Shown here one piece after another: positions 1 to 64,000 of a stretch of 64,000 bases of DNA. The notes under the pieces are model-generated. The model searched no databases and was not told where the DNA came from. It worked only from the letters and a program-made list of their open reading frames with translations. How positions within the stretch are numbered: position 1 is the first letter of the stretch; every line of letters begins with the position of its first letter. Source of the DNA: Marsupella aquatica. Taxonomy: Eukaryota; Plantae; Marchantiophyta. Position numbers and translations under genes: made by a program. The stretch covers positions 10,900,184-10,964,183 of the forward strand of contig OZ316895.1 in the NCBI GenBank assembly GCA_973895155.1, given 5' to 3'.

Positions 1-19
1 GTTGCGTAGAGAAATGCAC

Positions 20-3000
20 CGTGACAATGCTGATCAAATTTGAAAGTACGGTCATCCCTATGGCTAGAGTGGCATTTGCTCCAGCGATCTGATTTGCAAT
101 CATCAAGACACGAATTTTGGATAGTTAAAACATCTATTTCCTTTGAGTTCTAGATTGTACCGAAATCAAGTAAGCCACAGTAGTTTCACGGGAAAAAAAT
201 GGTTACAGCTTTATACTTATTCACAGAAGTAGGCCACAGCGAAGATAAAATCTCTAGACTGGGATTAGCTCTCTATCTTAATAAATTGATATCTCTCCTG
301 TCCCTGAAATCCCCAGCCTGCTAAATCTAAATCAAAGCCCAGCAAGGGTACACTCCACAAGTATGAAGTCACAACTCGTCATATCTCACACTGAGTTTGG
401 TATGGTCAGTACCTGAGTCAGGCAGACAGCACTCGAAAGTGTTGTGGGGACACATGCAAATATTGCTAGGCCTGCACAGGCCACCAGCCAGATGAGAACC
501 AACGACTTAGTAAGACACCTCTTCCAAGATACACCTCGGAGTAATTAATAGTTCGAACAATCCTAGGTCCTGTTACAACCATGCGAGATAAATGTTATTA
601 CAGTTCTGATTGAATTGTGTGAACATAACAAAAATGCACTGTCTCATACTTAAGATCCATACCTACAACAAGCTCTCTTGGTGACGACTGTAGCGACAAG
701 ATGGGAATTGCTGCCAATGGTGTGATCAGGAGAATGGAGATCTGCAAACACTCGACAATGGTGTTTTATGCGCGACAGCCAGATAAGTGCCAGTTATGGA
801 AAAATATTATCATTTTACTCGGTGTGCTATACTATAAACGACCGATAAAGGGTTGAAAAACAACAGATTCTTCCCTGTGATAACTTGAAGTGTTCTACTT
901 TGAAAAGTCCAACTTTACTCCACTGTTGCCGACTACAAAGGTTTGCCAATATGTCAATACTAATTGTATAGCTACTCCCAGCAAAACTATCATATAGAGC
1001 TCTATTGAGAAGAAAATTGTATGCACCTTGTCGTGATTCCAAGTGCCAAATAGTTGAATGAAATAATTTCTTGCAACTACCAGCAACCAGTCACTAAAAT
1101 CTCTATTAACTAAACAGGATAGCGTCCATATTTCAACCGCAGCTATGATGTCAGAGAAGCTGAAAAAATACCAGTCCAAAAATTCCTGCTGGCCATGCTG
1201 CTACACCTTGTTGACTATCCCCGTTACGTATATTGAGGCCTACAATGAATCGGGATAACAGCGATGAGATATTGAGCTGACACTGCGATTACTTCGACGC
1301 ACCATACGACCACAAGAAAATTATCATTCCTCTTCTGACTCACTCTTCAAATTTCTGACCAGGTCCCTCACGAGAAAATAGAAACCAAGGAGGATTATTT
1401 TTAAGATCGTCATACCAGAGAGTAAGAAAATGGCACTTGTGCACCACTTTGAAAGGCCCATTTGTTGAGCAGCCCGACCGGGCGCTGGCCAAGCCAGCCC
1501 GAAGATCACTGAACTGGAAAGGGCTGATGAGAAACAAAGATAAGGCAAGTGTTTTGAAAACCGGTGAGACAACCACATAAAAGAATCAGAAGTTTGGAAG
1601 AGGAGGGCAATCTGAAAAGTGTCAAGATACAAGGTCGTTACACATAGATCATCCCAAAAACAATTTGTTCCTGCATGTAGGTACTCATTTGTAGGAAGTC
1701 TAAGTGCCAATTTAGCTATTTGGTCCATACATATTTCGACTGTCAGTGATATGGGACGTCTGCCGATAGACACTGAAAGCAAACTTAGATTTCAAAGGTT
1801 TGCTGAAGCTTCAACACCCGAAGGTACAACAAAGGACTATCTGGCTATCAAAAGCTTAACCTGACAAGTAAAATCAAAGCACGGTAGAACACCAGGAGGT
1901 TGAAACAATTGAGATAGATGCTTATCTTTGCAGGATGACGATTTCAAAGACTGGGTATGACAGGGAAAAGGCAGATGCACCAACCTACTATGAGGAAGTT
2001 TGCACTAACAAATTCTCCCAAGGCTTGGATCAGTTTCGCTACTAAATTTTCACCAACGGCTTCAGCCTCATCCTCGGAGCCATCCTGCATGAAGGACAAT
2101 GTTAATAAAAACAATCAGCACAACCATGTTCCGCCCTTGTTGAGTCAACTTACCGTAGGACAAATTGTTAGGACTGTAATTGGACACTACGAGTGAGTTC
2201 TCTCAAGTAAGAAATTAGAACCAAACGGCCTTCGACTCTTGAGACATTTACAAGGCTCAATTTACCATCAAGTACCAAGGCTTGCACTCTTTCATCGAGA
2301 TATACTCTTCATGAGGAATGAGGGGAAACTGAGCACAAACCAGCTACCCTTAGTGCCAACCTTCTAGTTTTTGAAAATGCCGTACTCCGCACAAGAATGG
2401 AACTTAAAGTACAAAATCCCCACCAGAATTTCCTGGATTTTTAATGGATTGAACGAGTCAAAAGCTGGCACGCTATTGATGCTGGGTGTCAAGTTCTGCT
2501 ACAATATTTCCGAAAAAGTGACTAAATCGGATCCCTTTTAGTATGATGCTTTCCAGTATCATCAATTGTCTTTCACGGCAGAAGAAAGAAGCGGAATTGA
2601 AGTTCTGATGAATTATCTAATTTGAAGACAAGGCAGACAAACTCTCGGACAAACTTTTGACGAAAATGGTGAAAAAACAATGTTCAATGAACTGCCGCAC
2701 CCTGGACATGAGTCTAACTGAGGAAAAATCTTTACTCTTGCAAATCCCGCTATCACTTCAGGTCTATTGAATCTATTTCGGAAGCCACCAACGACGCAAT
2801 TAAAGACGAGTGGGGCCAAGAACGAGCATCGATAAACTAAACCCAATTGCGCTCCGCAATTCATGCGTAAGCCCTTGTGACATCTCAAAGGTGTTGAAGG
2901 AGCAATTCGCAACTTAGTGTCCAGTTCCAAAATTGGAGCGTAGAACGAGCAACCCCTGAAATTGGACATACCTCATAGGGGTTGGAGCAATGCAGATCAA

Positions 3001-3256
3001 TTCCTTCAAGGTTGGCTCTGCAGGTAAGCTCACTTCTTGTCTCTGGCCATGGCCCAGAAATTCTACAGTCTACACCTCCCAGACTACGAGAAAGCGGATG
3101 CAACTCAACCTTCCTCAAAGCAGTGGGCCCTCGAAAGCAAGCGGAACGCCAGTGAACTAGGCAGGATGGGAAATCTGCCGTGCAATTCTTGTTTCTGAGT
3201 TGGTAGGCAGAGATTCCCACCAAAGCAGCAACTCTGTTTGAAAGGAGAGTCCCCAT
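20..3256 (-). CDS. BASS4: Plastid sodium/metabolite cotransporter BASS4-like (SBF-like family), 5' part; continues beyond window start
   Basis: GT-AG exons on the minus strand: 3256-2972 (ATG, transit-peptide-like), 2328-2266 (tentative), 2084-1985 (..FVSANFLIV), 1523-1416 (..GLSKWCTSAIFLLSG), 1239-1172 (..AAWPAGIFGL), 741-663 (ISILLITP..PRELVVG), 471-413 (LAIFACVPTTLSSAVCLTQ), 88-20 (IAGANATLAIGMTVLSNLISIVT). These are collinear with recalled BASS4 motifs (NFLPL, WPLGLFGL, CCMPTTLSSG, GGNAALAL). Confidence 0.88.
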
Positions 3257-4206
3257 TGCCTCTCTCGGAAGGGGATTTGCTATAATTCCCCTCGCTCGTC
3301 CAATAGATGAGAAATTGCCAAATCAGCTGAGATACGTGGGAGGCCGACTCCAAGGGCTACCTTCAGAGCTACGAGAATGGCCCTCAGAAACTGAAAATTT
3401 GTGCAAATAATTGATTTTGTTTGCAGAGCCAGAGTGCAATGAAGGCCATCGACACTCCTCTCGCGAAAAATTAACGGACATAGAGGTTTAGTACAGAATC
3501 TCACTGCTCTATTGCCTCAGAACCCGAACAGGAGATCGTTAATCACAGCCCCCAATTGCCAAAAACAGAGTCAACTTGAGAGTGGATAGACCTCCGTCTT
3601 CCTGTCTGGCACAGACAGAACAGCAAGAAAGTACGCAAAGCTTGCCTGCCTCCACAGATAAAGGATGAAAAGTGCACCACATTGTGAGCCGCGTTCATAC
3701 AGTGTCGCTGTTGAATTGACCGCCAATTCGGACAAGATTGATAATTGAAAGGTGCATAAGAATCAAGTCAACGGAGGAAAGGAGCGCCCTCCGTCTCCTG
3801 CACTTTATTGCTGCTGCATTGGTAGCCTCGCAATGGGAAGCTTGCTTGAAAAGTGAACGATGGATGGCTCAAGGCCCTCAACAGACAATCGTCGAATCCA
3901 GTGGTTGCTACAATAACCCACGGAGCCTACAACCCGACCCAGGATTCCCGGATTGCTTTGCTTTTCTTTGCTTGCTTTGCTTTGCTTTGCTCATACCGTA
4001 ATCTTCGTGCAGCATATTCGTGTCACCGTATGAACATGCAATGTACTGAAGCTTTGCTACTGCGTACTCAGCTCCCTTTGATTTCCACTGTAAGTGCATG
4101 GTGGCCTTAGGATGTGGGCAGTGGCGACATTCCAATCCTCCAGAGCCCGAAACAGGGTTGAATGGGAACCTCCACTCGTATCTGCGACATCATTTTACAC
4201 TGTCCG

Positions 4207-4330
4207 AAGAGAGAACGTGTCATGTACTCAATGCAGAAATAAATGAAAATCTTCAGGTATCATTTTACACTATTCTAAGAGAGAACCTGTCATGTACTCA
4301 ATGCATAAATAAATGAAAATCTTCAGGTAT
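4207..4330. repeat. Short tandem duplication (~70 bp period)
   Basis: gagagaac(g/c)tgtcatgtactcaatgca(g/t)aaataaatgaaaatcttcaggtat occurs twice. Confidence 0.8.
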
Positions 4331-6304
4331 AAGGATAGTAAAGTTTAGGGTAACCCATCCCCAAGAGGGGCTAATGGGCTCTGATCCCCAAGGGCGCTGA
4401 GCCCAAGGGTGTTACAGCCATTATCCCCAAGTGGAGATGAAAACCGAGCGTAAAACCTGACTGAGTGAATTTTTACACAGCATTCAGTTCAGATTTACAT
4501 AGGAAAAGTGGCCCAGGGTTTGCATGGCTTCACCCTGGGGTTAATGCCCCGTAACCTTGTACACACATACAAAGGGAAAAATTCTGGAAGGGTTTACAAT
4601 AAAGTAGAAAAACCCTGAGTTTGACGGAGCAGTAAATTTTGGACCAAAGATCATTTGTGTCAAATATTATTGTTGGAAGTAAGTAATCTACTGTGCAGAG
4701 ATTGTGTGAAAATCTACCTAAAAACCCTGAATGAAATGCACTGCAAAACGCCCTGTAACAAACGTACTTGGAAACGACGAGATTTATAATATGTGTGAAC
4801 CAACAACTTAGGAAAAAAAGAGCCTCAAGCTCAATACATAAAAACAAACTTGCCTCAATTATAGCATTGCTAAAACAATGCTCCTCAAGTTCTTGTACGA
4901 AGAAAACACCCTAAGGAATGGGAATCAATGGAGAGCAAAGTGGGCACAATGGTGTACTGCAGCCACAAGTATCACATGGTTGATGCTCATTTCAAACTGA
5001 TTGATTATCTTGTAAATTCCCCCTGACGTAGCGAGCCCCAGTGAGGTTTGCCAAAACAGTTTTTAACTACATTGCCACTAAAGATGTTTAAATTTATAAT
5101 ATTGTCACTGTTTCTTTCATATTTACAAAAATGTCACGGGTTTCCGTATATAGTTCCCCTAGTTACCTTGGTAAACTGTTATCCGTATACAAAACAATGG
5201 CATTTTTATAAATACAGAAAAAACAGTGGTAGTATTATGAATCAGAACATCTTTAGTGGCAAAGTAATCAAAAGTTGTTTGCCAAAATGCACCTTGCACT
5301 ATGCATACAGTAAAGTCCTATTCAGAGGGCATTGTGGAATATAATGCCCCAAAAAGCTCAAGTTTCGAGTGGCAATTATTGCCCATAATGCTCCGGTTAC
5401 AGGAGTTTACTATACTGAAAGATTGTTAGTTTTTCCAACTTTAGCAAAAGTAGAGGAGAGTCTTTATAAAGAGGTGATCCAGATCTTTGCCGGGACAATA
5501 TGCGCCAGAATGCCCTGTAAAATACAAAAGGATAAATCACAAAGGGCATTAAGAATGGCACTAGCCACTCAGTATTGCGGGCTGGTAGGGATGCTCTAAG
5601 CTTTGGAAACACAGTACCAAACTACCTCTCCCCTCTGGCTGGCTTCTTTGAAGGCTTCCTCCTAGACTGGAGTGCCTTTTGAACAAGGCAATGGCATTAA
5701 TTTGTTGTCCTTTGACATGGTAATATATATATATATAGTATTTTTAGATCTTCAAAGTTTGAACATGCATGTTTGATTCTCTTTAAATGTGGAAAACAGA
5801 AATTCAGATGGACCACCTGGATGAATCACTACAATCCAGTAGATTGTCCTGAAACTTCTTTCTTAGGGTGCCACAAATTGTAGTCCATTTGGCCATCAGG
5901 CAAAGGAAGTGTCCTACATTTATTTCCCAGAATAAAATAAAACATTATTTGTATTATATATCAACAAATTAAAGTCTATTAATCACAATTGAATTCTGAC
6001 TCTAAGCTCTCCACAATCTGTGTGTTTAGTTGAGCTAAAGTATTACCAAGTTATCATTTTAGACTTAAGCCATTCCTTTCCGCAAAGGAATTTATCAATG
6101 ATTGGATGGATCACACCTTTGACCTTAAGGTTCCATGGGACCAGACATTCTTTCACACCCAAAAAGCTGGACATTTATTGAATCAGCTTCTAAGGACAAT
6201 GTACAATATTCTCCTTATGTATTGTATTTACAAATACATCACAATTCTTGTTGATGGTTATATTGGTGAATTTGTTATCCATATTTGAAACTGCTATATG
6301 GTGC

Positions 6305-7240
6305 ATCCACCTTTCATATTTTGTCTCATTCATATTTTGTGTCAAGTATTTTGATTTTAATGTGCCTTAACAAGGTAAATCATTTGTATTCATTTGATTT
6401 TGAATTATCTTTAGGACCCCTCTTAATTTTAGTGAACTTATAGTATTTTGAATGTATTTGGCTCCCCTCATCAAGGTTTAGTCTTTCCTTTTCAATCACT
6501 CCTTAGTGAATTCTTTTTTTCTCATGAGAGTGTAAGAAATGAATTTGATCAATGTGAACATCTAGTGTATTAAGTTCCCCTCATGGTTTACTTTGCAAAA
6601 TTTATGGTTTTAATTGAGTTGAATGTCATTACCTAGAAGCAAGTGAAAATCTGTATGTGCACAACTCAACTCTTTAGTACTTTTGTGCTTTCTTGGTCAT
6701 AATGTGATTTTATGTGCATATATTTTACATGTCCCTACTTAAATGAATTACATATCACTAGAAGACAAAAAAGAGACATGTTCCCGGATGAACATGCTAT
6801 ATATTCACTCCACCTTTCATATTTTGTCTTATTCAGAGTTTTGGTGTCATATATTTTTATTTCAATGTGCCTAATCAAGGGGCAGCCTGTGTATCATATA
6901 CATTTTTAATTAATTTATGGACCCCTTTTAATTTACATTTTTATTTTAATTATGGACCCCTTTAATTTTAGGATTCTAGAGTATTTTGAACTTATTTTGG
7001 CAGCCCCCTAATAAATTCTAATGTTTGTGATTTATTAGAAATGAAATGAAAGGCTCCACCACTTAAACAAAGTATTCTCATGAGTGAGAGAAATGATTTT
7101 GATTGTGTTTTAGATTCCCCTCATGTCTTTTTTTCCTAAATTTATGGTTTTTATTGAAATGAGTGTCATTCATGAGGACATTGAATTAAGTGCACACATC
7201 TAGGTAGCATCCTTGATTGTACTTTTTTTGGTCATTGTGC
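6305..7240. repeat. Diverged ~500-bp tandem duplication in AT-rich TE-like DNA
   Basis: tccacctttcatattttgtct at ~6307 and ~6809, followed by collinear blocks (ggacccct, tctcatgag, ttcccctcatg, tttatggtttt). Confidence 0.6.
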
Positions 7241-7801
7241 ACCAATCCTTCTAGGTACGGACCCATGAGAGGTCCCTTCCAAAATTCCTGGCACCAGAGT
7301 GTGTCACGTCAACAACAACCGCAACAAACAAGACTCATCAGTTTTATGAATCAATTTACAGTTTTCATTCGTGTTCGTGTCAATTTGGGTGTAAATTTTG
7401 GGACACCATGCCGTAAAAAGAAATGTAAAACTTTAGAAATGCAAAGAGCAAGACGGGTAAAACTGTCACTATGTAACCGTTTTAGTTACGTATCCAATTT
7501 AAACAATTAAATTCAAAGATTTAAAAAGTATTTTTCAAATAATAAACAATGACTAATAACTAACTTGATAACTTACTTGTTAAATGGTAATTGGCACATG
7601 GAGTAAGATTTCCAGCCTTTCGCAATTTAGGCAAACTATCAGCTATGGTCGGAACTTGAACTCAATGAATTGATTCAATTCATTTTATCAGACATTGATC
7701 TGGTTTCAAATGGACTTGCCACGGATTGACTATTGACTCTCGTACCTTGAGAATTTGGTTGCATGTAGCGAAAAAGTCTGATTTTGACAACTACTTGTGA
7801 T

Positions 7802-8147
7802 TGTTAGATATTGCTCTAGTCTTGTGACTCATGAGCTAACCACAGTTTGTCTAACTCGGGTTAGGACTTAGCTAATGTTAGCGCTAGTGTTGTTGTGCAT
7901 ATAGCCAGGGCTAATGCCAGACCCTGGTGAAACTTACTTAGGCTCATTGTTACGGAGCTAGTTGAGAGATAGGGAGAGCTTGTGCTGTGGATGCTTGGTA
8001 TGGCCGGTCGGCCTAGAGTGCAGTAAAGCTCTTGTGTTCTCGTGGATGTAGCCTCATGTGGAAGTGAACCATGTATCTCTCTGTGTCGACTCTTGTGAAT
8101 TGGATGGTTCATGGGCTTGCCGTTACGAATGTCATCTATGCTCAACA
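7802..8147 (+). mobile_element. Solo LTR of a Ty1/copia family related to the 48441 element
   Basis: TGTT...AACA ends with 5-bp TSD GTGAT (7797-7801, 8148-8152). The 3' half is clearly similar to the 48441-48915 LTR (gagagatagggagagctt, ttggatggttcatgggcttgccgtt, ctcaaca). Confidence 0.92.
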
Positions 8148-8885
8148 GTGATAACCATGTTGTCTACTTTGGCCTACAAAGCAAAGTATTCATGTGGCAG
8201 TTGAAAAAATGTCAACTCCTCAGTTGGGTCCACAATTGATTTCGTGAGAAAATCTAATCTAATCTAAACAATACAAACTATAAAATCTAACATATTTGTC
8301 CAATACAACATGACTACCAGCTTCTCTTCTTAATCAGACTTCTCTCTTTTGAAAGCTTAAGCGCTGCCCTTCTCCATTTGGTGAATAGTTGCGTCAAGGT
8401 CATGAGGCTATTAACCTCTAATTCAAAACTTGCCAAATTCACACTTGAGTGAAATCTCCAGAATTTCCAATAATTTGAAAGTACATAGACAAATCAGGTG
8501 ACAAATATTCTACAAAGAGGACTCAACTACTAGAAAGCTTAGGGTTCCTTGCTTAGAAAAGCAGATTTTTCAATTGATCTGGAGAAAGTAGTCTTGTCAA
8601 CTCAAATTGAGTGCCTAGGGCAATTTAGTGGTCAAATATAGTGTCATCCAATGCCCAAATCAACTAACGTAAACAAAATTGTGCCTTGGGTTTATTAATT
8701 AATGTTCTAAAATTAGTGAAAATATCTCATAGATCTTAAGTGTTTTAATGTGTGCTAGCAGAGCATTATGGACCCTTGTATGGACCATATTAGCCTCTCA
8801 AAACGCAAGCTCAAACAAGGCCTAAAAAATGTAGCCAGGGGGTCCACGAACTAATTATGTTCTCATATTTTATTTACTTTCAAAT

Positions 8886-9040
8886 CACTACAAGACAAAA
8901 AAAAATCATGCATGTTCCGGGATGAGCATGCTATATCCATATATGAAAAGAGCAGCTCATTTGTAAAGACAATAAAAACAGTGGTAGCATTATCAATTGG
9001 AACATCTTTTGTAGCAAACTAATTAAAAAGTTTATTGAAA
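8886..9040 (+). mobile_element. Possible CACTA-type terminal remnant or dispersed repeat
   Basis: Begins CACTACAAGA. Similar segments occur at ~6756-6800 and ~5220-5276. No partner terminus or TSD found. Confidence 0.3.
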
Positions 9041-9449
9041 AAAAGCAAGATCAAACGCTAGGTGAGGGCCTACAACCTAGAGCAAACCCTACTGATGGAG
9101 TGGAACAGGAAATGGGCACAGTGGTACTCACAATCTATTAATGAGCAATGTTCCATCTTAGGCTAGGTTATAGAAAGACAACCTAAGGTATTTTCCAAGG
9201 AAAAATAGAGTGGTCCATGCAGAATGTAACAATCTATGATCTAAGTATCTTGTCAACTTTATGGCTTGTGAACTTCAGTTTCTAAGGAAGGATGTTTGCT
9301 CTGAAGCCCCAATGATTTTTGAAGCTAGGATGGACTGACTCAGAAGATCAAAAAATGCTTAAATAGCACTCTTAAATTTTTTGACTAAACTGTGACCTGT
9401 AAATTGGCCCCTAATAGTTTGCAGCTAATTTCCATTAGTTTATGCTGTG

Positions 9450-9720
9450 GGAAGTTGTTGCTCATGCACAAATTACTCAGGGCGTCCCTCACAAAAGTGA
9501 AATGTCCTTCCCCAAAGTGGTAAGTTGCTGCTCATGCCCAAACTACTCAGGGAGTCTTTCACCAAAAGTGAAACATCCTTCCCTCAACTGGTAACTTGTT
9601 GCTCATGCACAAATTACTCGGGGTGTCCTTCACAAAAGTGAAACATCCTTCCCTATACTGGTAAGTTTCTCTTATGTACAAACTGGTCGGGGCCTCCTTC
9701 ATAAAAGTGAAACATGTGTT
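9450..9720. repeat. Tandem repeat, ~70 bp x 4
   Basis: Recurring gctcatgcacaaattactcaggg...cacaaaagtgaaa. Related blocks (ctcagaaatgaagagtcc) at 9960-10200. Confidence 0.75.
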
Positions 9721-10629
9721 GATAGTTGGTTTAGAATATCTGACCATTTTCAAAGCCCTCCAGTCGAGCAAATGATCTCAGAAAAATCTCAAACTTTGTC
9801 AAGTAATAAAGTGAACATCAAAGAACATGGCACTGAGAACTATTGAGTGTCCAAAATAATGCACAAGTTTGCCCAAACCCAGCATTTTACACTTGGTCAG
9901 GGAGTCTGGAAAACTACTGGGGAGTCTGGAAAAACTAATCTTCTCAAAAAACTACTTAGCGGTCCTTCTCAGAAATGAAGAGTCCTTCCAAAAGCAGCTT
10001 GTTACTCAGGGCGTCCTTCTCAGAAATGAAGAGTCCTTCCAAACGAAGCAGGTTAGTGTGGATTTCAGGTGTAAAGTGAGGAGAGAGAGTTACATAGTTA
10101 CATAGCCAACGGGGATGGGCAAAACAATCCTCGTCCATTCAGAAATGAAGAGTCCCTCCAAAAGCACCCGGTTAGTGCGGATTTCAGGTGTAAAGTGAGG
10201 AGAGCGTGTGTTACATACAGAGTCCATGGGGGAGGGGCAAAACAACCCTCGCCCATCCAGGCTTAATTTTGCCACTTGCTGTGTTTCGGTAAATTCGATC
10301 ATAAGCCCATAAAGCTGGAAGAAGAAGAATGGTGGAGCTCGTTTGACTTGGAGCCGGTTTTGATCATGTCCTCAGTATGTTCCTGTGTGTTCTAAAAGTT
10401 TTTGACAATTGCAGGCAGAGGGTCGTTAATTCTCAGCCTCAGAAACCCGGACCCACTTTCCAAGCGATGATAGTGTGATTGTGTCTGTTGCCAAACGTTT
10501 CTCCAATTGTCGACAGAATTTTACTTCCCAAGTGCTGCTAACCCGGGCATGAATGAATTAATTCTCCTCTTTCAACGCTCAAATTTCCAAACGCGTGACA
10601 AACCATAGAGGATTTCGAGAGGTTGAGTC

Positions 10630-13600
10630 ATGGCAATGGCTGCCCACACAGCTTGTGGTTTACAAATCCATCTCAGTGCTGCAGCCTCTCCTTCTTTGCA
10701 TAGGATCTGCGAGAAGAGGAGCCGCCGTCTGACTTTCGCAGGCTTTGCTGACGCCCATCTTCTCCCTGCATTCGATGGAGTTTCTTTGGTTTGTGGCATT
10801 TTCAGCTCAAGGCACAGTTCTAGAGCTGTGTCCGAACAAAACACAGTCGGAAATGGTACATACCGATGGAAATCTCTGCCAATTCGCTATCATGGCAGCA
10901 GCAGAAGTGGCCAAAGGATTCGGGTCGCAGCCTCAGCTAGCTCAGCTTCAGTGGTGGAGGAGGAGGTGGCAGAAAGCAAGGATGAAAGGGCTCTGGTGGA
11001 GGCATTGCTTGGAGTTGGGGGCCGTGGCAGGGGCATATCTCCCGAACAATTACAGGTACTATCAGAGTAGTGGAATCCGTTTCGCTTTGGATTGTCAGTC
11101 TGCACGAGCATGGACAGCCAGCTGTGCCAAAAAGGTTTTGAAGCTGAACTTTGGAACAGAATCTAAGAAACAGAGTTTTCAACATTTTCCATGTGGTTTA
11201 GAGCGAATTTTTGTGGTCAGTGAATTGTCTCTGCCTCCGAAATTTAGTTCAGAGAACATGAAGCAAAGGACACTTTTTTAATAACTGAGTAGAATTCATC
11301 AAGAATGGGACGCATTGAAGAACTTGGGCAATCTTGATGTACCAGAGCACAAGAATTGAGATGATGCAGAAAACCCAGACCCAATATACAAACAAAGCAA
11401 GCGGGAAATGTGCAGGACGAGAATTCTTACTTCAATTCTTAGCCTAATTGCCAACTAGGAGATTGTGGCTCGATCATGGGACACAGCTCTAATTTCATGC
11501 CCAGTAATGACGTAGTTCCAATTGGATGCATTGAACGTAAGCTGTAGAGTATTGGTCAGCAATGTGGCAAGGCAAGCTCAAGGTAGCATCCGGGCCAATT
11601 AACAACCCTTGGTGGGATTGTCGCCTTGCGCATGATCCGTCTTTGCCAGTTAAAAAAAACAGGCCCCTGTTTCAAGCGCCTTTCTTCTCCTCGTCGCTGC
11701 TGGTACTCTTCTTCATGGTTTTATTACGCTGGCCATTCTCATCCTTTTTCTTACCGCCCTTGGGAGCTGGAGATGCAGCATCTCCGTTCTCCGGTTCCTT
11801 CCGAGACTTGCTGGATGCGGATTTCTTGAACGAAGTCCAGCGGCCAATTTTGGCTCTTAGTCGTCGCAGAGGGTGTGCGGATACACTGGAGCTGGAGAGG
11901 GGGGAGCAGGAGGCAGAGCTGGAGATGGACATGTTGACGGAGCTGCTGAGACTGAAGTGATCAGTGTCTCTGGTGAAAATGGTGTCTTCTTCCTGTTGGG
12001 TCCTTTGAACGCCACATCGTCTGACTGGGCTGCTTCTGTTCCTGTTTCTTCTTCCTCTCTGGAGGAGCTGCAACCCCTTTAGAGCAATGGGCTCCATGCC
12101 CCCCATGCCTACAGAATGTCTTCCTTTTACTGCTTCTAGCGCTTGCTTCCTTCTGCTGCTGGCAATTCTCACTTGCTCAGTGTCCTTCAATCTGAGCTAC
12201 CAGCATGCACATAACAACCTTCACGTCACACAATTATTGCCAACGTACTAGATCCCGAGGATTGTTCGTCCCAGTGATCAGAGTACTGATAGTTGCTAAC
12301 GTTAGCATTTGACCGAAAATCCAACAGAAGCAAGGCTTGCTCCCTGCTTCAGTTTGCTTTTGTCAACGACGGTATCTGGCTATTCGATGACATGAGCAAG
12401 AGAAGATTGTGCTCACAAAGGAATTGACTCTATGTCTTGTCTACCCGCAGACTATTCAGGAGGCAGTGGATGCGCTAGAAGCAGCTGGAGGCATACAAGA
12501 GCCAGTAAGTTTTCTCCAACATGGGGCATTGATAAATCAGAATTTCGGAACAGAAGACTCTACGCAGACCTGAGAAAGGGTGATGAAGATTGACCAAGCC
12601 CATATCTTGACATGTGTTGGTTATTTTGGCAGACATCTTCGCCGTTAATTGAAGGACGTTGGCAGCTGATGTTCACAACAAGACCTGGAACTGCATCACC
12701 TATTCAGGTATTTTCTGTTGTCTGGTGGACTGTAATCATAGGTCATATCTATCTTTTGGCACTCTGTTGGGGACCACAGGCTGTGAATGTCTAATGAATT
12801 TTGCAAACTGAAAACTGCTCGCTAATTTGTCCCTCTATCGTTGTACAAATCTGGGTTGAAAGTGATTCTAAGAGACGGCCTTATGCAGCGAACCTTTGTA
12901 GGTGTAGACCAGTTCAAAGTATTCCAGGAGATCTCACTGAGCAACACTGAGGATCCTCGAGTGAACAATATCGTCAGGTTCTCAGAGTCGATTGGCGAAT
13001 TGAACGTACAGGTACACATCTGAAATCTTTTACGCAAATCCTTTCTGGTAACGGAGTTCAGCAACTGTTTTATGGAATCGACAGTCTTGTGTGGAACTTT
13101 CTGGCTGACTCTATAACAGGTATAAACAATCTTTCATAGATATTTATCAAACACATTTAATTGACAATGGTTAACCTTCCTTTCTGCTCTACCTTTAGAT
13201 AAACTTTGTAGTGACAGTTCTACGCTTGGAAGCCTTGATATCGACTTGTGTGTGAGTTTAACTGGACAAAATGGTAAACGATTTGCAATTTATGTGCCCA
13301 ATTCAAACAGTTACAGGGAGGAGGACATGGGGCCATATGTAATCCGATATTGGGCACATGAACTGCAAATCCGAACCATTTTGTCTAGTAAGACTCCTAA
13401 TCCCTCGGATTACCTACAGCCCATATCTGAGGAGTGGCTTACGTTTCTTGAACCTAACAGACATTCCGAGGAAGAAATTCAAAAGCTATGAGAAGCTCGG
13501 GTATTTAGAGTGCAAACTACATGCGTGACGTTCTCTTCTATATCGCACTCATCACTCTTGTTCTGTCATGGAGGTTGTAGAGTTTTGAACCTCACTTATT

Positions 13601-15463
13601 TTGTCTGGTTGTGATAGGCAGCTGCATCTCAGGATAATGGCACCCGCATTCTCTTCCGGTTTGATAAGGCTGCTTTCGAATTCAAGTTTCTTCCGTTCAA
13701 GGTTCCCTACCCAGTGCCGTTCCGGCTTCTAGGAGATGAAGCCAAGGGATGGCTGGACACCACGTATCTATCACCATCAGGGAACGTTCGAATTTCAAGA
13801 GGCAATAAAGTATGCACCTCGTCTGTGCACGTAGAGATTTTTACTGCGGCAATTGGTTTTCAAACACTAATGTAACCCGCTTTGGGCATATCCTCCTGTA
13901 GTGACGGAGAGTTTAGGGTTCAACCTGGAGAGTTAACGGAGACCTATTTGTTGATAAGGAGTGCAGGGAACCACCTTCGTACTACAGAAGAATTTAGGGC
14001 CTCGTCAGCAGCTTCTTCAAGCCATTCGATCAGGGAATGAAGTTGAGAAGGTAAGGCTGTATGTGTCTAGTGTCACAATGAAGTAATGTAAGATGTGGAC
14101 CATACAGCCTCTCGTAAAATTTATAAGAATTTTGCCGTGTACCATTGTGTGAAAGTATCTGGAAAGTTTACAGTTTATTTCTACATGCATAAATCGGGAA
14201 TAAGTGTTAAGCCGCACGCCTAATTTTGAATCAATACAATGCAGGCGATCCAAGACATTGTTGCACTGAATCCATGCAAGAATCCTACCGAATTTGACGG
14301 TCTTATAGGAACTTGGCGACTTTTATGGAGCTCACAGGTATGACTGAGACTACATTCTTTTGAATCCCTCTGGGAAATGAGCAGCCACCCTTTGTTGCGA
14401 AAATTATGTTCCATGCATTGTGCAGTGGTTGCTGAACTCTGCTGACATTTGCTTATCACAGGCAGAGAATGCAAATTGGATACAGAAGTCCTCGGCAAAC
14501 CTCAGCAACTGGCAAGTATGTAGTTCTCAACTGAAAATCCAAGTTGAGAACAGTATGAAGTATCGTCTGTCATGACTCTTCGAAAAGTATTGCTGTGGCA
14601 ATGCCATAATGCTCGAAATGCTCACTGGGTTCTTCAGAACTTTAGTGAAGCTGGAAAATTTCACCACTCCCCTTGAAATTCCTAAGGCTGCAGGGTTTTT
14701 ATATACATGCTGCGTGTTGCCCTTTCAGATCTATGCTGATAATGAAAGACTACAGAACTTGGTGGAATTTCTTCCCGGGTTGAAACTCAGAGCAGGAGCC
14801 CAAACGTCGTATGTATTGACAAAATTTACTTCCGTTTCGAAGTTTCTTGGGTTATTTTCAGCAAGCAAATATCCATCTTTCTCTGGGTGTTCCAAATCTT
14901 AGCATCTCCGGGTTTAAGGCAATTGATGTGTCTAATGAATGAACTTGCATATCTTAACTCATTAAACGTTATGCAGATAACTATATATAGTAATGGGGCC
15001 CTGTGTTTATGAGTTCAGGGTAGCTTCCAATGAACGACAGGATGTGAAAATTGAAGGGGCAACTCTAGAGCTTGGGCCACTTCGTATTCCTGTCAAGATT
15101 ACAGGAGAAGGATTTGTGGACATTTTGTACGTTCCTGTCCAGTCGTAATCAAGATTCTGAAAGTTTTTCTTTCTCTTAGATTTCACCTAGACGATCACCA
15201 AAGAACAAAACTAAACTTGTAATGACTTCCAGTCTAATTTTATGATTAGTCCCACTCTTTGGCTACCTTTCTTCTTCTTTCTATTTCTATTGTTTTCTTG
15301 TTGTACTTCGTCCTGTGTCCCAATTGTGGGTATATAAAAATCATTTCATTCATTAGCTAGTTCACGATGGCTTTGTTGCAGGTATTTGGACAGCAAGCTT
15401 AAGATAAGTCGGGGAAACAAAGGGAGTCTTTTTGTGCATATTCGAGATCCCGAGCCTAGGTAG
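10630..15463 (+). CDS. FBN10: Plastid-lipid-associated protein 12 / fibrillin 10 (two PAP_fibrillin domains)
   Basis: 11 phase-consistent GT-AG exons: 10630-11055, 12451-12504, 12633-12707, 12889-13011, 13618-13809, 13967-14050, 14245-14337, 14462-14515, 14729-14808, 15019-15126, 15382-15463 (TAG). Motifs LIEGRWQLMFTTRPGTASPIQRTF and FLPFKVPYPVPFRLLGDEAKGWLDTTYLSPSGNVRISRGNKGTTFVLQK match recalled PAP12/FBN10. Confidence 0.95.
11672..12196 (-). CDS. Candidate terminal exon of a nested antisense gene (Ser-rich, Lys-rich tail; unknown protein)
   Basis: ~175-codon open frame inside FBN10 intron 1, with an in-frame AG acceptor at 12197-12198. No recognised domain. Confidence 0.4.
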   Translation of the reverse strand, partial: LRLKDTEQVRIASSRRKQALEAVKGRHSVGMGGMEPIALKGLQLLQRGRRNRNRSSPVRRCGVQRTQQEEDTIFTRDTDHFSLSSSVNMSISSSASCSPLSSSSVSAHPLRRLRAKIGRWTSFKKSASSKSRKEPENGDAASPAPKGGKKKDENGQRNKTMKKSTSSDEEKKGA

Positions 15464-17797
15464 AAATTGGCGTGGATTCGAAATTGAAAAGTACCTCGAG
15501 GTTAAGCAAGCACACAGGCGAAGTTTAGTCCAGTCCTGAACCCTGCATGTTTGAGCTTGTGCATACGGCCTTACAGATTCAGAGAAGTCGTGGCTGTATG
15601 CCTCTGCTGATGGCCCGGGCTGATGGTCACTTAGCCATTCGAAAACCTTGATTTGCAGAATGTGGTTAGGAATGGCTGTTAGCGAAGTTGCCCCTTACCA
15701 TTCTAGATTTGTTTATTTGCGTTCTGTACAGAATAAACAGAAGTCCTCATTAGCTGGGAAACACAGTAGATTTCTTTGCTTTATATAAACATAAATTGAT
15801 TTGGCTTCTGGCGGGAAAGCATTGAGTTGGCTTATGTCAGAAAGTTGTGTGAAATTTCCAAAACACGTGACTAGTAGCCATGATCATCCAAACATATTCA
15901 AATGAGCTCTCTAGCAAAGCCAATGTGGGTGGGCCTGAGCCCACTTATCCAGGGGGCAATTGTTCACCCCTAATGCAATGTACTTTATAAACTGAGTATC
16001 ACCAGACTCACATTCGTGTGGGTTCACATTAGACTGGTGCGGTAGGCTTCTTGTCAACCCATAAAAAACGAGAAACGCCAAGAAAGAAAATTCCTCAGTA
16101 GAAGAGATAAAATTACATCGAATCCTTAGTACCTGGTCAAGACAAAAGTGGAGAGACGAGAAAAAATAGAGAATTTGTAAGTTGGCAATGAACTTATATC
16201 ATAGACAATTCTGTGGAGGCGAAGTAATCTAGAATTGCAAGCTTTCCTGGTTTGACATTGCTGCCGAGTAAAGCCCCGGCTGATCCGCTATGCCATGTGA
16301 GTATTCTGTGAATGGTCATTTCGCAGGTTTAGTATGTGAAGCAAAATTGTTGTTTGTTTACAATTGCCGATACTTATGTACCACGGCCCAAAGTTTTGTC
16401 AAGGACAACCGGGGTAACTTACAGCAATACTTAGAGATTGATAAGGTATTGATTGCATGGCTCCAAGAAGACTGAGCGAGGGTAAGAGAACGAAAGACGG
16501 AGTTTAACCCAGTGACTACAATGTTTTGAGCGAGGAAATTAGATGGAAATCACTCAAAAGGTCCTTTAGCCATCTCAAAGAATGAAAGAATTCCTCATAA
16601 CAGATCTCCAGAGCCCGCCGAAAAGGTACTGCGAGCAATCAATCTTCCAAACAAGGAATTAGTCAAGTGTCACTGGCAATGGAATGTGTACAACCTGCTA
16701 CTGTAGGTAGAGCACTCGCTTGCCATTGTTAGAAACTGTCGGCTGTCACAGCTGCCAAGTAGCAAGCTGGAATCATGAGTCAAGCGGATATCGAGTTCGA
16801 CCAACTTAAATGTCCTCTTTCGTTCACCAACCAATGTAAAACATCTCTTCTCCCTCAGCAATTCACGTAATTGGACATCAGCTACGCACTAGGAGATCGA
16901 AACTAACCTTCGTTTTCAAGTAGGTTCTATTCGTGCGGTTCAGCTGTAGCTCACACTGTGGTGAATACTGTCCTACGAAGTCGTTATCAAAAAACAAGTT
17001 CATATGTCAAATGAATTTCGCAAGCCATCGGAAGAAATTGGTAGCAGGTTGCTATTGGAGGTCACTTTCAGAGCGACAACGTAATTGCACTGAGGACCCA
17101 TACTGGAATAATACTGGGGAAATTGTTGGGTTTCATTATGAGCCGGTACTCTGTCCTATGAGCCCGTTAGGATGAAATCACACTCGCCAATAATCAGATA
17201 TGAGTTGACATAATCAGCAATAAGTAAGGAGAGAGTATACACCATCAATCTATAAAAGATTCGTAAAGGTAAAGGACATTGGATATGAAGGAAAATAATC
17301 AGCGATAAGTAAGTCGAGAGTACAGACAGACCATCTATCATTCGTAAGACCATAATGGTAAAGGACATAATAGAAGGTTCCCGCTTCGTGTTACAGCTGC
17401 CAGAATAATGGCAGCAACAATCTCATACAATTTACAGCTGCCAGAATAATGCGCTTCGTGTTACAGCTGCCAGAATAATGGCAGCAACATTCTCATATAA
17501 TTTACACCTTTCAGATTTGATATCTGTAACAATGAGTACATATCATTTACCATCCCCAGCCTGAAGGTCAAGCAGGCAGGAGGAAAGTACTTTGCTTGCC
17601 ATGAGATCACAAAGCTGGCAACTAAGCCTCCTCTCAACCCTCTTGGGCTCTACATGACCTAGATAATGTCCAAGGAGACACCACAAAGAGGACAAATCAG
17701 GCGGGAGGGAAAAATGAGTGCAAATTCGGCTTGCCATGAGTTTACAAAGCTAGCATCTAAGCTACATAATAATTGTCCAAGGAGAAGCCACTAAGGT

Positions 17798-18029
17798 GAC
17801 AGATATTGCGACTGGATTTGTCTGACAATATTATCCGTCGAAGCACTAGTAACCAGAGTAAATTGCTGTGCGCTGCACTAATCATCGTGATCGTTAGCTA
17901 CTAGCTAATCAAGGGGACAGATATTGCGACTGGATTTGTCTGACAATATTATCCGTCGAAGCAATAGTAACCAGAGTAAATTGCTGTGCGCTGCACTAAT
18001 CATCGTTCTCGTTAGCTACTAGCTAATCA
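17798..18029. repeat. Near-perfect 117-bp tandem duplication downstream of GH32-1
   Basis: gacagatattgcgactggatttgtctgacaat...gctactagctaatca occurs twice. Smaller duplications at 17382-17490. Confidence 0.9.
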
Positions 18030-18504
18030 TGTATGCAACAATGGTTCTAAACAAATATTTTCGACCAATGGCTGGAACTGTCAAATTGAATCGTAGATTG
18101 ATAAGGTTCTTTAACGGTCTAGAGGCCTACAATTTATCGTCCAGATTTGCCTCCACACACGCCGCACGTATGTACAAACAGTGAGAAACGCGCATATATG
18201 TACAAAAAGTGTTGAGATGAGTAGTCTTCCCATCGATTCCTCTTCCCCTGTTCCAGTGACTAGCATTCGTAGGAAAGAGTCAACCATCCCATCTTGCTGC
18301 ACTTCACAATTGAAACACTGAAAAGAGTCGTTGCTTCATTGACTGACAGTTCAGTCAGTAGACCCGGAGCTAAAGATGCTGAAGCTGATAAAAAATTCAG
18401 TCACCTTAGCGAGAGCTCGTACTCGCCGATAATTATATACAGTATCTTGGAAGCAGTAATGCGCATTTCAAATCGTGCTTGGGGACAATTGGCATGAGTG
18501 GGTA

Positions 18505-21500
18505 CTAAATGCTGATCATATGTACATCGGTCATTTGGTACACATCCAAGTTTTTGACATGGATGGGAGTACTTCCGTTGTTGAAGAGGAAGAGATGCGA
18601 ATTCTCGTCGAGAGCTGCGGTGGGATAAACCCTCGATGTCACTGCCTGCCTGCCGCCTTGCACAAAGGTCTCCACGATGGAGTGATCCACCTGCATTTGA
18701 AAAACAAACCCATCAATGAGTGACGAATTCAGCATGTCTCAGACAGAAAGCAGCAGTGTCACTATCGTTTGCAAAAATGATAGGAGTTGAAAACAGAGGA
18801 TGTGGAATTATCCGAAATGAGAGTTACTGTTAAAGCACCTTTGAGTAGATTGCACTCTGAAATAGCGTTACATACCAGAACACGCATGGTCAAATAGTTT
18901 TCAGTTGGCAAAACGGTGACGTAGCTGCCATAAACAGTTTTGTCGAGGTCCTTCGCCAGAGATGATCTGCTCTGGTCACTGCACACACGGGTAGACCACT
19001 GCCCGTTCTCCTGCGAAGCGATGTAGAAGAAAACTGCGGTCTGCTCAGTTTGAGCATCGTCGGTGTGGACGAGAAGTCCGAACGGGCCAAAAATGCCCTT
19101 GTGTGCCGACCCTCCTTGACTACAATCGAAACCCTCGGGATTCACATTTCCAATGGTAGAAAGGTCTGGCTTTTCGAAAGTGATTTCAACATCCAGCTGC
19201 ATAACAGGACCAAAAGATCTTATTAATATTAACAACTTCCGTCTGTTGAGCTACCAGGTTATCACTACAACATTTCCAAAACATATAGTTGATATTGTTT
19301 CTACCGTAATAACAGGCACATTCACCCCTTCACTAAACACTGTCCGCTGTGAGAAAGAAATAACAATTGTTACAGAGGACAGTGTTATCACCTGAGATCC
19401 ATCACCTCCTGCAATTTTAAGGACATCTCCATCGTTAAGGGTAATGTCTTCGTAGCTAGCCTTGGCACCGCGCAAGCTATTCACCTCCTCCACTGGCCAT
19501 GTCAGCAAATTCTTTTGGGTCTTGTCGTCCAACCAAATCGTCCTTGGAATTGCCTGTTTCCATACGCTCAGCGTTAGCACACAACATAAAACGTGGCTAA
19601 TATCAAACGATCATCTCGCCTTGCAACTCTAGAAACGAGTTCCACATTTTCAAGGTATTGTCTGGATACACAAGTAGCTGTCGAAATACAAAAGATGGGC
19701 GAAAGACATCAGCTTTTGCTCAAGATTTGAAAGAGAAGCTGATACCGTACCTGAACGGAAGCCCATCCCTTGATGATGTCGTCTTGTTGAGTATCAGACT
19801 CATTGACCCAGCTCCACAATATGCGTCTGCCGGTGCTGGCGTCGTAGAAACTCTTGGAGGCATAGAATTTTCCGTAATCGTATCGGTAGCCCTTGCCAAG
19901 GTCTAGAGCAGGGTCATCAACAGTAAACTCGTGGGTCACCGTGGAATAAGTGCCGATCGTGTAATAATCTTGAGCTATCGTATCCAAACTGGCCTTCAAC
20001 ACGTACTTGTACGAGTCCAAGTAGTTTTCTGGTCCCAATTTTGGCTGACCAAGTTTCTGAATTGATTCCTTCGGTTTGTAACTGACAGGGAAGAGGTCCA
20101 CACACTCCCACATCCCTGAGCCGGCAACCTGGTGCAAATAGTTGGGAGCCAAATCCCACTTGGAGAAATCGCTACTGGAATACAAAAGAGACATTCCATC
20201 CTTAGTTCCATCTGCATTATCCAACTTCGTTCCAATAATCAGCCTCCACAAACCATCATCCTCCAACCAGGCAGTCGTGGGGTCTCTGAAATCATCCTTC
20301 TTGTAGCCCACAGGGGGTTCCATGATCGGATTGGTCTCTGCCTTCCTCCATTTCCGAAGCAATGGGTCTGAGGGATCTACTGGGTACGCCACAGCTTGTG
20401 ACTGGATAATCACGCCATTCTCAGTTCGTCCACCAGTGTAAAGGATCACCGGAGTTCCATCTTTCAGGATTGTTGCAGAGCCAGACCACACACCATCTAT
20501 GTCATACCACTGGTCGGGATACAACGCCACTTCGAGGTACATCCAGTGAATCAAATCTGTCGACACAGCATGGCCCCAGGAGATGTTGCCCCAGACGGCA
20601 GCGTTGGGGTTGTACTGGTAGAAGAAATGATAGAAGCCTCCATAGTACATAGGAGCTGCAAATTCCGAGAAGTCAAGATTAGAACTTGACACTTTGCGCA
20701 CAGTTGATGATGCCCATTGCTTAAGCTTAACCCAATGCACAACTACGACACAGCAAGTTTCCTCGAGGTCACTGGTGACTACATGACTTTCGAAAGAGAT
20801 CGATGAGACGTGTGATGAAAAACTGTCTTGGAGGCAACGAATCGCGGAAATCCTGCAAGACTAACCATCGCACTGGGACCACTGACTGCCTAGAAAGCCC
20901 ATCGGGTGTCACGATTAGGAATCTGTAGGAACTGTGATCGCAAAGCGAAACTGTGACGAATGAGAATGATTGAGAAGTTTGGCAGCTTGCCGCACAAAAC
21001 TTTCATCCAAAGGTCAATATGGTTTTACCACTGAGAGGCGTGGGCCCAGAGTAACATAGAGAGGTGAAAACGAGGTCTGGGTAAGCAACGAAGAAAACCG
21101 ACTCTGTTGCGCAACTGACAGGAGAGATTAATTGACCAGAAAGACCGTCACTTCATGCAAAGAAGGACACAGATATCGTTTTAGAGGCTCACCATTGGGA
21201 TCTGTCGACAGAAGCAAAGGGCAACGCGAATCCCGCCATACACATGACAGAAGCCAAACAACAAGATAAACATCCATCAGCTAAATAATCTCTGCTGTAC
21301 TCCATTCTATTGATATTACAAAGTCGTGACAGAGCAGAAACAAAGTCGTGACAGAGCAGTAACAAAGTCAGAAACGCCAATTGCACATCGGGCCGCCAAC
21401 TAAAAACTAAACTGCGGATTATAATCATTGAAAGCGAATTGCAGCCTGTTCCCAGAATTTGGGGATCGAGTCAGATATGGAATGTGGCCTTACCGTTCAT

Positions 21501-21896
21501 CCAGTTCCGGTCGGGCTGGAAGTGGAAAGTCGTTTTGGAAGCTTTGTAAAAATGATCAAATTCGCCTCCGTTCACAGCACCATCCTCCACTCTCCATGCT
21601 GATTTCTCCACCTGAATCTGGGGGTCTCCTCCATCGGAAGAACCCTGCAGGCTCGAATTGTATGATACCACTGCTCCACCCACGAACAGGATGGCGGCAA
21701 TGCAGCAAATCGAGACCGCCAGAACGGCAGTCCAAGCTTTACTCTTTCGCTGCGAAGGGGCGCCATCCTCATTGGAAGCATTTGCGGGTACAGCAACGTA
21801 GTCCTCATTTACCCGTGAGATCCTGGAGCTCACTCCGCACTCGATGTCGTGCAGTTGTTCGACTAACAAGGGCGCTTCTATGTCAGAATTCTCCAT
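18505..21896 (-). CDS. GH32 vacuolar-type acid beta-fructofuranosidase/invertase-like, copy 1
   Basis: Exons 21896-21494, 9-nt mini-exon 21201-21193 (ATCCCAATG), 20655-19751, 19553-19392, 19196-18876, 18690-18505. Motifs WMNDPNAP, WGN, WSGSAT, FRDP, WECVD. N-terminus has DIEAPLL and YVAV sorting-like motifs plus one TM helix. Confidence 0.96.
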
Positions 21897-22160
21897 TGTC
21901 TGTTATCTGAATTGACCAATGATTGAAGAATGGGGCAATTGGCTAAAACCACCTCTCCTATTGTCGAGCAGGCTGTGTTCCTCCGTCACGGATGCGTTCT
22001 GCCCGCTTAGATTGCGGTACACGTTGTCGTCTACCTCCCCCTCACAGCTTACAATCAACAACAACTCCTGTATCACCTGGGGACCGACAATTACAACTGT
22101 CAAAGAAAAGCAGATCAAACTCCCACTCCCACCACGATTGTTCACGCTGATTGATTGCTG

Positions 22161-22333
22161 CTGGAACTGAGCTGCCTTCAATCGATCGACCGATGATCAC
22201 GACTATCTAACTCTCTCAAGTGAGACGGCTGGAAGGAAGGCCTGTTGGAACTGAACTGCCTTCACTCGATTGCTTCCTGGGCCACCGATGATCAGTGCTA
22301 ACTAACTCTCAAGTGGGAAGGCTGGAAGGAAGG
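22161..22333. repeat. ~85-bp imperfect tandem duplication upstream of GH32-1
   Basis: tggaactga.ctgccttca.tcgat...ccgatgatca...taactctc.caagtg...ggctggaaggaagg occurs twice. Confidence 0.65.
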
Positions 22334-24979
22334 GCTGCTTAGCTTGGCTGCTTGTGCTGCTGAACACGCTTCTCTCCCAGGATTGCTCTCCCACACTTCG
22401 GTCGTGGAAACTGTGCCGGACTGCTGGGAATTTATGCAGCCAGGACGTGGAGATGGGTCCGTGAAGAAATTGAGTAAGGAAGAATAAAATAGTAGAGCGC
22501 AGCCACCTGTGACGGTCACATAATAGATGACAGCGGCAGAGACCTATCATGATAGGATGGCAACCTCAACCTACACAGCCAATAGTCTCTCTGACTCGGA
22601 CAATCTATCCATCTACGCAGTCTGTCTCTCTCTCTGTCTTTGGGAGGAAGACGGATGCCTACGCAGCCAAAGGGTTCTGTGATTTGAACAATCTATCCAT
22701 CTTCGCTCTCTCTTTGGGAGGAAGAGGAATCGGCACACTCCAGATTCCCCTCCCTAATCGGGTCCGTGTTTTGCTCTCTGCAGTCTCTTGCATCACCACC
22801 ACGCGACACGATTGCTGATTGGCCGCTTCATTTCTGCCTGGAAGCTACACTCAGGCTCTCGTTTCATGTGGATTACAAGATGGACCGTCTCCTTTTTCAA
22901 AGATTCTTCAGCTAAGACGCTGCTCTCATGTGATCATGCTGCCCTTTTGTGCTTCCGATACTTTCGGGAAAAATATATGATGTAGCGCTTTTATGATCAG
23001 ACAATAATGTGACACAAAATCTTGGTCTGTACTTTCCAACTACCAGAGAGTTTGTAAGTTGTAACAAGTGAATGGTTTTTTTGTTTTGTTTTTCCCACAT
23101 GCAAAGGTGGGGGGACCTGCAAGGCCTGAAACTTTCCAGTCCTTGCCCTTGGGACCCCCACAAAATATGCCATTGGGCCCGGGTCATAAGGGGTTACTGG
23201 TCCTTGCCATTGGGACCCCACAAAATATGTCATGCGCATAAGGGGGTACTGCCGGAAACACCTTGTTCATTCACATCCTCACATGACTCAAGTTAAGGGT
23301 AATTTGTTTAAAGACACTTCACATGCAAAGGGTCTTCAAACTATGGACCAATCAGGTGAACCTTTGGAATGAGTGAGATTTTCATGCCTCACGCCCCTCC
23401 ACCTCCCTCCTCAGCCAGTCCTCATTGCAATACTTGTGGGGTTAAAAGGCCTGAAACTTTAGAGTTCCAATCCTTTGAAATCAGATACAACGGACAAAAT
23501 GGACAAGAAATGACAAAATTAAAATAGAGATAGAAAAGAACTTTGCACCTCACACGGAGCATGGGACAAGAGAATCTACATACATAAATTTAGGGAGTGC
23601 AATAAATTTAGGGAGTGCAAAAGGGCCCATTTTCGAAAGACCTGACACACTACAGTAGTACCCTGCCTAAATCTGCTTGAGGAGAACCACATGAGCTTCT
23701 GCCCCCAAGAAATCATACTTTGAGGAACAGATGCCTTCCGCACAATATTAACACTTTGAATCCTAGGTGCCGCTAAGAGCTCTGTGTCGGAGAACAAAAA
23801 AAGACTACTGCAATTTTCTTGGAAGGGGGCCTTCAAACCCATTTGGCTGTAATTCTTTTCCTTCATGTCTGAGATGCAATCCTACCTGTTCAAACCTTGG
23901 AACAGGCTAGACTTCACTTTACATGTTGGGGCACAATCAGATAAAATTATTATCTATCCTAATCATGTGCTCTTTTTTGCTGATTGTCCATGTTATTTAA
24001 TAAAAACCTTAGGGGGGGGGGGGGGCCGCACAGTTGTGATTTTTTTTACCAAAGTCAACTGGAGGGCCACTTATTGTATATACAGACTCCATACCAAAGA
24101 TCTGTTGAAATGAACTTCAACAATTATGGAAATCCCCTGAATGAGGGAGTCAAAGTTTGGAAAATGATTGGAAACAACCTGAAGGTGGTCTAAACTTTTA
24201 GACAAAATTAGCATTCCATATGAACATTTACTTGGGCCCATTGGTTGCCATGTGCTATTGGGAGAAATCAAACCTCAATGGCCTCCCAAGTTCATGTAAA
24301 ACCAACTCCAACAGTTTTCACTCATTACACAATCTAGCTTCAATTTTAGTCTCACTCAATAAACAGTAGATCTAATCTTAGATAGAATTTGAATTAAAGA
24401 AAAGAAAAGAAAAGAAAAGAAAAGAAGTGACCCATGTCTTATGAAGCCCTTAACCCTTAGACCATCTCTTGAGATGGTCTAAAGAATGGACCAATCAGTC
24501 CATCCATGTCTATTCGAGGTCTTGAATTTCCAACCTTCCACGATTTGGCTGCAGCATTTTTAAATTTAGTGCATGCCATGCAAAGTAAGCTGGCTCCCTT
24601 TGCTTGGATGGAAAGACACCGAAAAGGGCCCCACGGTCTTCAAAGGCTCCCCTCAATGCAGGACGTGCTATGGGTGTGGGATTGGCTCTCATGGCAGTGG
24701 ATTGGTTTACGACTAACTTTGATGTAAACTTACACATGACTGTGTCAAACGTCATGGAACATCGGTACTGGCCCGTCGTCATCTTGCCGGGAGCCACACC
24801 GCCATCAGCGAATTGTCCCGAACGACCAGTTCACGGCACCGGGATCCCCCACCCGTCTAGATATTGCATCACACCCTCAGCCGTCTATTCACGCGCTCCA
24901 CAAGGGGTGGGCGGGACTGCAGTTTTAATTAACCCGTCACAACCTTTGACTGGGCCCGTACTCCGTAGCTCGGCGGGAG

Positions 24980-25990
24980 GGAGACGGACACCTGGCTAAA
25001 ATGACCTCCGCGAGGTTCCGGGACTTCGTGTGGCGGTTAGTCTAGAATAACTACCCACTACTGTGTCGCAGTAGACTGCCGGAGCTTTTCCGCCGTAGCC
25101 CGCGCACTACTCAGAGAAAGCAAGACGACGAAAAATGTTGTAGTGTCAACCTGGGGCATCAACACCTGTACGCGCCGCGGGCCTACGCCGTGCTACGATG
25201 TAGAGTACAGTCAACCGCTAGGCCGTACCAGTGACTCCCTCGACACCGGGGATTGGGTTTCATCTTGTGTGGTAGGGACGCATGCAGTTATTAAGGGCCC
25301 CCCATAATGTTAATCTAATCCAAATCAACCATTAATTTCACAGAATATTTGAGCATCAGCTAATCCGGATCGTTCGTATCAATATCGACGGCGAATGTAT
25401 GCATGCAGAGTTCGTAATCTAGTTCATTCAATTACTGTGAATAAGAACTGTGAGTTTACACTGGAGCGACGGGCTCCTAGGGTTTGTTATAATTGTGTAC
25501 TTTATCTCTTAACTACGATCTGGGCCAGTAGGGCGAGAGATGGACACCTGGCTAGCACGACCACCGTGCAGTACCGGAACATCCTGTGGCATTTATTCCA
25601 CGATAACTGTACACTAATAAGTCGCAGTAGACTGCATTACAGTAGGTCTTTCTTGTAGCCTGGATTGGCGAAAATCAGCGCACAAGACAACAAAGCTTGA
25701 GTGTCACTCTCTGCCATTGACACCTGTAAACGCAGCGCGCCTATGCCTCACTCTACAAACAAAAGAGTACAGTTGTTTCGTTGATGCATGCAATTATTAC
25801 TTAAGGGGCTGGTTATCCAATACGCCACTTATTTTCACAGAATATTAGAGTTTCAACTAATCTGAATATGTATGCAGTCCAGAGTATGATATTCTAGCTC
25901 ATTAAGTTCTGGAACTAAGAAATGGGGTTTTACTGTGGAGGGGCGAACTGTGTTTACCTGGCTTTGCTTTAATTATCTAGTGATCTATCT
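24980..25990. repeat. Diverged ~550-bp tandem duplication of a CpG-containing non-coding module
   Basis: Collinear blocks ggacacctggcta, gtcgcagtagactgc, acacctgta, agagtacagt, tttcacagaatatt, atgtatgca in both 24980-25520 and 25535-25990. Confidence 0.7.
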
Positions 25991-28900
25991 GTGAACTACA
26001 ATCCTAACTGTAAAGTGCCTTATCCGCAATGGATAAGGAATACACGTCAAGAGAATATTTATGTTGTCCTCAGCCTCTCAAAACTGGTTATCCTCTCAAA
26101 AAAGGGACACCTCTGGACCAATGAGAAACATTATCCTTTCGGAGGAGTTTTAGGGCGGCTTTACAACACAACAAGGGCCTACTATCTCTTTAAAATCCAG
26201 TTAAGATTAGATTCGGACTACATAATGACCCAAACAGTTAAAGCCGGTTGTGGGGCCCGCTCACCTATGGTGTGATTGGTGCCTACTTTGGACATGGCAA
26301 GTAGCGGGCCCAACTAAATGTTGTTGTGGAATATATTTTTTGTCTAGAATTGTAGACATGTCCAAACTTTGGCTCCTCCATGCAATGGGTTTGCATTATT
26401 GAAGTTCATCTGAAAAGATTTTTGATGTGTTAGTCTTTTAGGCCACATAGTGGTTGGTTGTGCCCTTTGGGTTGTGGGGTTTCTTTTGGGTTTTGGTACT
26501 CTTCGGCCTTCTCTGGGCTTTTCCCCCTCCCTTTTCCCTTTTACTGGGTTGCTTTGCCTTTGGGGACCCTGTCTCCCGTTTTGGCAACTTTGTGCTTTTT
26601 GCACTGTTATATATATATATCCCCAGTGTGTCTTTAAAAAAGGAAGTGGCCCTCCAGTTTGGCTGTGTGGGGGGGGGAGAGTCACAAGTGCCCAAGATCT
26701 TGTAAAGTTACCTTTATATCCACATTATTACCTTTTATTTCATAAAGCAATTTGTGGTCCCAAACCTTTAGCCTTTTATTTTTTTGGATCATCTTGAGGA
26801 TGAGCTAAAAAATGGTTCTCAACATTACTCGGATAGTCACTTTTTCTAACACGCATTGCATGCCTCTAAGTAAAGGATTTTTAATTTGATTTTGAGGAAA
26901 ATTTGTTCAAGAACTTTAGAGGCCAAGAGTTAAATCCAGCAACTAATACGAATAAGGAATTTTCAATTTATGTTGTAAGTTTAGGGTGGGCAAACCGGCA
27001 TCATCTGTAGTAAGTGACATATGTCATTTTTCAGCTGGTCCATATGTCACCACCTAGAGTACTGTTTAGGGAAAACTAAGGGGTGAAATTGGGGTTCCAT
27101 GGCAGATTTTGAGGGCCTGATCCTGCTAGACTTCTTTTGATTTTACTCTTTTGTACTTTGTGTGGCCTTTCTTGGTGTCTTGGTACTTTCCCTGTCTCTT
27201 TCTATGTATAAAACACTGCCAAAGAACCAAAGGCAACTACCAAGGAGATAGGATCACAAGGAAGAAAATCAATAAAGGTGGAAAACAAAGAAACCCAAAG
27301 GAAAAGCCCAGGAAGACCAACAGGCCAAAAAGCCTAAGGGCCCACAAGCCTGAGAGTCTTAAACAACTACAAAAGAACTAAGGCCTGGTTGAGCCACCGG
27401 GCTCAAAATTCTCATATATGGGTACTTTTCCTTACTCTGTACAGCGATGTCTCTTTCATTTAAAAGATAATAACTAAAAGGAACACAAACAATAAAGTGC
27501 ATATGTAATAATTAGCTAGAAAATAGCCCATGATTTCCCGTGCTCAAATTGTTAATGACTACTCCTCGAGTCTCATCTGTTTATCATCGAGACCACGTAT
27601 GGTGTCCAGAGTTGAGCATTGGTGTAGCAGCATTCCGTGCTAACAAACTTACTAGTCATGCAGCCATCACTTCACTTATCAAGAAATCTGGACAGGCAAG
27701 GCAAAATAAAATAAAATGCAATAGTCGAGCATATGGGTAGGGCCTATCACAAACAGATATCCAAGCCTGATTATGTCCAGGTACAACTATAAAAAAGCCT
27801 AACCAACTGTGGCAAGTAACAAACCAATTTTATAACAGGAAATCTTGTATGGAACACATGCTACTGGTGGGTAATCAGTTTTACTTCATTGTGCTGTCAT
27901 AATATTGTGCCCAGGTATTTATAGCAGGATAACCTTTTTTGGATAGTAATTATGCATGAAAACCTATGTCTGAACAGGGTTTAAATGTTAGGAAGCAATT
28001 TGGTTCGATAGATTTCCCTTTTTTGGATAATAATTATGCATGAAAACCTATGTTTGAACAGGGGTTATATGTTAAGAAGTGATTTGGTTGGACAGACTTC
28101 CCTCCTGTTACATTGACCCCACCCCCTATTTCTGGAGCTCACAGTCCTTCAGGCCTTTGAGGATCAGTTTCCCTTTTAATAAGGGAGAAGAAGTATACTG
28201 CATATCTGTATATAAGGAAGGGAAAATTTAGAAAATAGATATCAAGATAGAGCAAAGTCTAGGAGAGCAAGATCGCAAACATTCAGAGGGCATCAGGACA
28301 GCAAGATCATAATCATTCAGAGGGCAGCAAAAAAACAAAAAAAAATCAATACAAAGGATGCACCTTGCATAAGGCACATTGAAAAATGCATAACCAACAA
28401 TCTGAGACAATGGATGGAGTGAAGTTGCCATATGGCATCTACAACTATAATAAGTGATCCCGTTTCTTTTTGTCCTTTGTCCCGTTATGAAATCCAGAAT
28501 CAACAGGAATAAAACCGGCTGTGAGATATTGTAGAGGATTATCATATCCATTTGATTAGCACTTGCCGTCCCTGGCAAGGCCTCCCAGCCCGTGCCTTCA
28601 TTATGGACCCCCTTGCAATATACGTATACGGGCATCAATGCTCGCAATGCCTCGCCGGCCCTCACGATGCCTTGCCCTGATGCCCTTTCTCGCTCTCCCC
28701 TCGATCCCGATGCGCTCGACCCTGCCTCTGGCCCCCGGCCCGACTCTCTATGGGCCGGTCCTCATTGCTCATTGTAATCAAAAAGGTTTCAGCCTTCCAG
28801 CATGGGCAGGTAAAGCCCAGTGTGAGGTGGGTGCTTGAACTGCAGGAGAACTACCTTAGCAATCCACACCCTTATATGTCTAAGTGGCAAATACTTGTCA

Positions 28901-29789
28901 GACTCCTCCATAAATATCCTTTGCCACCTATGCTAAATTTGCCAGCAAAATATTGTATGCATGAGCCACAGTCACTCCTTCCTCCAGGCTTGAGCCCTAA
29001 ACTCCTAGTAATTCTAGGGAGATCTGGCAGTAGAAATTTAGGGCCGTCTTGCATGTCCAAGGTCCTTTAATTTTTGGCCCTCAAATGAACCCGTGGCATC
29101 ATTCTCTAAACGAAGTGACAAGCCGGCAGTCCTGATGGCGTCTTTGGAGGATATGCAAGGGCAAGGGCGGAAATTTTCTGGCCCTTGAGGTCCCAAACTT
29201 TGAACTTTGAATTAAACAAAATGGCAGTAGATCCCCGACTCAATAAGCACTTCACACATAAGGGGTTCTTGATTGGGTTTAGATCCTGGGTCCACACTTT
29301 TTCCCGACATCTGTGGGCTGCTAAGGGTCCCATTTTTCAGGACTCTTGCACATGCAAGACAGCCCTTAATCTAGAAGGTTTGGATCCTAAAACTTTCACC
29401 ACCTGGCTGGCTTACCCAAAGGTTGATTCAAGTCCTTTCGGCCCCGGGATCAGGATGACTCCCGGAGTGTTTTTTATCTTGGCAAAATTCTTACCCAACA
29501 TTTGGGTTGGCTACAAATGCTAGATTCCATCTCTCTCAAAAATCTTCACCACTTTTGGCGAAAACTCCTTTGTTGTCCTCCATTAACCAGTCTCCCAATG
29601 AGCCAGACCCTAATAGCCAGAATCTAACAGCCGTCCTCAAATCTAGGGACATTTGACACTCAAAAACTAAAATAGGAAAATCAGATAAGCAATAATTCCT
29701 AGCATCTTCTCCTTTTAAACTCAAGGTCAATACGCCACGCTGGCGAAAAGAAAAACCCTAAAAAAAAATTAAAGTCAAATTGTGTGCAC

Positions 29790-30180
29790 ACAACAACTCC
29801 GAGACTCGCATTAGCAAAAAGAAAACCCTTAAAAATTAAGCTGGTGCTCACTCAACAACTCAGGGAAAACACCCTTCATTAAAAATTAAGCTGGTGCCAA
29901 CTCAACAACTCAGAAAAAGAAAAACCCTGAGTCATTAAAAATTAAGCTGGTGCCCACAACTCAGAAAGAGAAAACTCCTTCATTAAAACTGAAGCCGGTG
30001 CCCACTCAACAACTCCGGAAAAGAAAAACACCCCATTAAATATTAAGCTGGTGCTCCACTCAACAACTCAGGAAAAGAAAAACACTCCATTAAATATTAA
30101 GCTTGGTGCTGCACTCAACAACGAGGAAGAAGGAAAACCCAGAACAAATAATCTGGTGCCCATGCAACAACTCAGAGCCA
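29790..30180. repeat. Minisatellite, ~55-60 bp x ~7
   Basis: Recurring caacaactc...aaaacacccc...attaa(a/t)attaagctggtgc. Confidence 0.85.
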
Positions 30181-30438
30181 ACAGCAAAACAAGCCAAGAA
30201 TTAAAGCGTCGATGCAAACGAGGGAGGAGCAGGGAGGACTGGAGGAGGGGCAGGAGGGGAGTTCCAGACAGAGGCGCAACATTGTGCGCTCAACACGTGG
30301 GTAGTTACTAAATCCACATCAGTCATCTTTTCGCCTTTTCCTCTACTGGGCACTGAGAATAAGCCACAACACTATGTCTACCTATTGTTGTGCTCTGCTC
30401 TGCTGCCACATAGCTTCCAACCCACCCTCCAAACTCCT

Positions 30439-30471
30439 CCACTCCACTCCACTCCACTCCACTCCACTCCA
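30439..30471. repeat. (CCACT)n microsatellite
   Basis: Direct reading of the sequence. Confidence 0.9.
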
Positions 30472-33198
30472 GTCCTCGAGCTCTGACCTCACGGGAGTTC
30501 CTGCACCAATTCAATCCGCATTCTGCGGAGGACGACAATCGTTGGTCTTTCTGACCACAAGAGCCGGGCCGACCTCACAGCGGAGCGACCACAAATTGGA
30601 GGGCAAGTGTTGGCTCGCTTCTGGGTGGCGCTGTTCATGGCAGCCACCAAACCTGCCTGGTGTTGCAACATCGGCCCTCCAGAGATGGCTGGCATCATTT
30701 GGGCAGATTCAATGCGCTCTGCGCCCTCTGTGTCTCTCTCGGTCCTAACGCTAAAGTAGTAGTAGTACCACCCGCTCAAGATGGAAGGGCGGAAGGTGGA
30801 GGAGGAGGTCCTCGATCTGGCCGTTTGCATGTTCGTCGTGTTGGGTTCGATTCGACCGCCGTGTGTCTCTCGCTAGACGCCTCGGGCGCCCTCTCCATTC
30901 CACATAGGTCGCGAGACAATGAAGGTCACGTTGATTGTTTGCTCCTCCTTCCATCCTCGTTCGTACAGAATATGGTATCAAGAGTAGGTCCCTCCCTCCC
31001 TCCCTCTGTCCCTCATCGATTGGTCCGGACTTTCACCGCATTTGTCCTTCGCTATTTTCTCGATGTACCAGCAGAATCTGATATTTCGATCCCCTTAGGT
31101 TTTGGGATTCTCTCTACCATCCAATCAGCCCGTCCTCCATACACCGACGAAATCTGGTCTTTCTGTCCTTTAGTTTCGGCATTCGCAGTAGGACCCAATC
31201 AGCCCGTCTTAAACTTTGCCACCTTGACAAATAAAATGCGGTTGGTGGAGTACATGAATTTGCGAGAAAGGTCCTAATTGTTTCAGATTTCGGTCAATAC
31301 ATTGCGTGAAACCAAGGATACCCTGTCTGAAAGGAGTTGGCGTCCAACATCCTGCAGGATATGGCGAAGTGGATATGGTAGGTTCATAAGGAACATGTGT
31401 GAATCTAACTTTAGAGCAATGTCACGTCTTGAGAGGCCATTGATGAAAACTTCGCCTTTTGAGGAAAGCCAATTGATTGGAGGGCTGGGTGTAGTGAGTT
31501 GGTGATAGAATCGCATCCGCGTCTCCTGTGAGGAGGATGCCTGACTCATTTACCAGAGCTTCCATGTAGAGATGCCTAACTCGTGACAAATCTTCTCTGG
31601 GATAGAAAATAAAGCTTTACAAACAGAGAGACCCAGAAGAACGCTTTCAATTCGTTGGGAAGATTTTGTTTTGTCTCTCACAATATGAATCGTCTCATCC
31701 AACCGTCCCAGTTATTGTAATGTATCTCTTACAGGCCTAAATTCTGTCCTGTCCACCAGCAGAACATAGAGGATGGGCCAAAAGTCTGAAAACAGACGAT
31801 CCCAAGATTTATCTTGTGTCAGCTTCTCCATAGGTTTTAGCAGAAATATAAGTTTACTAACTGTTAGTTCTTTGTCAGCTAGAGTAACAATAATAGTTTC
31901 TAGTTTCTCGTTTTCTCCATCATCTCCAGAGCACATCTTTGCTTTTACAGTTATAATCGGACCTTCTTTAATTGATAAATACTGGCTGATTACAATTGAC
32001 AGTCTTTAGACTATTAACTGATTGCACTTTCTAACCGCATTGTTGAGATTAGCACAGCCATGCCAAATTTAGGGTTTAGGGTTTATATAAGTACCTCTAC
32101 TTACCAATTCTCCGTTTGTATCATCTGTATGTAAGAAAATGCTGTTATGAATGATTCCAGTGGGTATCATGGGAAATATTGAAGATCAAACCTTTCAGTT
32201 GAAATCATGGGAAATGAAGATAAAACTTTTCAGTTGAAAACATTTTGAATACAGACGGTGTCAATGAGTGAAGGTGCAAAAGGTGTCACGGGTCTTGGGG
32301 ATTGTATTGGTCAAGCTTGGTCCCTGGGAGCATCAGTGGAATGTTTGCATGGAGTATACATTTATATCTTTTATCTAATTTCTAGAACTACTAGAAGCAC
32401 TTTGCAAGTACAAAACATTTTACCTGCCCCGAGTGTTCTGACACATAACTGTCTGGGTGGGGATTGAACTTGGGACCTTATTCATAGGTCGTAGTTGGTG
32501 ACTGGAAGAAAACAGAGTAGAGCAGACTATAATTCAAGTCAATTCGAAATCCATGGATCCACAATCTAAAGCAGGGACGTAACGCTTATGGTATAACAAA
32601 TAGCACTAAGGAGGGCATATGGCCTCCAACACAAGTACATGTAAGATAAGGGGCGTAATGCTCAAGAGTTGAGAAGGCTATAGAATCTGTGCAAGTTTAA
32701 TATCTCTCCTGACTGTGATCCTCGTGATATCAGCAACAGAAGCCTCGTACCAGCAGCAAATACAAACTGATGAAATTTTCAACATTGACAGTTGTGTGAA
32801 GGACAGCTGGAAATACCTCCAGTAATGGATCGTCAGTGTCTTATACTTTAGCTTGGGATTAGCTTGGGATTGAGGAGAAGTCCATATTGATCATTTACCA
32901 GCCAAGATTACAAATACAGTACAAGACAACAGAGAGTTAGTGAGCCAGTGAGGATTGAGGATTGTGCTCATTGGATGCCGTAGTAGTAGTATTTGTATGC
33001 CATAGTTACAAATATAGTGCAGAGAGAACAGACTTAGTGAGGATTGTGCTTATTGGAAGGCGTAGTAGTAGTATATCTATATGCCTTAGTTGCTGCCTAA
33101 AAGCAAGGGGCTGGTAGCACACGAGAAATCCCTCTACACTTGGTTTTTCGTCTGAAAGAGTAAATGTACGAATTTGGAAATCAAACGTGAGTAAAAGC

Positions 33199-33269
33199 TG
33201 CACTGCCCGGGAATCGAACCCGGGTCTGTACCGTGGCAGGGTACTATTCTACCACTAGACCAGCAGTGC
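33199..33269 (-). tRNA. tRNA-Gly(GCC): tRNA-Gly (anticodon GCC)
   Basis: Minus strand reads GCACTGCTGGTCTAGTGGTAGAATAGTACCCTGCCACGGTACAGACCCGGGTTCGATTCCCGGGCAGTGCA. Full cloverleaf with A/B boxes and TTTT just downstream. Confidence 0.97.
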
Positions 33270-34532
33270 TAACTGTAACGAGGTAGAGAAAACTTATATC
33301 TATAAACTTAGTTTTAGGGCAAACAAGAGAAAAGCTAATAGTAATCAACATAAATTACGTGAAAGGGCATCACAGGTGAGTGCAGAAGATATGAAGACCG
33401 AAGAAGTGCCTAGTTGGCAAGTCAGCTGCGTGCTGGTCAAGGCAAGAAAAGGTGACAGGTCAAACGAGCAGATTATGACAACTTTTCTGAGGTACATGGC
33501 CAGATTCATGATTTGCAATGACGTGTGTGAGGATGGTGATGGACAGGAATTTTGTAGTCCCTTTCACCTGTTCATTGGCGGGAGAAAGTTGTCCATTCTT
33601 GCGATCTTATTCAGCATTCAATTGTCCGGAACAGCTCTTAGTTGAGAACATATGTTACTGATGCAAAGAAACATGGAGTCTTCATCCCTGCACCAAAAAT
33701 AGTATTATGTTTCTGTACATTCAAAAATTTGCTATGGTAGGGGAAATTATGAACGGATTGTCGTTTTTTTTTTTCGAGGAATTTATGTGAAGCTCCCGCA
33801 CTGGGAGGCCGAACACCTTTGTTTGCCCGATATTTGGTCTACCTGATATCCTACACTTCGTCCAAAAACACACAGATAGATCCAATGAACGGAGAGAAAT
33901 CGAAAAGCTGGTACTGTCACCAACATAGTATGCCTTTCGCTGGCGAATTGACAATGGCAATCTATGTACAATATCGGAATGTCCAACTTTGTCTCGAAGG
34001 AAAACACTTAATGCAGGGAGTGGATAGAGAGCTCGAACCGAGCATCTACCTTATTGATAACTGGATCTTAACATATGTTATGCGGGTTTCGAATCCTCGG
34101 CGCTTGCAGCAAAGCCACCCATACAAGCAGGTTGAGAGGATGAAGATGATTAATCAGAGTCCTCACGCAACGGAGAATTAAGTTGACGGGCACACTCGTT
34201 GCAAATCCTGAAATGAGTAACCAAAACTCTGCAAACATCGAGCGCATTTCCACTCCATCTGTGTACTCATCAGCTGCTGTCCAGTACTGTACATGCTGTT
34301 CAAGGACAAAAATCTGGTAAAGTGATGCTGGTCTGGCTTTTGTTCACATTTTCAGATACATACAAGGCACCACAATGGCAGGCATAGCCTCCAGGAGCCA
34401 GTTCTACTTCATGGTTTTTACTAATGCAGAGTGAGGAGGTGCCTTACAGGACAAGGTCCACGGGAGGACGTTGCTTCATCCAATCTCAACGAAATATGAC
34501 TTAGTCAAATATGAGACAATTTAATATCTTAA

Positions 34533-34735
34533 TCCAGCACTGAAAGCTCAATACCTGGCCTTGTCGGAAGCAGCCACTTAAGTCATTTGGCTGAAGAGCC
34601 TCTTAGACCACCTTGGCTTCCCTCGTGAGACTGTCAACCTATTTTGTGAGCGTAGGATCGATCTAGTAACAGCAACTAAACAGCATGAGACAACCAAGGA
34701 CATGAGAATTCAATATCAATTTAGCGGAGAGAATA
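34533..34735 (+). mobile_element. Degenerate Ty1/copia RNase H fragment
   Basis: Translates, with a frameshift and stop, as SSTE/AQYLALSEAAT*VIWLKSLLDHLGFP...HETTKDMRIQYQF. This matches the copia RNase H consensus SSTEAEY.A..EA..E.IWL...H.RTKHI.I.YHF. Confidence 0.75.
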
Positions 34736-35270
34736 CAAACAGATGTCTACTTCGTCATACATATGATGCAGCAGATTACTTTACCGTCTGTTTAGGTTAG
34801 GGTCGTGCACCATGCTTAGGAATAACAAATTTCAAGATTAGATCTCAACAATTCAACAAGGGAACCAAACCCATAAACTGGGAACCCTCTAATTCTTGCC
34901 TTGAGATATATTCGCTGTAAGAACCAATAGCTGTTGACACATTTAAGCACCAAACTAGCCGAAACTTCAGAAATCTTATATCCTTTCACCAGAATCCAAC
35001 TACAATGGACAAATTCCAGTCCAGTGAGTGGACAGCAAGTCGAAACATGCTCGATGACAGATTTTAATGGGGATATTCCGCCCCCAAACCCTATCAGGAA
35101 ATCGGGATTTAATAGAGGTCAAATGGACATGTAAGCCCTGACTCTGCTTACCAACAAATTATCATCCAATTCTTGCATCCTCGAAATAAGCCCTTCGCAG
35201 ATTTGAGCATTAAACTTTCCTTAAAGCGGTTTGGCAGTTTAAGTTGCAGTACTCTTCAATGCAACAAAAC

Positions 35271-35672
35271 TCACCAAATCCCAGAAGTGATGACATTCCT
35301 TGGGACGCGACTTTTGAAAGTCATTGAGCAGCCCAAAACAATTTGAGGAAGAACAAAAGCAAGTGGTTCAAATAGGTCGAAATTCCCATGAATAGCTACT
35401 CCTCTCCAGGTAGTTGGCCACGATGACCAGCGAGAGATACTTCGATCTGAAAACTGGGTCATCTCCGTCGAATTGAGTGTGGTAGAATCTTTGCTGCCGC
35501 TAGTTCGTTCGGCGTCGTTCCTGCCGCTCTTTTTCCGGTCATTCTTGCAGCGATCGCTGCACGTTAGAACCTCATCCCAGCATCTCTCCCACTTCTTCCG
35601 CCATGTGAAAGGCCGATTACACACGACACAAATCTTCGAAGGCAGATTCTCTTTCTTCACTCCACGCGGCAT
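35271..35672 (-). CDS. DUF2256 domain protein (Cys-rich, putative Zn-binding)
   Basis: ATG at 35672, [43 protein letters not shown]. Matches the recalled DUF2256 signature LP.K.C..C.RPF.WRKKW...W.EV.YCS..C. The C-terminal extent is uncertain. Confidence 0.85.
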
Positions 35673-37553
35673 CCTCGATCTCTGGAATTCCAAGATGCTC
35701 TGCACCGTGCAGCACTCTTGCGCCACACTGAAGTGAAGCTCTAATACACTAGCACTGTTGACAGTTCAGCCCAATTGAGACTATATCCAGTATATTCGTA
35801 TGGATCGACCCCCACGGTTCAGCTCAAGAAACCCTATTCGAGCCATACATGCCTTTACATTTGCTGAAAGGAGTCAGTAGATTCACGTGTTTGGAGCAGA
35901 ATCGCAGAAGAAATCTCAATTTCGAAGTCGACGATCTGGCCCAGACCGTTGAAGAATCTTCAGTGCATTTGGGTAGCTTTGATAAAACTAGTGCCTACAC
36001 TGAAACCATGCTCGGTTTGTATGTTCTTGAGTGATCTCTCTGTCTATCCTTCCATGTCACCCCCACATCAATTTTATTAGGCTTTATCCGCTGTCTGCTT
36101 TTGCTACCCTATCCGGAGCCGTGACGAAGTCGAACATCTACCACAAAGCTTTCAATTTGTTTTGTCCATTCATTTGGGATCATGTTTTATCTGAATGTTG
36201 TCATCATGAAGACCCCATTCTGTGCAAGTCTGTTGCCGTATCAAGGTCAGGTATCACATTCTTGTTGTCCAGAAGGCTCTTGTTGTCCAGAAGGAAATTT
36301 TGCAACTTGATGATTAATCATAGTCGATTCTTTTCCCTTGCAACTTACACTCATTCCATAAAATAAAACAGAATCCAGTGAGGGGACAGGTCACAAAGGA
36401 GCATGATTGGTCGATTCTTAGAAGATCTATGCTTCATTTCTCAAGTATGCCTCACACTCTAAGAAGTATATGCATAGGATGGATATAGCATTACTAAAGC
36501 GTGAAAGGGAATATCAATGAGGTTTGAGTACTATCGAGAGCTCCCAGGGAAGGTCTTAAATGCATACAAGACACTGTTGAACTGAGAGACTTCCCCCCTA
36601 AAGCTGTCTAGACTGCATGGAAATGTAAAACAAGTGTAGAACTTCACTCCTGTAGTTTACTTGCATAGGGCGTGCTCCCCTACCTACTGTACTACTACGG
36701 TGGATTAGCACTCTGGTTAGCTCCCTTAGAGATCTACTGTACGGACCCGGCACTGCTGTTTTCTGGAAGATCATCCTTTCGACCTACTCATGATCTTTCT
36801 CACCTCTCATCTCTGAATTCGCTGGGTTTAATGTTCTAACTTGTGAATCTACAGCCCATAACTCAGGACAGATACTCGCATCGCTGAATCCGCTCAAAAT
36901 TCTTTCCTGACAACTTACTCTGTTTGATCGGCTGGTGGCCACGCTTCCCTTGATGCAGCTGCTCGACTTGCAACTACAGCCGGGCCATTGAACATGCAAG
37001 GACTCTCTAGAGCAAATTTTTCAAAATCAAGTAAAGATTGTTGAAAGTTCAAGAGGCTGTAATTGGGTCACCTCACATCGTCCTCTCTATTGGTTCATCT
37101 GCACGCGACAATCAAACTGGGTTTTTCTGGGCAGCAGAAACAATTAAATCGGGTTCAACATATAAATAGTCGATTACAGATTTATCAGTTTCTCATGACT
37201 CTGGCTCTTCAGCCGAGAAACGAACCAGATCAAAACGTATGTAGTCAAAACAATTATAAGCACCGCAGTAGAACAATTACAGTCCCTATATATAGATCAA
37301 TATGCAACCTGGCTTGCGCTGACTGTCCAGCCCACAAACGCTGTTACAACTGCTTAGCGTCCCAACACAGTTTTTCAGGCGTGGTGGCACATTAGGCCAG
37401 TATGATCAGTCTCATTCGTACTGCAAGACTATGAGCTACTATTCGATTACTTTCAGTACGGAGATACGGAAGGTCTGCGCCCTTCTGAGACCTCTACAGT
37501 ACTATAAACTTGTCTCTACTACAGTACAATAATGTAAACGTTCTGTTTTTCAG

Positions 37554-40500
37554 TTACATGGTAGTCATGTTCACGGAATTCATGTGGTAGACGTCCAAGC
37601 TCTTGACGTTGATGGGAGTGGTTCCGTTGTTGAAGAGAAAGAGACGCACTCTCGAGCCAATGGCCAATGTCGGGTAGACTCGCGATGTGATTGCAAACCT
37701 ACCGCCTTGCACAAATGTTTCAACGATCGAATGATCAACCTGCATATACACACAAAACGGGTTGATTATTTCGTAATGTAAAGACAAGCTGTGCATTTCA
37801 TTAACCAACACCCTACTCAAGACTCTGGTTCTAGTGTCCGTTGTTTTTTGGTTTTTGCATGGTACCAACTTGATCCTACTTAATATTTCACTGTCAGTTG
37901 ACCAACCGACATCTGCAATAGATTGCCACGCTTTAGACAAGGACTTGGAGTTGCGAGCCATTTACTTTCTGACTAGGCCAAGTAAGAATTTATAAGTACA
38001 GAATTATTTGTAACAATTACTGATCTTTTGATGCTAACTCTAGATGTAATTGAGTTGCGGTGCGACTCACGGTGAACCAATCGCCATTGAACCTGAAGGT
38101 CAAGCCCCAGCCGGGAAAAGGGAGATTGCAAGCCAAGAGTGAGGGCACGATACTGTGTGTTGAACATTATAAATATGGAGCGTGAGGGTAAGGGTTTAGC
38201 GAGTACTCACAAGGATTCGTAAGGATAGTTCATCCTCTTCCGGCAGGAGTGTGACATAGCTTCCGTAAACAGTTTTGTCCAAGTCTGATGCCAGTGACGA
38301 CCTGCAATGTGATCACAATTCCATTATTTTTCATTGGGACAGTTCAGTTCATGGGAGACTAAAGCTCTACATAAGATTCCCCCAGACTACGAATTATAAG
38401 AAAGCAAGTGTTTTCAAACCGGGGAGAGATCAATCCAACCAAGCATTTCAGTGAAATTAAACTTAGATTCGCCTTCCTGACTTCACAATAACGCCTAGAC
38501 TGACGGAAGAATCCTCCTCATGTGAACTCAGCCTTCTACATTTCTAGTCGAAGGCTGAGTTGATCGTCAATGTTCATTTACATAACGACTAAGTAGCACC
38601 CTAAAACGGGATCCAAATCTACTGATTGTAGAAGTCCCCCAATCAAATTACTTTCACACAATTATGCACCGACTTATTATTTCGTAGTCAATAATGTTGG
38701 CTGGACCCATACCAGAAATAAAGAAAGATAAAACAAACGAGACAAACTTTGATTCTACACAAATTCCACTGAAAATTTTAAACAGGGTGTCGATTCGCCA
38801 TCGCGACTCCATGCAAAGCAAACTCCACTGGAGTAGTACGTTTCAATCACAGGAAGATCAGAGAGTGCATGTTAGAAAGCTGGTTTGTACATAATAATAA
38901 TAATTCTCACCTGCTCTGGTCGCTGCAGGCTAGAGTGGCCCATCTCCCATCGTTCAAAAGCGAGATATAGAAGAACACACCCGTGTGCTCAATCAGCTTC
39001 TCATCTGCGTGGACGAGCAGTCCGAACGGACCGTAGACACCTCTATGACCCGACCCTCCCTGGTCACAGTCGAAATCTACCGGCTCCGGCTCCCCGTGTA
39101 CGTTGCTGGTATCCGGCCTCTCAAACACGACGACGATGTCCAACTGCATGTACAGCCCACATTTGAGAGCGTGAGTTTCCAATTATGCTCGATGAAGTTA
39201 ATATTGGAGAGTCACAAGACGTGGGTCACAATCCGTTGTAACAGCTAAAATTTCTATATTGCGACTAAGTTTACTGGTCATAAGTCGTAGGTCTGCACAT
39301 GACCTAAACGTTATCCTCGAGATCTTAAACTAGAGGGCTTCAACCAATTATCGTCTTAAAACCAGATGGAAGTACGGCGGATTGCTGAAGCTAAGCCATA
39401 AGCCCAGAACTCTCGAGTCTCGACACTGGTCTTGATGACAGCTTCTGTACAGTATTGATATAACAACAATCAGGAAGTTTCCGCGCAAGTCGTGTCAGTC
39501 ATGGACCAAATGTTCTTATTGTCTTTGTACCCACGCTGGATCGGTACATCGAGGACGGGACTTTGAAGTTGGACTGGTACCGGAGGCGCTATCAACATCA
39601 TACTACTGTAGTATTACCAGCACGTTGTGCCATATGGTGCCACTCGTACAGCAGAATTGATATAAGTCCAACAGATTGAGCAGACCGAAACTAAGTCCTC
39701 CTTTGTCCTCGATGGGTTGAAGTACAAGCTTGCAATTCCGAAACAGGGGATTCTTCTTTCTTCGAACAATCAGCTCAGGGGTAGTTCCGGAGCCGAGACT
39801 GCCATGGTTGAAATTACCTGCTATATCGATGTAGACCCGCTGTCCTGCTTGGGGAGAACGCTTCTATTAAGTTCAAACGTAACTATATTGCTACACATCC
39901 GAGACTACTCCAGCGGGTGTGAGATTACTTCTGTGGAGGTACAGGTCATGGTTAAGGATATAATTGTACATGTACATAGGTTCTATTGTATTTGAGATCA
40001 CAGGTGTTGTTCATCCACAGAAGAGCTCTGTCGAGTAAAACTTACAGTAGATGGACGAAGTATATCTCGTGGATCGGGTCACAATCGTAGATCCACAGCC
40101 GCTGGGACAGTCTTAGCAGCGGCTCTAGATTTTTAAAAGTGGGCTAGACGGCAGCTTGTCAAGCCAGCAGCTAGGCAGATGGCGTGCCACAAGCGAGTTA
40201 ATTTAGAGAAACGAACCTGGGCGAGTGTGAGTCATGTTTGTGTTTACCTGATTTCCATTCCCTCCCACTACCTCGATAGCGTCTGTTGGCTGCAGCTTAA
40301 TATCTCGATGACTCGTCTTTTCTCCACGAAGTGCCTCCACTTCCTCAACCGGCCATTGCAGCAAATTTGTGGACGTCATGCCATCCAGCCACAACACCCT
40401 GGGAATCGCCTGTTTAGCCACTCCAGAATATGAGTACAGCCATCATCATCATTTATATATGATATAATCAGTCTAGAACGGATCAAACTACGTGCCCTGC

Positions 40501-42613
40501 ACTAATTAACAGCAGAATTAGAACCGTGATTGACTGACTATTGTTGTTAAAGCAGTAAAGGGATCCATTTATCGGAAAAGAAATCGGACAATCTGGTCCT
40601 TGACGAACGTTACGAGATTCAAGAACCACACCTGAACAGATGCCCATCCTTTGACTGCTTGGTCGTCGAGGCTATCCGATTCATTGGCCCAGCCCCACAA
40701 AATACGCCTGCCGGTGCTAGTATCGTAGAAAGACTTGGAGGCATAGAATTTCCCATAATCATATCGGTATCCACTTCCTATATCCAGAGAATCGTCATCA
40801 ATAGTGAAAGTATGGGTTTCGGTGGAGTAAGTGCCGATACAGTAGTGATCTTGCAACCAATCCTGCACTCCAGCCTTCAACACGTACTTGTACTCATCTT
40901 GATAGGTTTCTGCTCGCAAGACGGAGTGATCCAGCCCATTTTGGCCTTGCACGGAAACTGGAAAGAAATCGACGCATTCCCACATCCCCAAGTCGATGCC
41001 CTCGCGCAAGTACTTCTCCAGCTCCCAATGGAAAAAATCATGGCTCTTGTAAAGCAAAGCCACGCCATCCCTGGTTCCATCGGCATTATCTCTCTTCGCT
41101 CCCACAGTGAGCCTCCAGAGACCATCTTTCTCGAGCCAAGCAGTCGTGGGGTCTCTAAAGTCATTAGCTTTGATTCCCTTGGGATTATAGAGGATTGGAT
41201 TGGCATCTACTTTCTTCCAATTCCGTAGCAGAGGATCGGAGGGATCGACAGGCAGGGCGAGGTTCTGTGTCTCTTCAAAAGTATTGTTAACCATATTCCG
41301 TGCGCCCGTATAGACGATGGCAGGAGTTCCGTCTTCGAGAATGGTGGCCGAACCAGAAAAGACCCCATCTTCGTCATACCACTTGTCAGGGCTGATAGCC
41401 ACTTCCAGGTGGAACCAGTGAATTAGATCGGTGGACACCGCGTGACCCCAGTGGATATCTATCAAATCGACGCCGTTGGGATTGTATTGATAGAAGAAGT
41501 GGTAGTAACCCATGTAATACATCGGCGCTGCAAATCAATGGAGTTAAATTAAGTGTTAGTGCAAAGAGGAGGGCGCTTTCAGATGCCAAGAAATCTTCAT
41601 TTTCCAGAAAAATTATAGCAAGAATTTTCGGAGCTCGCCAATCTCGACGAAGATATTTCGCGAGTGACATAGTGCAATTGGCGTTGTACATGTAGTTGCG
41701 AGGATGAACGGGGGATGAATGTCCTTCAGGGTTAAGAGGATCATCATGAATTACGACGAGAATCTAGAGAGGTTAGCTAGACTTCAAGATCTCGTTAGCC
41801 GGAGACACATCGTCTCATGACAAAATAACAAAGTTATTTCGCGAATTCCGAAAACCATGAGATAATCCTTGTCGCTAAATGTTACTGAGTTTGCATCCAT
41901 CATGTACCGTCATAGTTTTCCAGTCATTTCTCATTTACGTGGACATTCCATCGAAGTTGCACCGTTTTCAAAGGAAGGGTGGGCCACGCATGAATTGTGC
42001 TGGAGCTCACCATTTGGATCTGTTGACAGCGTGCAGCAATAAGTAGCACCCATCGTCCAGTCCATCAACAGCACGAGACAAAGGCAGCAAGTGCACTCAT
42101 TAGAACGATACCAATAACCTCAATTTGGCATTGAAATCAGCAGGGTGAGGGGAAGTAATAATTACAACAAGTCGAAGAGTAGCGGGCGAACGCCTGAACA
42201 AAATCACAACTGCTTGCTCCCATCGAGAAGGAATCATACGTACCATTCATCCAATTCCTTTCAGGCTGAAAATGGTAGCCCGTGCGTGATGGTATATAGG
42301 ATTCATTGTCGTGCTCCTGAGATTCATCAGCCACGACGTCTGCTTGTTCTACTCCTCTCAGACCGTGTCCTCCTTCACTCTCCCAACGTAAGTTATAAGA
42401 AACAGCTGCCCCGAACAGGAGCAGGGTCGCTGCGATGCACGTCACGAGGTGCACAGTCCTGCCTTTCCGAAGAGCACATCCGGATCGGGATTCATCTGCT
42501 GGTAATCCAGCTAGTGCGACATAATCCGCATTCACTAGATAAATTTTTGAAGCATCTTGTGGCTCACTACCAACAGCGACGAGCAAGGCTGCCTCTACAT
42601 CAGATGTCGCCAT
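37554..42613 (-). CDS. GH32 vacuolar-type beta-fructofuranosidase-like, copy 2 (divergent active-site pocket)
   Basis: Exons 42613-42244, 9-nt mini-exon 42019-42011 (ATCCAAATG), 41527-40632, 40409-40248, 39143-38911, 38301-38211, 37739-37554. Motifs WMNDPNAP, FRDP, WECVD. N-terminus has DVEAALL, YVAL and a TM helix. Confidence 0.95.
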
Positions 42614-45600
42614 TCTTCAATCCGAGAGCCGTCCCCTAGCAATGTGCTCCACCTCTTCATGCACGGCCCATCTACCGTTCTTAAAACTTCTGGGCTGTCA
42701 GTATTATTATGTACACTTGACAAGATGTATGCCTTCACGTTTTTGAGTTTTTCCACCAAAGGAAACCTTACGGGAGACGGGGAGAGGCACTTGTTCTTCT
42801 AAAGTTAGAGTCGTGACAAACGAAAATCTCTTTGCACTGAAGGTTAATAATGCGAATCCCTTGTATGAAGGAGCCAGTGTTGTAAAGTTCGTGACCAATC
42901 AAACACTCCACATCAGCAAAGTTCGTGACAAATTAAACAATTCGCATCAGCAGGAAAAAAACCAGCCCTACATTGCCAGAGTTGTTGTAAAGCCAACTGC
43001 AACCGTTTGCACTCATTATACTTCATTGTAGTATACTGCACAGATACATTCTGAGAGCGAATAATAAGATTCGGTGCAACGAATCCATGGAAGCCCCTTC
43101 ACCGAACTAACGAAGTGTCGGAAGCGGCTCTCTCTTGCCCACAACGTGCGTCCTGCTTGGCCGGTGAAAACCAAGAAATCAATGGCGTACCTTTTATTCA
43201 TAGTGTGGTCGGTGAAACCCAAGAAGTGCCAAACGCTGGCCACCCATTTCAAAATTGCCGTTCTGACTCCTGTACGCAGCTCCTTCCCGCTTCCCAATCA
43301 GTCGTCGTCCACAGGATTTTGACATTCCATCATCTAATAATAATAAAGTCTGCGGAGGGTGATGTCAGTCTCTTGTGCTTACATCAGTACACTGGCAAGC
43401 ATTTGTTCTCTTTTCCATCACCTCGATTGGTCACTGGACGAGAATGAATATATTTCCGCAAGCACAGGATCCGATGGGACGGACAGAAGGTGCACTTGGT
43501 CTTGTTCGTTCCAATGTCAGTCACCTTCCAAACAACGATTTCAGATAGGTTGTTCTGAACACCAGCATTCAATTTCAGTGATCTTTCCAATCAATCTTTC
43601 GATTGCGGATGGGTCAATTGCAACTAATCTATTTCTCTTTGAAGTTTTCGGGTCAACTAGCCAACAGCTTGAATGAATTACTTCCCATCCAACATTAGTT
43701 TCTTGTTAACACTGGAACTCTTGTTTCGGGACATTCCAAGGTAGTTCACCGGATGTAGTCGCTTGGCAAATTAACAAGTGAATTACACTCATCAACAAAT
43801 GAACAAATCCGAGATTGCGAAAGGACAATGTTGGCCTGTTCACAAGGGAGACTTAGTCTGCAGGCCAGAGACCAAGTCCAACATTGAGCTTCAAAACCAA
43901 TGGAGATACTTTGATGACCAGAACATTATTCATTTGTCAATAATGAATACTTTAAAAACCTTCCATAAGCCTGTTTTATCTTTTTATTTTATTTTATTTT
44001 TGTCGAAATGGGAGGAAATACAATTAGACTCCTCCATCCCAATGTGGCAGTTTTTTCGTAGGGAACCAGACCAGGGTGAGCCCCAACTGATCCGACAGGG
44101 AGAGCAGGGCCACAAAGTGGACGACCAGGGGTCGAGGCCAACAAAGTGGATGACCAGGGGCCGAGCAGATATCTTATTTCTTCTTCATCCACCTGCTATT
44201 GCACAAAGTTGGTGCCAAGTGCTGGGAAGTACAGGGCGGGTCCCAGGAGAGCACTAAAGTCACTTCCAGAGAAAGTCTCTCGACGATGCAATGGCCCTCC
44301 AGTCCTCCACCTTATAAAGCCACTCTCACTGGGGATGATATCTTTTGCATCGAAGGCAGAGTGTCATAAAGTGCGTGGAGGCATAAAGTGAAGGCAGAGT
44401 GTCATAAAGTGCGTGGAGGCATAAAGTGATAAAGTGCCTGAAGGCAGAAGTCAGCAGCCACTGATGGTGATTCGACCCGTCTCCCAGTCTCCCAGTCTCC
44501 CATTTTTGTGAGATACTAATCTCCACAAGGTCTAACTTGATACTACACCTTGCTGTAGCCGCCCCTATATACACGGATCCATCCAAGTAAATGATTCCAT
44601 GGACGGAGAACTTTTTTAGTGTTATGGAATCTTGTGATTGGTTGTGCATCACCTAGTGTTTTCCATCGCATATAACACTACAATACGCTGCCTTACAAAA
44701 TGAGAAAATATTCTAATTGATCTTCGCTCTCCATTGAAGACTGATTATACTAGAACAGAAAAGTCACACTTTCAATTCCCCCTCTACATACACCCCCTCC
44801 AAGGTGTGTGGACCATTTGTGTGGGTGTCATGTAATGGTGGGAGTACTGGTTATTGTTGGGCCTCTGGCTAGCGGCTTTGTGGTCCTGATTCAACCCACT
44901 CTCTTTCTTGGTATGGTTCTTGTCTGAACCTCAAGAATCTTCCCCCTAGTGGGCTACCCTACAGGGTGCATATTCCAAAGTAGAAAGTCTATCCTCTGTT
45001 GGATGGGTCAACTTTAGTTATTCAAGGCAAAAAAAATTAAGAAAAATAGTTGTAGTTTGGTTGGGATGCCATGTTGGGTGAAATTTTAGTCTCGAGGGTT
45101 GCTTACTCGAAGAAATCCTTGAGACTCAACCTCAAAGGATGAGACAAATGATTATCTGTGAGGTGTGAGACACATCTTGGGAGGGAAAGAATCATCCTTT
45201 CCGTTTATAATCTTACGTATATACTCCTCAAAAGACACACCAAAATCTGTCCCATTAAAAGGTGCCATTAATATGTGTTCATTCGCTCATCCAGTAAGAA
45301 GAAAAACCATTTCTAAAACGAGAAAATGTCCTTCTTCCTAGGTCCATGTGTATCCTTCCCCTTAAAGCAGTCTTAATCCTCTCCTCCACCCTAGAAAATG
45401 TAAAACAAATCAAAAACTACAACACAAGGTTGTGCCTTTTTATACCATGGTATTCTCTCAAATTTGGCGGGGCATTTTGGGTTAAAACAAATAGAATTAA
45501 ATAAACCAAAACATGAATTCTTCTATTGAATGTGAAACTAGTATGTGGGTTCAGCTCAATTTTTTTAACACATTGGTAATATTATATTTGTTTATTTTAC

Positions 45601-48464
45601 TAACTCTCTTTCCTGGTCTTCCTGGTTATCAAGTCTGCCAAAACTCTATGATGTGCCCAAATACAGTGCCAAGAATTTGGAGCTTTTAGCGTGCTACATA
45701 ATATTGTCATCCTTTGTTTGTCTCCACCTCTCTCATGTTCTTTTCACCTCTCTATGTAATTCACATTGCAACTCCTCACTGTAGCAATCACCTGGCTTGG
45801 TCGAGTAACAAATTATTCATCACAAGGGTGAGCAACGAACTATCTTGAAGGCAAGGAGCTAGGCAATCACCTGCACTTCATTGTCTTGCAATGTTTTTGT
45901 GCAATGGATAATTATGCATTGGACTTGTCTATAAAATTATGAGATGTTTTTAAAAGTATTTGAATTTTGCATAATAAAAGTTGACATCACTAATAAACAA
46001 ATTCATAAACTCAAAAACTATTTATAGCATTGGTTTTTTAATTGTTTTGTGGGACACAAGTATACTTTTTGTTTGAAAAGTGTAATTTATTCATCATGAT
46101 TTGTCTAGTAATGACAAAAACAAAATTCTTATCAATTTTAATGGCAAATGGAAACAAAGAATCATAATGATCATGTTGGGAAGAGAGGCAATTTTAATGG
46201 CAAATGGAAACAAAGAATCATAATGATCATGTTGGGAAGAGAGTAACTTTTTATACAGGCAGCTTCACGAGAGAAGAAACATACTAATTTCATTTCTGTT
46301 TTTTAAATGTATGTTTTACTAATCAATAGAAAGTCATAGCCTTATTTTTGTAGAGATCTAACACTATAATACTCAATGCCTCTCTTTTTAGTTTTCGTTC
46401 ATTTATGAAAAGTGCAATAGGCGGGAATGATTCCCTGCCAATGGATCATCTTACATTTTTTGCAGACCGTTAGATGACAAAAATAAAGTGTCATGGTGTT
46501 ATAGGGATGTGGGGATGACTCGCATGCCTTGGGATGAGGATGTTACTTTTGAGTGCCATTGGATTAAAAAAAGTAGTTCAGAGCAAGTACGAGGAATGTG
46601 AGTATGGGGTCCAATGGGATAGGGATGGTTGTCAGTGACAGGTACGAAGGAATAGGAGGGAGTGACATGTATGAAGGAATAGGAGGGAGTGACATGTAGA
46701 AGGAATAGGAGGGAGCACAAGTTAGTGCATTAAAAATGTCAGAGTGGATAGTGAGGTAAACATGTGTGTTGGCAATGGGGTACCACACTGGAAAAGGTGT
46801 GAGGTACAAAGACATGTATGGTACAAAAACAAGGTAACTAAGCGAAACAAAAAATTAATACATCCTAGATACCAAGTCACTTATAATACAAAGGCAAGGA
46901 AATCAGTGGGGAGAGAATATAAAATTTTAAGATCCCAAGAGTGAGAGCGAGGTCACAATTCTATTCTGCATTTAGAGGAAAGATGTGTCAATAAACTCTA
47001 TTCCAAAATATACGAGGAGGATACTTAATACATCAAATTGCCCCCAAGGCCACAAATAGACTTTCTAAATATTTGTTTTTGGTGGGGGAATGATTTTCTC
47101 TGTTTAGTTAGATTTTGAAGAGGGTGCCCGGCGATTAGTTTTTCTCTTTGTTTTTTGTGAGGGTAGTTTTTGTGGCCTCTCTTTGATCTCTTCTTTTTTC
47201 AACATGTTTTATGCACAACTTACTTCTTTATGCTCCACACATTTTGTTCTTGACATATTTTCCATTTGACATCTTTCACACCCAGTTGTGTTTTCTCTCT
47301 GTATCCTTTGCATGCTAGAGATATTTTCTACTTGGCATCAAGTACTATAATATGCAATTTGGCCAATTCTGGGGGGATTGTCTGCTTACAAACTCATAAC
47401 GAATGGACACAATCTTGATTGTCTGCTAAAAACATGTAGATGCGTGCCCTTCTGAAGCTCTTTGATCATGAGCCCGATTATTTTTGTCCGTTCATCAAAT
47501 GAGCCAATCTACGGCTCAAAATGCAGATCTTTTTTAGATCTACGTCTCAGAAATAACCAGATCATCATATGATAAAAATGAGGGAGAAAAATGATAAAAC
47601 AATCCAAACAATCTCATTCTGAATTTTTGGGCAGGTCGGGCAGGGACGGGTGACTGGGCAAACCACTGGGCAAATATTCACACAATATTCCACTACTATT
47701 AATTTTCTCAGTCCTTTTCCGGAAGGGTCAAAGAAAGACCTACATGGCGGTGGGCGTAAAGTTGCTCCTGGGAGAGTGATGACGTGCAAATTGTAGTGGC
47801 ACTGGCTTGCTGATTCTCATAGCCAAAGAGGTATTTTTACTTGCTTCCACATATTCAGGGATGGCCATTTTAATTTTTCTAGACCTTCATGTTTCATGGA
47901 GAAGAGGGTGGCCATATTAATTTATCCAGGCCTAATTAAATGTACTTTGTGATTTTTCTCTTCAAACTTCTGGTGTTTTATAGAGAAGAATACACTATAG
48001 AAAACATCAATGTGACTATTTACAAAAGTTTGATCAGTTTAAGCTTCGGACTGTATTTGACTAATATCTAGCCAAAACATGCCGTTAAGGGCGTGTTTCA
48101 ACAAGTAACACCAATAGCAAATTAAAGCATTTTACTCAAGAATATGAGAACCCCGGGGGAGAGATTGGAAGTTGATTGCAAGCTATATGCCCATAATAGG
48201 GAAGCCAGAAATGCAAGACGCCCCCAACAATAGTGCACAAGAGGGGACTGAAGTTTCTGAGGTGCCACAACCCAATGTCACGGACCCTTTGGTACAAGAA
48301 ACAAGTGTGGCAACATCAAGTGTCAGAACCCAAGCGAAGCTATTAAAGGCCAACCGCGAGTAATATGCAAGATACCATGTTTGCATCACTTTGAATCTTG
48401 CCCTCACCTCCACATCTCGCCCTCTCCTCGACATCTTGCCTGTTGGGTATTTACTCTTACGTCT

Positions 48465-48656
48465 AGGTTAGGTATGACGTGGTTGGTACAACAACGTGGG
48501 TTAGTACAACTACGTGGTTAGGTACAACTACGTGATTAGGTACAACTATGTGGTTAGGTACAACTACGTGATTAGGTACAACTACGTGATTAGGTACAAC
48601 TATGTGGTTATATACAACTACGTGATTAGGTACAACTATGTGGTTAGGTACAACTA
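48465..48656. repeat. 18-bp tandem repeat inside the 5' LTR
   Basis: (ggtacaacta(c/t)gtg(a/g)tta) x ~10. Confidence 0.9.
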
Positions 48657-50166
48657 AGTTGCACACTATATCATAAGAGGCATGTGTGCTTGGAGAGGTA
48701 GAACCAAGGCTCATTGTTATGGAGCCACTTGAGAGATAGGGAGAGCTTACACTGTGGAGACTCGGTATAGTTGACGGGCTTAGAGTTCAGTAAAGCTCTC
48801 TTGTGTGTTCCCGTGGACGTAGCCTCAAGGAGGTGAACCACGTATCTCTTGTGTCGACTATTGTGCGTTGGATGGTTCATGGGCTTGCCGTTGCGATCGT
48901 CGTCTATACTCAACAATTGGTATCAGAGCATGCTTGGGAGGTGACGTGTGTTCATGACGGGATTTCATTACGGTTTTTCCAGCGTTGAGTGTCGATGGAT
49001 TTCCCGGAGTTCCGTCGCATGGAACTTGGAGTTTATGGGCTCAACGGATAGATCGGGGCAAGAGCTTTCTAACGGTGTGAAGAAATCGCTGAACGGAGCT
49101 CGTGGTGCAGAGAGATCTAAGTTTTCGTCGTTCTGGATTTTGTGAAGAAAGTTGGCAATCGACTCGGAGGGAGAAGCGTCAAGTGTTTTGACTCAACAGA
49201 GAGATTGAGGCAAGACGATTGTTTTGAGTCCGGGATTGGCTCTTTGATGCAAAAAGGAAGGCTAAGCAAAATCAATTACCTTGTTGGACTTGGTGACGGC
49301 ACCAAGTGCAATTAATCAACATTCGTTGTTGACAAGGTACCATTTTTTCTCTTTGAAAAACTGATTCGAAATTGGCTATGGCAATTGAGAGAAATCTGTC
49401 ATCTTTACCAATTTTTTTCTCCCTCGTTCTTTCCTCGTTTTGGGTGCTTCTTATATCGATCTTCACCATCTCGGAGTTTAGTTTCCAAATCTGAAATCAG
49501 ATCTTGATTTCGTCAAAACCCGAGTGAGATATCTTGCGTTTGGTGTCGAGGGGTACATTCTGCCGTGTGTATTTTCTGTGCGCGCGACCAGATTTCGACG
49601 ACGAAGGGTGGTGGGGGGTTTTGGGGGTTCGAGGACAGGTGTCAGCCCCTCGATTGTTCTTCCAAAATTCTCACAGGGCCTGTACAAGGGTCATAGAATA
49701 TTCCAAAAAACCAGAGAGCTATTTTTTGACCGTCCGACAAAGATTTCATCCGCCGAACGGTAACTTTTTTGGTTATTTTTTGGCGAGGTCGTAGCCATTG
49801 AAGTTGGCAACGCGGCGCACCAATCACATCGTAATTCCGACAACGGGTTATACTTGGTATTTCGGTTATTCCCTGAGGTGGTCAAAATGGGGGAGTTTCC
49901 CAAGGTTTTACCCACCTCGACCGAAATTTGAATAACTTTTCCGTCAAATTTCGATTTTGATTTCGGTTTTCAGTATTGGACTCCTAGCTTTGTGGGCTAC
50001 GCGGCGGTGTTGAGTTTTGAGTTTTTTGAGAAGTTGTGAAAAACAACAATTTTTGTGATTTTCTCATATGAGTGATTCGGAGGAGTTTTTCGAAGACGTG
50101 GAACTTGAAGCACGAGGATCACCGCGGCGGTTTCAGGGGTAGAGAGAGGAGCAGGAGGAAGAGCAC

Positions 50167-51089
50167 GTGACACCGATACCATCACCGGTGCGGCGTGTGG
50201 TGGAGGAAGCAGTACTACTACCGGAGCTCACGATAGTGCCAAAGAAGAAGACGGGGACTTTCAAGCTTGGGGGACCCAAGTATGAAGTGACAAAGTATGA
50301 TGGGCGCTCTGACTACTTGCTATGGGAGAAGCAGGTGAAGGGATGGGCCAACTGTTGAGCCCTCGTGAAGACGATGTTGATGAGAAACAATGGGACCGCA
50401 TGCAGGAGCAGGGAGTGTGGTGTGTTACACTCTATCTCATGCCTCCCATCATCAAGCAGTTGGGTGCACATAAGGATTGCATGTCCTTGTTTTCGGAATT
50501 GCAGAGCAAGTATCACCACAAGGAGTTGTCGAACCGGCTCTACACTTCCTACAAACTGATGAGTTTCAGGATGAAGGAATCCGGTACGAAGTTGCAAGAC
50601 CATGTGGATGCTTTCAACGACATGGTCGTTGACTTGGAAAACCTTGGGGAGACTTTGAATGATGAGACGAAGGCTCTGCAGCTTCTTAGTTCATTGCCTC
50701 CATCTTACCAGTCCCTATCACGAGTGTTGTTGCATCGTGATAGGGATACCATTTCATACAATGACGTGGTAAGTTCTCTGCTTAGTGATGATCTTCAGCA
50801 GAAGATGCACATCACGTCACAGCCTTCATCATCTGGTGCTGCCCTCAATGTTAACCGTGGGAGGAGTATGCAGCGACCAACTGGGGACCGTAGAACCCAG
50901 TTTAGATCTAAATCCAGATCTAAGTCCAAGGGTAAATCCCCTCAAAGGAGGTAGGTGACATGTTGGAAGTGCAACCAAGTTGGACACTTCAAGCGAGACT
51001 GTAAGGGAAAGGCAACAGAAACTTCATCGGCAAATGTGGCTAGGGCTGATGGAGAAGCTGATTTACTCAATGATGAGTATGTTTTATGA
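50167..51089 (+). pseudogene. gag: copia gag (frameshift ~50345, TAG at 50952-50954)
   Basis: KYDGRSDYLLW, L.SFRMKE..KLQDHVDAFN, LLSSLPPSY and zinc knuckle CWKCNQVGHFKRDC at ~50961-51002. Confidence 0.88.
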
Positions 51090-51134
51090 AGTCAGGGGTA
51101 TGCCCTGTGCACGTCATCTAGGAGAGCAGATGAT

Positions 51135-52234
51135 GTGTGGATTCTTGATTGTGCTTGCTCTTTTCATATTTGTTACATTCGTGAGTTTTTCAGTTCTTAC
51201 TCTGTTTCAAACGGTTCAGTTTTGATGGGAAATGATCACTCCTGTCAAATTGAGGGAATTGGGTTTGTGAAGATTCAAATGTTTGATGGCGCTGTGCGCA
51301 CAGTATCCGGAGTCAGGTATGTACCTGGCATGCGTAAGAATCTGATTTCACTTGGTGTGTTGGATTCAAATGGTCATCAATGGAGCGTTATTGATGGTGA
51401 ACTTCAAGTCAGGTCGGGAGAGATAGTGATTTTGAAGGGGAGTAGACAAAAGAATTTGTATGTGTTACAGGGCAATACTGTATGTGGAGAGGCCAATGTA
51501 ACCAAGTCTCACAAGGAGATGACTGAACTGTGGCATTCACGGCTAGGCCACATGAGTGAGAAGGGTTTGGCTATCTTACGGAAGAATGGACTCATTTCTT
51601 ATTTGCAATCTTGTAAATTAGAGTTTTGTGAGCATTGCATTTTTGGAAAGCAGCATCGTCGTGCTTTTGGTGTTGGAACTCATCGTTCCAAAGCGGTTCT
51701 TGAGTACATACATAGTGACGTGTGGGGTCCATCTCCGACTCCCTCACACTCTGGAAAGTTGTACTATGTATCATTTATTGATGATTACTCAAGATTTGTG
51801 TGGATTTATTTCATGACGCATAAGTCTGATGTCTTGTCCATTTTTAAGAAGTGGAAAGCCCAGGTGGAGAATCAGACTGGAAACACGATCAAGTGTTTGG
51901 ATACAAGGGTGAAGAGTCTGAGGTCAGACAACGGCGGGGAGTACACTTCAATGGAATTTGAAGAGTACTGTTCAGAACAGGGGATAACTCACCATCTCAC
52001 CACAGTTTATACTCCGCAGCAGAATGGTGTCGCTGAGAGGCTCAATCGGACACTGTTGGAGCGGTCACGGAGTATGTTGAGCCAATCAGGTTTACCACAA
52101 GAATTTTGGGCAGAAGCTATCAATACTGCAGCTTATTTGGTAAATTTTTCTCCTTCTAGTGCTATCAATTTCAAAACGCCGTTTGAGATGCGCTATAAGC
52201 GGCAAGCAGACTATCATGGCTTGGTAGTTTTTGG
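51135..52234 (+). pseudogene. pol: copia pol fragment: protease, GAG-pre-integrase, integrase core
   Basis: WILDCACSFHI, LWHSRLGH, CEHC, HSDVWGP, LRSDNGGEY, QQNGVAER. Truncated at LVVFG where LTR sequence begins. Confidence 0.93.
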
Positions 52235-52357
52235 AAGCTCTCTTGTGTGTTCCCGTGGACGTAGCCTCAAGGAGGTGAACCACGTATCTCTTGTGTCGAC
52301 TATTGTGCGTTGGATGGTTCATGGGCTTGCTGTTGCGATCGTCGTCTATACTCAACA

Positions 52358-52490
52358 TTGCCCTCCCCGCAAAATCTTGCTCTCTCCCCGCAAAATCTTG
52401 CCCTCTCCTCGCCATCTTGCCCTCCCCGCAAAATCTTGCCCTCTCCTCGACATCTTGCCTTCTCCTTGACATCTTGCTCTCGCCTCAAAA
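52358..52490. repeat. Short-period (~20 bp) C/T-rich tandem repeat, the copia target site (other half 48395-48440)
   Basis: aaaatcttgccctctcctcg(a/c)catcttgcc units lie on both sides of the element. Confidence 0.8.
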
Positions 52491-53404
52491 TCTTTCGTGC
52501 AACGCACGGGCATGGGGCTGGTTTTATAATAATAGAATAGTTTAATGTTTTGAGAATAGTTTATTAGTCTTGAATGTGCAAGTGAGTTTTGACATTATGT
52601 TTATGACTTTTTTGGTGTGTATTGAAGGAATATGTTTGAATAAGGCCTAGGGGGAGCTACACTCAAGTGGCATACAAGATATTTTTTTAAGATTTCTCAT
52701 GGTGACTACCATCAAGGTAAATGTTTATATCAGTGCATGTTTTTATGACTAGAATTTGTGTTTATTTGTTATTTGTGAAGTGACTTGATATTTTGTCCAT
52801 TCAATTGACATGAGCAATTTTGTGTGAGTTTGTAGACAAATTTTGGCATCACTAAGAAACAACCCCAAGCTATCATCTAAGCTTGAAATAGAGGTTTGTT
52901 TCTCTCTGTATTCCTCGTTGAATAAATGTGATTGCTAAAGTTGTTCACTCATAAAGCTAAATTAAGCATGGAATCTATCTATACTTTAAAATATAATTTT
53001 CACACATGTAATATTTATCATAGTAGTATTTATTTTCAAATGAATTATCAGATTAGCTAAAAATTTGTAGCATTATCATATATGGATGTGCAAATATTAG
53101 TATATTAATTAGTATAAAAGCTTTTATTTGAATCAACACAATAGATTTATGCAATCTTAACAAAACTATAAGTAATTGTAATTTGCAATTTATTTCTAGA
53201 AAGCAATGCTCTTAGTGGATAGATGAGTCTTTTGTAATCTTGTTTCATATTGTTATGGTTATCTTAGGGCATTACATATTAAGAAAGTGAAATTTGCCTT
53301 TGTTGGATTCCAAAAATGGAGAAGTTAGCTCTTTGTACCTAAAATTATTCACTTAAGTTTATTATCAATCGAGTACTCTAATTATAAGGTCCATATCATA
53401 TTAT

Positions 53405-54090
53405 TCAAGTTAAGGCAATAAACTATAGTACACACATATGCAGAGGTCGGTGTAATGTTTGAATTGTAACTTCAAAATCAATATAAGGTTACAAGTTAAG
53501 GCATTCTGGTACACACATTCGCAAGGGTCGGTGTATTGTTTGACCCAGTTGTAACTTCAAAATCAATATAAAGTTACAAGTTAAAGGCATCCTGGTACAC
53601 ACATCTGCAAGGGTCGGTGTACTGTTTGACCCCAATTGTAACTTATAAAATCAATATAAGGTTACAAGTTAAGGCATTCTGATACACACATCCGCAAGGG
53701 TCGGCGTATTGTTTGACACCATTTGTAACTTCAAAATCAATATAAAGTTACAAGTTAAGGCATTCTAGTACACACATTTGCAAGGGTCGGTGTACTGTTT
53801 GACCCCAGTTGTAACTTATAAAATCAATATAAGGTAACTACAAGTTAAGATATTATGGTACACACATCTACAAGGGTTAGTGTACTGCTTGACCCTAGTT
53901 GTAACTTCAAAATCAAAAATAGGTTATCCGGGAAGGTTACAAGTCAAGGCATTTTGGTACACACATCTACAAGGGTCTTTAAAATGTTTGATCCCATTTG
54001 TAACTTCAAAATCAATAAGGTCATAAGTTAATCAATTGGTACACATATATTCAAGGGTTTGAGTATTGTTTGACAAGTTGTAACTTAAAA
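53405..54090. repeat. ~87-bp tandem repeat x ~8 with two internal inverted repeats
   Basis: Unit caagttaaggcattctggtacacacatctgcaagggtcggtgtactgtttgacccagttgtaacttcaaaatcaatataa(a/g)gtta. Confidence 0.9.
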
Positions 54091-55235
54091 ACAAGGTTAT
54101 AATACTCTAGAGTTTACATTCCAAAAATCTAACATTCAATACCACTTCAAAACAATATTTTCATAACTAGACCCTTCCACATGCTAACATTGTAATAATC
54201 CTTGCATTAAACTTCAATGTAAGTTTCCCATGACCAAACCCTTGCTTATTCACCCCACCTTCCTCATGATCTTCCACCCCTACTTATATTTCTAATAATT
54301 TTCCCATTTTACTTGTATGGAGGTTGAGAGAATGCTTTATATGTTGCTTACCAAGCTTATTTATTTTATTTTATTGCAATTAAATTGCCTTTTAAAATAT
54401 ACCTAATACCCAAGCTGGAGATTTTTCAAATATTGATTTTTTTCAAAGCCGACCTACTGCCCAAGTTCTTCTTATTCCTTAGGCACCATAAAGGGCATAA
54501 TCTAGTTATGTCAACATCCAAGCATGGATAGGTTTAGTTTAATAGAGTTGTTTGTGTCGAGAAGTGACATTACTCTTCACACGAGGCTTCACATACAAAA
54601 GTAACATAGATCATTGGATTCAAAACATCTAATGGTGTAAAAGTTCTTTTTGAGCTAAGAGACCACAAGAGTATTCACACACAAAATGAATCTGGATGGT
54701 TGGAGTCATAACATCTAATGGTAGGAAAGCTTATTTTTAGTTGAGAGGCCACACGAGCCTTCACACGAGTCTTCACACACAAAATGGATGTAGATGGTTG
54801 GATTCAAACCATCTAATGGCTGAATATTTACAGGGTGATGTGGAATTTTGACAGAATTTTCAGATTTACAGAAATCTCTAACTGGACCTGTAATAAATAG
54901 TGGATGCACTATTTTCAAAGGAAGAAGAAACTGTAAGCATTTACTTTGCAAAGATCAAGTCTTCCCTTGTACCATCGATCCATAGGAAGTGTCTTTCAAA
55001 TCTGGCGGGGCGTTTTGGGTAAAAACACCAAAATATAAATAATTAACCAAAACAATAAATATATTTCTTGACAAAAATAATAATACATGACACAAAAAAT
55101 AATACATGACACAACAAATAATACATGACACAAAACAATAATACATGACACAAAAAATAATAATAAGACAAAATCTGAAAGGTAAATTCAACCATATAGC
55201 AGTTTCAAATATAACAGCATCTTTTGTGCAGCACG

Positions 55236-55488
55236 CAGGATTGAACTTGTAATATATCAGATATAGAGGTTCACTAGGATCACTTAGAACAATTCTGTTA
55301 AATTACGTTGTCCACTATTGCCCACCCCTTCTCTCAAGAGAAAAGTTAGACATAAACATGCAGGATTGAACTTGTAACATATCAGATATAGAGGTTCACT
55401 AGGATCACTTAGAACAATTCTGTTAAATTACATCGTCCACTATTGCCCACCCCTTCTCTCAAGAGAAAAGTTAGACATAAACATGCAG
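55236..55488. repeat. 124-bp near-perfect tandem duplication
   Basis: gcaggattgaacttgtaa...agttagacataaacatgcag occurs twice. Confidence 0.9.
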
Positions 55489-55734
55489 AATTAAATAATT
55501 CCTCTCCAGAAAATGAGTTAAATGCTCGGTCTCAACCCTTTTGGTCCCATATAGTTACTGTACTTCAGTACTTGTTTACTTCCTGAAAGTAACAACTTGG
55601 CTCAAATATCTCAATGGTATATACCATAGACCTTAGGGTGCCCGGTTTGACCTTGCCCGTCAAACTGGGCGTTTGAGAGCGGCAAATTGACAACCCGGCA
55701 CCCGGGTTCGGAAGCAGTCCGGGAAAGGAAACGT

Positions 55735-56170
55735 CCGGTTCGGGGTTCGGGTTCGGGAGGAGGTTCGGGAGGAGGTTCAGGTGGGGGTCCGGGTGACTAA
55801 TCGGGTCCGGGTCCGGGGCGGAGGCGCTCGGTGGGGGCTCGGGGTGGGGTCCGGGTGGGGTTCGGGTCCGCTCAGTGGGGGTTCGGGGTGGGGTCCGGGT
55901 GCGGCTCGGGTCCGGGAGGAGGAGGTGCGGGGGGTTCGGGTGGGGGTCCGGGTGGGGTTTGGGTCCGGGTCCGAGGGGTTCGGGTTCGGGAGGTACGGGG
56001 GGTTCGGGTGGGGTCCGGGCCCGGGGCGGAGGCGCTCGGTGGGGGTTCGGGGTGGGGTCCGGGTGGGGTTTGGGTCCGGGAGGCCGGGGTGGGTCCGGGT
56101 GGGGATCGGGGTTCGGGGTCCGGTTCGGGGTTCGGGGTCCGGTTCGGGGTTTCAAAGTTCGGGGTTCGGG
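55735..56170. repeat. G-rich subterminal repeat array (GGGTTC/GGGTCC/GGGTGG)
   Basis: Dozens of short GGG-containing units, followed by a (GGA)n tract at ~56305-56402. Confidence 0.9.
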
Positions 56171-56184
56171 ATTGAGGCTCGGAG

Positions 56185-56410
56185 AATTAGGGTTTCGCGA
56201 TTTAGGGTTGGAGGATGGGGCCGGCCGGGAAAGGGTCGGGGGCTCGGGAGAGGATAAAAGGAGGAGATCCCTCCTCTCCCTCCTCATTTTCGGTTTTGCA
56301 GAAAGGAGGAGAGGAGGAGAGGAGGAGGAGGAGAGGAGGAGGAGGAGGAGGAGGAGGAGGAGGAGAGGAGGAGGAGGAGGAAGAGAAGAGGAGGAGGAGG
56401 AGGTAAGTGT
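56185..56410 (+). promoter_or_regulatory. Putative promoter/5' UTR of the cargo kinase transcript
   Basis: Telo-box-like TTAGGGTTT at ~56187, a GGA-rich leader, and a consensus donor AG|GTAAGT at 56403. A T-rich intron-like tract follows, with a candidate acceptor ttttag at 57004. Confidence 0.45.
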
Positions 56411-56511
56411 TTGGTTTTGGTTTTTATTTTTGATTTTTGGTTTGTTTTTATTTGTTTGTGTTTTGTTTTGTGATTTTTTAAGTTTTTTTTGTGTTTTAAA
56501 CCTTAACCTTA

Positions 56512-56907
56512 GAGCCAAATGGAGGGATATAAAGAAACACTTGTACGTGCACGCTTTGAGCCTCGGTTCGGTTTGCGATACTCCGTACAAGAATTTCTTA
56601 ATATCACCTTAACAATTTAGTCTCCTTTGTTCATTAAGTAAAACATTTGCGGAGATAGAGGAATCCATGTACGCATGCTTAGAGTTTCGGCTCGGTCTGC
56701 GATACTTTGCATGGATACCACGATTCACCGAGAATGTTTTTACTTGAATTACAAATGAGTGTTAAGTTATAGACACCAAATCACATATGTCGAAGCAGGA
56801 ATATAACAACTTTGAAAGAAAAGAACACTTTTGTGCGCATGCTTTGAGCGTCCACTCGGTCTGCGATATTTCACAAGTGTTGTCTTTCTCTTTTATTGTT
56901 GTTATAT
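56512..56907 (+). ncRNA. Array 1: three pre-miRNA-like hairpins sharing a 33-nt apical module
   Basis: Modules GCAYGCTTWGAG.(6).YTCGGTYTGCGATAY at 56549-56581, 56673-56705 and 56837-56869. Each is flanked by mutually complementary arms of ~35-45 bp that differ between copies. Confidence 0.7.
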
Positions 56908-57095
56908 AGAAAGGTAATTAAAATCATGTGTGCAATAAAAATACATAATGCATGGGAGAAATAAACCGGGAAAAGATAATAACAATACGACTTGTAATTT
57001 TTAGGTTGGTCGTTGAATCCTTATTGGAAGGATTTTATTTAAATCCCGGTAAGATCTTGTTCCTCCCTCACATATTCCTTTTGTGAAGGGAAAAC

Positions 57096-58750
57096 ATGGT
57101 CATCGAAAATTTTAGTTTAGAGTATAGGCAAGTGTTGGAGATGATCACAAAATATGTGAATGAGGGATATGAGCCAAATCTTGTTGCTCTGGATGCATTG
57201 AAGAACGCTCAAAACACTCTCGAACATGCTAGGAATTCTAGCAAAGTGGCCGGGAAACGAAAACGGAAGGGGGCAAACGAAGAGGCAAAACAGGTTCGAC
57301 ACAATGTGGTAGTGTCGATATGGAAAGAGATACTTTATCGCTACACTCAACCGAAACAGTATGGGGTGGACGGGTTCGAGAGGGAGTTCACAAGACACGG
57401 AGAGAAAGGATACAAGAACTTTCTTGGTGAGATAACCCGTTGTATGCGGGAAAGTGTACAAAAGGAGGATAATTTCACACGAGAGCAAATGAAGTCATTT
57501 GAAGATGAAACTGAGAAACCGGGAGGATTTCTGGAAAATTTGGCACTCAACTTGGAGAAGCATGTTTGGGATAATTTGGCAGCCAAAGTGGAAGAGGGTG
57601 ACACTACATTGCTTGGAAACCCCGGGATGTACACACACAAGAGAGAATTGCTAGTGAAGTGGAGTAAGGAGTTGGCAATGGCAAAATCTGATAGCAATGT
57701 CAAATATGCTAACGAGATTGTGCACTTTGGGGATGTCAGCATCAAAGTGCTCAAAAAGGAACATGTCCATCGCGTGTAGTTCCAGAGGTTAGGAGTATCC
57801 ATTTTCTTAAACCTGAGCAGGTGCACAACACACGTCGCATTGGGAAAGGAATCCAAGGAGATGTATACACTTGTCGTATATTACATTGTCCTCTCATTCC
57901 CGTCAACGTGACCTTAGTCGCAAAGCGGTTCAAGGATGGAGACCAGCATAAGAGACGAACTGACGCATTACAAGAAGTGCTTATGGGAGGACTAAATCAT
58001 AAGGGAATCGTTGGAGCTCTTGCGTTGACTATTGAGGATCCGCCAAAATTTATTTACGATCACTATAATGGAGGTGACTTGGGTAGCTTTATTGATAAGT
58101 GCGGCATATCGTCAAAGAGCAAGGGGAAGGCACAGATCACGACGGACCTTGATTTCAAGTTTATTTCGGAGAAGAAACTCTTGTTGGAGAATCGGTTGGG
58201 AATCGCCTTGGCTTTGCTGAAGACACTGCAATACTTGCATGAGCATGATCGATTTCATTGTGATCTTCACTTTGGAAACATCCTTCTTCATTTCGATCAC
58301 GAGCACGATGTGGCTATTAAGGTGTATGTTGGTTTATGTGATTTTGGCTTGTCTAAGCATAAATCACAGTGCAAATTACCAGCTAATCGGATGTGGCCCA
58401 CAGCAACAGAAAAAGCAGCAACATACCAAAAACAATTTCCACAGTTGGCTCCGGAGCTTGTTCAACCTACCCCTGTCGAGTTTAGTGAAAGTACCGATAT
58501 ATATGCTTTGGGGAATATTTTTGAGACATTATTGACAGAGAATTGGGATGGAATGTCTAAGGGTTCACGGTTTTTGGGGAGGGGTTGGAGTGCACAAGTG
58601 CATGGCCCCAAATTGGATATCATAATCCGTGAAATGATGGCCACGGATGCCAAGAAAAGAATGGATTGTGCTTTTTGGAGTTTGAAGATAGTTCGAACGT
58701 TTCCAGATTGCACATTGCATTTGCACAACAGTCCATATCTTAGAGATTAG
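57096..58750 (+). CDS. Protein kinase (TKL-like) with unknown N-terminal domain; two ORFs joined by an intron or a frameshift
   Basis: 57821-58750 has IGKGIQGDVY, VAKRF, E in helix C, HCDLHFGNILL, DFG, APE and DIYALG, so catalytic residues are intact. This ORF lacks an ATG. ORF 57096-57779 (ATG) joins it via a phase-0 intron (57735 or 57747 to 57820) or a frameshift near 57773. Confidence 0.85.
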
Positions 58751-58937
58751 AGATTAGGGTTTACACAATTTTGTAAAGGTCACCTTAACAATTATATGTT
58801 TATTCATTGTATGTCAATTACAATGTTCTGCATTTTGTTGATAATATTCTATCAAACTTTGTCGTGAATGCCCAAAATTGTGCTAAATGTGTTTGTACAT
58901 TGTCAAATATCGCAGACCTTTTGTACACATCGCAAAC

Positions 58938-60896
58938 ATGGGACGATGGGAATTGTCTTCTGATGATGAAGACAAAGAGTTCATGACACAACATCTTACC
59001 ATGCAAGATGGTCAAGGATCCTATTGTGACGATGAAGCTCTTTGTAATAATGTGTTGGATAATCTTACAACCATTGGCATTCACTATGAGGCTAAACCCA
59101 AGGTTGATGGAACACCGGCGCCAAACACAAGAAGATGGGAAGATGAGGGTATGAAGGATGAATGGAGTATATTAACGCCCAATGTAAATCCTCCCCATGA
59201 CGAATGGGCCATGAATGCAAAGGAATTGGAGATGTTGATGCCAAAGAAAGACTTTTGGCCATTAGCACAACAAGTTTTTCATGATCCGGATCTTTGGGCA
59301 ACAAGATCATGGGCGCAAGAAAAATTCACCATGTCCAAAGTAACACATGCAGGTGTTAAATCACATTGGCAGCAACGATATCGAGAGTTTGCTCCACACA
59401 AAGCCCAAACGAAAATGAGTTCCGTTTACCCTCCTTTTATCCGATGTCTGATTGCTGAATTCATTCTCAAGTGGAAGGTGGATTACTGTTGGGAAAACAG
59501 TGCTGGCAAGCTGACTCATCAGGTGCATCCATCAGTGGTTGCGATTGCAACGAATAGGAATACAACTATTGCAAAGGACCCTTCAATGGAGACTTCCAAC
59601 AAGGGATCCAAAAGAAAGCTAGATGACACTGGGGAGGGATATGCGCATGAGAAGGGGAAAGCGGCTGTACTTCCTCGAGTCTCCATGCCTGACCGTGCAG
59701 CACCACCAACCAATGTGGAGTCAATGCACACCAAAAAACCAATCCTTGTAGGTGTTGGGAGTAGAACTCCACATGCAAAGAACAACAATGTTACTGATGC
59801 TAACAAGGATAAGTTCAACCTGCACAACATATGCAAGAGCTTGGGGGCAGATGTTGCAGAGGTGATTGAGACAAATCTCCGCACGAAGTATGTAGTGGAG
59901 CTATGTGAATGTGGCAGCATCGAAAAGTTCAAGTCACAATTGCAACAAGCTGATATAAAGATGAGATCACTTGAGAAGAAGCAGAACGAGCCGACGACCA
60001 ATTCGGAAGTGATGTTGTACAAGTGTCAATTGTTTGACAAGATGGAAGAAATCAATAAGCTGACAAAACAACTTGCTGAAAAAGAGCGTCAATGCAATGA
60101 ACTGGCACGACTTGAGGAGAAGGACAAGATCATTAATGATCTTAAAAGTGAACTTGCAACGCAAGCAATCATCATATCAAATCTTCACGAAGAGGTGCAA
60201 GAATTTAACAATGGTGCTTTGGGGATGAGGTCAAACAAAGGGCAAGGTGAATTATCGTCGCCAAATTTTGTTAACATGCAAATCATAGATCCTACAGGGC
60301 ACAGCAACCTTTTTCCAGATGTGGAGGTTGACGCGGAAGGTATTGATAGGTTTTTTGATAAGTGGAAAAAGGATGAAACTATGACAGCATTTGTTCGTGA
60401 AAAGGATGACAAGTGTACTTGGTGCCTATATCCTTGGGGCCCTGAATCTGTTTCCATGTTGGGAACCTGCGGTCATATATGGCATCATGCTTGCTTGTCT
60501 AAATGGTTGAAGAAAAGCCGAAAATGTTGGTGTCGCACACCATTTCATGAACGCGAGTATGAGCAACGAGGATTGTTGAAGCAAATGCCATCAATGGAGA
60601 CTCAACAAAACACTGAAGATATGACTGAAGATATGACTGAAGATACTATACCGGCGATGCAAATAGATGAAACTCCCATTGAACATTTCACAATCAATGA
60701 ATATAATTTGTCAGATGGGGAATTTGACAGGTTGTTATTCAGTGGTCGACTCGATGAGTGGAAACAATATGCGGCAGCCAACCAGCCATCAATAGATGAG
60801 CAAAATTTGCAACGATCCATTCGGCGCCATCGACGACGTCAACAACAGGCAGAGGTGAAAATAGAAGCTGTTGACAATAACAACAAAAGGAACTAA
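58938..60896 (+). CDS. Coiled-coil + RING-H2-like protein (putative E3 ligase)
   Basis: Uninterrupted ~650-aa ORF from ATG 58938, with a heptad-rich segment (KFKSQLQQAD..EINKLTKQLAEKE..). RING-like motif CTWC..CGHIWHHAC..W....CWC, with the last Cys pair shortened. Confidence 0.8.
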   Translation: MGRWELSSDDEDKEFMTQHLTMQDGQGSYCDDEALCNNVLDNLTTIGIHYEAKPKVDGTPAPNTRRWEDEGMKDEWSILTPNVNPPHDEWAMNAKELEMLMPKKDFWPLAQQVFHDPDLWATRSWAQEKFTMSKVTHAGVKSHWQQRYREFAPHKAQTKMSSVYPPFIRCLIAEFILKWKVDYCWENSAGKLTHQVHPSVVAIATNRNTTIAKDPSMETSNKGSKRKLDDTGEGYAHEKGKAAVLPRVSMPDRAAPPTNVESMHTKKPILVGVGSRTPHAKNNNVTDANKDKFNLHNICKSLGADVAEVIETNLRTKYVVELCECGSIEKFKSQLQQADIKMRSLEKKQNEPTTNSEVMLYKCQLFDKMEEINKLTKQLAEKERQCNELARLEEKDKIINDLKSELATQAIIISNLHEEVQEFNNGALGMRSNKGQGELSSPNFVNMQIIDPTGHSNLFPDVEVDAEGIDRFFDKWKKDETMTAFVREKDDKCTWCLYPWGPESVSMLGTCGHIWHHACLSKWLKKSRKCWCRTPFHEREYEQRGLLKQMPSMETQQNTEDMTEDMTEDTIPAMQIDETPIEHFTINEYNLSDGEFDRLLFSGRLDEWKQYAAANQPSIDEQNLQRSIRRHRRRQQQAEVKIEAVDNNNKRN

Positions 60897-61401
60897 AACC
60901 AATAGTCTCTACATTTTGATGTTATTTTCATGTAGTTACTATTAGAGACATTTTGTTAAAATAGAAGCGGCATATCCTCTTTGACAATTATTTTCAACTT
61001 GTAATTGGTAAAGAGATTTTGGAGTGACATTACATTGCATATCTCGTTGAGTACATATATTTTTCATTGGGGGCATGGCGTCGCCTTTTGGAGAATGTGT
61101 ATTTTCGTAAGAATATTCCATCCTCCAATCAGCCATAGGTTTTGGAAGCATATTGTCGGGCTCACAATCATATTTTTGGACAAGTATGAGGAAAATAGAC
61201 GTGATGAGAGACGGTAGCACAGTGGACTCAGGTACTGATCCTTCTCTGAAATCATTTCCAAAAGGAGATCGTGTAGCACAATGAGTTCAACAAAGTCAAC
61301 ATCGCAATGGTTTTAGCCGCCCAAGTTGAGAATGATTTTGTAGAAGGATGTATACCTAAGTCCACTCACTTTTCCTGTCTTTCATAATTTTTTCCGCTAT
61401 T

Positions 61402-62727
61402 GCTGCTACGGCCAATGACATTCATGCACATGCGAACCGAGGCCAACGCCTACTCCTTTGCCCACCGCAAAAATGGGCCCTCATTACAACTTGAAGTTGA
61501 ACGGAGTTTATTTGAGTACAAGAGAAGTTCTGAAAGCAAATGCACTCTCAGGTCAAATTTTCAGGTCCTTCGAGCAAAAAATTACTGAGTATGTCATCGA
61601 TCCGTTGGTTTCACAACTTCTCTCGTACTCAAATAAACTCTGTTCAACTTCAAGTAGCGTAGCTGCTACGACCAATGACATTCATGCGCATGCAAACCGA
61701 GGCCAACGCCTCTACATTTGCCTACCCCAAAAATGGGCCCTGATTAGAACTTGAAGTTGAACAAAGTTTTTTTCATTAGGAGAAGGTTTATTCAAGCAAT
61801 GGCACTCTCAGGTCAATATTTCAGGTCCTCCTGACTTTGTTATTATTGAATATGTTCGTGCTCCGTTGCTTGAATAAATCTTCTGATAATGAAATGAACT
61901 GACCAATTACTGGAGTACGGCTGCTACGGCCTATGACATTAATTCGCACAATTGCATGTTTATATCCTCTCCTTTCCGAATTCCAATTCGAGCTTGGACA
62001 TCCTCTCGTCAGCTGGTCTCCACCATTGCAGTTGCTCTTCACGCAAACCAAGATAGCAGTCTCTAGAATCCTCGAACCTATTTTATTTCAATGCATCATT
62101 CATAGTGTTTGAGGAATCCAGAGGTTCGCGTGAGGAGCAACTGAAAGGGTGGAGACCTGCTGACGAGAGGGTGTCCAAGCTCGAATTGGAATTCGGACAG
62201 GAGAGGATATAAATGGGTGAACTTTGACTTGAAATTGGTGACTGTATTTTGCGTCTGCATATCAATTTGGTGACCGATCTTGCGGAATCCCCGTGACCGT
62301 GTCTGATCATCATCATGACATTGCTCTCCTTGGCCACCAATGGGCCCTCATTACAACTTCAAGTTGAACGGGGTTTATATGATTATGAGAAGGTTACTGA
62401 TTATGTAGGCGATGTGTTCATTTCACAACTTCTCTCATAGTCATATAAACTCTGCCCAACTTCAAGTAGTGCAGCTGCTACGGTCAACGACATTCACCCA
62501 CCCCAAAAATGGGCGCTCATTACAACTTCAAGTTCAACTAAGTTTATTTTATTACGAGAAGGTTTATTCAAGCAATGACATTCTCAGGTCCAATAATGAG
62601 GTCCTCTCGACCTCATTATTATTGAATATGACGGTGCTCTATTGCTGGACTAAATCTTCGCATAGTGAAATGAACTAACCAATTAATGGAGGGGGCTAGT
62701 ATGGACTACGGCTGCTATGGCCAACAA
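61402..62727 (+). ncRNA. Array 2: five long fold-back hairpins separated by a ~21-nt direct repeat
   Basis: Repeat GCTGCTACGGCCAATGACATT variants at 61402, 61662, 61920, 62474 and 62711 (partial at ~62315). Stem arms: 61489-61539/61605-61655, 61765-61802/61863-61900, 61959-62049/62123-62213, 62356-62395/62427-62467, 62541-62576/62641-62676. Confidence 0.72.
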
Positions 62728-62963
62728 CAAGGTACTTTGAAATAGTCAGTGTTGGAGATTTGGAAAACATGTTGCGTTGGTGTGTCTCTATGGCATTCTC
62801 AAATGCAAATACAAATAAATTATTCAATCATTGTACAATAATAAACACACTGCAAGACAATACAATCATGTTACAAAAAATATAATTGTTTATAATTTTT
62901 TCTATGTCAGATACGACAATATAAGAGTAGCAACACTTGATATTATCCTAATGAAAAGATGCT

Positions 62964-64000
62964 TCAAGGCTGTGAAGAGAAATTTTGTGCATTGTTGTTA
63001 AGATTTTTGCACAAAAGCGCATTCCACTCGTCTTGTTTGTCGCCCCAACTGAGTGGATCACGATTGTGTGACTGAACATTGTGCGATGTTTCTTGAAATG
63101 ATGATATTCCTCGAAACCCACCAAGGCCAATAGGCCTGTTCGACGTATATGGATTCATGACACTTGGCCCTGCATACGCATTCAAGGGTGGACCTGCATG
63201 GTGTTGCCAGTTTGCATGTGGGTCGTTTGAAGTTTGACCTTCATGATTGTTGTATCCATGAAAAAAGGTTGATGTCCTTCCATTCGTCGGATGCCCTGCT
63301 GTGCTTGTGCGTTGCTCGTTGAAATATGGTCTGCTTGTGTCAACATCATTCGCAAAGTTCGACCAAGGTGACCTTGGTTGGGAAGGCATCACAAAGTTTC
63401 TGTCCAGTGATGCATCTTCCTCGTCTTGGATTTGCGATTCATCAATTGTAGGATACATCTCCAAATCCATTTCATTCTCCCATTCCTCTGCAGTAGTGAT
63501 GTCTGTATCTGGTGGAATACGAGTCAAGAACTCACTATCCTTATCTAGTGAAAATCCGTGTAGCAATTCATCAGCATCATCAATTGTATCATAATCTTCG
63601 ACATCTTCTTCACCACGTGTTGCATCGTACTCTTCATTGCTGCACAACTCCATGGAGATAGGTCTAGGTCCATCATTTGTTCTTCTTCTTTGGTCATAAC
63701 GTTCATATATAAACGTATGCGGGTTTCGAACATTTGTGAGCCCTTTCTCTACCCTCATGTTTGTAAATACAAACACCAAATCTTTTGCTCGATCATTTGT
63801 CAATCGATTGCGACTTTTGGAATGTATAAATCCATACGAACTCCAGTTTCGCTCGCAAGCTGATGCGCACACTTTTTGGTGTAAGATTCTTCGCGCCAGG
63901 ATTCTCAAATGTTTATAATCTGCACCATACGCATGTCACCACTCTGCTGGACTGACATTACCTATACTTGATTGGGCGGCTCCCATCGCTATTGATGTGT
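62964..64000 (-). pseudogene. hAT transposase C-terminus (dimerisation domain) with premature stop
   Basis: SPAEW*HAYGADYKHLRILARRILHQKVCASACERNWSSYGFIHSKSRNRLT...DLVFVFTN matches the hAT dimerisation consensus. The WW motif is broken by TGA at 63936-63938. An acidic tail follows. Confidence 0.9.

Follow-up and report, generated by a model that had tools for sequence, protein, structure and literature searches.

A probable hAT transposon of a leafy liverwort carrying a kinase gene, a RING-like gene and two hairpin arrays, one of which matches the start of the RING-like gene

The usual picture of a plant cut-and-paste transposon is a pair of ends that flank nothing but a transposase; known exceptions are VANC, Kaonashi and miR820. 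One end of a 64-kb stretch of Marsupella aquatica DNA (64,000 nucleotides, here called the window) raises the question of whether a hAT element can also maintain protein-coding genes and structured RNAs, and of what such cargo would do. The first-pass annotation had described, in this order, a terminus-like boundary, G-rich subterminal repeats, a hairpin array, a kinase with intact catalytic motifs, a coiled-coil/RING ORF about 190 bp further on, a second hairpin array and a convergent hAT transposase carrying a stop. All of these parts were found in that order (Table 1).

Table 1. Parts of the candidate element, in window positions
Feature	Position	Strand	Remark
Candidate 8-bp target site duplication, left copy ATAGACCT	55626..55633	.	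8 bases preceding the terminus
hAT-type terminus TAGGGTGCCCG, fits YARNG	55634..55644	+	End 3' of the transposase
G-rich subterminal repeats, GGGT[CT]CGGG type	55690..56170	.	Putative transposase-binding region
Promoter-like leader	56254..56512	+	All elements predicted from sequence
Hairpin array 1, three ~97-nt hairpins	56519..56903	+	Folding, shuffles, covariation
Protein kinase gene, ~550 aa	57096..58750	+	One gene, split by a frameshift in the window copy
Site complementary to the array-1 core, and weaker second site	58899..58937	+	58899-58919, second to 58937, abutting the RING ATG
RING-like ORF, 652 aa	58938..60896	+	187 bp beyond the kinase stop
Hairpin array 2, five hairpins	61390..62735	+	Strand predicted from folding energy
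hAT transposase gene, 3' part	62964..64000	-	Continues beyond the window; PF05699

The 3' part of the transposase gene encodes a dimerisation domain and a conserved C-terminal extension, and PF05699 scores 28.8 bits against a Pfam cut-off of 21.4. The protein is 70% identical to P0029 and 53% identical to P0183; close full-length homologs such as P0029 carry DUF659 together with PF05699, and the catalytic core of the window transposase lies beyond the window. It is therefore a hAT transposase and not one of the Mutator type found in VANDAL or Kaonashi MULEs. The stop, at 63936-63938, is a Trp in a homolog, which indicates a Trp-to-stop change. The terminus-like TAGGGTGCCCGG at 55634 starts with TAGGG and fits the definition of the hAT terminal motif, YARNG (PMC3014272, available part), at the one end that the window covers; the ends of Ac are given as C/TAGGGATGAAA (PMC3260210, available part). 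[TC]AGGG[TA]GCCCG occurs once in the 64-kb window. Behind it, the stretch 55752-56100 holds 13 of the 16 ACCCG[GA]A motifs that the window has on its minus strand, as is characteristic of hAT subterminal repeats, and CCCG/CGGG/ACCG/CGGT reach 32 and 23 per 500 nt, compared with nine or fewer in the other 26 bins (500 nt) of 50001-64000. Between the transposase stop and 55634 there is neither a second cluster of subterminal repeats nor an internal terminus. We consider it very probable that the module of arrays, kinase and RING-like gene sits inside a hAT element.

The kinase combines a helical N-terminal domain, which contains a KRKR basic motif, with a kinase domain in which GxGxxG, VAK, HCDLHFGN, DFG and APE are all present, as in the ePK fold; its catalytic loop, HCDLHFGN, is of the non-RD type, with His replacing Lys. 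A frameshift near 57743, upstream of the kinase domain, is confined to the window copy: contigs with one more base at this position have a depth of 242/305 in public run X1, most aligned public contigs have an intact kinase, and full-length homologs measure 540-553 aa. The earlier statement that the cargo ORFs stay open thus holds for the RING-like ORF but not for the kinase. A basic motif of the form K[KR]x[KR] is found at the N-terminus of the window kinase and in six of the eight homologs checked. Searches of viral and prokaryote contigs gave no match to the kinase, and a metagenome search gave two loci among 116 candidate stretches. A structure model (pLDDT 60) matched generic kinases only, the N-terminal domain gave no match in the fold search, and no named relative outside liverworts was present among the sequence clusters looked up. 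The protein appears to be a lineage-restricted non-RD protein kinase.

The RING-like protein is 58% identical to the full-length 632-aa homolog P0028 and comprises a conserved uncharacterised N-terminal domain (~70-210), a coiled coil (~305-425) and a RING-H2-like finger (~490-535). The finger scores 26.8 bits, just below the Pfam cut-off of 27.3, and reads C-x2-C...C-x-H-x2-H-x2-C, its last metal pair being C-x-C and not the C-x2-C of C3H2C3; its best solved relative is RNF165/ARK2C (E 8e-6). Pfam matched only kinase and RING families in the cargo ORFs. The structure model of the RING-like protein is poor (pLDDT 37), and in the Atlas its N-terminal domain falls among unnamed clusters (0.92-0.93), with weak SWIM/MULE leads at 0.87-0.88. 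Across the 22 variant rows scored in the kinase and RING-like genes, 11 of 15 subfamily differences are synonymous; the changes private to the window copy are all non-synonymous (7 of 7) and are C>T or G>A, a CpG-type decay. As judged from these substitutions, both genes show signs of purifying selection.

Upstream of the kinase, a predicted leader contains a TATA-like GGATAAAAGG, a GAG-rich exon, a GTAAGT donor at 56404 and a T-rich intron to ~56512. It is followed by the hairpins of array 1 (56519-56614, 56643-56739 and 56806-56903), with folding z-scores from -4.7 to -6.9 and none of 60 shuffles folding as well. Their apical stem is conserved, their lower stems are variable but well paired, and they have in common a 3'-arm core, UCGGU(C/U)UGCGAUA(C/U)U. 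In 18 of 36 pairs both sides change across five hairpins, an outcome reached by none of 500 shuffles, with a structure that was itself derived from those five sequences. In the miRNA/miRNA* duplexes of plants mismatches are few and any asymmetric bulges are small; with a 6-nt bulge adjoining the loop, the conserved core is atypical for such a duplex. Array 2 comprises four related units (61487-61657, 61765-61900, 62350-62472 and 62530-62682), each preceded by TGGGC[C/G]C and followed by GCTGCTA[CT]G, and an unrelated fifth hairpin of 259 nt (61957-62215). Its arms are well paired, with z-scores from -7.1 to -23 and again none of 60 shuffles as good, so that all eight hairpins of the element beat 60 of 60 shuffles and are as stable as expected for the precursors of a plant miRNA cluster. 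No Rfam family was assigned to the hairpins; there were three matches at E 1 or lower, each far under its gathering score. No public run was listed as carrying the RNA, which counts neither for nor against it.

The complement of the array-1 core lies 19-39 nt ahead of the RING start codon. With a score of 3.0 it is the best site in 64 kb, where 33 sites score 5 or less and one in the host flank comes close at 3.5. None of 1000 spacer shuffles matched this score, which was the sole extreme outcome among 28 tests. A 9-mer common to the three hairpins has three plus-strand complements in 64 kb, and two of these lie no more than 30 nt from the RING ATG. The site ahead of this codon pairs with the bases of the bulge, which have no partner in the 5' arm of the hairpin itself. 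Because the array-1 hairpins match the start of the RING-like gene, we predict that small RNAs let the element regulate its cargo, and array 1 probably regulates this gene through RNA pairing. The hairpin arrays of the multi-guide effector system envisaged earlier are present, but the sole target found is the element's own RING-like gene and not a host gene. A second motif, TCACCTTAACAATT, is found in direct orientation in array 1 and in the kinase-RING spacer and nowhere else in the window. The spacer was also considered as a degenerate array-1 hairpin and rejected, as a covariance model matched only its five input hairpins (next E 0.11). For array 2, shuffle-tested complementarity revealed no target inside the element; a match to the kinase coding sequence, hinted at by inverted repeat I14, was equalled by 48 of 150 shuffles and was not significant.

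Public contigs connect the parts. Run X1 contains five near-identical pieces (29 differences in 4730 nt, depth 184-229) that span array 1-kinase, kinase, kinase stop-RING, RING 3' flank-array 2 and array 2-transposase, together with three diverged pieces at depth 16-19. In run X2, near-identical pieces have depths of 360-426 against 36-50 for diverged ones, and further diverged families exceed 1000. Diverged contigs also bridge parts, namely array 1-kinase (X1 record 2) and kinase-RING (X2 record 12). If the diverged contigs are treated as single copies, the roughly tenfold depth ratio suggests about ten near-identical copies, which would share one pair of ends, although contig depth is not the same as copy number. 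Over the four related array-2 units the depth stays at the element baseline, so these units are not a separately amplified MITE. Low-depth near-identical pieces also occur in runs X5 and X6; these may be contamination and were given no weight as evidence of transfer.

The explanation we favour, tentatively and at slightly less than even odds, is that the window holds a slightly decayed copy of a multi-copy leafy-liverwort hAT element, which carries the kinase gene, the RING-finger gene and the two hairpin arrays as a maintained accessory module. The leader would be transcribed and the array-1 hairpins processed into small RNAs, which would pair with the start of the RING-like gene and lower its output, probably at translation because the site adjoins the ATG. 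Both proteins may act in the nucleus, as basic motifs suggest, and would there shield the element from host silencing. That they serve counter-silencing rather than killing has about an even chance. The same element and the same pairing could instead form a toxin with an RNA antidote, in which the RING-like protein or the kinase harms spores or cells that lose the element, array 1 protects carriers and the differing cores give each subfamily its own specificity. Liverworts are haploid-dominant and form spore tetrads, a setting that suits such a drive. Guide and site lie on one element, the hairpin core differs between the window and a distant locus (L002) with the fold kept, and a hairpin-RNA-based drive in maize offers a precedent (PMC11390486, in the part available). 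We nevertheless regard this reading as unlikely: the drive would be weakened because some ten copies, as estimated above, would give nearly every spore the antidote, no likeness of the cargo proteins to a known toxin was found, and the window copy keeps the RING-like ORF open while its kinase is broken.

L002 also bears on how fixed the module is. It has the same hairpin array upstream of a kinase (spacing 123/164, compared with 124/164 in the window), G-U pairs make the fold of its hairpins 21-31 kcal/mol better on the sense strand than on the other, and its kinase is intact, 57% identical to that of the window and located ~400 bp before a DUF6729 gene (E 2e-11), with no RING gene. Because L002 kinase and array 1 adjoin a different gene, the family does not keep one three-gene order throughout. 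The mobile multi-part module proposed earlier is thus supported as a hAT-linked and probably multi-copy set of kinase, RING-like gene and hairpins, but its order is not constant. The neighbour shows transposase-like acidic motifs when judged by eye; the first 337 aa of the second ORF had no PDB match, no NCBIfam match was obtained, and a literature search for DUF6729 gave no match. The 5.8 kb of L002 contain no complement of its own hairpin core; lacking this and the RING gene, L002 gives no support to co-evolution of guide and site. Kinase and array 1 might therefore be a portable cassette, or a non-autonomous element of their own, captured by different transposons or lodged inside them, so that the genes are maintained, the link to hAT is secondary and the cargo does not help hAT mobility. 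The deeper coverage of transposase-like and RING-like contigs in run X5, far above that of kinase-like contigs, points the same way, and capture of a whole host gene by a hAT element occurs in fungi (PMC6710886, available part). Depth is flat across the parts in X1 and X2, where contigs bridge them, internal termini are absent, and the match of array 1 to the RING start implies that kinase and RING-like gene evolved together in the window family; this makes the capture of a separate cassette quite unlikely. A combined version is possible but doubtful, in which a portable kinase and hairpin cassette is common to hAT and another transposon group, the guides switch off the element's own RING-like gene as a latency switch or RNA antidote, and the faster-changing array-2 guides hit host or rival genes.

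The complementarity could also act in cis or as DNA, either through long-range pairing within a single pre-mRNA, by which the kinase is looped out and a splice acceptor ahead of the RING ATG is chosen (there is a CAG in the site), or as a shared protein-binding motif that co-regulates both genes. The 187 bp between kinase and RING-like gene are short for a terminator and a promoter, the TCACCTTAACAATT direct repeat is limited to array 1 and this spacer, and the bulge in the core is atypical for a miRNA. We hold such action to be rather improbable, as stable local hairpins, similar to miRNA precursors in length and with a G-U strand bias, keep the core bound, and as the site pairs with those bulged bases that the 5' arm leaves unpaired. 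In the liverwort Calypogeia fissa, ten kinase-family proteins of two subfamilies lie on eight contigs, one of the ten being full length. Its one RING homolog is on a contig with none of these ten proteins, no adjacency of kinase and RING accessions was seen among the proteins retrieved, and no homolog from this species was among the transposase matches. That kinase and RING-like genes are ordinary host genes beside an unrelated hAT insertion, with foldback or MITE debris for hairpins, is largely refuted and very improbable: the element is known from one end and a near-identical depth of ~200 could in principle be single-copy in a deep run, but related X2 families exceed the near-identical one in depth several-fold, the dispersed, mostly truncated copies of C. 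fissa do not fit single-copy genes, none of the clusters looked up held a named non-liverwort relative, the array-2 units stay at element depth, and the CpG-type decay is private to the window copy.

If the favoured explanation is true, a hAT element with a kinase, a RING-like protein and eight hairpins would extend the known transposon accessories to post-translational enzymes and to self-regulation by RNA. It would offer a compact and testable haploid-plant system for studying the ways in which transposons escape silencing or compel their host to retain them. Part of what liverwort annotations present as lineage-specific "gene families" of kinases and RING proteins may be cargo of transposons. 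Spok genes, too, ride on a large transposon. Teosinte Pollen Drive, wtf and Spok are selfish loci with hairpin RNA or toxin-antidote logic, which the present element may share, although it is not known to show a drive phenotype. In Teosinte Pollen Drive the toxin is the hairpin RNA itself, which hits a host gene (PMC11390486), whereas the predicted guide here would hit the element's own RING-like gene. VANDAL VANC, which is anti-silencing, and Kaonashi ULP1 are accessory genes of non-TIR Mutator-like elements and likewise protein genes kept inside plant DNA transposons (PMC13317346, available part); the present element belongs to another superfamily and carries a kinase and a RING-H2-like protein. 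With miR820 of rice CACTA elements it has in common a miRNA-like hairpin within a DNA transposon, but miR820 is one miRNA aimed at the host methyltransferase OsDRM2 (PMC3459959, available part), in contrast to eight hairpins in two arrays of a hAT whose only target found is its own RING-like gene. Its dimerisation-domain transposase, TAGGG end and subterminal repeats are those of the hAT superfamily, as in Ac/Ds and the histone-H3-carrying hAT of Pseudocercospora fijiensis (PMC6710886); members of this superfamily can hold internal filler or a captured gene (PMC3260210; PMC6710886). Unlike the filler DNA or inactivated host-gene copies reported in the available parts of those papers, the cargo here consists of two lineage-restricted genes and structured RNA arrays. 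No host parent gene for kinase or RING-like cargo is evident among the sequences retrieved.

The predicted self-targeting has a counterpart in an animal virus. The viral miR-H2 is antisense to ICP0, unlike the array-1 core, which belongs to a separate hairpin on the same strand as its target, 2 kb further upstream. In herpes simplex, LAT miR-H2 lowers the protein level of the RING E3 ICP0, which counters nuclear repression (PMC3492847, available part); by analogy only, with no homology claimed, the liverwort element may be a further parasite that turns down its RING ligase by clustered small RNAs of its own.

Each of the eight hairpins folds better than all 60 of its 60 shuffles (z −4.7 to −23), which bears out the two hairpin arrays proposed in the first-pass annotation; the plus strand gives the more stable fold in six of the eight, and none belongs to an Rfam family. 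The metagenome locus L002 carries an intact 547-aa kinase, 57% identical to that of the window, with the same hairpin array before it at a spacing of 123/164 (124/164 in the window). In array-1-type hairpins the apical stem sequence is conserved and the lower stems are variable; both bases have changed in 18 of the 36 pairs across five such hairpins (0/500 shuffles), the structure being derived from the same sequences. The sense strand of the L002 hairpins is favored by 21–31 kcal/mol with 8–12 G-U pairs, a sign that these are RNA structures and not palindromic DNA. Four of the array-2 units are related, and 7 of their 45 consensus pairs show compensatory changes; over these four the contig depth equals the element baseline, evidence against their being a free MITE family. 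The fifth, a near-perfect hairpin of 259 nt, has no relation to them and is matched by more public contigs than its neighbors. Two short motifs framing array-2 units could be processing or promoter signals.

Coordinates of features in and beside the element (window positions)
Feature	Position	Strand	Remark
GH32 invertase/fructan-type genes, upstream	18765-21902; 40572-42616	minus	two paralogs
DUF2256 gene	35274-35765		
Copia-type gag and integrase fragment	50313-52466		upstream of element
Left-flank tandem repeats	53428-54091; 55069-55173; 55235-55492		86-bp units with internal inverted repeats, 19-bp units, 125-bp duplication
Candidate hAT terminus	55634		start of TAGGGTGCCCGG; read at left end only
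ACCCG[GA]A motifs	55752-56100	minus	13 of 16 in whole window
Array 1	56519-56903	plus	three hairpins
TCACCTTAACAATT	56604-56617; 58780-58793		direct orientation; hairpin 1 base, kinase–RING spacer
Kinase gene	57096-58750	plus	
Upstream kinase frame	57096-57779		
Best predicted target	58899-58919		
ATCGCA[GA]AC	28272; 58909; 58929	plus	
Array 2	61390-62735	plus	five hairpins; strand judged from folding energy
GCTGCTA[CT]G	61402-62711		five copies framing array-2 units; absent from rest of window
TGGGCCC	61474; 61734; 62341		frames array-2 units
259-nt hairpin	61957-62215		
Transposase 3′ part (ORF)	62964-63935	minus	PF05699 above cut-off

Scanning every 21-mer of the eight hairpins, on both strands, against both window strands turned up 33 sites scoring 5 or less. 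At the top (3.0) is a site 19–39 nt ahead of the RING ATG that pairs with the 3′ arm of hairpin 3, oriented as a sense-strand RNA acting on mRNA would require; the next best (3.5) lies in host flank. For array 1 against the kinase–RING spacer, 0/1000 spacer shuffles reached 3.0 (mean 8.55), the sole extreme in 28 array/strand/part tests, the next lowest of which gave 51/1000; shuffle tests revealed no significant target of array 2 within the element. The predicted pairing uses a core common to all three array-1 hairpins. The 9-mer complement ATCGCA[GA]AC occurs three times on the plus strand of the 64 kb (0.35 expected), and of its two copies near the RING ATG one fits the variant in hairpins 2 and 3, the other that in hairpin 1. 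Duplexes at site 1 have energies of −26, −23, and −18 kcal/mol; those at site 2 reach only −10 to −14 kcal/mol, and the AAAC of site 2 may be mere start-codon context. The 10-nt core of TCACCTTAACAATT has no further occurrence in the window; 12 nt of TCACCTTAACAATT are kept at L002:38-49.

The element's anatomy and this complementarity are most likely those of a hAT element with an inward promoter at its left end, which would express a leader containing array 1 and the kinase. Hairpins would be processed into RNA that dampens the RING protein, and kinase and RING protein together would shield the element from silencing by the host. Both proteins contain basic motifs, presumably nuclear signals. 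A toxin paired with an RNA antidote is an unlikely reading of the same complementarity. In L002 the kinase is followed by a DUF6729 gene instead of a RING gene (L002:2527-5822; two long ORFs, probably intron-split, beginning about 400 bp past the intact kinase); read by eye, it appears transposase-like, with acidic motifs. This suggests that the kinase and hairpin cassette also travels with another transposon group, and a portable cassette for which hAT residence is only secondary is quite improbable. L002 lacks a complement of its own hairpin core, so co-evolution of guide and site would be conjecture. The array-1 core runs across a 6-nt bulge next to the loop, which counts against a plain miRNA reading; cis pairing or splicing, or a DNA motif, is a doubtful explanation of the matches.

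The kinase was first described as an open 345-codon frame with intact catalytic motifs. The motifs stand (the loop reads HCDLHFGN), but the frame is not the whole gene: full-length homologs have 540–553 aa, so the upstream frame is the N-terminal part, and comparison with homologs places a frame change near 57743. Contigs with one extra base there account for depth 242 of 305 in X1 and 798 of 2477 in X2, two public sequencing runs, thus indicating that the family retains an intact kinase and that the window copy is broken, or else that a short A-run was mis-assembled. The expectation that the cargo ORFs stay open therefore holds for the RING ORF and not for this kinase copy. Searched with a profile, 1.84 billion representatives yielded 16 proteins at E ≤ 1e-30 and 67 at 1e-10, grading into generic kinases. 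The nearest named relatives (83–85% identity across about 200 residues) come from the leafy liverwort Calypogeia fissa, as does that of the RING protein, so the host is probably a leafy liverwort as well. Among 30 clusters looked up, C. fissa and one distant Riccia fluitans protein supplied the organism names. The C. fissa family has ten proteins on eight contigs, one of them full length, in two subfamilies. Window and L002 kinases differ by pN 0.28 and pS 0.75 (saturated) over 320 codons. Another decayed copy, at the metagenome locus L001, is interrupted by an in-frame stop within its Gly-rich loop (L001:388-390). P0051, P0058, P0062, P0065, and P0054 make up a second, distant kinase family: unnamed proteins of 300–470 aa whose loop reads HxDLH, one of them from Riccia fluitans.

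The RING ORF (652 aa) is 58% identical to its 632-aa homolog P0028 and 50% to its nearest named relative, from C. fissa. Its conserved, uncharacterized N-terminal domain is followed by a coiled coil and then by a RING-H2-like finger (26.8 bits against a cut-off of 27.3; last pair C-x-C), and we infer an E3 ligase. The transposase is 70% identical to P0029 over 169 aa and 53% to P0183 over 356 columns, in an alignment reaching its last residues; P0029 and P0030 contain DUF659 plus PF05699. Its reported stop codon was confirmed, with P0029 and P0183 having Trp at that position. Nine bases absent in frame at 63613, in the tail, are present in near-identical X1 and X2 contigs, a private change.

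Contig depth was taken from four of seven listed public runs, aligned to 56500-64000. In X1, five near-identical pieces (29 differences over 4730 nt; depths 184–229) span array 1–kinase, kinase, kinase stop–RING, RING 3′ flank–array 2, and array 2–transposase; three diverged pieces (array 1–kinase, RING, transposase) have depth 16–19. Such coverage fits a single multi-copy unit; that kinase and RING are host genes lying beside a hAT is very improbable. X2 has near-identical contigs at 360–426, diverged ones at 36–50, and additional diverged families above 1000. Contig depth is not copy number; if the diverged contigs are taken as a single-copy baseline, there may be about ten copies. The deeper X2 families indicate amplification of the element's relatives whichever copy-number reading holds. 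Among the 40 best-supported variants (1091 more lie beyond them), 22 in the kinase and RING ORFs were scored, and 6 transposase and 12 non-coding ones were set aside; the sample is biased because only best-supported variants enter it. Seven of the 22 occur in the window alone; every one is a non-synonymous C>T or G>A change, five of them at CpG. By contrast, 11 of the other 15 are synonymous. This is the pattern of a methylated window copy that degrades while purifying selection acts on its family.

Full-text literature searches, covering few subscription papers, found no published description of a hAT with kinase/RING/hairpin cargo in liverworts; repeat libraries or genome-paper supplements may contain the family. 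Searches on transposon-encoded kinase/E3/miRNA of this type, Calypogeia transposons, DUF6729, and hairpin sequence words returned nothing on this system, and the word hAT does not occur in the main text of PMC13317346. The element is real and apparently undescribed: a plant hAT whose cargo combines maintained kinase and RING-like genes with conserved RNA hairpin arrays, and whose guide matches one of its own genes with strong statistical support. The terminus-like boundary followed by G-rich repeats was likewise recovered: about 500 bp of such repeats follow TAGGGTGCCCGG, and no second cluster of subterminal-type repeats lies between 50001 and 64000, so that, going downstream from the transposase stop, 55634 is the first hAT-like end reached. 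TAGGGTGCCCGG matches the hAT terminal motif YARNG, as given in PMC3014272, and shares TAGGG with the ends of Ac, as described in PMC3260210.

Follow-up and report, generated by a model that had tools for sequence, protein, structure and literature searches.

Probable transposon setting of the cassette

The window, by which we mean the whole 64-kb stretch of DNA analyzed here, contains a cassette of about 1.5 kb (61202-62676) that comprises six fold-backs and five copies of a spacer repeat. The array lies between a RING-finger ORF on the + strand and the convergent 3' end of a hAT transposase on the - strand, a context that was absent from the original prediction of the array. The features that flank it are:

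55634..55652, +, candidate left terminal inverted repeat, starting TAGGGTG; its partner end would lie beyond the window
55743..56170, +, GC-rich subterminal repeat tract with 12 GGGTTCGGG and 12 GGGTCCGGG
57096..58750, +, protein kinase gene (PF07714, 60.7 bits), frameshifted near 57745 in the window copy
58887..60896, +, ORF of 669 amino acids with a C-terminal RING finger (PF13639, 26.7 bits, just below the 27.3 cut-off)
62964..63935, -, 3' portion of a hAT transposase gene that probably continues outside the window (PF05699, 28.8 bits against a cut-off of 21.4)

Elements of the hAT superfamily have paired terminal inverted repeats and an 8-bp target duplication. The right end of the present element lies beyond base 64000 and its left end is a candidate only; we take the 55634 end and the GC-rich tract to be similar to hAT ends. 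The hAT C-terminal dimerization domain (PF05699) was detected above its cut-off, and together with the kinase and RING cargo it flanks the cassette, so that the putative precursor sits inside a DNA transposon with inferred ends. A contig of 1604 nt from the public run X1 starts at 61995 and extends beyond the cassette in the direction of the transposase. The cassette is likely to be cargo of a hAT transposon, probably a multi-copy one, and not a host locus. To the left of the candidate element end, a 75-nt inverted match connects 55133-55207 with a site 48 kb away (approximately 6790-6862), which is probably another dispersed repeat.

The nearest named relative of both cargo proteins comes from Calypogeia fissa, a leafy liverwort, with 84% identity over 61% for the kinase and 50% identity for the best of the three relatives of the RING ORF, which makes a liverwort the probable host. 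The frame change in the kinase near 57745 was seen by tblastn with both P0002 and P0013. No Pfam family matched the N-terminal 500 residues of the RING ORF, the predicted fold of its N-terminal 181 residues was unreliable (pLDDT 42.8), and the Atlas returned unnamed clusters only. Relatives of the kinase and of the RING ORF also occur in metagenome contigs.

A kinase-alignment scan yielded three loci from 96 candidates, one of which (L001) was too short. Another (L002, 5822 nt) encodes a related kinase with 56% identity beside different ORFs and carries no cassette; the kinase alone is therefore no marker of the cassette. In L002 (494-5521) the kinase relative lies upstream of two large ORFs, of 313 amino acids (cysteine-rich) and 653 amino acids, which presumably resemble a KDZ/CxC-type transposase. 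Transfer of this kinase from one transposon superfamily to another is possible.

Architecture of the array

The array is real and beyond chance. Its elements, all on the + strand, are:

61202..61387, +, hairpin P, sixth fold-back, z -6.4; no likeness to the other stems found
61402..61430, +, spacer repeat copy 1 (direct-repeat search)
61489..61655, +, hairpin A, nearly perfect stem of 41 bp, of which 16 bp form the lower stem, z -13.2
61662..61690, +, spacer repeat copy 2 (direct-repeat search)
61765..61900, +, hairpin B, stem of 38 columns whose homolog in A is the upper stem, without the lower stem, z -7.2
61920..61948, +, spacer repeat copy 3 (direct-repeat search)
61958..62214, +, hairpin C, 91-bp arms with 92% complementarity, z -20.9; no likeness to the A, B, D and E stems found
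62353..62470, +, hairpin D, A-type 3' arm, with a 56-nt deletion in the upper 5' arm and loop, z -6.5
62474..62502, +, spacer repeat copy 4 (direct-repeat search)
62541..62676, +, hairpin E, B-type, 82% identity to B over 202 nt, z -6.8
62711..62729, +, spacer repeat copy 5, at the cassette end

Five fold-backs (A to E) had been predicted and all of them exist, while hairpin P had been missed. When the + strand minimum free energy of each hairpin was compared with 60 dinucleotide shuffles, z-scores ranged from -6.4 to -20.9 across the six, and in a fold of the whole 1540-nt + strand each hairpin formed locally. The predicted direct repeat between stems was recovered, with copies starting at 61402, 61662, 61920, 62474 and 62711. 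Its supposed spacing of about 250 bp applies to part of the array: the measured distances are 260, 258, 554 and 237, C and D occupy a single interval, and D lacks a separate repeat. No further copy of any part or arm of the cassette was found elsewhere in the 64-kb window.

Two minor features of the layout can be mentioned. At the junction between hairpin A and the spacer repeat (61649-61674) there is a short palindrome with 6-bp arms and a 1-nt loop, with weaker forms at the other repeats, and it may mark a site of unit recombination. Just past the cassette, two AATAAA words stand on the + strand (62814 and 62840), a possible 3' end of a predicted cassette transcript.

Homology and paired changes in the A/B/D/E stems

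Hairpins A, B, D and E belong to one homologous family in which leader, 5' arm, loop start and 3' arm can be aligned and identical columns pair. It had been proposed that B and E pair in a shifted register with another 3' arm. This was not the case, as the 3' arms of all four hairpins align gap-free and pairing falls on matching columns. What actually distinguishes the two types is the 16-bp lower stem, present in A and D and lost in B and E. Over the 38-column stem, a single register leaves 89.7% of 136 cells paired, compared to only 42-46% in slid registers. Pairs were changed on both arms at 9 of the 38 columns, a count reached in 0 of 500 shuffles, which is no probability because it rests on four related units.

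That A and D changed both arms together was confirmed: the quoted arms are present, and over 19 columns all three changes in the 3' arm of D are matched in its 5' arm (hypergeometric p=0.01). Between A and B, 16 columns changed, ten of them on both arms (p=1e-4) and seven from pair to pair. However, in columns 20-29 a one-base shift on one arm is mirrored on the other (gap pair 61783/61787), a pattern more in keeping with copying than with stepwise compensation; the ten double changes are thus not ten independent events. B and E show no double change among 11 changed columns, and hairpin E is non-Watson-Crick at 10 of the 38 columns.

Template switching, as described by Monttinen and Loytynoja for RNA hairpins, can create and keep such stems without an RNA step and makes multi-base paired changes at once (10.1101/2021.04.15.439925). 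The double changes are therefore evidence of coupling between the arms and not of selection on an RNA. The rate of change is a separate matter. A and B differ at 26 of 76 stem bases versus 19 of 136 bases in the leader and loop flanks (Fisher p=0.0008), and the 5' arm alone diverged at 14 of 38 positions (p=0.004 versus flanks), so that the stem diverged 2.4 times faster than its flanks. Faster divergence in stem than in flanks is not predicted even by arm copying alone: copying evens the arms and should not make them diverge faster than the flanks, unless the flanks were homogenized between units.

Other copies of the cassette in public runs

In four public runs from two organisms and two studies, one of them possibly the source of the window itself, 80-89% of the words of the cassette are present. 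No RNA run is listed among the four, which counts neither for nor against transcription. Main contigs had depths of 179-229 in X1, 345-479 in X2 and 662-1506 in X3, and diverged contigs mostly 16-31, 28-39 and 87-135, respectively. In these three runs the depth of the main contigs is thus roughly tenfold that of the diverged contigs, a ratio of depths without a single-copy reference and hence not a copy number. If the diverged contigs are single copies, the ratio would suggest some ten near-identical elements per genome. DNA motif scans gave no match in viral contigs and none in metagenome contigs.

Compared with the main X1 contigs, the window copy has five differences. Three differences fall in stems (61520, 61779 and 62214), and at all three the main contigs of the runs pair better; the stems of the family are therefore tighter than those of the window copy. 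Among other-copy alleles in the B stem, which are unphased, 4 of 11 break the pair with the partner base of the window copy. Re-ordered cassettes also exist, with joints from 62228 to 61326 and from 62692 to 62013, as do loose ends at which a different sequence is joined to the B tail (30 letters of such ends are visible). A related family of much greater depth is also present in X2 and X3, where it matches B, C and the 3' flank in part.

Variants in the C arms, together with the loose end at 61900, were considered as evidence of covariation among copies and dropped, because the arms of a perfect stem can share a contig or map to either arm. The loop-side part of C (62020-62080) resembles the small leader stem-loop of A and B (61680-61745), and loose ends in X2-X4 join the two. 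The A and B leaders may be shrunken C-type hairpins.

miRNA-like geometry and candidate guides

All six hairpins (118-269 nt) are below the 300-nt limit for plant MIRNA precursors, and each holds many 21-mers that pass the duplex rule of at most five mismatches and no asymmetric bulge above 3 nt, as tabulated in PMC12594335 (Tables 1-2). The four 5'-U candidate guides of the original prediction are in the sequence at 61618, 61866, 62430 and 62642, with 1, 0, 1 and 3 unpaired bases, respectively, and an asymmetry of 0-1. Filing the cassette as a plant MIRNA cluster would further call for miRNA and miRNA* reads of 20-24 nt with a 2-nt 3' overhang, a minimum of 10 reads and a precision of 75% or more.

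In base-to-loop processing, DCL1 is described as cutting above a stem of 15-17 bp (PMC11317159), and DCL1, DCL3 and DCL4 are reported in liverworts (PMC11799827). In both stem types the best pairing falls where a 16-bp lower stem and a 21-bp duplex would lie. Under a 16-bp rule, the predicted 3p strands of A, B, D and E start at 61621, 61866, 62433 and 62642, all with U, although A/D and B/E amount to only two independent cases and a rule of 15 or 17 bp gives other starts. These positions coincide with the original guides in B and E and are 3 nt apart from them in A and D.

The evidence on which strand would be the guide points both ways. The predicted 5p strands of B and E are identical (0 of 21 positions differ) and the 3p strands differ at 4 of 21, which favors a 5p guide. 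On the other hand, the deep related family of X2 and X3 has no deep variant at 61858-61884 on the 3' side, among the variants listed (40 of 156 and 40 of 42), which favors a 3p guide.

A scan of 399 arm 21-mers found no target site above chance in the rest of the window; the best score was 3.0 (a 14-nt exact match of hairpin P to approximately 405-418) versus 3.5 for 150 shuffles, and was treated as chance. None of eight Rfam matches reached the gathering threshold, the best being MIR2599 with 33.4 of 120 bits. The arms were also considered as a captured gene. Pfam searches of 32 of the 43 open frames of at least 25 amino acids gave one match, below its cut-off, and this origin was set aside. 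A C-arm frame matched none of 24 longer candidate proteins, one A/B/D/E arm frame had no match among 1.84 billion representatives, and searches of arm frames against the PDB gave nothing under E=1.2, the large protein searches being a weak null result since they took in only some arm frames. A bacterial promoter scan stayed at chance level, with a bacterial model that does not apply here.

Strand bias

It was suggested that many non-Watson-Crick positions are compatible with G:U pairing on the + strand and therefore favor a + strand RNA. This count had left out the class that would pair on the opposite strand (A.C); with both included, a weak bias persists. Among 70 non-Watson-Crick columns of the six hairpins, in a strand-neutral alignment of the arms, there are 26 G.T and 11 A.C (p=0.02). 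With the three columns shared by B and E counted once, the ratio becomes 23:11 (p=0.058, or p=0.035 without the change at 61520 that is private to the window copy). A control inverted repeat at 5054-5280 has 11 G.T and 9 A.C. Mutation bias linked to transcription would also yield an excess of G.T. Both strands fold, the + strand with lower energy in four of the six hairpins (B, C, D and E) and the - strand slightly better in P and A. The + strand G:U bias is borderline. The control is itself a MITE-like inverted repeat, with 90-nt arms of 77% complementarity.

Interpretation of the cassette

We propose that this is a transposon-borne, + strand, polycistronic hairpin small-RNA cassette, similar to rice miR820 but multiplied, with the RNA and its targets being predictions, and we judge the chances of this proposal to be about even. 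It retains much of the polycistronic miRNA-like cluster with diversifying guides that had been put forward, since miRNA-like geometry, covariation in one register, faster change of the stems and a weak + bias all support it; the setting is different, likely a hAT cargo instead of a host locus. miR820 is a CACTA-borne rice miRNA that, in the account of Nosaka et al. (2012, PMC3459959), reduces OsDRM2 and evolves jointly with the site it targets.

Transcription by Pol II would enter from the side of the RING ORF and continue through the six stems, each folding separately, and Dicer-like enzymes would cut this + strand RNA into several different small RNAs serving the element, DCL1 presumably cutting some 16 bp up from the foot of each stem. 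Where the lower stem is lost, as in B and E, the product would shift 16 nt upward, and one scaffold would thereby yield a different small RNA. The units may have multiplied via tandem duplication, with arm-to-arm copying (template switching) as the putative supply of paired changes that alter the small RNA sequence and keep the stem. Judging by miR820, the target would most likely be a host transcript with a role in silencing or defence.

The same elements could be read more boldly as a virus-style polycistronic microRNA arsenal. The cassette would then be modular and re-orderable; template switching would rewrite the guides and loss of the lower stem would shift the Dicer register, retargeting several host silencing or defence transcripts at once, beside kinase and RING E3-like proteins. 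We consider this bolder version unlikely. In the polycistronic miRNA clusters of viruses and animals, a single transcript from a selfish genome or from a duplicated array does carry several hairpins, but the present cassette sits in a plant transposon.

Alternative explanations

A somewhat unlikely alternative is that the fold-backs are DNA-level palindromes without an RNA role, produced by template switching or arm conversion, expanded by tandem duplication and carried as transposon passengers. The mechanism is documented (10.1101/2021.04.15.439925, as far as its account of RNA genes goes), and it would explain the one-base shift mirrored between A and B; copying alone, however, leaves the 2.4 times faster divergence of the stem unexplained. 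The borderline strand bias and the decayed appearance of E agree with palindromes of this kind, as does the outcome of the searches for targets in the window and for arm-frame proteins, which found none. Against them, three unrelated stem families share one cassette and spacer in two organisms, and it is reasonable to think that the element would attract silencing through its hairpin transcripts and would thus pay a cost for carrying idle hairpins.

It is improbable, in our view, that the stems act in cis or as decoys and have no specific host target. They would then be cut or would block read-through between convergent genes, limiting sense-antisense RNA, or yield mixed siRNAs that tune their own family. 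A single stem would suffice for such a role, and stem sequence changes faster than the flanks, which is at odds with it even though the cassette occupies precisely the gap where the RING ORF and the transposase converge with their 3' ends. Both strands fold and the 91-bp arms of C are siRNA-precursor-like, as this explanation would have it; the arms, on the other hand, have no match to the element genes inside the window (the 5' part of the transposase lies outside).

That MITEs or foldback elements inserted independently of one another and formed a nest is very improbable: size (118-269 nt), terminal complementarity and high-depth partial matches of the B and C arms in X2 and X3 speak for it, but instead of a target-site duplication in unrelated flanks for each fold-back, which was not found (none beside A, C or D by eye), the flanks are homologous between units, which were therefore copied together with their flanks, and no other arm copy exists in the 64-kb window.

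Comparison with known systems and implications

The proposed small-RNA cassette shares with rice MIR820 a hairpin, here a putative small-RNA precursor, inside a DNA transposon (here a probably multi-copy one) and a sequence that varies among copies. It differs in that MIR820 belongs to a CACTA element and is a pre-miRNA with demonstrated expression and an OsDRM2 target, whereas here six hairpins of three families, all predicted precursors, form one repeat-spaced cassette in a likely hAT element, probably of a liverwort. With plant MIRNA loci of the base-to-loop type it has in common fold-backs below 300 nt, at most five duplex mismatches and a 15-17-bp lower stem, as given in PMC12594335 and PMC11317159. 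Unlike those loci, the cassette reaches no Rfam gathering score, consists of transposon-borne tandem units, and was matched on structural rules. Template-switch RNA hairpins (Monttinen and Loytynoja, 10.1101/2021.04.15.439925) resemble it in their multi-base paired stem changes; as described there, this is a mutation route in RNA genes, which can explain how the arms changed here but not why the cassette is kept.

The similarity to CRISPR had been taken to be one of layout only, and we agree. CRISPR arrays have unique spacers of 25-70 nt and cas genes. The segments found here are 210-530 nt long, mostly homologous fold-backs and eukaryotic, and no cas family was found in the eight ORFs scanned.

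In the main texts of mostly open-access papers, we found no account of a multi-hairpin cassette in a plant DNA transposon. A 2019 review, in its treatment of the subject, counts no more than three anti-silencing mechanisms encoded by transposons, all of them in flowering plants and one a miRNA (PMC6719617). If our proposal is true, RNA-based counter-defence would reach into a lineage of bryophytes as well, and would comprise a modular set where a single hairpin was known. As units and copies differ at known places, they would provide a natural test of how plant miRNAs arise and change target and of the role of template switching therein. If no RNA is made, the locus would be a clean natural case of paired arm changes without an RNA role, and a warning on the use of covariation as proof of structure.

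Other features of the window

Two copies of a GH32 (invertase-like) gene are found on the - strand at 19709-20740 and 40569-41522, approximately 20.9 kb apart and with 71-75% DNA identity. A truncated Copia retroelement (gag, integrase) occupies 48850-52500 and carries 123-nt direct repeats that are 99% identical and 3442 nt apart. It also contains 18-19-nt tandem repeats, and a third partial copy is located at 8082-8150.
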